Shown: one piece after another, positions 1 through 64,000 of the stretch | How positions within the stretch are numbered: position 1 is the first letter of the stretch | Layout of the letters: the number at the start of each line of letters is the position of its first letter | DNA from: Eledone cirrhosa | Lineage: Eukaryota | DNA: 64,000 nt | Reading direction: 5' to 3' | Assembly: GCA_964016885.1 (NCBI GenBank) | Contig: OZ024744.1 | Coordinates: 85,126,001 to 85,190,000 of the forward strand | Translations under genes and position numbers: made by a program | Notes under the pieces: model-generated | What the model saw: only the letters and a program-made list of their open reading frames with translations | The model's database searches: none | What the model was told of the DNA's origin: nothing

Positions 1-87
1 AGAAAACCGATCAATGCGGTAAAAACTGACCAGTCCGCTATTTTGGACAATCCCAAAATAAGCTTCTCTCGCTTTTGATCAAAACAG

Positions 88-242
88 TCTTCTTCTTCTT
101 CTTCTTCTTCTTCTTCTTCTTCTTCTTCTTCTTCTTCTTCTTCTTCTTCTTCTTCTTCTTCTTCTTCTTCTTCTTCTGCTTCTTCTTCTTCTTCTTCTTT
201 CATCACCACATTTGTCGTCTCATACAACGTTATGTTTCCTAT

Positions 243-307
<65 letters not shown>

Positions 308-389
308 GATGCTGCTGCTACTGCCGCTGCTGCTACTATTGCTGCTGCAGCTACTGCTACTACTGCTGCTACTTCTGCTGCTGCTGCTG

Positions 390-472
<83 letters not shown>

Positions 473-479
473 GCTGCTG

Positions 480-551
<72 letters not shown>

Positions 552-831
552 CTGCTGCTGCTGCTACTACTACTACTGCCCTTCATTCTTGTCTATTACA
601 CATTTGATTCTTGTTTTTCCTCTATTTAGTTTTGTGTGACCTCTTGTCACTTTTATTGATATTCTTCTTCTTCTTTTACTACTACTACTACTACTACTTT
701 TTTATTTTCCCTCTTTTCTCTCTTTTCCTTCTTTTTATCCCCCTCCCCTCCTCCTCCTTCTTCTTCTTCTTCTTCTTCTTCTTCTTCTTCTTCTTCTTCT
801 TCTTCTTCTTCTTCTTCTTCTTCTTCTTCTT
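88..831. repeat. Compound trinucleotide microsatellites (TTC)n, (CTA/CTG)n, (TTC)n
   Basis: Direct tandem repeats at ~88-200, ~243-578 and ~757-831; the poly-F/L/T/S ORFs are artefacts. Confidence 0.95.
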
Positions 832-1489
832 CTCCTTACTATTTTACTCGTTGCCACTATATTTACTTATTTAGTTAGTTAATTAGTTATTTATCTAATC
901 GTTTATGTATCTATTTTTTAAATTATTTATGCGATTAATTTTTTACCTATTCTCAAATTATCATTCACTAAACGTTACAATTTTTGATTGAAACGAGATC
1001 AGCGTGTGGTGACTATTTAAGTATCTATCACAATTGTTTGTATCTTTCTAACATATTTATCAGTGACGCTATGAATGTTTATGATCATCAGAAATAATAC
1101 ATCGTGTCTGATGATTTTGCTAACAGTACTTTTGTCTTGTTTTACTATTATTTGAATTTACCTTGCCTTTGCGATAACATAACCAAATAAATATCTGCCG
1201 AAATATATAGTATATAATAACTAGTTGTTGTTGTTGTTGTTGTTGTTGTTGTTGCTGTTGTTGTTTTTTCAGAGGGGGGGGGGGGGGTAATTTAATCTTT
1301 TTTTTTTACAAGATGGCGACGATTTTTTACTATGCATCTTCGAAGTATGACGTCTTACACGTATTTGTTGGTATTCCCTCTTTTTTTTTTTTAAACGTAC
1401 ACATACGTAAAAAAGAAAAATGAACTATATACACAGAGAGAAATATTAAGAAACGAAAATACAATGAATTGTCAATGTCAATAAACGAA

Positions 1490-1524
<35 letters not shown>

Positions 1525-1949
1525 AAACATCAAATGATGTAAAAGAAATAGTGGGAGCCATCTTAATAAAATCACCGATATAATCCTTCTGTGCTAAATA
1601 GAAAAACCGCTGGTTTTTAAAATATGACAGCTTCAAAGTTCTGTTCTGCACCACAACAATCTCACGCAAACTCTTTGGTATCAAGCTGAAACATTGACAT
1701 TCTAAAACACTTGGCAGCATTACCATTGGTCAGTATATAATTGAAGTAAAAATACCATGGAGAGATTTCTTGTAAATTTCAACAATAAATCTTGAATGTG
1801 AGTGAAATACACTGGAAGCACGAAATAAAATATTGAACAGATTAAATACGGGTTTAACAAAAGAAACAATCCATACAAGCTAAAGAGAGAACATTTGATG
1901 AAAAGTTATTAAAATGATTAAAATGTTATTATAGACGTGTTTCAATATT

Positions 1950-2315
1950 ACATACATACATGCATGGATGTATACATACGTGCATGAATACTGACAGACA
2001 TATATATAGGTACACACATATATATGTATATATGTACATACATGCACATACATCCATGTATGCATACATAAGTACATACACACGTACATACATACATACA
2101 TACATACATACATACATACATACATACATACATACATACATACATACATACATACACACGTACATGCATACATACATATTTACGTGCATACATACATGCA
2201 TAAATATGTACGTGAAGACATACATACATATATGCGTACATATACACATCCATGCATACATGCATGGATACATACACACACATAGATACATACATATATA
2301 CATGCACACACACAC

Positions 2316-2350
<35 letters not shown>
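1950..2350. repeat. (ATAC)n/(TA)n microsatellite region
   Basis: Visible tandem repeats. Confidence 0.9.
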
Positions 2351-2665
2351 GGATTGCTGCCTCTTTGTTATCGAGTATGGCCATTGCACGATATACCATC
2401 ATTAATAATTATTAATTAATTCTATCATGCAATGCCTGTGCGTGAAGATATTTGTTTAAGTGAGGAAAGACTGTGCACTGAGCCAATCCCACTCTCTGAG
2501 CGACAGTAGCTATAACCTGAAAAGAAGAAAAGATCAACATCATCGGTAACTACTGAGCCGCAGGTTTTATATCGGAGTTATCCCAGTTTCCTGAGTTGCC
2601 TTCTCCTAGAAGAATGCCCTGACAAAGGCTAGGGATCCTTCACTCCCAGTGGTTTAACCACGCGG

Positions 2666-2666
<1 letters not shown>
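2351..2666 (-). mobile_element. Interspersed repeat family Y (probably RTE-LINE 5'-derived, non-autonomous), copy 1
   Basis: Strong similarity to 57881-58370 and partial similarity to 51805-51915 (shared CCAATCCCACTCTCTGAGC...AACATCATCGG...GCAGGTTTT); class and strand are inferred. Confidence 0.6.
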
Positions 2667-2753
<87 letters not shown>

Positions 2754-2769
2754 TATCTAAGTATCTAAG

Positions 2770-3372
2770 TTTATACAATTTGACATTAACGACTATTAGT
2801 CCTCTATATCACCCAATACCTTGGATAAAGCCTTAGCATTCGCCAAACCAATTCTGACCTGACAGACGACGAGATAAAAATTATATTAGCTGCTAGGAAA
2901 ACAATAATTAAATTTGAAAACGCCTATTGAGAATTTAAGGATAGATTAGATAACTTTGACATCACGATGGGGGCTAATGACTCGGCTCAGGTCAGGGTTT
3001 TAGTAGGTATTTACATAGCCCATAGTTTACATAAGGAATTTAGTGACCTTCACGGTGGAATCTACAGAGATGACGCCCTTCTTCTAGTTAAGAACCTAAA
3101 TAACCAGAACATAGAAAGACTGCGCAAGAATATTAGAAAGACTCTCGGGAAACCAACCCTTAGCATAACGTACGAATATAGCACTAAAATAGTTAACTTT
3201 CTAGACGCGATGCTTAACCTAAATACGACCTTTTTACAAGAATAATGAAAACTTAGCATAGATCAACTGTAATTCGAACCTCCCACTCTCCATAATTAAG
3301 TCCGTTCCACGCAGCATATCCCTTAGGATCTCCGTCCTCTCGTCTAACCGACAAATCTTCGAGGAACACGTG
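2770..3372 (+). pseudogene. Penelope-like element reverse transcriptase fragment
   Basis: IQFDINDY*SSISPNTLDKALAFA, FDITMGANDSAQV..LVG, GGIYRDD, IVNFLDAMLNL match PLE RT motifs; contains stops and frameshifts. Confidence 0.75.
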
Positions 3373-3375
3373 TAC

Positions 3376-4315
3376 TCCTGGACGGACTCACCTACATAAA
3401 CTTTTCGGTTGAGGGTAGGCGGCCTTCATGTTACCATTGCTTTAGCAGGGGTCACCTGAGGGCTTCCTGTCCTAAATTAATGAATAAAAAAAAGGCTCTT
3501 CTGCCGACACCAATCAAAACAACGCAACCACCAACACCACCACAACAACAACAACAACACAAACACACAAAAATAACCACAACAAACACAGTCCCACCCA
3601 ACCCCACTCCACCTAAAACCACTGCAAAATCACATACAGACACAACAGCTCCCCAAGACATACCCCTCCCCAATCACACAGACGATACAACAAATGAGGC
3701 TATCTCGCCATCACCCAGTGAAGACGAGGGAGAAACCCATCGCTCGAAAAGAAAGAAAAGACATCACAAAAGCAAAAAACCAGCAAACACTACCACAAAC
3801 ATACAACCACCAACACAAACAACAAAAACATCACAAACAAAACCCCCACCTCCTGAAAACAAAATACCTACAACAAAACGAAAGCACACACAAGAACTAC
3901 AGACAAAAACAAACACAACACAAGAAAATTACACTTACACTTACATAAACACTGAAAACAAAACACTAATGGAGACCATCACGAACGACCCTTCGGTGAA
4001 AACCGAAGGGAAAACTTTCGCCCACTCTATTAAAAATAACAAAAAACTGAACCTAAAACTGATTAGGGTCCCTATACAAACTTATAGGTCCCTAAAAGAA
4101 ACATTTGAGGAGGATGTGGGGAATTCCTGCGTGAAACCACTTAACCGCGTCCTTGTCAAATGTCTCCCACCCCAGACACCCCCATCCCACCAGACCCCAC
4201 CCCACCAAACATCTCCGTCCCCACCCCGCCGGAAACCACCACCCATCCAGACAACCCCTCCAACACCCCCATGGAAATCGTGCGGTCTGGTCCCCAGGAG
4301 ACGAAGGGTGAGTGA
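3376..4315 (+). pseudogene. Tx1 ORF1 C-terminal part (CCHC zinc knuckle, T/P/K-rich tail)
   Basis: VEGRRPSCYHCFSRGHLRASCP (C-x2-C-x4-H-x4-C) in frame upstream of ORF 3480..4361; homologous to ORF1 of copies 2 and 3. Confidence 0.8.
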
Positions 4316-4348
4316 TCTCTTTTACTCTTTTAACTTTTCAGCACCAAC

Positions 4349-7300
4349 ATGGCCAATATAAGAGTTGGATGTGTGAACGTACGCGGCCTGGGGATGCCCT
4401 GGAAACAGGGCAAACTCTTAAACGACCTCATTTGCGAGTCCAGGATCCACAGCCAGCGACAGCTGGCCCCCATCTTCGATGACTTTGAGATCTACGCATC
4501 TCTCTGTCAACCGGGGGGTGGGGACGGAGTTGCCGTTTTGCTGCGGAAACACCTGGGCCTCGTAACACAGACGGTACATCTGGACCCGGAGGGTCGACTG
4601 GTGGTCCTAGACGTTGACGGTAGTGAAGGTGGAGCCTTCAGGCTGGTGGGACTATGTGGGACGTTGGGACTATGTGGGAGCATGTCCCGATAAAGGGGGG
4701 GGGGTGTAACAGCCTCAAACAGTTAATCGACCGATTTGACCTGGCCGATAGATATCGACTAGATTTTCCGACTGTGCCACTGTTGACGTGGACTAATCGT
4801 AACGGAACATCTAGATCGTACCTAGATAGGGTTCTAGTTAGAAATAAGGATAGGGACATGTTAAGCTGTCCACAAATGTTCATGGTTGCCTATTCAGATC
4901 ACAAACTAGTGACCTGCATGGCCAACCTTGATAGAACCCATAGACAAGGACCTGGCTACTGGAAGCTGAACTTGTCGTTACCGATAAGCAAATCCTACAG
5001 TAGACGGATTAGTACTTTAGTTAAACAGCACTTGACAGGGACCATTGTCAACAACAGATGGTGGTACTCTCTCAAGAGGGCAGTTAGACTAGACTCGATA
5101 GTTTTTAGTAAAGAATTAGCGTTAGATAGAAATAGAACCGAGAAGGAACTGGTAGATAAAGTAGAAGAGGCAATTAGAAGTGGCAACGTAGCCAGCGTGC
5201 TAGCAACGAGAACGGCCTTGGACCAGTTCTTCGACGCAAAGCACGAGGGCTGCGTTGTCAGAAGCAAAATACGTGCTCTGGGAAACGATGGAGCCAAAGC
5301 TGTTAGCTGGGCCCGAGTGACGGAGGCAAAAAGTGGCAACAAGTCCACGATTCGGTCTTTGAAGAACCAAAACGGACGCGTGATACGTGAGCCGAAGCAG
5401 ATGTGTGCGGCTTTTCAGAGGCACTTTGCTCAACTGTTCGGGAGGGGCGGCGCGCCGGGAGGGGCTATGGATTTCGGTCCATACCTCGACTCTCGGACAG
5501 CGAGGCAAAGTTCTGCGAAAAGCCGATTTCAGCCGCTGAGATAGGGGACGCGCTGAGCCAATGCGGCAAACGCAAATCTCCAGGTCTCGACGGTCTACCC
5601 TACGAATTTTACGTAGCAATGCCGGACTTATTCTCCGGTCTCCTGGAACGGTCTACTGCAACTGGCAACAGAACGGGAGAATTCCCAGTTCTGTAACCGG
5701 GGGCGTGGTCACACTAATCAGGAAGGACGAGAAGAAGGGGGATGACATAGGCAACTTCCGGCCCATAACTCTGCTAAACACAGAGTTACAGATTTTGGCC
5801 AAGGTGTTTGCAAAGAGGCTGGCGCTTGTCGTCGATAACCTGGTGGGAGAAGCGCAGACATGCGCAGTCCTGACCAGGTCCATACACGACAACCTCCACC
5901 TCATGCGATACATCATAGAGAGAGTAGGGTGTAAACCCGGCTTCGGTGGGGCCCTGAATCAACTTGGATCAGTCTAAGGCTTTCGATAGGGTTGACCATC
6001 CTTACCTGGATGCGGTGCTCGAGGCGGCAGGCTTCGGACCCGTGTTCAGGGGCTGGATTGCTGCAATGCACAACAGCAACATCTGCTCAAGGGTCACGGT
6101 GAATGGCTACTTCTCGGAGCCGTTCCATATTACGCGATCCATTCGACAGGGATGCCGTCTCTCTTTCCTTCTGTACGTACTGACTCTCGAGCCACTACTG
6201 CGGAAGTTGGAGCTATTGCAGGGCATCCCTCTGGAACCGGGACTGCGGAAAGCGGCGTCGGCCTACGCCGACGACGTTACAGTAATGGTGTCGAGCGCCT
6301 CGCAAATCGAGGAAGTCGGCACCTTACTGAAGGAATACGAAAGTTTCACAGGAGCGAAGCTGAACCGGGACAAGTCCATCGGTTTGCAACTCGGATCGTT
6401 GAGAGGCAAACCGATGCCTTCCGATGGCGTCGTCGGACGCTGGACGGAAGGAGCCGTAAAGCTGCTCGGGGTCTGGTTTGGTCCGGACCTCCAGGTGGAG
6501 AAGAACTGGAACGAAGTGACGGCCAAGGTGTTTGCACTCACCCAGAAGTGGGCCGAGTGCAAACTATCCTTGAAAGGTCGAGCGGAGGTGGCGAACACTT
6601 GTATAGCGTCCGCCATCTACTACCGCTTGACCGTCGTGCCTTGTCCAGCCAAAACGCTCGCCAAAATGGAGTGCGCGCTCTTCCGATTCCTTTGGAAGAG
6701 GCGGGCTCCTTTGGTGAGAAGATCCATCTGCTGCCAACACCCTTCTAACGGAGGGCTGGGGATGCCGTGGTTGACGATGCGCAAAGACGCGCTCAGGCTT
6801 CGGCATCTCTACGTATTCCTCACCGGACAACCGGTGTGGCCCCCGTTCGTGTGCCCCCCCCCCCCCCCGCTCGGGGTCTTGTTCCGTCCAGACCTTCAGG
6901 TGGAGAAAAACTGGAACGACGTCACGGCCAAGGTATTTGCGCTCACCAAGAAATGGGGAGAGTGCAAACTATCCTTGAAAGGTCGAGCGGAGGTGGCGAA
7001 CACTTTCATAGCGTCCGTCACCTACTACCGTTTGACGGCCGTGCCTTGTCCCCGTGAACATCTCACCAAGATGGAACGCATGCTCTTCCAGTTCCTTTGG
7101 ACGAAGCAGGCTCCACTGGTGAGGAGATTCGTCTGCTGTCACCACCCTTCCAACGGAGAGATGGGAATGCCGTGGCTGATGATGCACAAGTATGCGCTGA
7201 GGCTACGGCATCTACAGGTATTCCTCATCGACCCCCAAGCGGTGTGGGCACCGTTTGTGAGACAGGCCTTCCAACTTGTCTCTCTGACGGAGCTGCAGTC

Positions 7301-8024
7301 CTGGGTTAAGCGAAGACCGAAGAAGATAGGTGTCTGGCACATTGAATGCGCTCAGGCGCTCACAGTCCTCTGTCAAGCGGCACGGCAATTAGTGGAGACT
7401 CCACTTCGACATTCTATAGAGGGATTGTACGTCACAAGGGCGACGACGTGCTCGGATAGACTCTAGGCGTCGAAGACGATGAACTCACCAGTCTGTTTGG
7501 TAGGACTTTCCGCCCGGGACTCATGGACAACTTCCAGAGGTCCATGGCCTGGCAGTGCTAACGAGCAGCTCTACCAGTTCGTGACAAGATCTACAGGCAC
7601 GGACGCCCCGGCAAGGATCTTTCCAAGAGGACGTGTCCAAGATGCGCGCAGGACATTGAAACCGTCCTGCACGCAATTGTACACTGCCCGAGCGGAACAA
7701 CTGATGTCGTGTATGGGACAAATCCAGTGACTGCCAAGTCCATAGTAAGGATCAAACCGCCAACTTCTTTCAAAAACGAAAGAGGCGGTTTTCCTCTGTA
7801 TAGATGCTATGTTGAAAGAGGTTATATGGTGGACGAGATTGAGAGGACTGAGGACAGATGCCTTTCTCTCCGGACAACAGCTCATTCCCTTCTTTAGATA
7901 CCAATTTAGAAGGAGAATCAGAATGGAGAGAGGGGTACTGCACCCCAGTAAATTTACTGAAAGGTGGGTGAATGTGGCAAAAATGGCCCGAGTGATTGGG
8001 CCTTCTCTGTATATAAACCTGTAG
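4349..8024 (+). pseudogene. Tx1 ORF2 (APE endonuclease + RT + C-terminal CCHC), frameshifted, with internal ~400-bp duplication
   Basis: NVRGL, SYLDR, SDHKLV, GPGYWKLN, KSPGLDG, DQSKAFDRV, SIRQGC, AYADD, CPRC..ETVLHAIVHC motifs spread over ORFs 4349-8024. Confidence 0.92.
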
Positions 8025-8257
8025 GTTGAAGAAGAGAGCAAAAGGAAGAAAGGAACACTTGCACAACACGCTCCTGAAGTTGAGGGTTGTTCTATTGACG
8101 GGGTATTAAACAACCCATTTGTGGCGCCTCCCCCCTATTGGGGATCTCGATTGTTATAATTATTTGTTTTATATTTTTTTACACGATTGTATGTAAAATC
8201 CCCGGCATGTCTTTGTTTTGTCCCCTTTTCTTGTGCGCCCTTGTGGCTAATAAAGAA

Positions 8258-8264
8258 ATCTATC

Positions 8265-8312
<48 letters not shown>

Positions 8313-8545
8313 TCTCTTTCCCACACTCTCTCTTTTTCTCTCTCTCTCTCCTCTCTCTCTCTTTCTCTCTTTCTCTCTCTGTACCTCCTCCCCCTTCTCT
8401 CTTTGTCTCTCTCTCTCACTCACTCTTTCTCTCATCGCCATGGTTCCTCCCATTTTCCCATTCTCACTCTCCCCCTTTCAATATTTCTATTTTATTTTAT
8501 TCTATTTTATTTTATTTTATTTTATTTTATTTTATTTTATTTTAT
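8258..8545. repeat. (TC)n and (TTTTA)n microsatellites
   Basis: Visible tandem repeats. Confidence 0.9.
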
Positions 8546-9029
8546 GGCGTTGAAATACATCAGATTAATGAAAAAAGGAAACTTGAAATAAGCTTACATG
8601 TGATGATAGAAAACGCAAATTTAACTTACTAAAATTTCAAAAATAACATTTACCTACAACACTTTTATTTCTGTTCTGTTGCTGTTTGTCTTGGCCCCTT
8701 TTTCCTTGACCAATATAGATTGAAAGGATCTCTGTTGAGTATCAGCTTCAGATCTATAATAGAAATATGAGAGTCACCACAGCCACTAGGGAACCAGTGC
8801 AGCTGAGCATTCAATGTCGAAGTAGTCACGCTATTTCAAGTGGAAAAATTCAGCTACAAAGAGTAACATCATAGACCAGGTAGTCACATGATCAGACCTC
8901 GGTTAGAGACAGCAACATCTGCTTTATAATTGAAAAGTCGGACCACGTAATGCTTTAGTAGCAAGTTATAATTTCTAATATAGAGATAAAGTCACATATT
9001 TGAGAGGAATTATATTCGATTTAATCGAC

Positions 9030-9507
9030 TTAGCGGAAAACTGCGCTCTCCACAAGAGTATTAAGCTGAAGCTTTTGAAGAACTTAATGTGGCCAGTGAC
9101 ACAGTATGGCTGACAGACCTGGACACTGAAAACCACTGATATCAACAAATTGATGTCATTTGAGACATAATGTTACAGGTGGGCACTGTACATCGGCTAA
9201 ATGTACCAAAACACTAACGAGTCGGTCCTGGAGGAGATGGGAATAGAGAGATAGATGGTCGGAATCATAAGGAATCGAAAGCTACACTATTTTGGTTATG
9301 TCATCAAGAACCAGAACTTCTGCCCCCACATCCTTGCGGGTCACATCGAGATCATAAGATCCAGAGAAACACCAATGAGACGCTGCAGTGATTAAATCAG
9401 AGAATGGAAAGGAAGAACGTTGGCGGTGAGCACGGTCATGGCGAGGTAGAGGTCCTGTGAAGAGCATTGGTGAAATGTTCCATGGTCTCCAACTCTCAGC
9501 AATGAGG
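9030..9507 (+). mobile_element. RTE-clade LINE 3' fragment
   Basis: Degenerate KLKLLKNLMWPVTQYG*QTWTL...FET*CYR...RKLHYF, typical of the RTE post-RT region; followed by a (GAA)n tail. Confidence 0.65.
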
Positions 9508-9630
9508 AAAGAAGAAGAAGAAGAAGAAGAAGAAGAAGAAGAAGAAGAAGAAGAAGAAGAAGAAGAAGAAGAAGAAGAAGAAGAAGAAGAAGAAGAAGAA
9601 GAAGAAGAAGAAGAAGAAGAAGAAGAAGAA

Positions 9631-9677
<47 letters not shown>

Positions 9678-9690
9678 AGAAGAAGAAGAA

Positions 9691-9737
<47 letters not shown>

Positions 9738-10002
9738 AGAAGAAGAAGAAGAAGAAGAAGAAGAAGAAGAAGAAGACGAAGAAGAAGAAGAAGAAGAAGA
9801 AGAAGAAGAAGAAGAAAGAAGAAGAAGAAGAAGAAGAAGAAGAAGAAGAAGAGAAGAAGAAGAAGAAGAAGAAGAAGAAGAAGAAGAAGAAGAAGAAGAA
9901 GAAGAAAGAAGAAGAATAAGAGGAAGAAGAAGAAGAAGAAGAAGAAGAAGAAGAAGAAGAAGAAGAAGAAGAAGAAGAAGAAGAAGAAGAAGAATAAGAA
10001 GA

Positions 10003-10041
<39 letters not shown>

Positions 10042-10221
10042 AGAAGAAGAAGAAGAAGAAGAAGAAGAAGAAGAAGAAGAAGAAGAAGAAGAAGAAGAAG
10101 AAGAAGAAGAAGAAGAAGAAGAAGAAGAAGAAGAAGAAGAAGAAGAAGAAGAAGAAGAAGAAGAAGAAGAAGAAGAAGAAGAAGAAGAAGAAGAAGAAGA
10201 AGAAGAAGAAGAAGAAGAAGA
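9508..10221 (+). repeat. (GAA)n tract, ~710 bp
   Basis: Visible tandem repeat directly after the RTE fragment. Confidence 0.95.
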
Positions 10222-10347
10222 ACCATAGTAGATTTTTAACTTTATAAGAAAACCGGTTAATGGAAATGGACCAGGAAGAAACCTAATAGCTGAATAAGCA
10301 TCCGTGGTTCTACAGAAGAGCATCTAATTTATATTTAATTAGACCAT

Positions 10348-10568
10348 AGATCTAATCTAATCTATTCTGGCCAAGTTTACACTCGTAAATAAGAAGAACC
10401 AGGGCCACCCCTAGGAACATTGCATTTGGTGTACTTCATATTTGTTTTGGTTGCTGAATACAATCAGGGGTCACTGCTACTCCTGAAGGTCAATAGTTCT
10501 CTTCTAACTTGAGCGGGAGTGCCTTTCATTGTCAATTTGCATTAGTCATCTACAAAACCACATTGTTA
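10348..10568 (-). mobile_element. Retroposon 3'-end family X with (TAGAT)n tail, copy 1
   Basis: Homologous to 11868-12150 (same orientation) and 55830-56050 (opposite orientation, ending GGCCAGATTAGATTAGAATAG). Confidence 0.7.
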
Positions 10569-10639
10569 TATATGTTATATACACACGATTATACACCATT
10601 ATATACACAGTTATATACGTTATATACACACCATTATAT

Positions 10640-10820
10640 GGCAGTATCGGTAGAGGGTTGGAGGCCATGCTTTCTAGCATAGTTACGTCCCTTTACGGTC
10701 TGAGTTCAAATCCTGCCGAGGTTAACTTTGCCTTTCATCCTTATGGGGTCGATAAAATAAAGTACCAGTAATGTACTGAGTAATTGCTGGCCTTGTGCCT
10801 AAAGTAGAAACAATTATTAT
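10640..10820 (+). mobile_element. tRNA-headed SINE family A (Meta/MESC-like core), 5'-clipped
   Basis: GGCAGTATCGG A-box, GAGTTCAAATCC B-box, core GCCTTTCATCCTT..GGGGTCGATAAAATAAAGTACCAG, tail AGAAACAATTATT. Confidence 0.85.
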
Positions 10821-11299
10821 ACACTATCATGTATACACCATTATATACACACTATTATATACACATTATTATACACCACCATTATATACATCAATATACA
10901 AACATCATTATATATACACTATTATATACACACCATTATATACACACCATTTTCTATACACCATTATATACACCAATATACACACCATTATATATACACC
11001 ATTATATACACACCATTATATACACACCATTATCTATACACCATTATATACACACCATTATCTATACACCATTATATACACCAATATACACACATCATTA
11101 TATATACACTATTATATATACACCATTATATACACACCATTATCTATACACCGTTATATACACCAATATACACTATTATATATACACTATTATATATACA
11201 CCATTATGTATACACCATTATGCATACACCATTATATACACCAATATGTACACCATTATATATACACTATTATATTTACATCATTATGTATACACCATT

Positions 11300-11492
11300 A
11301 GGGCGGTGGATTGGCAGTATCGGTAGCGGGTCGGACGCCATGCTTTCCAGCATAGTTACGTCCCTTTACGATCTGAGTTCAAATCCCACCGAGGTTGACT
11401 TTGCCTTTCATCCTTACGGGGTCGATAAAATAAAGTACCAGTAATGTACTGGATAATTGCTGGCCTTGTGCCCAAAGTAGAAACAATTATTA
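11300..11492 (+). mobile_element. SINE family A, full length
   Basis: GGGCGGTGGATTGGCAGTATCGG head, B-box, core and (ATT) tail. Confidence 0.9.
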
Positions 11493-11547
11493 TATATACA
11501 CTATTATATATACACCATTATATATACACCATTATATATACACCATT

Positions 11548-11836
11548 GTCTAAAATCTATGGCAAACTCCCTCGAGCCTCTGCCCTTCTAAAATCCCGGA
11601 GAGCTCAATTTGCTGACCACTGTCACCGTGCCAGCAATGAAATTATATCCACTCTCTTTGCTCTGGAACCCTGACTCCAGCTTGACTAGGAGTAGGAAGC
11701 TGTCATTCCCTGACGTTATCTCTAGGGATACGGGAATCAGTAGACAGGACCTGGGGGCAGCGATGGGGGACAGGGAATTCTGGGGCATGAGAGTGAGATC
11801 CATCATCTCGACAGTAGTCGACGAATGATGATGATG
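11548..11836 (+). mobile_element. RTE-like LINE 3' end with (TGA)n tail and TSD
   Basis: KSRRAQFADHCHRA..., homologous to 17560-18000; flanked by direct repeat ATATATACACCATT. Confidence 0.75.
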
Positions 11837-11867
11837 ATATATACACCATTATGTATACACCATTATA

Positions 11868-12150
11868 TATCTAATCTAATCTAATCTGGCCGAGTTTACA
11901 CTCGCAAATAAAAAGAACCAGGGCCGCCCCTAGGAGCATTGGATTTGGTGTACTTCATATTTGTTTCGGTTGCCGAATATAATCAAGAGTCGCTGCAGTG
12001 GTCAATAGTTCTCTTCTAACTCGAGCGGGGGTGCCTTTCCATTGTCAATTTGCATTGATCATCTGCACAACCGCATTGTTCTCAGAACCACTACACCAGT
12101 ATTTCGATGCGAGCAGCTGGAACTACTGCCACCCATTGATTTGGCAGGAT
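11868..12150 (-). mobile_element. Retroposon 3'-end family X, copy 2
   Basis: Homology to 10348-10568 and 55830-56050. Confidence 0.7.
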
Positions 12151-12163
12151 TGTTTTTTTTTTT

Positions 12164-12352
12164 TTAGATGGCCGTTGACTCTTATGAGTTCTTCCGCCCT
12201 TTGTCAGGTTTTGCTTTTTGTCCTGCAGGGTGTCCAAAATCACTCTCCTCCCCAAGTAAACTTGATGGGGTTGCCGGTTTAGTCGCCGACGACCCGACCA
12301 TGCGACAGGTTGTACTGGGTTACACGCTACCAGTAGCACTCGAGAGTGACCA
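12164..12352 (-). mobile_element. Family Y fragment
   Basis: Near-identical to 51938-52127 (GTCGCCGACGACCCGAC...CTCGAGAGTGACC). Confidence 0.65.
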
Positions 12353-12899
12353 TAGAAGATGAATTGATATACGAAACATTTGTGTCATAATGTCTGGAGA
12401 AAATGACCCAGGGTCGACTTCCGTATGGAAAAAAGATAGCTAAGTCAGTGTTAACGTCTTTAAAGTAGTGATAGAAAAATGTTTAATTAATCAAGTCTCC
12501 CCGTTCAGTAAAGAGAGTAACATATTATCTCAACGGTGCTAACAGGGAGAACTCTGAATTGTCAAAATAACTTAAATTAAAATTCCGCCTCTTTGTGTAA
12601 TGCTGTCACACCAAACTCGTGTACAGTAATTCCCGTAGAGACAATTAGGCAAATGCAAAAAAAAAAAGCAATGTACGCTTCACAGAGGAGGTCCAATAAG
12701 AGAGAAAAATATTCGAAATTGTCCCCATGCACGCAAAAAATCAAAATAATATTGACAATTGATTGATATTAGCACATGTGTTAACATTTTATTAACACTC
12801 ACTGCATACATAATTCCGAATTTTATTAATTGAAATTTGGGAGTTGTTTTCTCTAAATGTTTCGACCAGATTTAAACCTTGGCTAACCATAACCCAATC

Positions 12900-13420
12900 A
12901 ACAATGGAATGGTTGCTGCGCAGTATCGCATCGCTCTAGGTTGGGCAGCTTTCAATAAGAACAAAGAAGTACTAACATCAAAACTAGATTCCTACCATTT
13001 GAAGGCTAAGATCTTTGATTCTTACATCCTACCAGTTGTGTTATATGGTCTTGACTGTGTTAATTGGACGACAAGGTCACTTCAGAAGCTACCTACATTC
13101 CAGAACCACTTATGACTGGTAAGCACCTAAGCGACTGTATCTGTATAAGTGAGCTGCTCAACATTACCAGATTTAGACCAATTACATCAATTGTCAAGTC
13201 AAAAGTACTCAAACTATACGGTCATATAAAAAGGTCAACTCGTGATGTGAGTAGGTTATTCCTGGAAGGTTGTCTGGTAAGAGAAGCAGTGGCCAGCAGC
13301 CAAAACGATGGCTGGATAATGTCAACTTATGGACTGGACTTCATATTTGCTCTTTAGACTCTGCTGCTGGTGATCGAACTTTGTGGAGAAAAATATCTCA
13401 TGTTGCGTCACAAGAAGAAC
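12900..13420 (+). mobile_element. RTE-clade LINE 3' fragment
   Basis: RIALGWAAFNKNKEVL..LKAKIFDSYILPVVLYG..W, KLYGHIKR; frameshifted. Confidence 0.7.
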
Positions 13421-13709
13421 CATACCCCTAACCGTTTCTTCACTGCTTAATTAAACAATCATATTTCTCATTGCGTTAAATATATTAGTATTAACGTAAC
13501 TGAATTACCATAACAAAGTTAAATAAAAATAGTCGCACGACAGAAAAAATTATGCCTAGTGTTTGTATAAAGATTAAGTATAAACTCTACTTGTGGATCC
13601 AGCAAGCTAATAGTAGCAAATGAGTGGGTAAGTGAATGATAAAGAAATTGTTTGTGGGATAAGCTGAGGAATTCTTAATTAATAAAGATATATTATCTAT
13701 TTTTTTTAA

Positions 13710-13882
13710 AATAATTGTTTCTACTTTAGGTACAAGGCCAGCAATTACCTAGTGCATTACTTGTACTTTATTTTATCAACCCCGTAAGGATGAAAGGCAT
13801 AGTCAACCTCGGCGGGATTTGAACTCAGATCGTAAAGGGACGTAACTATGCTGGAAAGCATGGCGTCCGACCCTCTACCGAT
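13710..13882 (-). mobile_element. SINE family A
   Basis: Reverse complement of the family A consensus. Confidence 0.85.
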
Positions 13883-14239
13883 ATTTTTTTTTTAATAATA
13901 CATTTAAAACCTTGTCGCAGTATGGTGTTTGATTACGTCCCACGCAAATGGTAGTTATCATTGTTCTTGGACAAAGGTACTCGCTGCCTTAGTTACTGCC
14001 AACATCATTCTTATAACTGAAAACTCATTGGTTATCTCTTGTTTTATAGATCTTTTAAAAAAAAGTTATTCCATATAGACGTTCTCTTTGTTCATTTGAT
14101 TATTTTGGCACTCAATCAAACGATAATTTCTTAATATCCTCAGGCTCAAAAAAAAATATCAGCTGAATGTATCATCATTATGAGCTTTCTATCTATTTCT
14201 TTGCAATTCCATACAATTAGTGCTACAAATTGTCTAGAT

Positions 14240-14500
14240 CAGTCATTGGCAACCTGCGGCCTGCGAAGCTTTCTGAATGGACGCCTAAGTCACCTAAGTG
14301 AAATCTTTCTGATTTTTTACCCTAACTTTTCAGTCGTAATTTATCTATCTATCATTTTTACGATCGTGTACGAATTCGGAAGAAACAAATCAAAATAACC
14401 TGAGTTACGCCCCTTTTTTTAATGTGAGCACGAATGTAAATTAGCACTTGCGACCCGCCTGATTATGAGCCCGCTTCTCGAAAAAGGTTGCCCCTGCCTG
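14240..14500. mobile_element. hAT (Charlie-like) MITE
   Basis: Perfect 8-bp TSD GTCTAGAT at 14232-14239 and 14501-14508; imperfect TIRs CAG....GGCAACC / GGTTGCC....CTG. Confidence 0.8.
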
Positions 14501-15320
14501 GTCTAGATATTGATGAAAAAGTACAGTATAAAGTTACAGCGAATAAGGATAGTAATCAAAAAGCAGTAAATCGGATCCTTTGGAAGAATCCCATTTCGGC
14601 CGCTTGTATTCACGATCGTATTCTTTCGGTCATTACCCAAGATTCATGACATAGGTAAGGGTTGACACGAATACCGAATTGAATATAGCGAGTTTGGCTT
14701 TTACACCTACCTCCCATCTTCTGATTACTGAATGCTAAAGCTAGTGCATTACTGCTCGACAAAAATACCTCCACTTTCTTACTTGAAAAAAGTTACATCT
14801 ACGGTGCAAATTTGGTGCCGTTTGATCCAGCCGTTTGGCCAAAAGTATAGATACATACATACGACCGTCAGCTTTATTAATATAGATATGGGCATGTGGT
14901 TAGAATGTCTTGGGAAAGAATAACAGAACAGATTTTACGGACTAAACCAACCGGTATGGGACTCAGGGGTAAACTATGAGCAAGATGGTTGTATAGCATC
15001 ATTGAGCTTGGCTAGTCTCACTTGTGGATCCAGCCGGATCAGTTGGAGACGGTTGCTTCAGACAGGACCCGCTGGAGGGAGTGTTTGAGGACTCTGCTCC
15101 CACGACAATCTGGGATGAGTAAGACATCTCTTACTCATCCCAAAGTGGGTGGGAGATCTGCCCGTCTGACGGGGAGAGTACACAGGTCTGCTTCCATAAG
15201 AAATGAAAATTAGTGGCTAACTCAGCTCAGTATTACGTAATTTGCTAGAATGCATTGTATCACTCGCATCTTAGTTCTCTTATCAACATAATATCTACTT
15301 TTGACTTTGGTAGGATTATA

Positions 15321-15978
15321 ATGCAGCTGAGCATTCAATGTTGAAAACGTCACGCTAGTTCAACTATAAAAATTCAGCTACAAAGAGAAACATCATAGAC
15401 CAGGTAGTCACATGATCAGATCTCGGTTAGAGACAGCAACATCTGCTTTATAATTGAAAAGTCGGACCACGTAATGCTTTAGTAGCAAGTTATAATTTCT
15501 AACATAGAGATAAAGTCACATATTTGAGAGGAATTATATTCGATTTAATTGACTTTAGCGGAAAACTGCGCTCTCCACAAGAGTATTAAGCTGAAGCTTC
15601 TGAAGAACCTAATGATGTCATTTGGGACATAATGTTACAGGTGGGCACTGTACATCGGCTAAATGTACCAAAACACTAACGAGTCGGTCCTGGGGGAGAT
15701 GGGAATAGAGAGATAGATGGTCGGAATCATAAGGAATCGAAAGCTACACTATTTTGGTTATGTCATCAAGTGACACAGTATGTCTGACAGACCTGGACAC
15801 TGAAAACCACTGAGGACTTATATTCGATTTAACCGACATTAGCGGAAAACTGCGCTCTCCACAAGAGTATTAAGCTGAAGCTTTTGAAGAACCTAATGTG
15901 GCCAGTGACACAGTATGGCTGACAAACCTGGACACTGAAAACCACCGAGGAGTTATATTCGATGTAATTGATTTTAGC
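15321..15978 (+). repeat. Rearranged duplicate of 8797-9305
   Basis: Near-identical sequence with an internal deletion and re-ordered blocks. Confidence 0.85.
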
Positions 15979-16083
15979 TCATGTTTAGTAATCAGCAAAA
16001 AATAAAACAAAATAAAATAAAATAAAAAATACATAAAAACACACCTAAAAACCAGGCGGTGGTGTTAAAAGGCGGTGACTCAG

Positions 16084-16526
16084 TACAAGGGTTAGCTGAA
16101 ACGTTCACAGACTGACTATGAAGGAGTGATATGAAATCTTACATTCATTGATTTCAACTCTTATTATTATTAACTGCATTAGGGCGCTAGATTGGTAGTA
16201 TCGGTAGAGCGTCGGACAATATGCTTTATAGCATAGGAGTTACGCCCCTTTACGATATCAGTTCAAATCCCGCCGAGGTTAACTTTGCCTTTCATCCTTA
16301 CGAGGTCGATAAAATAAAGTACCAGTAATGCAGTGGGTCGTTTTAATCGATTTTTCCCGGGCCACAAAATGTCTGGCCTTGTCCCTAAAGTAGAAGCAAT
16401 TATTAATAATTGCATTGTTTCTTTCCGGGGACTATTTTGAAAAATAAACCTAACTTTTTTTTTTTAGGTCGGGGGAGGGGGGATCATTCCATGAGAGTAT
16501 ATTAGTCTTTTCAGACGACCCTCGTA
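16084..16526. mobile_element. mariner-type MITE containing a SINE A insertion (~16181-16405)
   Basis: TIRs TACAAGGGTTAGCTGAAA / TTTTCAGACGACCCTCGTA; body matches 16533-16725. Confidence 0.75.
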
Positions 16527-16532
16527 TATACA

Positions 16533-16725
16533 TATGAGGGTTGGTTGAAAAGCTGAAAAGTTCAAAGTCTGACTATGAAGGAGTGATGCTAGAGCTGTGA
16601 AATCTTGCATACATTAATTTCAACTCTTCCTATTAATAATCGCATTGTTTCTTTCCAGAGACTATGTTGAAAAATAAATCTCATTTGGTGATGCCATGAG
16701 AGTATCTTTTCCACCGATCCCCGTA
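16533..16725. mobile_element. mariner-type MITE (SINE-free copy)
   Basis: TIRs TATGAGGGTTGGTTGAAAAG / CTTTTCCACCGATCCCCGTA. Confidence 0.7.
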
Positions 16726-17107
16726 TGTCTACGACCTGATTCAGCTCATTTGTTGCAATGGTTTTACTGAATTTTGCAGGTTGAGCATGAACGATATCTA
16801 AAAAAAGACAACAAAAACAACAATAAAACGAAGGTAGCAATAAACAAAAAACAAAATACAAAACAACAAACAAACAAACAAACAAAAAAGCAAAGGGAAA
16901 AGTAGACAGAAGGTGAAGCAAACGAGAGAAAGAGGGTGAAACAAAGGAGAAACAACGGCCTTTCATCCTAACAGGGTCGATAAAATAAAGTACCTAAACC
17001 TAGAACGCACTGAGGTCGGTTAAATCGACTTTCCCTTCCTCCTTCAAATTGCTGGCCCTGTGCCAAAATGTAGAAAAAATTATTTTATCAATCCTCGAAG
17101 AATGAAA

Positions 17108-17510
17108 GGCGCGTGAAAGCACGTGGTCTAGTGATAAGTGTGTTGGATCATAATGTCGAGGGTTCGATTTCTGAATTGAGCAAAACATTACATTTCACGT
17201 TGCTCCAGTATACTCACGGGAAATGTCTGACCTAGTGGTAAAGGTGTTGGACTTACAATCATAATATCGTGGGTTCGATTCCTGAACTAGGTTGTGTGTT
17301 GTCTTCTTAAGCAAAATATGACATCTTACATTGTGCCAGTATTCTCGCTGGAGATGTGTGACCTAGTGCTGAGTGTGTTGGTTTTATAATCATAATGTCG
17401 CGGTTTCGATTCCTAGCTTGGGTGGTGTGTTGTTGCTCAAGTATACTCAGTTGAAAATAAGTACCAGTAATAGCTGGGGTTTTAACCCTGCAGTGGTCTC
17501 CCGACTGTCA
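17108..17510 (+). mobile_element. SINE family B (tRNA head, CORE-like TGTCCTTGAGCAAGACAC) with three tandem heads
   Basis: CTAGTG..AAG.GTGTTGG...GGTTCGATTCC repeated at ~17120, ~17225, ~17355; homologous to 42890, 52630, 53955 and 55670. Confidence 0.7.
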
Positions 17511-17579
17511 GTTCATAGGTTCAATTAAAGTATCTACACGACTGCCGAAATAATTTAGACTATGTTTGTGCTTTATTTG

Positions 17580-18078
17580 ACACAACGCCCCAAAAAAGAG
17601 CAAATATAGATGGGCTGGCTGCGTCTCTCGTTTCAGAGACAACAAAAGCGCTTTGATGGCACTTACACTCGCCTGCTTCAACGTATTCAGAACATAGGAT
17701 GGCAACATCTGACTTTGAGAAAAATATATGCCGGCCTCGCACGTTTACCTGACGTTGTACGTAAAAGGAGAGTAAGATTTGCTTGCCACTGCCATCGTGC
17801 CCCCTATGAGGCTGTGTCCGCATTAGTGCTTTGGAAACCACAATCAGTCACTAATAACATGGGGTGCAAGCTCTCCTACCCCAATGTCATCTCCAACGAT
17901 TCTGGTATTGAAATCCAGGACTTGGCAACGGCAATGAACGACAGACCCACGTGGAGATCAATTGTTGAGTCCATTTCGGCTGAGGCCGTCGGATGATGAT
18001 GATGATGGTGATGATGATGGTGACGATGACGATGACTTTGACGAGGACGACGACGACGATGATGATGATGATGATGAT
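17580..18078 (+). mobile_element. RTE-like LINE 3' end with (TGA)n tail
   Basis: ORF 17610..17996 RRVRFACHCHRA...AMNDRPTWR, homologous to 11548-11836. Confidence 0.75.
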
Positions 18079-18547
18079 TAGAGTGACAGGGTGGACACTA
18101 AGGCATTGGAGAAGAACCAGAGGGTGGCCTAAAGGCCAGATGGCACAATGTTCTGACCCGATACCTAAGCCCTACATTGCCCAATATGGTCATAGATAAG
18201 AAGCGGTGGAGATCACTCAGGGAGAGGGGTTCCTTTAATAGGATTGATAAGGCCCAAGACTTTGGATTTGGGATTTTGGACGGCAATAAAAATCAGCTGA
18301 ATAAGGTTGTAGGCCTTGGAGAGGGGCAGATTCCACTCCGCTGCGAGCATTCGGAAAAGGTCTCCGACCTGGTGGCAACTTCCACCAGCCTCGGATGCCA
18401 TATGAAAATCAAGACCGCTGCTTTTCATTCTTTTACTGAACAATAAACAAAATCTCTACATTGAATTAAGTTCATAATTCTCCTGCACAGCCAACATTAG
18501 ATTGTTAGCCACGAGTTTATATTTTTCATTTTTTTTTTTAATATATA

Positions 18548-18702
18548 CAGTGAAATTCCATTATAACGAAATTCACTGGTATAAAAAAAAAATCGAACGA
18601 GATCGACCTAACATATCGAGCATGTGGCCGGGAATTGAAAAAAAATTTGCTTATACTAAAAAATTCGTTATAATGGTATTCGTTATAACGGAATTTTACC
18701 TG
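18548..18702. mobile_element. Tc1/pogo-type MITE
   Basis: TA-flanked TIRs CAGTGAAATTCCATTATAACGAA / TTCGTTATAACGGAATTTTACCTG. Confidence 0.8.
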
Positions 18703-18782
18703 TATGTCTATCATCAATATTTATCAATTAATCTATATTTTCAATTTTTTTAAAAAAGATTTTATAACAAAGACATTTTATC

Positions 18783-19800
18783 GTTATGAAGCAGTGCTCC
18801 TCTCTCTCTATATTCCTCATGTCCATGTAGCTCTGTTATGAAGCTATCAGCCTTTCTCTATATTCCTCATGTCCATGTAGCTCTGTTATGAAGCTATCAG
18901 CCTCTCTCTCTATATCCCTCATGTCCATGTAGCTCTGTTATGAAGCTATCAGCCTCTCTCTATATCCCTCATGTCCATGTAGCTCTGTTATGAAGCTATC
19001 AGCCTCTCTCTCTATATCCCTCATGTCCATGTAGCTCTGTTATGAAGCTATCAGCCTCTCTCTATATCCCTCATGTCCATGTAGCTCTGTTATGAAGCTA
19101 TCAGCCTCTCTCTATATCCCTCATGTCCATGTAGCTCTGTTATGAAGCTATCAGCCTCTCTCTATATCCCTCATGTCCATGTAGCTCTGTTATGAAGCTA
19201 TCAGCCTCTCTCTATATCCCTCATGTCCATGTAGCTCTGTTATGAAGCTATCAGCATTTCTCTATATCCCTCATGTCCATGTAGCTCTGTTATGAAGCTA
19301 TCAGCCTCTCTCTATATCCCCTCATGCCCATGTAGCTCTGTTATGAAGCTATCAGCCTTTCTCTATATCCCTCATGTCCATGTAGCTCTGTTATGAAGCT
19401 ATCAGCCTCTCTCTATATACCTCATGCCCATGTAGCTCTGTTATGAAGCTATCAGCCTCTCTCTATATACCTCATGTCCATGTAGCTCTGTTATGAAGCT
19501 ATCAGCCTCTCTCTATATACCTCATGCCCATGTAGCTCTGTTATGAAGCTATCAGCCTCTCTCTATATACCTCATGTCCATGTAGCTCTGTTATGAAGCT
19601 ATCAGCCTTTCTCTATATTTCTCATGTCCATGTAGCTCTATTTTATCGTTGCCCCCCCCCCCATCTCTATGTATCCCTCATGCCCATGTAGCACTGTTAT
19701 ATCGCTGTCCACCTCTTTATATTCTCCATGTACATATAGCTCTATTATATCGTTGTCCTCCCCCCTCTCTCTATATTCCTCATGTCCATGTAGCTCTATA
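18783..19800. repeat. 50-bp minisatellite, ~20 copies
   Basis: Unit TCATGTCCATGTAGCTCTGTTATGAAGCTATCAGCCTCTCTCTATATCCC; terminal copies degenerate. Confidence 0.95.
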
Positions 19801-19859
19801 TATCGTGGCTGTATTTAACGTATTGTTTCCCATCTCTGATCTCATTATGTGTTACTATT

Positions 19860-22800
19860 GTCGTTATTGTTATTGTTGTTGCTATTGTCATCGGTGTTGC
19901 TGTCGTTATTGTCATCGTTATTGTCATCGTTATTGTCATCGGTGTTGCTGTTGTTATTGTCGTCTGTGTTGCTGTCGTCATTGTCATCGGTGTTGCTGTC
20001 GTTATTGTCATCGGTGTTGCTGTTGTTATTGTCATCGGTGTTGCTGTTGTTATTGTCATCAGTATTGCGGTCGTTATTGTCATCGGTGTTGCTGTCGTTA
20101 TTGTCATCGGTGTTGCTGTTGTTATTGTCATCAGTATTGCTGTCGTTATTGTCATCAGTGTTGCTGTCGTTATTGTCATCAGTGTTGCTGTCGTTATTGT
20201 CATCGGTGTTGCTGTTGTTATTGTCATCTGTGTTGCTGTTGTTATTGTCATCATTATTGCTGTCGTTATTGTCATCAGTGTTGTTGTTGTTATTGTCATC
20301 GGTGTTGCTGTCGTTATTGTCATCGGTGTTGCTGTTGTTATTGTCATCAGTGTTGCTGTTGTTATTGTCATCGGTGTTGCTGTCGTTATTGTCATCGGTG
20401 TTGCTGTTGTTATTGTCATCGGTGTTGCTGTCGTTATTGTCATCGGTGTTGCTGTCGTTATTGTCATCGGTGTTGCTGTCGTTACTGTCATTGGTGTTGC
20501 TGTCGTTATTGTCATCAGTGTTGCTGTTGTTATTGTCATCGGTGTTGCTGTCGTTATTGTCATCTGTGTTGCTGTCGTTATTGTCATCGGTGTTGCTGTC
20601 GTTACTGTCATCAGTGTTGCTGTCGTTATTGTCATCGGTGTTGCTGTCGTTATTGTCATCGGTGTTGCTGTTGTTATTGTCATCAGTGTTGCTGTCATCA
20701 TTGTCGTCGGTGTTGCTGTTGTTATTGTCATCGGTGTTGCTGTCGTTATTGTCATCGGTGTTGCTCTTGTTATTTTCATCGGTGTTGCTGTCGTTATTGT
20801 CATCAGTGTTGCTGTTGTTATTGTCATCGGTGTTGCTGTCGTTATTGTCATCGGTGTTGCTCTTGTTATTGTCATTGGTGTTGCTGTCGTTATTGTCATC
20901 GGTGTTGCTGTCGTTATTGTCGTCGGTGTTGCTGTCGTTATTGTCATCGGTGTTGCTGTTGTTATTGTCATCGGTGTTGCTGTCGTTATTGTCATCGGTG
21001 TTGCTCTTGTTATTTTCATCGGTGTTGCTGTCGTTATTGTCATCAGTGTTGCTGTTGTTATTGTCATCGGTGTTGCTGTCGTTATTGTCATCGGTGTTGC
21101 TGTCGTCATTGTCATCGGTGTTGCTGTTGTTATTGTCGTCGGTGTTGCTGTCGTTATTTTCATCGGTGTTGTTGTCGTTATTGTCATCGGTGTTGCTGTT
21201 GTTATTGTCATCGGTGTTGCTGTTGTTATTGTCATCGGTGTTGCTGTTGTTATTGTCATCGGTGTTGCTGTTGTTATTGTCATCGGTGTTGCTGTCGTTA
21301 TTGTCGTCGGTGTTGCTGTCGTTATTTTCATCGGTGTTGTTGTCGTTATTGTCATCGGTGTTGCTGTTGTTATTGTCATCAGTGTTGCTGTCGTTATTGT
21401 CATCGGTGTTGCTGTCGTTATTGTCATCGGTGTTGCTGTTGTTATTGTCATCGGTGTTGCTGTTGTTATTGTCATCGGTGTTGCTCTTGTTATTGTCATC
21501 GGTGTTGCTGTTGTTATTGTCATCTGTGTTGCTGTCGTTATTGTCATCGGTGTTGCTGTTGTTATTGTCATCGGTGTTGCTGTTGTTATTGTCATCAGTG
21601 TTGCTGTTGTTATTGTCATCGGTGTTGCTGTCGTTATTGTCATCGGTGTTGCTGTCGTTATTGTCATCGGTGTTGCTGTCGTTATTGTCATCGGTGTTGC
21701 TGTCGTTATTGTCATCGGTGTTGCTGTCGTTATTGTCATCGGTGTTGCTGTCGTTATTGTCATCGGTGTTGTTGTCGTTATTGTCATCGGTGTTGCTGTC
21801 GTTATTGTCATCGGTGTTGCTGTCGTTATTGTCATCGGTGTTGCTGTTGTTATTGTCATCGGTGTTGCTGTCGTCATTGTCATCGGTGTTGCTGTTGTTA
21901 TTGTCATCAGTGTTGCTGTCGTTATTGTCATCGGTGTTGCTGTTGTTATTGTCATCGGTGTTGCTGTTGTTATTGTCATCGGTGTTGCTGTCGTTATTGT
22001 CATCGGTGTTGCTGTCGTTATTGTCATCGGTGTTGCTGTGGTCATTGTCATCGGTGTTGCTGTCGTTATTGTCATCGGTGTTGCTGTTGTTATTGTCATC
22101 TGTGTTGCTGTCGTTATTGTCATCGGTGTTGCTGTCGTCATTGTTATCGGTGTTGCTGTCGTTATTGTCATCGGTGTTGCTGTCGTCATTGTCATCGGTG
22201 TTGCTGTCGTTATTGTCATCGGTGTTGCTGTTGTTATTGTCATCGGTGTTGCTGTCGTTATTGTCATCGGTGTTGCTGTCGTTATTATCATCTGTGTTGC
22301 TGTCGTTATTGTCATTGGTGTTGCTGTCGTTATTGTCATCAGTGTTGCTGTTGTTATTGTCATCGGTGTTGCTGTCGTTATTGTCATCGGTGTTGCTGTC
22401 GTTATTATCATCTGTGTTGTTGTCGTTACTGTCATTGGTGTTGCTGTCGTTATTGTCATCAGTGTTGCTGTTGTTATTGTCATCGGTGTTGCTGTCGTTA
22501 TTGTCATTGGTGTTGCTGTCGTTATTGTCATCGGTGTTGCTGTCGTTATTGTCATCGGTGTTGCTGTTGTTATTGTCATCGGTGTTGCTGTTGTTATTGT
22601 CATCGGTGTTGCTGTCGTTATTGTCATCGGTGTTGCTGTCGTTATTGTCATCGGTGTTGCTGTCGTTCTTGTCATCGGTGTTGCTGTCGTTATTGTCATC
22701 GGTGTTGCTGTCGTTATTGTCATCGGTGTTGCTGTCGTCATTGTCATCGGTGTTGCTGTCGTTATTGTCATCAGTGTTGCTGCCGTTATTGTCATCGGTG

Positions 22801-25800
22801 TTGCTGTCGTTATTGTCATCGGTGTTGCTGTCGTCATTGTCATCGGTGTTGCTGTCGTTATTGTCATCGGTGTTGCTGTCGTTATTGTCATCGGTGTTGC
22901 TGTCGTTATTGTCATCGGTGTTGCTGTCGTTATTGTCATCGGTGTTGCTGTCGTTATTGTCATCGGTGTTGCTGTCGTCATTGTCATCGGTGTTGCTGTC
23001 GTTATTGTCATCGGTGTTGCTGTCGTTATTGTCATCGGTGTTGCTGTTGTTATTGTCATCGGTGTTGCTGTCGTTATTGTCATCGGTGTTGCTGTCGTTA
23101 TTGTCATCGGTGTTGCTGTCGTTATTGTCATCGGTGTTGCTGTTGTTATTGTCATCGGTGTTGCTGTTGTTATTGTCATCGGTGTTGCTGTTGTTATTGT
23201 CATCGGTGTTGCTGTTGTTATTGTCATCGGTGTTGCTGTCGTTATTGTCATCGGTGTTGCTGTCGTTATTGTCATCGGTGTTGCTGTTGTTATTGTCATC
23301 AGTGTTGCTGTCGTTATTGTCATCAGTGTTGCTGTTGTTATTGTCATCGGTGTTGCTGTCGTTATTGTCATCGGTGTTGCTGTCGTCATTGTCATCGGTG
23401 TTGCTGTCGTTATTGTCATCGGTGTTGCTGTCGTCATTGTCATCGGTGTTGCTGTCGTTATTGTCATCGGTGTTGCTGTCGTTATTGTCATCGGTGTTGC
23501 TGTTGTTATTGTCATCGGTGTTGCTGTTGTTATTGTCATCGGTGTTGCTGTTGTTATTGTGATCGGTGTTGCTGTTGTTATTGTCATCGGTGTTGCTGTT
23601 GTTATTGTCATCGGTGTTGCTGTCGTCATTGTCATCGGTGTTGCTGTCGTTATTGTCATCGGTGTTGCTGTTGTTATTGTCATCGGTGTTTCTGTCGTTA
23701 TTGTCATCGGTGTTGCTGTCGTTATTGTCATCGGTGTTGCTGTTGTTATTGTCATCGGTGTTGCTGTCGTTATTGTCATCGGTGTTGTTGTCGTTATTGT
23801 CATCGGTGTTGCTGTTGTTATTGTCATCGGTGTTGCTGTCGTTATTGTCATCGGTGTTGCTGTCGTTATTGTCATCGGTGTTGCTGTCGTTATTGTCATC
23901 GGTGTTGCTGTCGTTATTGTCATTGGTGTTGCTGTCGTTACTGTCATTGGTGTTGCTGTCGTTATTGTCATCAGTGTTGCTGTTGTTATTGTCATCGGTG
24001 TTGCTGTCGTTATTGTCATCGGTGTTGCTGTCGTTATTGTCATCATTATTGCTGTCGTTATTGTCATCGGTGTTGCTGTCGTTATTGTCATCGGTGTTGC
24101 TGTCGTTATTGTCATCATTATTGCTGTCGTTATTGTCATCGGTGTTGCTGTCGTTATTGTCATCGGTGTTGCTGTCGTTACTGTCATCAGTGTTGCTGTC
24201 GTTACTGTCATTGGTGTTGCTGTCGTTATTGTCATCGGTGTTGCTGTCGTTATTGTCATCGGTGTTGCTGTCGTTACTGTCATCAGTGTTGCTGTCGTTA
24301 TTGTCATCGGTGTTGCTGTTGTTATTGTCATCGGTGTTGCTGTCGTTATTGTCATCGGTGTTGCTGTCGTTATTGTCATCGGTGTTGCTGTTGTTATTGT
24401 CATCGGTGTTGCTGTCGTTATTGTCATCGGTGTTGCTGTCGTTATTGTCATCGGTGTTGCTGTCGTTATTGTCATCGGTGTTGCTGTCGTTATTGTCATT
24501 GGTGTTGCTGTCGTTATTGTCATCGGTGTTGCTGTCGTTATTGTCATCGGTGTTGCTGTCGTTATTGTCATCGGTGTTGCTGTCGTTATTGTCATTGGTG
24601 TTGCTGTCGTTATTGTCATCGGTGTTGCTGTCGTTATTGTCATCGGTGTTGCTGTTGTTATTGTCATCAGTGTTGCTGTCGTTATTGTCATCGGTGTTGC
24701 TGTCGTTATTGTCATCGGTGTTGCTGTCGTTATTGTCATCGGTGTTGCTGTCGTTATTGTCATTGGTGTTGCTGTCGTTATTGTCATCGGTGTTGCTGTC
24801 GTTATTGTCATCGGTGTTGCTGTCGTTACTGTCATCAGTGTTGCTGTCGTTATTGTCATCGGTGTTGCTGTTGTTATTGTCATCGGTGTTGCTGTCGTTA
24901 TTGTCATCGGTGTTGCTGTCGTTATTGTCATCATTATTGCTGTCGTTATTGTCATCAGTGTTGCTGTTGTTATTGTCATCTGTGTTGCTGTCGTTATTGT
25001 CATCGGTGTTGCTGTCGTTACTGTCATCAGTGTTGCTGTCGTTATTGTCATCGGTGTTGCTGTCGTTATTGTCATCGGTGTTGCTGTTGTTATTGTCATC
25101 AGTGTTGCTGTTGTTATTGTCATCGGTGTTGCTGTCGTTATTGTCATCGGTGTTGCTGTTGTTATTGTCATCGGTGTTGCTGTCGTTATTGTCATCGGTG
25201 TTGCTGTCGTTATTGTCATCGGTGTTGCTGTTGTTATTGTCATCGGTGTTGCTGTTGTTATTGTCATCGGTGTTGCTGTTGTTATTGTCATCGGTGTTGC
25301 TGTCGTTATTGTCATCGGTGTTGCTGTCGTTATTGTCATCGGTGTTGCTGTCGTTATTGTCATCGGTGTTGCTGTTGTTATTGTCATCGGTGTTGCTGTC
25401 GTTATTGTCATCGGTGTTGCTGTCGTTCTTGTCATCGGTGTTGCTGTCGTTATTGTCATCGGTGTTGCTGTCGTTATTGTCATCGGTGTTGCTGTCGTTA
25501 TTGTCATCGGTGTTGCTGTCGTTATTGTCATCGGTGTTGCTGTCGTTTTTGTCATCGGTGTTGCTGTTGTTATTATCATCGGTGTTGCTGTCGTTATTGT
25601 CATCGGTGTTGCTGTCGTTATTGTCATCGGTGTTGCTCTTGTTACTGTCATCGGTGTTGCTGTCGTTATTGTCATCGGTGTTGCTGTCGTTATTGTCATC
25701 GGTGTTGCTGTCGTTATTGTCATCGGTGTTGCTGTTGTTATTGTCATCGGTGTTGCTGCCGTTATTGTCATCGGTGTTGCTGTCGTTTTTGTCATCGGTG

Positions 25801-27990
25801 TTGCTGTTGTTATTATCATCGGTGTTGCTGTCGTTATTGTCATCGGTGTTGCTGTCGTTATTGTCGTCGGTGTTGCTGTCGTTATTGTCATCGGTGTTGC
25901 TGTTGTTATTGTTATCGGTGTTGCTGTCGTTATTGTCATCGGTGTTGCTCTTGTTATTGTCATCGGTGTTGCTGTCGTTATTGTCATCGGTGTTGCTGTC
26001 GTTATTGTCATCGGTGTTGCTGTCGTTATTGTCGTCGGTGTTGCTGTCGTTATTGTCATCGGTGTTGCTGTTGTTATTGTTATCGGTGTTGCTGTCGTTA
26101 TTGTCATCGGTGTTGCTCTTGTTATTATCATCGGTGTTGCTGTCGTTATTGTCATCGGTGTTGCTGTCGTTATTGTCGTCGGTGTTGCTGTCGTTATTGT
26201 CATCGGTGTTGCTGTTGTTATTGTTATCGGTGTTGCTGTCGTTATTGTCATCGGTGTTGCTCTTGTTATTGTCATCGGTGTTGCTGTTGTTATTGTTATC
26301 GGTGTTGCTGTCGTTATTGTCATCGGTGTTGCTCTTGTTATTGTCATCGGTGTTGCTGTTGTTATTGTCATCGGTGTTGCTGTCGTTATTGTCATCGGTG
26401 TTGCTGTCGTTATTGTCATCAGTGTTGCTGTCGTTATTGTCATCGGTGTTGCTGTCGTTATTGTCATCGGTGTTGCTCTTGTTATTGTCATCGGTGTTGC
26501 TGTCGTTATTGTCATCGGTGTTGCTGTCGTTATTGTCATTGGTGTTGCTGTCGTTATTGTCATCGGTGTTGCTGTCGTTATTGTCATCGGTGTTGCTGTT
26601 GTTATTGTCATCGGTGTTGCTGTCGTTATTGTCATCGGTGTTGCTGTCGTTATTGTCGTCGGTGTTGCTGTTGTTATTGTCATCGGTGTTGCTGTCGTTA
26701 TTGTCATCGGTGTTGCTGTTGTTATTGTCATCGGTGTTGCTGTCGTTATTGTCATCGCTGTTGCTGTTGTTATTGTCATCGGTGTTGCTGTCGTTATTGT
26801 CATCGGTGTTGCTGTCGTTATTGTCATCGGTGTTGCTGTCGTTATTGTCATCGGTGTTGCTGTTGTTATTGTCATCGGTGTTGCTGTCGTTACTGTCATC
26901 GGTGTTGCTGTCGTTATTGTCATCGGTGTTGCTGTCGTTATTGTCATCGGTGTTGCTGTCGTTATTGTCATCGGTGTTGCTGTCGTTATTGTCATCGGTG
27001 TTGCTGTTGTTATTGTCATCGGTGTTGCTCTTGTTATTGTCATCGGTGTTGCTGTCGTTATTGTCATCGGTGTTGCTGTTGTTATTGTCATCGGTGTTGC
27101 TGTCGTTATTGTCATCGGTGTTGCTGTCGTTATTGTCATCGGTGTTGCTGTCGTTATTGTCATCGGTGTTGCTGTTGTTATTGTCATCGGTGTTGCTGTT
27201 GTTATTGTCATCGGTGTTGCTGTCGTTATTGTCATCGGTGTTGCTGTCGTTCTTGTCATCGGTGTTGCTGTCGTTATTGTCATCGGTGTTGCTCTTGTTA
27301 TTGTCATCTGTGTTGCTGTTGTTATTGTCATCGGTGTTGCTGTCGTTATTGTCATCGGTGTTGCTGTCGTTATTGTCATCGGTGTTGCTGTTGTTATTGT
27401 CATCGGTGTTGCTGTCGTTATTGTCATCGGTGTTGCTGTCGTTATTGTCGTCTGTGTTGCTGTTGTTATTGTCATCGGTGTTGCTGTCGTTATTGTCATC
27501 GGTGTTGCTGTCGTTCTTGTCATCGGTGTTGCTGTCGTTATTGTCATCGGTGTTGCTCTTGTTATTGTCATCTGTGTTGCTGTTGTTATTGTCATCGGTG
27601 TTGCTGTCGTTATTGTCATCGGTGTTGCTGTCGTTCTTGTCATCGGTGTTGCTGTCGTTATTGTCATCGGTGTTGCTCTTGTTATTGTCATCTGTGTTGC
27701 TGTTGTTATTGTCATCGGTGTTGCTGTCGTTATTGTCATCGGTGTTGCTGTCGTTATTGTCATCGGTGTTGCTGTTGTTATTGTCATCGGTGTTGCTGTC
27801 GTTATTGTCATCGGTGTTGCTGTCGTTATTGTCATCTGTGTTGCTGTTGTTATTGTCATCGGTGTTGCTGTCGTTATTGTCATCGGTGTTGCTGTCGTTA
27901 TTGTCATCGGTGTTGCTGTTGTTATTGTCATCGGTGTTGCTGTCGTTATTGTCATCGGTGTTGCTGTCGTTATTGTCGTCTCTGTTGCTC
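19860..27990. repeat. 24-bp minisatellite, ~8.1 kb, roughly 335-340 copies
   Basis: Unit GTTATTGTCATCGGTGTTGCTGT(C/T); explains the giant 8-aa-repeat ORFs. Confidence 0.97.
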
Positions 27991-28029
27991 CAACTACTGC
28001 TGTTACTGTGGCTAACGTGCTACAGTTTT

Positions 28030-28110
28030 TACTGCTGCTGTTGTTGTTGTTATTGATGATGTTGATGTTGTTATTGATGATGTTGTTGATGTTGTTGATG
28101 TTGTTGATGC

Positions 28111-28148
<38 letters not shown>

Positions 28149-28457
28149 ATGTTTTTGATGTTGTTGTTGTTCTTCTTATTATTATTGATGTTGTTGTTGT
28201 TGTTGATGTTGCTGTTGATGTTGATAATGTTATTACAAGAAAAGTAAAGAGAAGAAAAGAAAAGAAAAGAAAAGAAAAGAAAAGAAAAGAAAAGAAAAGA
28301 AAAGAAAAGAAAAGAAAAAAATCAAAGTACTTGTAAACCAATTGTAATCCTCTTAGATTACTGTGAATTGGTGCGAAATAGAAAAAAGAGGCTAAATACA
28401 ATGGCAAAAAAAAATAATCCATTCGAGGAATAATTAAAGACATAAATAAATACATAA

Positions 28458-28514
<57 letters not shown>
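28030..28514. repeat. (TTG/ATG)n, (AAAAG)n and (AAT)n microsatellites
   Basis: Visible repeats; the (AAT)n at ~28457-28514 is the tail/target of Tx1 copy 2. Confidence 0.9.
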
Positions 28515-28515
<1 letters not shown>

Positions 28516-28762
28516 TTTTCTTTATTAACCATAAGGGTTTACATAAAGTAGACATTAAAGATAGTGCAGGACAATACAGGACGGTACAAATGGGCATTTC
28601 TGCGTGTAAAGAACAAAAACAGGATGTAACAAAAAATATCAATGAAAAATTCCCCAATAGGGGGGAGACTTCGGAGGGACATTTGTGGAGAAAGCCCTGT
28701 AAAAGGCCACAGTGACCCTGACCACCAAGGCAAGTGCCCTCTCCCAGTTTTCCACCTTTAAT

Positions 28763-31700
28763 TTACAGATACGTACTCAGAGTAGGCCCATTCACTCGGG
28801 CCATTCTTTCTACTCTCACCTATCTTTCAACAAAATGCTGAGAAGAGAGCTCTTCCCTCTCTACCCTGATTTTCCTTTTCAAATGAAATTTGAAAAAGTT
28901 AATCAGGGCATCACCGAAGAGGTAAGTGTTCGTCTTCAGCCCTTTCAAACGTGTCCACCATACTATCTCTTTCGCCATAGCCACCAGACAGATAAAAACT
29001 CCCTGCCCTTCCCGGCCAAAGGAAGAGGGCGGGGCAATCCTCACGATGGACTCAGATGATAGCCGGATCCGTCCTACACGCGACAGCAGGTGTTCGACAT
29101 AAACACACAAGTCAGCAATTTTCGGACACTGGACAAGTGCGTGCAGGACGGTTTCGTCGCCCTGCGCGCATCTCGGACATGCCCAGCTGACGGCACCTCC
29201 ATGCCTGTAGAGTTTATCCCGAACTGGCAAGGCTCCTCGGTAGCACTGCCAGGCCAGAGATTTCTGGAAGTTGTCCATAGGTCCCGGCCCGAAAGTTCTT
29301 CCGAAGAGATTGGTTAGTTGCTTTTCGTCGACGCCTAGAGTTTCCCCAAGTACGTCGTCGCTCTTCCCCTCCACTAATCCTCTATAGAACGCCAAGGTGG
29401 AGTTTCCACCGATCACATGGCCCGATTGGTCGAGGGCTGTGAGCGCCTGAAGACATTCCAGTCTCCAGGCGCTCCCTCTCGGTCTTCGCTTGACCCAGGA
29501 CTGCAGCTCCGTCAAGGAAACGAGTTGGGGAAATACGTGTCTAGCAAACGGCGACCACACCTGATCACCGTCGAGGAAGAGGTGGAGATGTCGTAGCCTG
29601 AGCGCGTGTCTGTGCATCATCAGCCACGGCATTCCCAGCCCTCCACGTAGCGGGTGTTGACAGCAGATGGACCACCTGACCATCTGAGCGCGTCCCTTCA
29701 CAAAAAGCGAAATAGCAAACGCTCCAGCGCAGTCAGGCGGGGCTTAGGACAATCTACGACGGTCAGGCGGTAGCAGATGACAGACGCGATGTACGCGTTA
29801 GCCACCTCCGCTCGACCTTTCAGGGATAGCTTCCTCTCCGCCCATTTCTAGGTGAGAGAAGCCACCCTGCTCGTCACCTCGTCCCAGTTTTTGTCCGTCT
29901 GGAAGTCCGGACCGAACCAGATCCCTAGCAATTTAACCGGTCCGTCCGTCCAGCGTCCGACGACGCTGTTGGACGGCATGGACCTGCCTCTCCAGGTGCC
30001 GAGCTGCAGCCCACTGACTTTTCCTGGTTGATCATTGCTCCTGTCACCGCTTCGTATTCTCTTAGTGTAGTGCCGATCGCCTCGATGTGTTTGGCGTTCG
30101 ACACCACTACGGTGACATCGTCCGCATATGCTGATACGGATCTTCCGCATCTTAGTTCGCGCGGGACGCCCCTCAACGTCTCCAGTTTGTGCAGTAATGG
30201 CTCGAGAGTCAATACGTACAAGAGGGACGAGAGGGGACATCCTTGGCGGACCGAGCGCATGATGTTGAACGGTTCCGACAGGTGACTGTTCACTCTCACC
30301 ACAGAGCAGATGTCGCTGTGCATGGCAGTGATCCAGCCTCTGAAGACGGGCCCAAAGCCAGCCGCCCTCAGGACTGCCGCTAGGTAACGATGGTCGACCC
30401 TATCGAAAGCTTTCGACTGATCTAAATTGATCAAGGACCGACCCGTGCCACGTTCCCTAGCTACTCTCTTTACGATGTATCGCATGAGGTGGAGGTTGTC
30501 GTGGATGGATCTGTCGGGAATGGCGCATGTCTGCGCCTCTCCCACCAGACCACCAACGACAAGCGCCAACCTCTTTGCTAGCACCTTGGCCAAAATCTTG
30601 AACTCTGTGTTTAGCAGAGTTATGGGCGTGAAATTATCTATGTTATCCCCTTTGTTCAGATGCTTTCTCAGCAGTGCCACCGCTCCTCGGCTCACAGAAC
30701 TGGGAATTCTCCCGTTCTGTTGCCAGTTGCAGTAGACGTCCGCCAAGAGGCCTCCGATCAAGTCTGGCATCTGTACGTAAAGTTCATAGGGCAGACCATC
30801 CAAACCAGGCGATTTACCCCTTGTGCAGCCAGTCATTGCCTCCCTTACTTCAGCGGCTGTTATCGGCTTTTCGCAACACTCCGCCTCAGTGGCCGAGAGC
30901 CGCGGCAGTCCGTCGAGGTAGACACTAAAGTCCATCCCTCGACCCGGCCCACCGCTGCCCCCGAACAGCTGAGCAAAGTGTCGCTGAAAAGCTTCACACA
31001 TTTGCCCGGGATCGAGTAGCATGCGCCCGTCGTGGTCCACCAAAGACCGGATCGTGGCTTTGTTGCCACGACGCGCCTCCGCCACTCGGGCCCATTGAAC
31101 GGCTTTCGTCCCCTCGTGTCTGAGAGCACGCACCCTAGCTCTGACAACGCAGCCTTCGTGCTTTGCATTGAAGAATTGGTCAAGGGCCAATTTCGCTGCA
31201 AACCCGTCGGTCGCATTGCTTTTGCTAAGCGCCTCGTCTAATTTTCTGACTAGTTCTCCCTCTGCTCTATTTTTCTCTATTGCTAAAGCCTTACTAAACC
31301 TAATCGATCCTATTCTAATCGCTCTTTTCAGAGCAAACCACCACTTGTTGTTGACGATGGCCCTCGTCAACGCCCGCTTAACTAGTTCGCTAATCCGGTC
31401 TCTGTAGGCATTGCGCGCTGGTAAGGACGCTTTAGCTTCCAGTAGCCGGGTCCTCGTCTATGAAGCCTATCTAAGTCAAGCACACAGTTCACGAATTTGT
31501 GGTCCGTGTAGTTGACTATCTTGAATTGTGGATAGCCTATGCTAGACCTATCTATTTCCCTACAAAATACTCTATCTAGATATGATCTGGATGACCCTAT
31601 GAGATTTGTCCAAGTCCACATTGGTACATTCGGGAAATCCAATCGGTACCTGTCAGACAGTTCAAAACGCCTGAGCAGGCTGGTGAGACTCTTGCACCCT

Positions 31701-32177
31701 CCTCCCCTATCCACTAATCCCACACAATCCCAGCGTGCATCTAAGATCCCGTTCCAGTCGCCCACTAACACTAAAGAGCAGGACATTCCAAGAAAGGTCT
31801 CCAGACGCAGGAACAAATCAGGCCACCCTGCTCCTGTCGGGGCATAGACGGCCACTAACCTGAAAGCTTGCCCGTCTCCGCTATCACGTCCAGCACCACC
31901 AACTTACCTTCTGGGTCCAGGAAGATGGCCCGTATGGCAAGATCCAAACCTCTCCGAAAAATCACAGCAACTCCACCCCCGATCCCGGATGGCTGGGAGA
32001 TGCGTACACATCGTAGCCGCCGAAGATCGGTGCGAAGGCCCGTGCTTCGGAGATTCTGGTCTCGCTGATGGCCACTACATCTATGTTTAGTGACCTGAGG
32101 TCGTTGAGCAGGTGGCCCTGCTTCCATGACGACCCCAAGCCACGCGCATTTATGCTGCCTATTCTGAGTGAGGTCAT
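28763..32177 (-). pseudogene. Tx1 copy 2 ORF2 (APE-RT-CCHC), frameshifted
   Basis: INARGL, SET, GDWN, SYLDR, TDHK, GPGYWKL, KSPGLDG, DQSKAFDRV, SVRQGCPLS, AYADD, CPRC..ETVLHALVQC. Confidence 0.92.
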
Positions 32178-32211
32178 GTTGAAATGGAGTGGAAAAGATG
32201 GGAAAGACCAC

Positions 32212-34161
32212 TTACCTTACTTCTCGTAGAGGAAGGACGGTTTTTCCATCCTTTTCACTGCTTGTGGCCTCCTCAGGAAGGATGTCCTTATAAATCCTCC
32301 TGGAGAGTGCTTGTCGGAAGTCTCTGATGTCTTTGGGGAATTTTTGTTTTAGTATCAATTTCTGTGTGATGCGAGTGATTTGTATGTGTGTAGGTGGTGT
32401 GAACTTTTGGGTTGTTGTGTAGTCTTTTTCTGTGATGCTGGTGTTGTGTTGGATGTAGTGTAATAATTGGTTGTTGTTCAAATTTAATACTGTGTAGTGT
32501 GTATCGTTTTGGTTGTTTTGTTTTCTTTACGTTTGTTGTGGGTTCGTTTCTGTTTCGCATTTTGGTGACTTTTGTGGTGTAGGTGATGGTGGTGTTGGGG
32601 TTAATGATGGTGATGGTATTGGTGTTTGGGGTGATGGGGTTGGTGATGCTGGTGTGGATGGTGGCATATCTGTCCTAACTTTTTTGTTTGTTAATTTATT
32701 TGTTTCCCTCTGTATTTTGTTTTTGGAGGGGGAAGGAAGAGAATTTTTTCTTTTTTGGTTTCTTTTTTTCTTTTTTTCTTTTTTCCTGATACCGTTTCCC
32801 ACTCCTCGTCGTCACAATCTGTCTCCAGTTGTGATAGGCAGGGGAGTGGAAAATCCTCCACAGGCGTTAGTTTTGGTTGTGGCGTGGTGGATGGTGTAGG
32901 CGCTGGTGATAGTTCTGAAGCGTTGGGTGGTGGTGGTGTTGGTTTTGCTGCTGGTGGTGGTGTTGGTTTTGCTACTGTTGCTGGGGTTGTTGCTGTTACA
33001 GTTGCTTCTGTTGTTGCTGCTACAGTTGTTGCTGCCATCTCTGATGCTGGTGGTGTTGATGGTTGAGTCACTGGTGTGGGTAGGAGAGGTGGCCTCAACC
33101 TTTAACCTGAGGGCAGAAAGCCCTTAGGTGGGTTCCTTCACCACAAATAACACACCTAGGCTTTCTGCCCTCGACAATTACGGTGAGGTGGCTGCCGTCA
33201 GTGAGGTCTATTACCTCTGGGATCTCCTCAATGCTTTTTTGGTCCGCTCGGATCAGGTGCTCCATCCCAGATCCGGACCAGTTCTCCTGCTTTTCTTTCG
33301 CTATTTCGATTATCTTGGTGTTGGCTTCGATGCCGGCGAGGACGGCAACTATTAGCCAGGGAATTTCGATGGCCGGTGGAACGTGGGTGACCCTGATCTT
33401 TACGAGTTTCTGGCCACAACAGCTTGGGACGAGTGTGAAGTCGTCACTTCTTAATGGGGCAATGGAGTGTTCTCTAGCCTCCTGTGGTGTTTCAAAGAAC
33501 ACGTCCACGGTTCCATACTTCTGCCCACGTCTGATGTGGGGTTTTTTTGCCCACACATGTCCCAAAGCTTTTTGGATTTGGGACTCGGATGCCCGTTCCA
33601 CTCGGCGCGATTTTATATTAATTGTTCCATTTTGTTAGGTGTGGGGTGAGAGTGACCCTGTACCCATCTTTCTTTACCAGTTTTTTGCCTTCTTCTAAAT
33701 CCTCCTGAGTTACCTGAAATGCTTCGCACTGTTTTGCTACTCTGGCAAAACTCAGGGTGGTTTTCTTAATGTCATTGTTGCTATTGTTGTTACCGTTATT
33801 TTTGTTATTATTAATTTTAGTTTCAGTTGTGGCGGTGGCGGCGTCAGTGGTGTTCGGTGTGGAAGAGTTCATTTTGGTTGAATTCATTTCGATATCACGA
33901 GTTAATTTATTTTTTTCTTTTGTTTCTGTTGTCGCGGTGGTGGTGGGGTGGTGGTTGTCGCAGTGGTGGTGGTGGTGGTGGGGGGGGGTTAACACCTGCA
34001 GTCATTGGTAATGGCGGGAAATGAATGTCTGTCTGAGACAAATTTAAAATATTGCTACTGCTTATATTCTTTTTAGTGTTGGCAAACGTAGTAATATTTA
34101 CAATGGTGGTGTCGGTGTGAGGTGTTAGTTTGTGAGAAAGGAGTAATTCTAAGTCAGCCAT
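32212..34161 (-). pseudogene. Tx1 copy 2 ORF1, frameshifted
   Basis: SFARVA, ERASESQIQKAL..., VEGRKPRCVICGEGTHLRAFCP knuckle, homologous to copy 3 ORF1. Confidence 0.85.
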
Positions 34162-34391
34162 GATGTTTCAAAGAAAAATTTTTGTTTGATAATTATAAAA
34201 GTTTAAATTTTGGGCTCAAGGCCCCAATATTTTGGGTGTCCTTTTCAGATAACTATGTATGTGCACTTATATACAGTTAACAATAAAATTTTCCATGAAT
34301 GGCAATTTTGAACAACTAAAAATAACAAACCTTTGCGGAGATCACGATGATACTATTTACTACGTAGGTCGCCAATAATAATAATAATAAT

Positions 34392-34500
34392 CACAAGGGC
34401 TGACATTAAAAAAACATTACAGACGGCATAGGACGGTACGATGTGGGTTTTGTGCGTGTAAAGATTTTTTTAATTATTTATATAAGAAATGAAAAAGAAA
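34392..34500 (-). mobile_element. Very short Tx1 3'UTR stub
   Basis: CACAAGGGCTGACA..AAAACATTA.AGACGGCA..GTGGGTTTTG..CGTGTAAA duplicates the 3'UTR at 34548-34630. Confidence 0.75.
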
Positions 34501-34796
34501 AAAGACATAGAAACATATATATATATAAACAATGGTTTCTTATTGGCCACAAGGGCTGACACGAAGAAAAACATTAGAGACGGCACAGAACAGTACAGAA
34601 CAATACAAAGTGGGTTTTGGTCGTGTAAACAGGTTATAACAAAATCGGGCTAGAAATCCAAAAAAATTCAAACAACAAAAATTCTTCAAGAAGGGGGAAA
34701 CCTCCGAGGGTCACTCGTGGTGAAAACCACACAAAAGACCACGGCCAACCTGACCACCAGGGCAAGATCTCTCTCTCACTTTTCCCACTCCTCAGT

Positions 34797-37700
34797 CTAC
34801 AGACGTATACTCAGAGCGGGTCCGATCACTCGGACCAGACTCGCCACTTTCACCCACCTTTCAACAAACTTACTAGAAGACAGCACTTGATTTTCCTCTT
34901 CAAGTGAAACTTGAAAAAGTTAATCAGGGATTGGCCGGAGAGGAAAGTGTCCGTCTTCAACCCTTTCAACCTTGTCCACCACACAATCTCTTTCGCCATG
35001 GCCACCAGGCAGATGAAAACTGCCTGCCCTTCCTCCTCTTTAAAGGGTGACGGCGGGGCTATCTGCACAATGCACTCAGTCGATAACTGGATCCCTCCTA
35101 CACGGGACAGCAGCTGTTCGACATAGCTCCACAAGTCAGCAATCATCGGGCACTGAACGAGTGCGTGCAGGCCGATTCCATCGCCCTGCGCGCATCTCGG
35201 ACAGGCTTGGCTGACGGCACTTCTGTGCCTGTAGAGCTTATCCCGAACCAGCAACGCTCCCCGGTAGAACTGCCAGGCCAAGGATTTCTGGAAGTTGTCC
35301 ATAGGCCCCGGTCTGAAAGTTCTCTTGAAGAGGGCAAACAGCTGATCGTCTTCGACACCCAGGGTCTCCCCGAGAACGTCGTTGCTCTTCTCCCTCCACC
35401 AGCCCTCTATAGAACGCCGAGGTGGATGTTCCACCGATACTCGTACCCAGCCGGTAGAGGGCGGTGAGCGCTTGGAGTCATTTCCAGCTTCCAAGCGCTA
35501 TCCCTCGGTCTTTTCCTGATCCAGGACTGCAGCTCCGTCAAGGAGACGAGCTGGCGAAAAGCGCGTCTGGCAAACGGCGACCACACCTGTTCACCGTCAA
35601 GGAATCATCAGAGATGTCGCAGCCTCAGCGCATGTTTGCGCATCATCATCCACGGCATGCCTAGTCCTCCACGCAACGAGTGTTGACAGCAAATGGATCG
35701 TCTGACCATGCTAGCACGTCCCCTCCACAAAAAGCGGAAGAGAAGGCGCTCCATTTTGGTCAGATATGGACGGGGCAAGTTACGACGGTCATGCAGTAGC
35801 AGATGACGGACGCTATGTGCGCATTCGCCACCTCCGCCCGACCTTTCAGAGACAGCCTCCTCTCGGTCCATTTCTAGTTTGGAGAGACCATCCTGCTCGT
35901 CACGTCGCTCCAGTTTTTCTCCATCTGGAGGTCCGGACCGAACCAGATCCCGAGCAATTTAACCCGTCCTTCCGTCCAGCGCCCCACGACGTTGTCGGAC
36001 GGTATGGACTTGCCTCTCCAGGTGCCGAATTGCAAACCCACCGACTTTTCCTGGTTTATCATTGCTCCTGTCTTCGCTTCGTATTCTTTGAGAACGGTGC
36101 CCAGAATCTGGAAGTGTTTGGTGCTCGACACCACCACGGTGGCGTCGTCGGCGTAAGCTGACACGGATCTCTCGCATCCCAGTTCGCGTGGGACCCCCTT
36201 CATCGTCTCCAATTTTTGTAGTAAAGGTTCTAGGGCCAGTACGCACGAGAGGGAGGAGACGGGGCAACCCTGGCGGACCGAGCGCATGATGCTGAAAGGC
36301 TGCGACAGGTGACCATTCACCCTCACATTAGAGCAGATGTCGCTGTGCATCGCAGCGATCCAGCCCCTAAAAAACGGGCCCGAAGCCGGCCGCCTCGAGG
36401 ATCGCAGCCAGGTACCGATGGTCAACCCTATCAAATGCTTTAGATTCATCCAAGTTGATCAGGGCCCCACTCGTGCCAGGTTCGTTAACCACCCTCTCTA
36501 TGATGTATCGCATGAGATGGAGGTTGTCGTCGATGAATCTGTCCGGAATGGCGCATAGCTGCGCCTCTCCCACCAGATCACTGACGACAAGCGCCAATCT
36601 CTTTGTTAACACCCTTCGCCAAAATCTTAAACTGGGAATGCTCCCGTTCTGCTGCCAGTTGCAGTAAACATCTGCTAAGACGTCGCCAAACAAGTCTGGC
36701 ATATACGCATAAAGCTCGTAGGGCAGACCATCCAAACCTTGCGATTTACTCCTCGTGCAGACAGACATCGCGACCCGTATTTCACCTGCTGTTATCGGCT
36801 TTTCGCAGCACTGCGCTGCGGTCGCCGAGAGCCGCGGCAGTCCGTCGAGGTATGCACCGAAGTCCATACTACGATCCAGCCCGGCGCCGAACCCGAACAA
36901 TTGAGAAAAGTGCTGTGGGAAAGTCTCACATATCTGCTCGGGTTCGAGCAACATGCGCCCGTTTTGATCAGGCAAAGACCGAATTGTGGACTTGTTGCTA
37001 CGTCGCGCCTCCACCACCCGGTCTCATTAAACGACTTTCGTCCCCTCGTGTCTTAGAGCACGCGCTCTAGCTCTGACAACGCAGCCTTCATGCTTTGCGT
37101 TGAAGAATTGGTCGAGAGCCAATCTCGCTGCAAGCACGTCGGTTGCGATGCCTGTCCTAAACGCCTCTTCTAGCTTTCTAACTAACTCACCCTCTACTCT
37201 ATTTTCCTCTATCACTACTCCTTTGCTAAACCTTATCGATTCTGCTCTAATAGCCCTTTTCAGGGTAAACCCCCACCTGTTGTTGACCATCGCACCCGTC
37301 AACGCACACTTAACTAATTCGCTAATCCAGTCTCTGCAAGATTTGGAGGAACGACGCGTTAAGCTTCCAGTAGCCGGGCCCTTGCCTATGGAGTCTAGCT
37401 AAGTCAACTTCACAGATCACAAATTTGTGGTCCGTGTAGTCGACTACTTTAAATTGTGGACAACCTACACTAGCCTTATCTGTTTCCCTACAGACTACCC
37501 TATCTAAATACGATCTGGATGATCCGATGCCGTTTGCCCATGTCCACATTGGCACATTCGGATAATCCAGTCTATACCTGTCAGACAGTTAAAAACGTTT
37601 GAGCAGGTTGTTGAGGCTTTTACACTCTCCTGCCCTATCTACTAGCCCCACATAATCCCAGCGTGCATCTAAGACATCTTTCCAGTCGCCGACTAACACT

Positions 37701-38104
37701 AAAGAGTGCGACGTTCCAAGAAAGGTCTCTAGGCGTCTGAGGATATCTGGCCGTCCTGCTCCTGTTGGGACGTAGACGGCTACTAGCCTGAAAGCATTGC
37801 CTTCGCTGCCGGTCACGTCCAACGCCACCGACTTACCTTCTGGGTCCAGGAAGATGGCCCGTATGGCGAGATCCAAGCCTCTCCGAAAAAGCACGGCCAC
37901 CCCTCCCCCCGATCCCTGACGGCTGGAAGATGCGTATACATCGTAGCCACCGAAGATCGATGCAAAGGCTTGTGCTTCGGAGATTCTGGTCTCGCTGATG
38001 GCCACCACATCTATGTTTAGTGACCTGAGGTCGTTGATCAGATGACCCTGCTTCCAAGATGACCTTATATATACATTTATACTGCCTATTCTAAGTACAG
38101 CCAT
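34797..38104 (-). pseudogene. Tx1 copy 3 ORF2 (APE-RT-CCHC), frameshifted
   Basis: MAVLRIGSIN, SETRI, GDW, SYLDR, TDHK, GPGYWKLN, DESKAFDRV, SVRQGCP, AYADD, CPRC. Confidence 0.92.
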
Positions 38105-38136
38105 GCTGGATGAGAAACGGGGCAAGTGAGAAAGGA

Positions 38137-40076
38137 TTACTTACCTTGATTGTGTGGTGAAGGGAGAGTAGAACCGTCCCTTTGGCTGGTCATGGGTGTT
38201 TCCAAGAGGATGTCAGTGTATATCCTCTTGGTAACCGGATCTCTGAAGTCTCCAACTGCGTTGGGGAATTTTTGTTTTAAAAGTTTGTACTGTTCTATTT
38301 TGATTTCAATGATGCTTATGTTTGTCGGGAGAGTTCTTGGTGTTGGTGGGGTGTAGTAGTTTTTTTCTGTGATGTCTGTGTGCTGCTTTATATGTTGTAT
38401 GAGTTCTTTATTTGCCATGTTTATGGCTGTGTACTTTTTGGGGGGAGGGGTGATTTTGTTGCTGCTGAGTGTGTGTGTTTTGTTGTGTTTGCGATGTTGG
38501 TGTTTTTGGCGATGCTGGTGATGGTGTGGTTGTTGTTGCTGGTGTTGCTTGTGGTGGTGGTGGTGATGTTGGTGGTGTTTCTGCAAGTCTCCTTGCAGCC
38601 TTTACCCCTCTTTGTCTGCCTTCACTTTTGGAGAGGGAAGCTAAGGGGTTTTTCCTCTTTTGTTTATTGTGGCAGACCGTTTGCCACTTCCCTCCCGCCT
38701 CATACTCCATATCAGATTCCGTGGCGTTTGGGAGAGTATGAGTTCCACTGCTGTTGGTGGTGGTAGTGGAGCCCGCTCAGCCGATTTTGCTGCCAGTGTG
38801 GCTACTGCGACTGTTGGTGTTGCCGCCACTGCTGCCGCTGTTTTAGTTGTCCGTGGCCTTGGTATGGGTGCCACCGACGTTTCCCTCCTACTCCCCATGG
38901 AAGGGTCTTCTGCCTCTGTTGCCTGCCCTGCTCTTGGTAGTAGCGGATCAGGCGTTGGAAGGATAGGGGCCCTCTTCTTGGCTGTCTTCTGCGGGCAGAA
39001 GGCCCTGAGGTGACCCTTCAGCCCACGGAGATAGCACTTTGGGCGCCTTCTTTCCACGCTTATAGGGAGTTGGAGTCCTTCCTCGAGGTCTATGATGTCT
39101 GGGATGGCCTCGATGCACTCCTGGTCAGTCCGACTTAGCATTTGCATGCCTATTCCTGACCAGTTCTCTCTTCCCATTCTCTGTATTTGCAGTATGGTGG
39201 TCTTCTCCTCGATTCCAGCCAGTACAGACGAGGCCAGCCAAGGTATGTGCACTTCGGGCGGTACCTGGGTCACTTTGACCCTCACAATTTTCTGCCCGCA
39301 GTAGGCGGGCACCAAGACTATCTCCTCACTCTTTAGGGTTTCCAAAGAGTGAGACTCCGCCTTTTGGGGGGTGGCGAAAAGTACGTCTACTATGGCGTAC
39401 TTTTTGCCTCGGGTGATGTGGGTTTTGCGCCCCTTGACACACGCCAAGGCCTTTTGGATTTGAGCCTCCGTGGCCCTCTCCACTCGATGTGACATTTTGC
39501 TTACGGTGCGGTAAGTCAGCGTGCGCAGCTGCTGGTCTTTGAAGAGATTGGGTGGTTTCAGGAAAACTCTATTGTCGTTTCTCGACACCATGGCTCTTGC
39601 GACTGCTATCTCCTCCTCCGTGATTAGCACTGTCTCTATATTTCGTGCTACACCTGCGAAAGAGGTGGCCCCTTTTTCAGTGGCGCCATGGTGCTGTTGC
39701 TGTTGCTACTGCTACAAACGGTGTTGTTGGTGTTGTTGCTGTTATCATTGTTGTAGTTGGCTGTGTGTTTTGTTGCCACCGTTGTTGTTGTTTTCGGTGC
39801 AATTTGTATTGATGCTGTTGGTGTTGTCGTTGTTTATTTTCTTGTTAGTGGTGTTAATATCGTTGTTGCATTTGTTGTCATTTTTTTCTGTTGTCTGTAT
39901 TTTGGTTGACGTTGTTGTAGTTGGTGTGGTAATTTTTCAAAATTAGTGTTCTCAGTGTTGTTGTCTTTGTACACGTTGTTTGTGGTGGTGTTTGTTGTAA
40001 CAATGTTTGTAATCCTTCTCTCAACTTTTATGTCAGACGACAGCAGACATATTGCTGGGGGCCGTGGCTCAGCCAT
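38137..40076 (-). pseudogene. Tx1 copy 3 ORF1, frameshifted
   Basis: ORF 38641..39630 with VERRRPKCYLRGLKGHLRAFCP and C-terminal LLKQKFP..DFR..RIY.DIL shared with copy 2. Confidence 0.85.
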
Positions 40077-40304
40077 ATTTTTTTTTTAAACATTTTTTTT
40101 TTTTAAATTAAAATGTTCAAATATTTGGGCCAAAAGGCCCAAACATTATACTTTCACCCTCACAGGGAAAAGTGTAAGGGCCTATATCCCTTACACAACA
40201 AGAAATATTTAACAAGAAATAATTTTAACAGGCAAATAAAGCGACTTACTGGGAGCGAGCAAAAAGCGTCCGAACAGACCGATAATAATAATAATAATAA
40301 TAAT

Positions 40305-41400
40305 GATTTTTTATCGGCCACAAGGGACTACATATAGGAGCAAAAACTCAGGGTCAGTTTCAGTAACAATAAAATCGTGTAAAAAATGTATATAAAGTAA
40401 CAATAAACACTAAAAATACAAATACATAATTCCCCAATAGGGGGAGAACCACTCAGGGGCGACACAAAAACCCCAGCGGACCTGAACCAGCCGAGGCTCC
40501 GAGCGCACCCAACCGAAGAGGATGCCCCTCTTCTCTCCAAATCAGCCAGCTTTCAGGCGCACGGTCAGAATAAACCTATTCACACCGGTCATACTCGCCA
40601 CATCCACCCACCTTTTAGCAAGTGAATCTTGAAAAGGTTGATGAGAGATTGGTCTAAGAGAAAAGTGTCTGTCTTCAGTCCTTTCAACCATGTCCACCAC
40701 ACAAACTCTTTCGCTACCGCCACCAGATAGAGGAAAACTGACTGCCCTTCCCGGCCAAAAGAAGGCAGCGGCTCGATCTTCACTATGCAGTCGGTCGATA
40801 GTCGGATCCGTTCTACACGCGACAACAGCATAACTCCATAAGTCAGCAGTGCATGACCAGTAGTGCCCCTCGGTAGCACTGCCTAGCTAGGAAAAAATGG
40901 TGGAGCAACTTACCATCCGGGCTCTGTTGGAACTCGTGTGGTTCGATCTCCATATCTGGTGGGTGCTCTTTGGGGAATCCGTTTAAAAGCCTGCTTGTCG
41001 CTTTTACATTTGGGGTTCCCGCGTTTTGCGGGAAGCTCCCTTTAATGCTTTTATATGTATGTGATGCCATTCACACTATCATTAGTGACTGTGGTACTTT
41101 GAAGATCTCCCCCTCTTCCTCAATTTCCTCACATTGAGGGACATCAGTTCTTGGTTGGCCCTTCTTATTAGCACAAAGTTTGATGTCTGTGTTATTGGTT
41201 GTTCAGGTTGTGCAAGTTTTCGTTTGGGTGGTGATATTGGTGTGGTTGTGGATGTGTCTGTGTTTGTTGTGTGGGTGGGGTCTGCGTTTTCTATTTGTGT
41301 GCGTGCGGTGTTGGAGGCTTTTAAAAACATTTTCTGTGTCTTCATATCTGTTTTTTTTTTTTGCTCGTTATGGTAGTTCCTGTTTGTGTTTTGTTTGTGC
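40305..41400 (-). mobile_element. Tx1 copy 4: 5'-truncated and internally deleted (ORF1 C-terminus joined to ORF2 C-terminus and 3'UTR)
   Basis: ANQELM..TYKSIKGSFP (ORF1-like) followed directly by QCYRGAL and VWWTWLKGLKTDTFL; 3' end CCCTTGTGGCCGATAAAAAATC(ATT)n. Confidence 0.8.
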
Positions 41401-41422
41401 ATAAGTCGATACGCTCATTTGA

Positions 41423-41510
41423 CTCCAAGATAAAGGAGTGTGTCCTCCAAGATAAAGGAGTGTGTCCTCCAAGATAAAGGAGTGTGTCCTCCAAGATAAA
41501 GGAGTGTGTC
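41423..41510. repeat. 22-bp tandem repeat x4
   Basis: CTCCAAGATAAAGGAGTGTGTC repeated four times. Confidence 0.95.
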
Positions 41511-41779
41511 CTTCATCACCTCTAGCTTCCACAGCAAAAAACATACAAGAGTGATTTGAGATAATACTCTTGATGGAACGAGTCTGTGATTCAAAACGGT
41601 ACACTAGGTGAATATTTACTCTGATCGGCTTTGCAGATACTGTTCTATATTGAAGAAATCCTGCCTCTGAAAGCATGACTGAACCCGATTCTCTGAGGAC
41701 ACCCATCAATCAACGATGGTTGACATTTTCAAATTATTTTTATAGTTTTAAGTTAATCAGGGACCCAACAAGGGCAGGT

Positions 41780-42880
41780 TAGTTACTACGACATACTATA
41801 AGAGTTGGAGACTCTGCAATATGCCGGTAATCACATGGGCTTTTTTCCCTCCCGATCAAAATAAGATGAGAAGTAAGAATATTTTGCAGACACCTTGACC
41901 AAAATTTCTGCATACAGTAGAGGTATGGACCGGAAATTATACATGACGCCCATTCTATTCTCCTGTTCGCTTTCTTCCTCAGCAGTGCCTCCGTTTCCCT
42001 GTTAGTACAGCTGGAAATGTTCCCAGCGTGCAACTGCTTGCGAGACGATAGGTATCTACTAAAAGAAGGCCAAACAAATCTGGCAGATATCCATGAAGCT
42101 TATACAAAATTTCGCCAACCCAAGCTACTTTTCCCACGAAAAACAAACCACAAACTGCCAAATATATTTCAACTACTATTATCTTTTTTTTTTCTTCTCA
42201 CTTTAAGAAGTAATTCCTCAAACTGCACCGGAAAATATATTATATTTTTGTGTACATATTTAATTGGATCCAAATTACTAACCTCTTCTGCTTTACCATA
42301 TGGCGGAGTCCATTAATTTCCAATTCGCCAGTATTGTGTTTTACTTTATCTTTTCACCTCTTTTTTTTTATTCTGTAGTTTCATTACCCACATCAATTTG
42401 GCTCTTTCAAACAACTTTTGCATGTCAGGAAGAACAGCTAAATTATTTTGATGCTGGGATTTAAATTTACTTTAATTCTGCTCCCTGTGTGACCACTTTT
42501 CGGTAGATTCCTTCTCTTGTTTCTTGTGTACATTCATTTGGTCTCAAACTTCTCCTTTATTCCATCGCATTAGGAGAAGTTGGAGTCTTGGTCTGTTATT
42601 CATGTTATAGGGGAGAGGGAACGGGTTTTTGTTGATTGGTATCCTTCCTTAACAGCTTTCTTTCTTATTTCGTATATTTGGTTGACGTTCTTCCCACAAT
42701 TATTCAGCGATTAGTTCCTAGTAAATAATGACAAAGCTCAACATTTTGTATTGTTGGTCTTATATTTTTTGTATTTTGTAGTTTCTGTTATTTAGCTTCC
42801 CAGGTAAACCTTCATCAAACAAACTTATGACCAAATTTATTAAAGTAGTAACTATTCCTTCTTTCATGTAGATAATACAT
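41780..42880 (-). pseudogene. Older, heavily decayed L1/Tx1 ORF2 fragment
   Basis: YKLHGYLPDLFGLLLVDTY and AGNISS..ALLRK resemble YELY..MPDLFG.LLADVY / NGRIPSS..ALLRK of the intact copies; PGKLN ~ YWKLN. Confidence 0.55.
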
Positions 42881-42889
42881 CGAGAACTG

Positions 42890-43235
42890 TGAAGGCGTAT
42901 GACTTTGCGGTTAGAGAGTTGGGCTTGCAATCGTGGGGTTGGGAGTTTGATTCTCAGACCGAGTGATGTGTTGTGTCCTTGAGCAAGACAATTTATTTTC
43001 ACGTTGGTTCCTTTCACTCACTCAGCTGTAGACATGAATTACGACGTTACTGGTGCCAAGCTATATTGGCCATTGCCTTTCTCTTGAACAGCATATGTGG
43101 AGAGTGGGGAGGCTGGTATGCATAGGTGACTGCTGGTCTTCCAAAAACAACCTTGCCCAGACTCATACCTGGGTGGGGAACTTTCTAGATCAAATCCCAT
43201 GGTTATTCATGACCGAATGGGGTCTTTACCCTATA
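42890..43235 (+). mobile_element. SINE family B, full length
   Basis: GGCG head, GAGTTTGATTC B-box, TGTCCTTGAGCAAGACA core, tail ending CTTTACCCT. Confidence 0.75.
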
Positions 43236-43260
43236 CACTACATACACACACACACATATA

Positions 43261-43342
<82 letters not shown>

Positions 43343-43497
43343 ATGTTTAACCCCGACGGCAGAGCTCAAGCCGTTTCGACGGCTATTTCTGGAGTCCACT
43401 ATTACCCACTCTAATACCCTTAGTATTGAGTACTCTGGTGGGTTATGGTCCATCTGGTTCCATACCACACCTCCTTCGTTATATAAATATATATATT

Positions 43498-43582
<85 letters not shown>

Positions 43583-43585
<3 letters not shown>

Positions 43586-43666
43586 GGGTAAAGACCCCAT
43601 TCAGTCATGAATAACCATGGGATTTGACCTAGAAAGTTCCCCTCCCAGGTACGAGTCTGGGCAAGG
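43583..43666 (-). mobile_element. SINE family B tail, inverted relative to 43150-43235
   Basis: Reverse complement match of ~85 bp. Confidence 0.8.
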
Positions 43667-45307
43667 ATATATTCATATCTAGAACTACTTTATCCAATGT
43701 ATTCCCTTCTAAATCCGGTTGGGTACGATTTGTGTGGAATTTTATAACTATTTCTAGTTGGTTGAACGACCACGTAAACACACTCTTATTTGCTAATTGT
43801 TGATAGTTTTGGTCTATTTGATGTTTTTGATATTGCCATTTCTTTGTTGCCATTTCTTTGACGAGACATTGAATCCCCTTCACCTTCAGTTTCGAAGTTT
43901 TCCCCATATTTCAGGCATATTTCAGGGAGAGTGACCGGAATGACTCTCGATTATTTTGATGTCGCAATCATCTCAAAGTACGGGAATGTTTACATGATTT
44001 ACAGAGAAAATGAAGAGTTCCCTTTTCAGAGCCTTCCTGGGAGAATGGAAGATGTTCTTCCAGATATGAAGACCTGCATGTTTTCAACAGAGTTTATTCC
44101 GCTAAAGACACCTATGAGAAAGTCGGTAGTTTTAAGAATTATGTCTACCCTTAGAGAATAAGAGCAGTCTCACTAAAGGACACCTACATAGTTTCCATCT
44201 ACCAAATTTCACTCAAGACTTTGGTCAACATGAGATCATAATAGAAAAACAATTTTCCAACTAAGATGTAAAGCGAAAGCCTTTAGCCATTTCTGTGTTT
44301 GTCTATATTGACGTTTATCATTTTCCGGAAATACTTTTAAGAAATCTACAACAAACCAAATTTCTATATTCGTTGTTACTGCAGATAGAATGCTTTACGG
44401 TATTCGTACCGACTCTCTGCTCTCTCAGTTCAAATACTGCCGAGGTCAACTTTGGTTTTCATCCATTGGAGGTCGATAAAAAGAAAGTGTCACTCTACTA
44501 TAGTATTTGGATTGATTCTTCCTCTATATCTCTTTGACATTCCTTTCCCTCACTCTATCCTTCTATGGAAGATATTTGTTCAGACCTGAAGATGAGATAG
44601 GTTCCACCAGTTATTTTTTTTTTTTTTTAGAAATGTCTTAGGTACGCCGTCTGCTTATATGGTGCCCTTAGGACTCCCTCGGCAGTTACGGGACCAAAAA
44701 TGCATGCATGTATGTACAACCTGAGGGAGATTTGGACGTTATTTCTCGCAGATATAATAGCTGCCTATAACATCCCTCATTGCTTCCGTAAATCACAATC
44801 CTGCGGGGAAACGCCTTCTCCATTCTGTCCGCCGGGGTTGTGGAGCGGCCAGCACGTGGGACCCCATTTGCTCACTACACAACAGAGAGATGGGGAGGGC
44901 GAGAGAGATGGTAGCGATAACGATTGGAGTTCGGCTCTTCCGTGTTCGGAAACATTGCACCGGCCCAGAGTGTATTTTGATACTTGTGACGTACATTGTG
45001 AAATCCTATTTATAGTTTGAATATATCGTAGGCGTCTTCATTACTACTTTGTGTTTTCGTTCTTAGCAATATTATTTCTCCCATTCTCCCATTCTCCCTT
45101 TCTCTCAGTCGATTCTCCCAGCCCTCCCTCCCTCCCATCTATGCTAACCCTCTGAAATTCTCCCCCCCCCCCCTCCTCCTTGTCTTTCCATATTTATTTG
45201 TGTCTGCAATCATCAGCGTGCAACTGTTCAAGAGGAACATTGATCGCATCACGTTCTCACTGGTCCCGCGGGATTTGCACACGCTCCCTTCCTACAAACC
45301 AAATAAT

Positions 45308-45351
<44 letters not shown>

Positions 45352-45397
45352 GTGTTGATGATGATGATGATGATAATGATAATGATGATGTTGATAA

Positions 45398-45428
<31 letters not shown>

Positions 45429-45534
45429 GATGATAATGATGATGATGATGATGGCGATGATGATAATGATGATGATGATGATGATGATGATGGCGATGAG
45501 GACGATGAAGATGATGACGATGAGGATGATGATA

Positions 45535-45584
<50 letters not shown>

Positions 45585-45900
45585 GATGACCATGATGGTG
45601 ATGATGACCATGAGGATAATGATGATGACGATGATGATGATGATGATGATGATGAAGATGATGATGATGATGGTGATGATGATGGCGATGATGATGATGA
45701 TATTAACAATAACAATAGTAATTAAACGTTTTTTTTATTATAAAAAAAATCAAATCCTCCCAAAACAAAAACAAAATATAATAAATTAAACAAAAAATTA
45801 TAAAAATAAATATGAAAATAAATTGGAAAATGACAGCAATGACCATAAATAAGGTAAAAATACATACATTAATTTTAGAAAGACAATAGAAGGAAGTCGG

Positions 45901-45969
<69 letters not shown>

Positions 45970-46031
45970 GGGGAGAAGAGAGGGAGAGAAGTGATTGAGA
46001 GAGAGAGAAAGAGAGAGAGAGAGACAAAGAA

Positions 46032-46062
<31 letters not shown>

Positions 46063-46087
46063 GTGAGTGAGGGAGAGAGAAGAGATT

Positions 46088-46129
<42 letters not shown>

Positions 46130-46160
46130 AAGATAGTGAGTGAGGGAGAGAGAAGAGATT

Positions 46161-46216
<56 letters not shown>

Positions 46217-46590
46217 GGTGATGGTGAGATTGAGAGATCAAGGTGAGTCGAAAATGAATTCCCTTCTGTCCAGCTGTGATTGCATGTTAACTTCCGTGCG
46301 TGCTTCTTACCCTTTGTGTAAAACCTAATACACCTGCTGATGACAGAAGCTTAACAATGCCTTCTTTGGTTCAATGAAAGCCATACTAATTAGAATACCA
46401 GGTGGTTACTTGCTGAAGAGAGAGAGAGAGGGGGGGGGGGGGGAGAGAGAGAGGTGAGAGAGAGGCGAGAGAGAAAGAGCTTTTTCTCCTTCTGTCATCA
46501 ACAAGTGTGTGTGTGTATTATATATATATATATATATATATAAATTAACATATACATAATATATACAAATATAAGTGTGTATATATACTG

Positions 46591-46689
<99 letters not shown>

Positions 46690-46822
46690 ACATATATATA
46701 TACATATATATATGTGTTGTAGTTGTTGTAGTTATTGTTGCAGTAGTTGTTGCTGTTGTTGTTATTGTTGTTGTTATTGTTGTTGTTGTTGTTGTTGATG
46801 TTATTGTTGTTATTATTGTTGC

Positions 46823-46853
<31 letters not shown>

Positions 46854-47385
46854 ATCGTTGTTGTTGTTGTTGTTGTTGATGCTGTTGTAGTTGTTGTAGT
46901 TATTGTTGTAGTAGTGGTTGCTGTTGTTGTAGTAGCTGTTGTTGTTGTTGTTATTGTTGTTGTTATTGTTGTAGTTGTTGTTGTTGTTATTGTTGTTGTT
47001 CTTGTTATTGCTGTTGTTATTGTTGTTGTTGTTGTTGTTGCTGTTGTTATTGCTGTTGTTATTGTAGTTAGTGTTGTTGTTGTTGCTGTTGCTGTTGTTG
47101 TTATTGCTGTTGTTATTGTAGTTATTGTTGTTGTTATATTTGCTGCTGTTGTTTTGCTACTAATTCTTCTGTATGTGGTGATAGTGGTATTGTTGATGAT
47201 GATGATAATAAAGAAGAGGTTAATGGTGATGATAATGTTGATAATGATGATGCTGATAATAGTGCTGATGATGATATTGATAGGAGTTATTATAAAGTTT
47301 GTTTTTTTTAGTATACACACACACATACACACATGCACAAATATTACACACACAGACACACACACTCACACACACACACACACAA

Positions 47386-47420
<35 letters not shown>
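45308..47420. repeat. Microsatellite cluster (AC),(GAT),(GA),(TA),(GTT)
   Basis: Visible tandem repeats, with a short unique island at ~46240-46420. Confidence 0.9.
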
Positions 47421-47424
<4 letters not shown>

Positions 47425-47619
47425 CACTACCTTGATTAAATCTTAACCATTTAACATCTCAGGGTATGTCATGTATCATTATATTTTCTCTGATGAGGAC
47501 GTACTGTTGTATATCCGAAATATGTATAATAAAATGTAATTGATCTAAAGAACATCTATTTTATTAATATTTGTATTTTAATATACATATATATATATAT
47601 ATGTGTGTGTGTGTATATA

Positions 47620-49539
47620 CAGGATGTAACAGGTAAATTGGGACACATTTCAAATGGGTATATTTCTAATTGTAGAGATTTTGTTGGAGTCTAAATTTTA
47701 AATGACACCATCTCGAATAACCACTTGTCCTATCTTTTTTTTTTTTTTCACATTGAACAAATTATGATTATTAATAAAGAATTAAACCATAGAAGTGTAA
47801 TTGCTGAATTATTCTGCGCCGGCAAAAGTGTTGAGGAGGATGTGAGAACCACACAGTATGTCAAATCTACTGTTTTTAGAGTTGTAGCCAATCTGAGGAA
47901 AGATCAGGATGTTCTGAGAAAGCCTCACAGTCCTCGCAGTGACTGAAAACACAGTCCTCGCTTCTTAACAGGACTTTAAGGACCGATTGAGTCAAACCCA
48001 TCAAAATCGATGGTGAAGTTATGCTCAAGATCAAAGAATAAGTAAAATGACCGTTTCTAGGGCTGTGAGACAAAAGCTCCATATGAAATCGTATGCGAAG
48101 AGACACCATAACATCCTAACCATCCACTCCAAAGCCGTTCAATCTGAAAGAAGTCCCAAACTTCTTAGTAATCTGAAACATCATGGCAGAGACGTCCGCA
48201 TCTTCGTGAATGAAAAGGTGTTTGTGTTTGACAAAGTTCACGAGTGATAGCATACGACCCTTCCCAATTGCCTTCAGCTATGCATAGCAAAAATCCGGCT
48301 TCCATTATGGTCTTTGGAACTGTTGCAAGTGATGGGAAATTGATGCCGCCTCATTTTATTGAAGCGAGTCTTAAAATAAACACAGCAGAGCATCTCAAAA
48401 TTTTAGAAGTTTTGTTGCCTTGGATTAGGAAGCATTATGAGGGTCGGACGCCATGCTTTGACACATAGAGTTACGGTCCTTGCCATTCTGAGTTCAAATC
48501 CCGCCGAGGTTAACTTTGCCTTTCATCCTTACAGGGTCGATAAAATAAAGTACCAGTAATGCACTGGGTAATTGCTGACCTTGTGCCAAAAGTAGAAACA
48601 ATTATGATGTCAATCGAGTTATGTTTTTTGTACAGGATTCTGCGCCTGCCTATCCTTTGAAAAGAATGCCAGAATTTTTAAAGAATACATTGCCTTTAAA
48701 GATAGCTAGAACCTTTAGCTCGCCAGTTTTGAAGCCGTGGGCTTTTTGTCTATATGATGCAGTTGAATCATTATCCAACGCAACTTCTTATAACTGTGTA
48801 TCTTCACTGAAGGCTTGGATCAAGCGAGCATTTGGAAACATGAAAAAGGGAAAAAATAGTTAAGGCATCTGCACCAGTTCGTAAACGGATTGAACTGTTA
48901 AAGAAAGTAAATGGCGGTTACATTGAACTGAAATAAGTGTTAAACAATTCATAATAAATTGGCATAAACATAAAATTTGCAGTGTTTGATTTTTCTGAGT
49001 TATACTAACTAACAGAAAAACCAACCTCCGGGTAGTTTTCTGTTAGCATGTGTAGTGTGAATATTGATATTATACTCAAGTATATATGCAAGTAGATATG
49101 ATACGTCAAATAAAATCGTAATTGACAATATACACAGAAATTGAAAAGAGTCTTGTTACACTCTCTTATGTAATCAGTGACGTAATCCATGATACATTAA
49201 AAAAAAAGACGATATTATATATAAACTACATTATGAGAAAATTAGCGACAGAAATATATGAATATTTATTTAAACAATCGCTAACCGGAAGTGTTGACAT
49301 TTGAAAATTTTAAAGTAGTGAATCTTTAAATAAGTAATAAAATATATTTAATGAACAGCCACGAAATTTAGTAGATAAATTATGTAAAATTCATTCATTA
49401 TTTATTCAAAGTAATCCAACTTATTTTACTAATGGGATAAACAATTATAAACCGTACGCAGTCCCGCGCTTCTTACTTTATTGTAGTTTAGATTATAATA
49501 AAGATATCGATATGGTCTCGATTTACCTGTTACACCCTG
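47620..49539 (+). mobile_element. Tc1/mariner DNA transposon (maT/DD37D-like), decayed
   Basis: TIRs CAGGATGTAACAGGTAAATTGGGAC / GTCTCGATTTACCTGTTACACCCTG with left TA; transposase pieces IFVNEKVF, KNPASIMVFGTVASDGKLMPPHF, QDSAPAY, SSPVLKP. Confidence 0.85.
48441..48600 (+). mobile_element. SINE family A (5'-truncated) inserted in the transposase gene
   Basis: TSD ATTATGA on both sides. Confidence 0.85.
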
Positions 49540-49789
49540 TGTGCACATATATATATTGTTATATTTTGGGACGGTCATGCTGCCAATAAAAACACACGCA
49601 CCTGTTGGTTTTCACTTCAATTTATTATAAGTTTCCGGTTGGTTCGATAACCGGAAGGTTGTTTATATATCGTCAAAGCTCTCTCGTCACACATTCTGTG
49701 ACCTCCTCAGTGACTAGGTTTTTATTTTGTGTGTCTCTCCTTTGTTCTTTTGTCACACATTGGTGTAGGACAGAACAAAGGAGAGAGAT

Positions 49790-49928
49790 TTGCCTTTCAA
49801 CCTTTTGGTATCGATAAAATAAAGTACCAGTTAAATATTAAATACTAGGGGTCGATATAATCGATTTTCCTCTTCCCCAAAAATTGTTAACCAGCTATCT
49901 AAATTAGAAAGAATATCTATTATTGTAG

Positions 49929-50002
<74 letters not shown>

Positions 50003-51500
50003 GGGGAGGAGGAGGGGGAGGGGGAGGAGAAGAAGAAGAAGGAGGAGGAGGAGGAGGAGGAGGAGGAGGAAGATGGTAGAGATGATGATGATGACAATGA
50101 TGATGGTGATGACAATCATGGTGATGGTGATGGTGATGATGATGATGATGATGATGATGATAATGAGGAGGAGGAGGGCGATGATGATAACGAGGGTGAC
50201 CCCGACGACGACTACGACGACGACTATGATGATTGAATTAATTTGTGTAATTTATGTTCAAATCCCGCCGAGGTTAACTTTGCTTTTCATCCTTACGGGG
50301 TCGATAAAATAAAGTACCAGTAATGCACTGGGGTCGATTCAATCGACTTTCTTCTTCCCTTCAAATTACTGCCCTGGTGCCAAATATAGAAACAACTATT
50401 TCTAACCGAAGAAGGACGGTGAATTGGTATCATCGGTAGAGCGTCGGACAATATGTTTTGTGGCATACAGGTACGTCCCTTTACGGTCTGAGTTGCAATC
50501 TCGCCGAAGTTATCTTAGTCGTTCTTCCTTATGGGGTCGATAAAATAAAGTAGCCGTAACGTTCTAGGGATCTATTCAAGCGACTCACCTACCCGCCTTC
50601 CTTCTTCAAATTCTTGGTCTGGTGCCAAATATAGAAACAACTATTTCTAACCAAAAAAGAAGCGGTGGATTGGCTGTATCGGTAGAGCGTCGGACAACAT
50701 GTTTTGTGACATAGAGTTACGTCCCTTTACGTTCCGAGTTCCAATCTCTCCGAGGTTAGTTTTGCCTTTCATCCTTACTGGATCGATAAAACAAAGTACC
50801 AGTAATACACTGGAATCGATTCAATAGACTTTCATAGCCCCCCACACACACACACATACTAAAAAAAAAATAAATAAAAAAAAAAATAAATAAATAAAAT
50901 AAAATGAAATAAAAAATTATAAAAAAAAAAAAAATAAAATAATTGTTGGCTTTGTAACTAAATCAGAAACTATTATTTCTTACCGAAGAAGGACGGTGAA
51001 TTGGCAGTATCGGAAGAGGTTCAGACGCCATGCTTTGCAGCTTAGGGTTACGGCCCTTTATGATCTGAGTTCAAATCTCGCCGAGGTTAACTTTGCCTTT
51101 CATCCTAACGGGGTCGATAAAATAAAGTACCAGTAACGCTCTGGTGTCGATTTAATCGACTTTCTTCTTCCCTTCAAATTACTGGCCTTGTGCCTACATA
51201 AGAAACTATTATTTCTTACTGAAGAAGGACGGTAAATTGGTAGTATCGGAAGAGCGTCGGACAACATGTTTTCTGGCTTATAATTATACTCCTTTAGGTT
51301 CTGAGTTCAAATCCTACCGAGGTTTACTTTACCTTTCAGCCTTACGGGGTCAATGAAATAAAGTACCAGTAACGCTCTGGTGTCGATTTAATCGACTTTG
51401 CTGCATTCCTTCAAAATACCTTGCAATATTTGCTCCGACTGTCAGTTCTTTAAGTTCAGTTTTGCCTGTCATCCATATAGGGTCAATAAAAATATCACCA
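49790..51500 (+). repeat. Head-to-tail cluster of SINE A long-variant copies
   Basis: Heads at ~50413, ~50661, ~50991, ~51227 plus partial copies at ~49790, ~50255 and ~51440. Confidence 0.85.
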
Positions 51501-51804
51501 GATGAGAGCAATGGATTGTGAGAGTGTCGGATGAGATACCATATGATATTTCCGGATTTTTAAGCTCTGAGTCTTAAACATGCTGTGGCCTATTTGGGAT
51601 GGAAATTTAAACTCATTGTCCGACTGGATGTTTTCCTAACACACACACACACACACACATTTTGATGGCTGCAAACTCTGCTAAGAGTATTGCAATCGTT
51701 TGTCAAATTACAGAAAATGGTGCACTTTTAGGCTACAGTCAACCACACGAACCTGTAAAAGATCATGAACAAGCAATGCCTGAGGGGAAAGGCCTTGCAC
51801 TCGA

Positions 51805-52127
51805 TCAATCCCACTCTCTGAGCATCGAAAACACTATCCGAAAAGGAAAACTGGTTAACATCATCGGATGCTTCCGAAGCCGCAGGTTTTTTTCTCCAGA
51901 GTTTCCCTCTCCCAGGTAAAAAAAAAAAATACTATTTGGATGGCCGATGACTCTGCTGAGTTCCTCCGCCATTCGCCAGGTTTTGTATTTCATCCCCCGC
52001 GGGGTGTCCAGATACCACCCTCCACACCAAGCAGGCTTCGTGGGGTAGCCGGTTTAGTCGCCGACGACCCGACTATGAGACAGGTTGCACTGGGTTACAT
52101 GTTACCAGTAACACTCGAGAGTGACCT
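51805..52127 (-). mobile_element. Family Y copy
   Basis: Joins the segments seen separately at 2484-2570 and 12164-12352. Confidence 0.65.
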
Positions 52128-52365
52128 GACACATTCATACAAATATACATACACACACACGTACTCACACGTACTCACACACCCACGTGTATGTGTGTTG
52201 TCTTATACTCTATTGTCAGGCTATTAATCTTTCGGAAATTATTTTCCCGTTGAATTCTATGTGGTATGTTAATGTTATCAACTAAGGTTTTCCTAGCTTT
52301 CGTTTTTTTTTTCGTTTACCGTCTCTAAGGGTATTTTACCCGATGTCCTAATGTTATTATTATTG

Positions 52366-52550
52366 AGGGCGGTGAATTGGCAGTATCAGTAGAGGGTCGG
52401 ACATACTTTCCAGCATAGTTACGTCCCTTTACGATCTGAGTTCAAATCCCGCTGAGGTTGACTTTGCCTTTCATCCTTACGGGGTCGATAAAATAAAGTA
52501 CCAGTAATGCACTGGGTAATTGCTGACCTTGTGCCAATAGTAGAAACAGT
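52366..52550 (+). mobile_element. SINE family A
   Basis: TSD TTATTATTATTGA. Confidence 0.9.
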
Positions 52551-52629
52551 TATTATTATTGAAGCGTCTCTATGTTTGGATATTAACATTTTCGAATTTC
52601 TTTTATTCATCTTAAGTTGTTAAAGGCTG

Positions 52630-52748
52630 AAGGCGCGAGGCTGAGTGGTTAGAGAATTGGATTCGCAATCGTGAGGTTATGAGTTCGATTCATGGACCGG
52701 GCGATACATTATGTCCTTGAGCAAGACACTTTATTTCATGTTGCTCCT
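52630..52748 (+). mobile_element. SINE family B head/core
   Basis: GGCGCGAGGCTGAGTGGTTAGAG...GAGTTCGATTC...TGTCCTTGAGCAAGACAC. Confidence 0.75.
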
Positions 52749-52861
52749 TCTACCTGGAATTGCGACCGATAGATAGTATTTGCAATTGAAAAAACAAACG
52801 GAAACATTGTTTCCTCGGTTCGATTTGACGAAAGTCGATCGATCTTCCTTTCTAAGTTGTT

Positions 52862-53086
52862 AATATAATGGTTTCTGGTTTAAGCACAAGGCCAACAATT
52901 TCGGGGAGGAGGAGGATTTCGATTAAATCGACCCTTATGCGTTACTAGTACTTTATTTAAGACTCCTTAAGGATGAAAGGTAAAGCGAACCTCGGCGGGA
53001 TTTGAAATCAGAAGGTAAAGCACCGTAACTCTATGTCACGAAGCATGGTGTTCTCCGCTCTACTGATACTGCCAATCCACCGCCCT
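52862..53086 (-). mobile_element. SINE family A long variant
   Basis: Reverse complement match. Confidence 0.8.
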
Positions 53087-53162
53087 TGTTGATATAATAA
53101 ATAGTTGTTAATATAATAAACAAACAAATAACTGGTTAATAAAATATACATATATATACATA

Positions 53163-53202
<40 letters not shown>

Positions 53203-53330
53203 TACGGGGCATGGCAAAATAATCTGACTTTCGCGAACGCCTTCGACAGTGTGGGGACAATAACGGCGGCCATTTGGTTGGTGTAATATTTAAAACAAAA
53301 TAAAACAAAATGGCATTATATGTATATTTA

Positions 53331-53516
53331 GGGCGGTGAATTGGCAGTATCGGTAGAGGGTCGGGCGCCATGCTTTGCAGCACATTTACGTCCCTTTACG
53401 GACTGAGTTCAAATCCCGCCGAGGTTAACTTTGCCTTTCATCCTTACGGGGTCGATAAAATAAAGTACCAGTAATACACTGGGATAATTGCTGGCCTTGT
53501 GCCAAAAGTAGAAACA
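53331..53516 (+). mobile_element. SINE family A
   Basis: TSD ATTATATGTATATTTAG. Confidence 0.92.
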
Positions 53517-53615
53517 ATTATATGTATATTTAGAAAATAAAAATACTTTGTTCATTCTTTATTCTATTTTGCTTTTATTAAACGTACAAATGTATCATAT
53601 CATTTTGTCGTACCC

Positions 53616-53657
<42 letters not shown>

Positions 53658-53666
53658 CGCGGATGT

Positions 53667-53701
<35 letters not shown>

Positions 53702-53954
53702 ATGTTTCATAATACTTTAGTCGTACTCTACAAGAATGTTATACGTATCTAAGGATGGCTATACATCTTATTGGAACACTTGTAACAAGGGACATGTGTC
53801 CACATAGTAAAGATATGGTTCTTAGAACCCTCTGTATAGTGTAAAGCTATATCTTTGCTGTCCCAGTATTCATGTCAACAGGCACGATACGCGATGGGAT
53901 GCTATAAGCGAATATATATATATATATACACGGAACTAATGAGGACCCCAGGTA

Positions 53955-54210
53955 GGAACACGTGCTCTAGTGGTAAGGGTGTTGGTCTTACGATCACGAT
54001 ATCGTGGGATCGATTCCTGAATTGGATTTCACGTTGCTCCAGTATACTCAGCTGAAAGTGAGTACCAGCAATAGCTGGGTTTTAACCCTGCAATGGACTG
54101 GCGTCCTGTTCAGGGGAGAGTCTTGACCTCTCAGTCGCTTCACGCCATGAAACCGGGATAAGCACCTGGCTAATAAACCTTTTGGCTTAAGACAGAGTTT
54201 AGACTTATTA
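53955..54210 (+). mobile_element. SINE family B-related copy
   Basis: CTAGTGGTAAGGGTGTTGG..TCGATTCCTGAA..CACGTTGCTCCAGTATACTCAG..AGTACCAG matches 17108-17510. Confidence 0.7.
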
Positions 54211-54222
54211 GAATGAGGTACC

Positions 54223-54470
54223 GGCAGATACTCCACGCTGACTATATCTTCAGATTTAAACCTGTGGTCATTGGGGCTTTTGTATATGTTACTAACGGCT
54301 TCAGTAAAAATCTTGAGAATCAAGAAGAGCAAGGCTAAATAGAAAATGATAAATACACCCCCATGAATGGAACTGTAAAAATATGTAAAACATTTCAGAA
54401 ATTCAGCATGTGATAACTGCATATAACTGAAAACATACAGATCCACACATGTAATGACATACATACCTGT
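54223..54470 (+). mobile_element. RLE-type (R4/Dong-like) LINE 3' fragment
   Basis: QILHADYIFRFKPVVIG...GTVKICKTF; second copy at ~57485-57680. Confidence 0.55.
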
Positions 54471-55669
54471 AAACCCACATAACCCCCCCCCCCCACACAC
54501 ACACACACTCCCTCTCTCCCTCTCTCGTTCTCTCTCTCATAATTACTTAGTTGAAGTTAGCTAAATTCCAATGAAATTTCTATGACAGAAACCGGCCTTC
54601 CCTCCACCCCATCTCTGTCTTTCTCTCACTCTCTCTCTCTCTCTATTGGTGAGAAAGAAACACACACATACATTAAATAGAATATAAAACAGATTTCTCT
54701 CCCAAGAACATTAGAAAGCTCGGGATTTTTTTTTTTTTTTTTTTTTTTTCTTTCATAGACCGATAGAGTGCAAAGATTGTATATTGGTATTTGAAACGAA
54801 AAACTTTAACCGTCAGCGGATAAATAGCACCAAAAACCTAAAAACCTGGTATGAAGTCCCAGTAGGTTCATAACATCTCACTTTGAACACCACCTTTGTA
54901 ATCTAGGAATAAGAAATAATCCCCAGTTACCTGCTGCACAAAAGATATAAATCATCAAAGAAAGTAGAAAACTAAGACTGAATTTGTTAGTCACATTGAT
55001 GCCACATCCTAAAGAATGTTTGACGAACGAAATCGAACACCTTTTTTGTTGTTCTTTTATGCATTGGCATATTAATATTCAAACACTTCCGTGTAAATCC
55101 CACCGAATGACAGAACATAAGTAATCCTCACTTATAAAATACATAGGAAAGAGCGGTCATCCCGTTAGTCAGTCTCAGTTTTTTTATAGCAGCAAAATTC
55201 AGTGTGGAATGTTCGGCCACCGTTGGTTCACATGTTAGTTGACTACCACAGCCTGCCATTGGCTAGCTCTTTCTCTGTCTCTGTCTAAATTCTTCACTCA
55301 CATCATTAACTTATCTATCCCCCTTTCCCGCAATTTTCGTTATAAATTCAACATAATTCTTTTATTGATCGATTTTTTTATTCCTATAAATTAACCGAAG
55401 ATGCTAACGTAGTTTCAAATGCAATAGTTGATTAAATAAATAACTTTATTGTAGACAAACGGATGCATTCATTTACTCTGCTCGTTCTTGTCAGAATTAT
55501 AGTCAAAATATAGATAACGGACATGGAAAGGAATTTTGTAATTTCTTCATATTTACAACCATACATACCTTCACCTTTTCATTATTCTTACATCATTTCA
55601 TCATCAGTACTTGTCTGTTTAAAATGTTCTATCATTACTACCGCCCCATAAGACATGTGCAATACTGAG

Positions 55670-55805
55670 AAAGCGCATGGCTTAGTGGTTAGAGCAACCG
55701 AAAGGTTGTAAGTTCGTTTCTCGGACCGGGTGATGTGTTGTGTCCTTGAGCAAGACACTTTATTCACGTTGCTCCAATTTACTCAGCTGTAGAAATGAGT
55801 TGTGA
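55670..55805 (+). mobile_element. SINE family B copy
   Basis: GCATGGCTTAGTGGTTAGAG..TGTCCTTGAGCAAGACACTTT. Confidence 0.75.
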
Positions 55806-55829
55806 TCCTGCCAAATCAATGGGTAGCAG

Positions 55830-56050
55830 TAGTTCTAGCTGCACGCATCCAAAGACTAGTGTAGTGGTTCTGAGAACAATGTGGCTTTGCAGATGATCAA
55901 TGCAAATTGAGTTAGAAGAGAATTATTGACCTTCAGGAGAAGCAACGACCCCTGAAACAAATATGAAGCACACCAAATCCAATGCTGCTAGCAGCCCTGG
56001 TTCTTCTTATTTGAGAGTGTAAACTCGGCCAGATTAGATTAGAATAGAAT
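55830..56050 (+). mobile_element. Retroposon 3'-end family X, copy 3
   Basis: Reverse complement of 11868-12150; (TAGAT)-type tail. Confidence 0.7.
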
Positions 56051-56399
56051 ACTGAGAACTATCTGGAACACACTACAGAAGACGAACATAGAAAGGAATA
56101 TATTGAGATTGATGGCTCAAAGGAATACTGGTGGAACCTAAAAATTTATATATATATAAAAACAAACGGCCACCAAATTAACTCTTTAATGTTCAAACCG
56201 GCCAAAACTGACCAGAATTCTCTACCTCTTTCTGTTGAAACTGGCTGTAACTGGTCACTGCAACTAATGTTAAGGTGTTCTTCTCAAAATAAATACTTTC
56301 AAAATCACATAGATTCGTTATTATATGAGATAATTATGTAAGATAAAGCCTTTACCATGAAAATATAATAGTATATATAGAGTAATGTGAATGCTAAAG

Positions 56400-56580
56400 G
56401 GTTAAAACACAACCAGCATGTTATTGTTGTTTGGGAGCACACATTAAAAACATGCTCTGTTGTAAAGGTCTGCTACCCACTTAATGCCAATGTCGTAAGA
56501 ATAATGAAAGAGAAGGGATATATCTACGGAGCATTGATGAGGAGTTTGCAGATCCGGTATTCAATATATACGTTTAGGTT
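56400..56580 (+). pseudogene. RLE-LINE restriction-like endonuclease fragment
   Basis: NQHVIVVWEHTLKTCSVVKVCYPLNANV...EKGYIYGAL resembles the degenerate R(P)D...D/E.S.P...K..Y RLE motif. Confidence 0.5.
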
Positions 56581-56936
56581 CATCTATATAATACTAAAAG
56601 TATGTGATTGCTTGCTTGCTTGCTTGCTTGTCTGTAATGTAATACAGTTAAAAATGCGCATAATGGGAAAATACTTTGAAAGGAAGTTGACCCTAAAATG
56701 GGAATACAAATAGAATAAAACAAGTTTCGGATAAATCGGACCACGAGTTCCCGAGATATGGGGGTTTTATCCGGGTACATCCATAAACAAAGAGAGATAG
56801 AGGAGAATAGATAATGGTTGTGACAGAGTAGATTGAAAGAGAGACATAGAGAGAAGGAGAGGAGACAGAGAAGGAGAATGGAAGAGGGATAGTGGTGTTA
56901 TTGTTTATATATCTATATATATATATATATGTGTGC

Positions 56937-57003
<67 letters not shown>

Positions 57004-57880
57004 ACTATGACCAGTGCATATATATATATCACAGACACCCACATATATATACACACACACTATATATGTATGTATACACACACACATTTATATATATATA
57101 TACATAAACACATATATATATGGACCTTCCAGTTTCATTTCACATTATATATGTCTGTAGATATTTTAATTATTTAAAAATTATTTTCAAGTTAACATGA
57201 TTTTTAAAGAATATTTTGAAGTGAACGTAACTCGAGTGATCTAGTACCCATTAATATTGGAGCCACGGGTTATATACCAACCGGACTGGATCAAGTATTT
57301 GTGAACGTCGATTGTTGAGAGAAAAAAAAGCGTGGCACTTTAAAAGTTACAAATAGTCACGATATCTAGAACTTTCAAAATCTGTAAAAAAAAAACAACA
57401 AATACCAAAGATTCAAATATGAACGCTTACACAAGAGATGATAAGAAGATTCTTTACAATATTGCCACCGGGAATGAGAAATCTGCAGATACTCCACCCT
57501 GATTATACCTTCAGCTTTATGCCTGTGATTATTGGGGCACTAGGATATGTTAGTAACTGCCTCAATACAAATCTTGAGAAGTACAATCCATTAATGGAAG
57601 AGTAAAAATATGTAAAACATTCCAAAAAAGTTTGCATCTAATAACTGCATATATACATATACAGATGCAAAGCATATACACATGCACACATTCAACTCAA
57701 AACATCCACATCCACACATACAATAACATCCATATCTACACATGCAGACATACATACATATCTACCTAGTTGATGTTGTGTAAATTCCAATGAGAGAGTC
57801 TTGTGTCTATGTTAGAAACCGACTATCTCTCTTTCGCAAAAATTTGTGAAATTATAAAACCAGAAGAACATACATACGTG

Positions 57881-58520
57881 ATGGCTTCTCCCTCGTTATC
57901 GCGTATGGCCATTGCATGTTATAACATTATTAATAATTGTTTCTACTTTAGACACAAGGCCAGCAATTATCCAGTGCATTACTGGTACTTTATTTTATCG
58001 ACCCCGTAAGGCTGAAAGGCAAAGTCAACCTCGGCGGGATTTGAACTCAGATCGTAAAGGGACGTAACTATGCTGGAAAGCATGGCGTCCGACCCTCCAC
58101 CGATACTGCCAATCCACCAATAATCAATTAATGCTACCGTGCAATGCATGTGCGTCAAGATTTTTGTTAAAGTCAGGAAAAACTGTGTACGGAGCCAATC
58201 CCACTCTCTGAGCGACAGATAGAGCAAAAGAAGAAAAGATCAACATAATCGGTAACTGTTGAGCTGCAGGTTTTATGTCGGAGTTATCCCAGTTTCCTGA
58301 GTTGCCTTCTCCTAGAAGAATGCCCTGAAAAAAGCTAAGAGTCCTCCACTCCCAGTGGTTTAACCGCGTGATCGGGTATCCAATCTGATTATTTCTATGT
58401 CCCCGCACATATATACACACATGTATACATGTATATACATGTATATACATACATATGTACATGTGTATATACATATTTACACATTTTTAGATGGTCATTG
58501 ACTTTATGAGTTCTTCCGCT
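57881..58520 (-). mobile_element. Family Y copy with nested SINE A (57932-58118, minus strand)
   Basis: Matches 2351-2666 on both sides of the SINE. Confidence 0.75.
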
Positions 58521-59095
58521 CTTTGTCATACATACATACATGCATACATATATAAATGCATAAATTCATACATACATACATAAATATGTACGTACATACA
58601 TGCATACAAACATACATACATACGCACATACATATATACAGAAATGCATACATACGTACATACATACATATAGGAATGCATACATACATATATACATACA
58701 AACATACATACATATATATATATAAATGCATACATTCATACATACATGCATACATAAATATGTACGTACATACATACATACACACATGCATACATACGCA
58801 CATACATATATACATAAATACATACATACACACATGCATACATACGCACATACATATATACATAAATACATACATACGTACATACATACATATAGGAATG
58901 CATACATACATACATACATACATACATACATACATACATACATACATACACACACACATACAAAAATACAAACATACATACATACAAATGCATAAAAATG
59001 CATACGTAACTATATCAACCACTAACAACAACAGCAATAAAATTACAACAATAATTATAACAACAGCAACAGTAGCTACAACAGCAACAGTAGCT

Positions 59096-59140
<45 letters not shown>

Positions 59141-59225
59141 GCAACGGCATCTGTAGCAACAACAGCATAAACAAACAAAGAGCAAACAGTGCTGTAGCAA
59201 CAACAACAGCAACAACAGCAACAGC

Positions 59226-59293
<68 letters not shown>

Positions 59294-59776
59294 CGATATC
59301 AACAACAACAACAACAAAAAAAAGCGACAACAAAACAACAACAACAACAATAACAACAACAATAACAACAGCAGCAACAGCAACAACAACAACAAGATCA
59401 ACAACAAAAAAGTAAGCAACAACAACAAATCAACAACAACAACAACAAAGGCAACAAAAATAACTAAACAACAACAGAGGCAACAACAAAAAAGTAAGCG
59501 ACAACAAAAGCAACAACATCAACAGGAACAACAGGAACAACTAAAGCAACAACAACACCAACAACAGCATCAACAACAGCAGCAGCAATAACAACAACAA
59601 CAAGATCAACAACAACAAAAAAGTAAGCAACAAGCACAACAAATTATGATGGGAAATAAATTGAAGAATTTAACAAAACTTATGATCAGTCTTACTCATT
59701 CTCTAATTTCATCGGAGCCTATTGATAAAATATTTCAGTTATTCACCCCTCCCCATCTCATCATACACCCTCTCCC

Positions 59777-59858
<82 letters not shown>

Positions 59859-59879
59859 TATGTATATATATATATGTAT

Positions 59880-59940
<61 letters not shown>

Positions 59941-59962
59941 CGTGTGTGTGTGTTTGTGTGTG

Positions 59963-60023
<61 letters not shown>

Positions 60024-60090
60024 TCGATATAAATATATACATATCGATGTATATAATTTATGTGTATATATAATTTATATGTATATATAT

Positions 60091-60162
<72 letters not shown>

Positions 60163-60184
60163 TCGATATAAATATATACATATC

Positions 60185-60246
60185 AAGGGCGGTGCCCCAG
60201 CATGGCCTCAGCCGGATGGCTGAAACAGGTAAAAGAGTAAAAGAGT
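60185..60246 (+). mobile_element. Short retroposon 3' tail with (TAAAAGAG)2 end
   Basis: Absent from the duplicate site at 60020-60065; short TATC duplication. Confidence 0.7.
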
Positions 60247-60267
60247 ATATCGATGTATATAATTTAA

Positions 60268-60309
<42 letters not shown>

Positions 60310-60407
60310 ATATATATATATACTTATATACATGTATGTAAACACATATATATTCCTTCACATAGATAGGCAGATAGATAGATAGTAGACAGACAGACAG
60401 ACAGCTG

Positions 60408-60490
<83 letters not shown>

Positions 60491-60579
60491 GGATAGACAG
60501 ATAGATAGATAGACAAATATATATATTTCTATATTTTGCTTTAATAAGTGCTGTTCAATCAATATAGCCCTAACACAGA

Positions 60580-60656
<77 letters not shown>

Positions 60657-61023
60657 TGTATATATATATGTGTGTGCTGTGTGTATATCTTCTTGTGGGT
60701 TTGCATGTTTAGTATATATATAACTGTGTATATATATATATATATATATACACACAGCACATACATACAATCACAAAGGGACATAAGTGTTCAAAGTAGA
60801 AAATTTTGTGGGAGTTAGAAGAAAGAAAAACAGAATATTCTGGAAAGTAAATTGATTAGAGGGAGAGAGAGAAAGTGGTAGGAGGAGGTAGAGAGACAGG
60901 GGTTGAGGGAGGGGATGGCGGCGATAGATAGAGGCGGGAGAGAGGGGGGCAAGATCGAGAGAGGAAGAGAGAAAGTGACTGATTGAAAACCCGAATTTTA
61001 TAAATCTATCTAACTATCTGCCT

Positions 61024-61070
<47 letters not shown>

Positions 61071-61098
61071 ATATGTACATGTGTGTGTATATATAAAA

Positions 61099-61140
<42 letters not shown>

Positions 61141-61142
61141 TG

Positions 61143-61199
<57 letters not shown>

Positions 61200-61202
61200 C
61201 AA

Positions 61203-61248
<46 letters not shown>

Positions 61249-61253
61249 ATATA

Positions 61254-61330
<77 letters not shown>

Positions 61331-61386
61331 ATATATATATATACGTAAATGTATTCATAAACATTTATATTTAGGGAGGGTCATGG

Positions 61387-61439
<53 letters not shown>

Positions 61440-61793
61440 TCTACACACATACCTACATATATATATATATATATATAAACACACACACACACATACAAAC
61501 ACAAGCAACCACACAGCCATAATTATACGTAATGCCTCATCTCTTTGTATTCTCCTTTTGCCTTCTATATGCACACACATTTCCATATAATTATATGTGT
61601 GTGTGTGTGTATGTGTGTATGTGTATATGTGTGTATATGTGTTTCTATGTATGTATATGTAACTATATCTGTCCGTAACTATATCCCTATTTCTTACCCC
61701 TTTCACCTCGTTTCGTATGCTTGTTCATTTTTGGAGGATTTTATTATTTTGTAGTTTTTTTTTTTTTTTTTTTTGTGGCATTTCATAATTTAT

Positions 61794-61826
<33 letters not shown>

Positions 61827-61883
61827 CATGCATACAAATATATATATATTTATATATATGGATTTTGGGGGTATTTCTTTTGC

Positions 61884-61976
<93 letters not shown>

Positions 61977-62093
61977 TATAGATTTTTTTGGTATTTTCTT
62001 GCCTATATATATATTTATATATATATATATATATATATAGGCAAGAAAATACCAAAAATAATCTATATAAATATATATATATATATATATAAA

Positions 62094-62124
<31 letters not shown>

Positions 62125-62486
62125 TTTCTTTTTCCTTTTCCTCATCCCGCTTTTTTCTCCCGCCATGACAGACTGAGACATGAGGAGAATGGCGTTGCTC
62201 TAACGCCATCTTATGCCAATCGCTTCCTCAAAAGATTGCCATGTCTGTTGTACGCCGTGCGGATATTTAATGGTGTAGTTAGTCTTATTTTTGCAACAGA
62301 GAGCTCCACTTTCAACCTACTCTTACATTCAATTCAAATGCTGGTGAAATGACATCACAAAAGACCGCTTCGCTATGGGCATGAATCGGTCTTGATGAGC
62401 CGGTATCACAGCCGCGTCGGTTTACGTTTCTATACGGTTATATTATATTATATGTTTTATATATCTCGTATGGACTGGTTCCCAAC

Positions 62487-62533
<47 letters not shown>

Positions 62534-62536
62534 ATG

Positions 62537-62568
<32 letters not shown>

Positions 62569-62666
62569 TGTATGTATGTATGTATGTATGTATGTATGTA
62601 TGTATGTATTTATGTATGTATGTATGTATGTATGTATTTATTTATGTAGGTTAGTACGTATAAATG

Positions 62667-62728
<62 letters not shown>

Positions 62729-62746
62729 AATGTGTGTGTATATATA

Positions 62747-62810
<64 letters not shown>

Positions 62811-62834
62811 TATATATATATATACGTATATATA

Positions 62835-62893
<59 letters not shown>

Positions 62894-62894
62894 T

Positions 62895-62947
<53 letters not shown>

Positions 62948-62970
62948 GTAAATATATATATACACACATT

Positions 62971-63034
<64 letters not shown>

Positions 63035-63054
63035 TATATATATATATACGTATA

Positions 63055-63135
<81 letters not shown>

Positions 63136-63303
63136 TGTACAATGAGCGCCTTGATAAAGTCAGATAGACAAAGATTGATATAGCTAAAGCATCTACACAC
63201 ATATATATTTACACACACGCGCATATATATACACATATATATATATATATACATACATATATATTTAGATGTATAATTACATACATACATACATACATGC
63301 ATG

Positions 63304-63335
<32 letters not shown>

Positions 63336-63380
63336 CATACATTCATACATTGTTACACACATACATACACACATACATAC

Positions 63381-63411
<31 letters not shown>

Positions 63412-63464
63412 CATACATACATACATACATACATACATACATACATACATACATACATGCATAC

Positions 63465-63640
63465 ATTGTGGCTGCCACTAGTTTTCGAGTACGACCACTA
63501 CTTTATATCCATGTAGGAAAACCCCTACCGATGCGCTGAACGAGTGTGACTTTTTAGTCCAGCTAGCGACTTGAAAACTCTGGTACAAACACTACACTTG
63601 TGACAATTATTGACAAATAGTGCTGGGCCCATGGTACCAT
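63465..63640 (-). mobile_element. RTE-type LINE 3' end with terminal C2H2-like finger
   Basis: HKCSVCTRVFKSLAGLKSHTRSAHR* followed by a short 3'UTR and (TATG)n. Confidence 0.6.
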
Positions 63641-64000
63641 GTGAGGACAAGTGCAGAGAGATCTCCAGATATAAAGCAATGCCTAAATACATAAATACAT
63701 ACATACACACATACATACATACATACATACATACATAAATATCATACATACATACATACATACTTACATACATACATAAATACATACATACATACATACA
63801 TACATACATACATACATACAAAACTTGTGGGCTCCCTACAAGTGATATGGAATGATATGTTTCAAGAGATACACAGCCTTAATGTGAGTGACAGACCATA
63901 CAACACTAGAGTCAGTAAAGAACCCACTAAATTGGAATTGGAAGCGGTGAACGAAATAGCTGGCAATTATCTGAAGGCTATACGATCTAAAGGTGTAGAA

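Follow-up and report, generated by a model that had tools for sequence, protein, structure and literature searches.

A conserved splice-donor motif within a predicted ORF2-spanning helix in Tx1-like LINEs of Eledone cirrhosa

The window, which is the whole 64,000-nucleotide stretch of Eledone cirrhosa DNA analysed here, contains L1-clade LINEs with a splice-donor motif at the end of ORF1. Comparison of the sequences showed that this donor was kept in three reading phases, that no acceptor close to it was conserved, and that the two flanks of ORF2 were complementary to each other family by family. The comparison supports a position of the conserved donor within a predicted helix spanning ORF2, and both the donor and the helix are very probably real features under selection. 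We propose that the donor may sometimes be spliced to the TAG at the end of ORF2, which would give an mRNA for ORF1 only, and that the helix would protect the full-length RNA. The chance that this proposal is right is close to even, although slightly on the lower side.

General Features of the Elements

The elements in the window were two-ORF LINEs of ~5.9 kb, and their ORF2 carried endonuclease, RT, and zf-RVT domains. PF03372, PF00078, and PF13966 were all found on one intact ORF2 of 1145 aa, for which the closest solved structure was that of L1 ORF2p (E 6e-48). A separate upstream ORF1 of 593-597 aa, which contained a zinc knuckle, was open as far as the donor, and there were no LTRs. The domains, the order of the ORFs and the lack of LTRs place these elements in the L1 clade of non-LTR retrotransposons. 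The element ends adjoined microsatellites of the (TATC)n or (ATT)n type. The Tx1 label was that of the initial annotation; we take it to be a probable fit, and the preference for repeat targets agrees with it. The search for relatives returned no named Tx1 sequence, and full-length ORF2 relatives (P0002-P0012) were found at 39-42% identity.

Copy 3 (34533..40281, minus strand, ends approximate) was a decayed full-length two-ORF L1-clade (Tx1-like) LINE, and its 5′ flank was (ATT)n. Copy 2 (28514..34373, minus strand) was also a full-length LINE, and it belonged to a sister family. Copies 4, 3, and 2 were arranged head to tail across 28514-42000, where the insertion point was the (ATT)n tail of the neighbour. 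Copy 1 (3368..6851, plus strand) was a LINE with a 5′ truncation. It was followed at 6869-8258 (plus strand) by a 3′ end belonging to a different family (77% identity), so copy 1 represented a chimera or a nested pair. A region of ~8.5 kb at 19586-28321 displayed strong T skew and stop-free frames on both strands, and it was probably a tandem repeat array.

Family Y was young, with copies ~99% identical and many intact ORF2 frames (L221-L230, e.g., L225:1684-6939). Its ORF1 and ORF2 shared the same frame, with one TAA within the donor as the only stop between them, an arrangement not shared by other families. Donor-like and T-rich acceptor-like words were observed in the 5′UTR of this family (L221:1400-1520), and a donor-like word was found near the 5′ end of copy 3 (40281-40180, minus strand). 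A 5′UTR intron together with the donor at the end of ORF1 would bracket ORF1 as an exon.

Conservation of the Donor at the End of ORF1

The initial annotation had described splice-like motifs at the ORF1/ORF2 junction of all four copies, and the coordinates and lengths of these motifs were all verified in the window sequence. In copy 3, the donor G/GTAAGT (38139..38145, minus strand) was in phase 1, and the ORF1 stop TAA was located at 38139-38137. The junction of copy 2 (32175..32216, minus strand) comprised a phase-2 donor with the ORF1 stop TAA within it, a spacer without AG, and the ATG at 32177. The junction of copy 1 (4307..4351, plus strand) comprised the phase-1 donor G/GTGAGT, a family-fixed CAG at 4339-4341, and the ATG at 4349. 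In copy 4 (40887..40914, minus strand), the donor and the start of the spacer were followed by a deletion that brought the 3′ end of ORF2 next to them, with a TAG at the breakpoint. An ORF1 stop in or adjoining the donor, which had been claimed for all four copies, was found in copies 1-3, whereas copy 4 had lost its stop.

Thirty copies from the 3.0-Gb genome were aligned for each window copy. GTRAGT was present in 27/30 copies of the copy-3 family and in 30/30 of both the copy-2 and the copy-1 families. The persistence of the donor and the pyrimidine tract across the copies held at this level, and both were family features. When related copies were selected only by the Pfam endonuclease model, GTRAGT preceded ORF2 in 22 of 27; the other five were three point mutants, one deletion, and one copy in which the site was out of view. 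A second, hand-picked set had GTRAGT in 10/10 related copies, and the motif was absent at the 10 unrelated endonuclease loci of this set.

All ten family representatives had G/GTRRGT, in which positions -1, +1, +2, +5, and +6 were invariant. We take this motif to fit the spliceosomal donor (U1) consensus at every position. The donor was in ORF1 phase 0 in one representative, phase 1 in four, and phase 2 in five. Identity at four-fold ORF2 sites was 39-73% between non-sister families; the family-f representative was frameshifted, so only 8 four-fold columns were left for the count across all families, and 1 of them was invariant. The three ORF1 phases and the diverged silent sites of ORF2 indicated that the donor was kept as nucleotides. 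A C-terminal Gly-Lys/Glu was rejected as the cause of the motif, because the ORF1 phases differ.

In 11/23 old single copies, the stretch searched contained no exact donor, as expected from decay, and this count was biased by the deliberate inclusion of donor mutants. Among 29 distant L1-clade elements from metagenomes, one had a donor-like word before ORF2. The donor trait was therefore lineage-specific.

Absence of a Conserved Acceptor near the Donor

The spacer of copy 3 (38105..38138, minus strand) was pyrimidine-rich and formed the predicted 5′ arm of the helix. Its CAG (38108-38106) was a minority variant of CAA. Before C-ATG, the aligned copies of this family had CAA in 27/30 and CAG in 3/30, and the 353 exact matches across the genome comprised 329 CAA and 24 CAG. 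The copy-2 family had CAA in 30/30 and a spacer without AG; the CAA of copy 2, which had been read as possible decay, is the family state. Family Y had a 28-nt spacer, which lacked AG in 26 of the 28 copies reaching the donor. The expectation had been that young copies keep the AG, and the young families were without it.

The only family with a fixed CAG was the copy-1 family, where it closed a 34-nt GT...CAG in 30/30 copies. Some copies of the d group also had AG in the spacer. The TAG of copy 4 was located at the deletion that fused the spacer to the 3′ end of ORF2, and its relatives differed there. The YAG acceptor reported at the junction of three copies is not a family feature outside the copy-1 family, and the support for a shared phase between acceptor and ATG is reduced to this one family. 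A micro-intron at the junction is not supported. An acceptor ~450 nt into ORF2 was rejected because it corresponded to the coding LVGDWN motif. Fusion of ORF1 and ORF2 by stop read-through was also rejected, since the frame offset was 0, 1, or 2.

Predicted Base Pairing across ORF2

The spacer arm was taken as the non-coding sequence that begins 15 nt before the donor and ends at the ATG, and it was tested in 13 elements from five family groups. Among 312-363 windows, the best partner of the spacer was located within 15 nt of the ORF2 stop in 13/13 elements, and the z-scores of the pairing against 200 shuffles ranged from -1.5 to -7.2; these 13 representatives correspond to only about five independent groups. 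The best partner came from the same family group in 11/13; the exceptions to cognate pairing were families Y and c2. Of 16 further copies, 13 again had their best partner at the ORF2 stop. A partner at this position was found in 0/22 outgroup L1-clade elements with complete ORF2, for which the windowing was slightly different.

The spacer arm and the arm at the ORF2 stop were 3.4 kb apart. The 3′ arm of copy 3 (34737..34796, minus strand) was a purine-rich stretch 3′ of the ORF2 stop, and it was complementary to the spacer and the donor. In copy 2, the ORF2 stop and the 3′ arm occupied 28703..28765 (minus strand), and this stop was TAA, so it offers no acceptor.

Co-folding yielded 44-64 predicted pairs, which extended from the donor through the spacer to the first ORF2 codons. 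The AUG (38102..38104, minus strand, in copy 3) was predicted to pair in a single register with the ORF2 stop and the sense codon before it in 12/13 elements, with two-sided changes at three pairs. The same bases formed this register in the further copies, and no other part of the helix was conserved as well. The base at the second position before the ATG lay opposite the U of the stop, where A (CAA) and G (CAG) both pair. This accounts for the acceptor noticed in the initial annotation.

In the copy-2 and copy-3 families, the prediction had every base of the donor paired, and in the other families part of the donor was looped out. The strand facing the donor varied between families, so pairing alone does not explain the constant donor, and U1 snRNA is the obvious candidate. 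The portion of the 3′ arm facing the donor (34775-34760, minus strand, and the same place elsewhere) appeared by eye as a short inverted repeat in several families, which could form a competing local hairpin. Rfam gave no matches on two loci. The pairing supports the pyrimidine tract as one arm of a predicted long helix, the other arm being the sequence that immediately follows the ORF2 stop. Base pairing explains this tract better than a role as a polypyrimidine tract does. For the donor, the earlier caveat that the two sites may have distant partners is supported.

Candidate Distal Acceptor at the ORF2 Stop

The ORF2 stop was TAG in 11/13 representatives. In copy 3, this TAG (34797..34799, minus strand) was the candidate distal acceptor. 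When the donor was joined to the TAG, the ORF1 stop was regained within 1-2 codons in 11/11 cases, compared with 1/22 for the wrong phases. In new copies, the stop-restoring rule was followed in 7/15 overall, that is, 2/2 in family f, 5/5 in d5, 0/4 in e, and 0/4 in f2. The join to TAG would add 4-55 codons in families e and f2. The failure of these two families implied that much of the 11/11 may be inherited from one phase-1 ancestor. The support for the TAG as acceptor is moderate, because the representatives were mostly phase 1 and related, and because the helix constrains the same bases. The helix alone can account for the TAG and the bases that follow it.

The tract before the TAG contained 11-15 pyrimidines among 20 positions, and it was coding. 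In the copy-2 families, ORF2 ended with TAA, and the donor and the out-of-phase stop were both kept. The TAA-ending families (L133 and L233) had a T-rich YAG in the 3′UTR, 158 and 179 nt after the ORF2 stop; it was absent at the aligned place in c3a. No acceptor was common to all families.

Search for Spliced Copies and RNA

The pattern search in five families detected splice products in 0/100 distinct genomic places departing from the donor. Family Y contributed 12 of these variant places, the copy-3 family 24, the copy-1 family 11, the copy-2 family 47, and the d group 6, and they were point changes, or small or microhomology deletions. Exact matches to the unspliced junction numbered 864 in family Y and 561 in the copy-3 family. 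The patterns were blind to joins whose second exon begins like the unspliced donor (GTA in family Y; G in the copy-3 and copy-2 families; GTG or G plus non-T in the copy-1 family), and the pattern for the d group covered only GTA plus non-A. The 0/100 result counts against a micro-intron, whose spliced RNA would have retained ORF2. It is weaker evidence against an ORF1-only RNA, which would need ORF2 in trans. For human L1, the available part of one report describes retrotransposed copies of RNAs that need proteins in trans as rare (PMC5860796).

Read contigs of unrecorded kind from four runs were compared with one element of the copy-2 family. One contig crossed the donor unspliced, and none of the 15 joints listed, out of 520, fell at the donor. 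No spliced RNA was observed, and contigs of this type do not bear on the question either way. Hundreds of near-identical young copies exist in the genome, and one RNA data set can decide the splicing question.

Proposed Mechanism

In the proposed mechanism, U1 would bind the donor co-transcriptionally. As soon as the ORF2 stop is transcribed, splicing and closure of the helix would compete, and the 3′ arm would be transcribed just after. The spliced RNA would provide an excess of ORF1 protein and, lacking ORF2, it would rarely be retrotransposed. Translation of ORF2 would start at its own AUG on RNA that has not been spliced. In the full-length RNA that gets copied, the donor, the AUG, and the acceptor would be masked by the closed helix. 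It is possible, but we hold it only tentatively, that the whole RT gene acts as an optional intron and that a helix of 3.4-kb range, by masking both splice sites, decides between ORF1-only and genomic RNA. The mechanism is weakened by the 0/100 spliced copies among the donor variants, and by the copy-2 families, which end in TAA yet keep the donor.

Alternative Explanations

An unlikely alternative, which nevertheless deserves serious attention, is that the donor binds U1 without splicing. Incomplete transcripts with an exposed donor would then be retained in the nucleus or protected from early cleavage, and the helix would hide the donor only once the 3′ end is made, thereby serving as a completion check. 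An invariant donor without an acceptor common to all families, the predicted pairing of all or part of the donor in the helix, and the lack of spliced genomic copies (0/100) are consistent with this explanation. Nuclear retention by 5′ splice-site motifs, which was reportedly found in one study, would also agree with it. An action of U1 that is independent of splicing was described at the EVD donor, according to the accessible text of that paper (PMC5580714). However, ORF2 had a GC content of 52-55% and 0-2 AATAAA/ATTAAA hexamers, which implies that there is little early cleavage to suppress, and protection from early polyadenylation was rejected as the main role of the donor for this reason. 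In addition, the in-phase stops after the TAG are left unexplained by U1 binding without splicing.

It is also quite unlikely that the helix is a translation device and that the donor-like word persists for protein binding or as a context for termination, with U1 uninvolved. The helix would hide the ORF2 AUG until it is opened by the ribosome ending ORF1, or it would return ribosomes from the ORF2 stop to the start. Coupling in SART1 requires a downstream structure, as far as the accessible portion of that study goes (PMC5972666). The register between AUG and stop was the best conserved in the helix (12/13), and the ORF1 stop was located 9-35 nt before the AUG in 12/13, which is a reinitiation distance. 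Against a translation device alone, the motif fits the spliceosomal donor consensus everywhere and ignores the reading phase. A translational role of the helix and the splicing model are compatible, and both can hold.

That the donor and the complementarity are functionless leftovers of common descent and base composition is very unlikely. The families share descent from one ancestor, any purine tract can readily pair with a pyrimidine tract, and strong energies were common among non-cognate pairings. However, the silent sites diverged and the donor did not, and the partner was at the ORF2 stop in 26/29 tests compared with 0/22 outgroup elements.

The least credible is the initially proposed splicing of a 27-39 nt micro-intron, with ORF1-ORF2 fusion or a stop/restart arrangement; apart from the fixed 34-nt segment of the copy-1 family and the AG of some d-group spacers, it is largely refuted by the missing AG in the young families, by donor phases of 0, 1, and 2 in different families, and by the lack of any copy minus exactly the short segment among the variant copies of five families.

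Comparison with Known Systems

Kibi and Koshi are Tx1-clade LINEs that target microsatellites, as described in the accessible text of that report (PMC4494074). Like these elements, the LINEs studied here have two ORFs, an ORF2 with AP endonuclease, RT, and zf-RVT, an ORF1 with a zinc knuckle, and insertion at (TATC)n/(ATT)n. In the descriptions of Kibi and Koshi that were found, there was none of a donor at the end of ORF1 or of pairing around ORF2. The literature search, conducted without Repbase entries and most subscription journals, returned nothing on a donor at this junction or on a helix spanning ORF2. In an octopus repeat paper that includes L1-Tx1 families, the words 'splic', 'intron', and 'ORF1' were absent from the main text, supplements aside (PMC13282606).

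Splicing of human L1 (SpIREs) uses sites in the 5′UTR and ORF1, and the part of the report available describes the products as dead ends (PMC5860796). The likeness to our elements, as far as that part goes, is that splice sites occur within a LINE RNA and that trans-dependent RNAs are rarely retrotransposed. In contrast to human L1, the donor here keeps its position at the ORF1 stop in different families. Termination-reinitiation is the route to ORF2 translation in SART1 and mammalian L1, and SART1 needs a downstream structure, in the accessible sections of the source (PMC5972666). Our elements similarly have an ORF2 with its own AUG shortly after the ORF1 stop, and RNA structure appears to be involved. 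However, the structure in SART1/L1 is local in those sections, whereas the partner predicted here, at the ORF2 stop, is separated from the spacer by 3.4 kb. A helix in which a start codon faces the stop codon of the same ORF would be an unusual RNA switch, and it is directly testable.

For the proposed splicing, the analogy is with Ty1/copia elements. Arabidopsis EVD and Drosophila copia produce a Gag-only subgenomic RNA from a conserved donor, and U1 at this donor also acts without splicing, according to the available part of the report (PMC5580714). Within that part, the shared features are a conserved donor where the structural gene ends, a spliced RNA (proposed in our case) for an excess of the structural protein, and a possible role of U1 free of splicing. 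The Ty1/copia elements described there are LTR elements with one Gag-Pol frame and proof at the RNA level. In contrast, our elements are bicistronic LINEs in which the proposed intron is all of ORF2 and the predicted helix lies over both sites. To our knowledge, only a few LINEs have a described way of making abundant ORF1 and scarce ORF2 protein from a single RNA, and each of them uses reinitiation on an RNA that is not spliced. If the proposed splicing is true, LINEs would have a second solution for the ratio of ORF1 to ORF2 protein, namely an ORF1 message spliced in the manner of copia.
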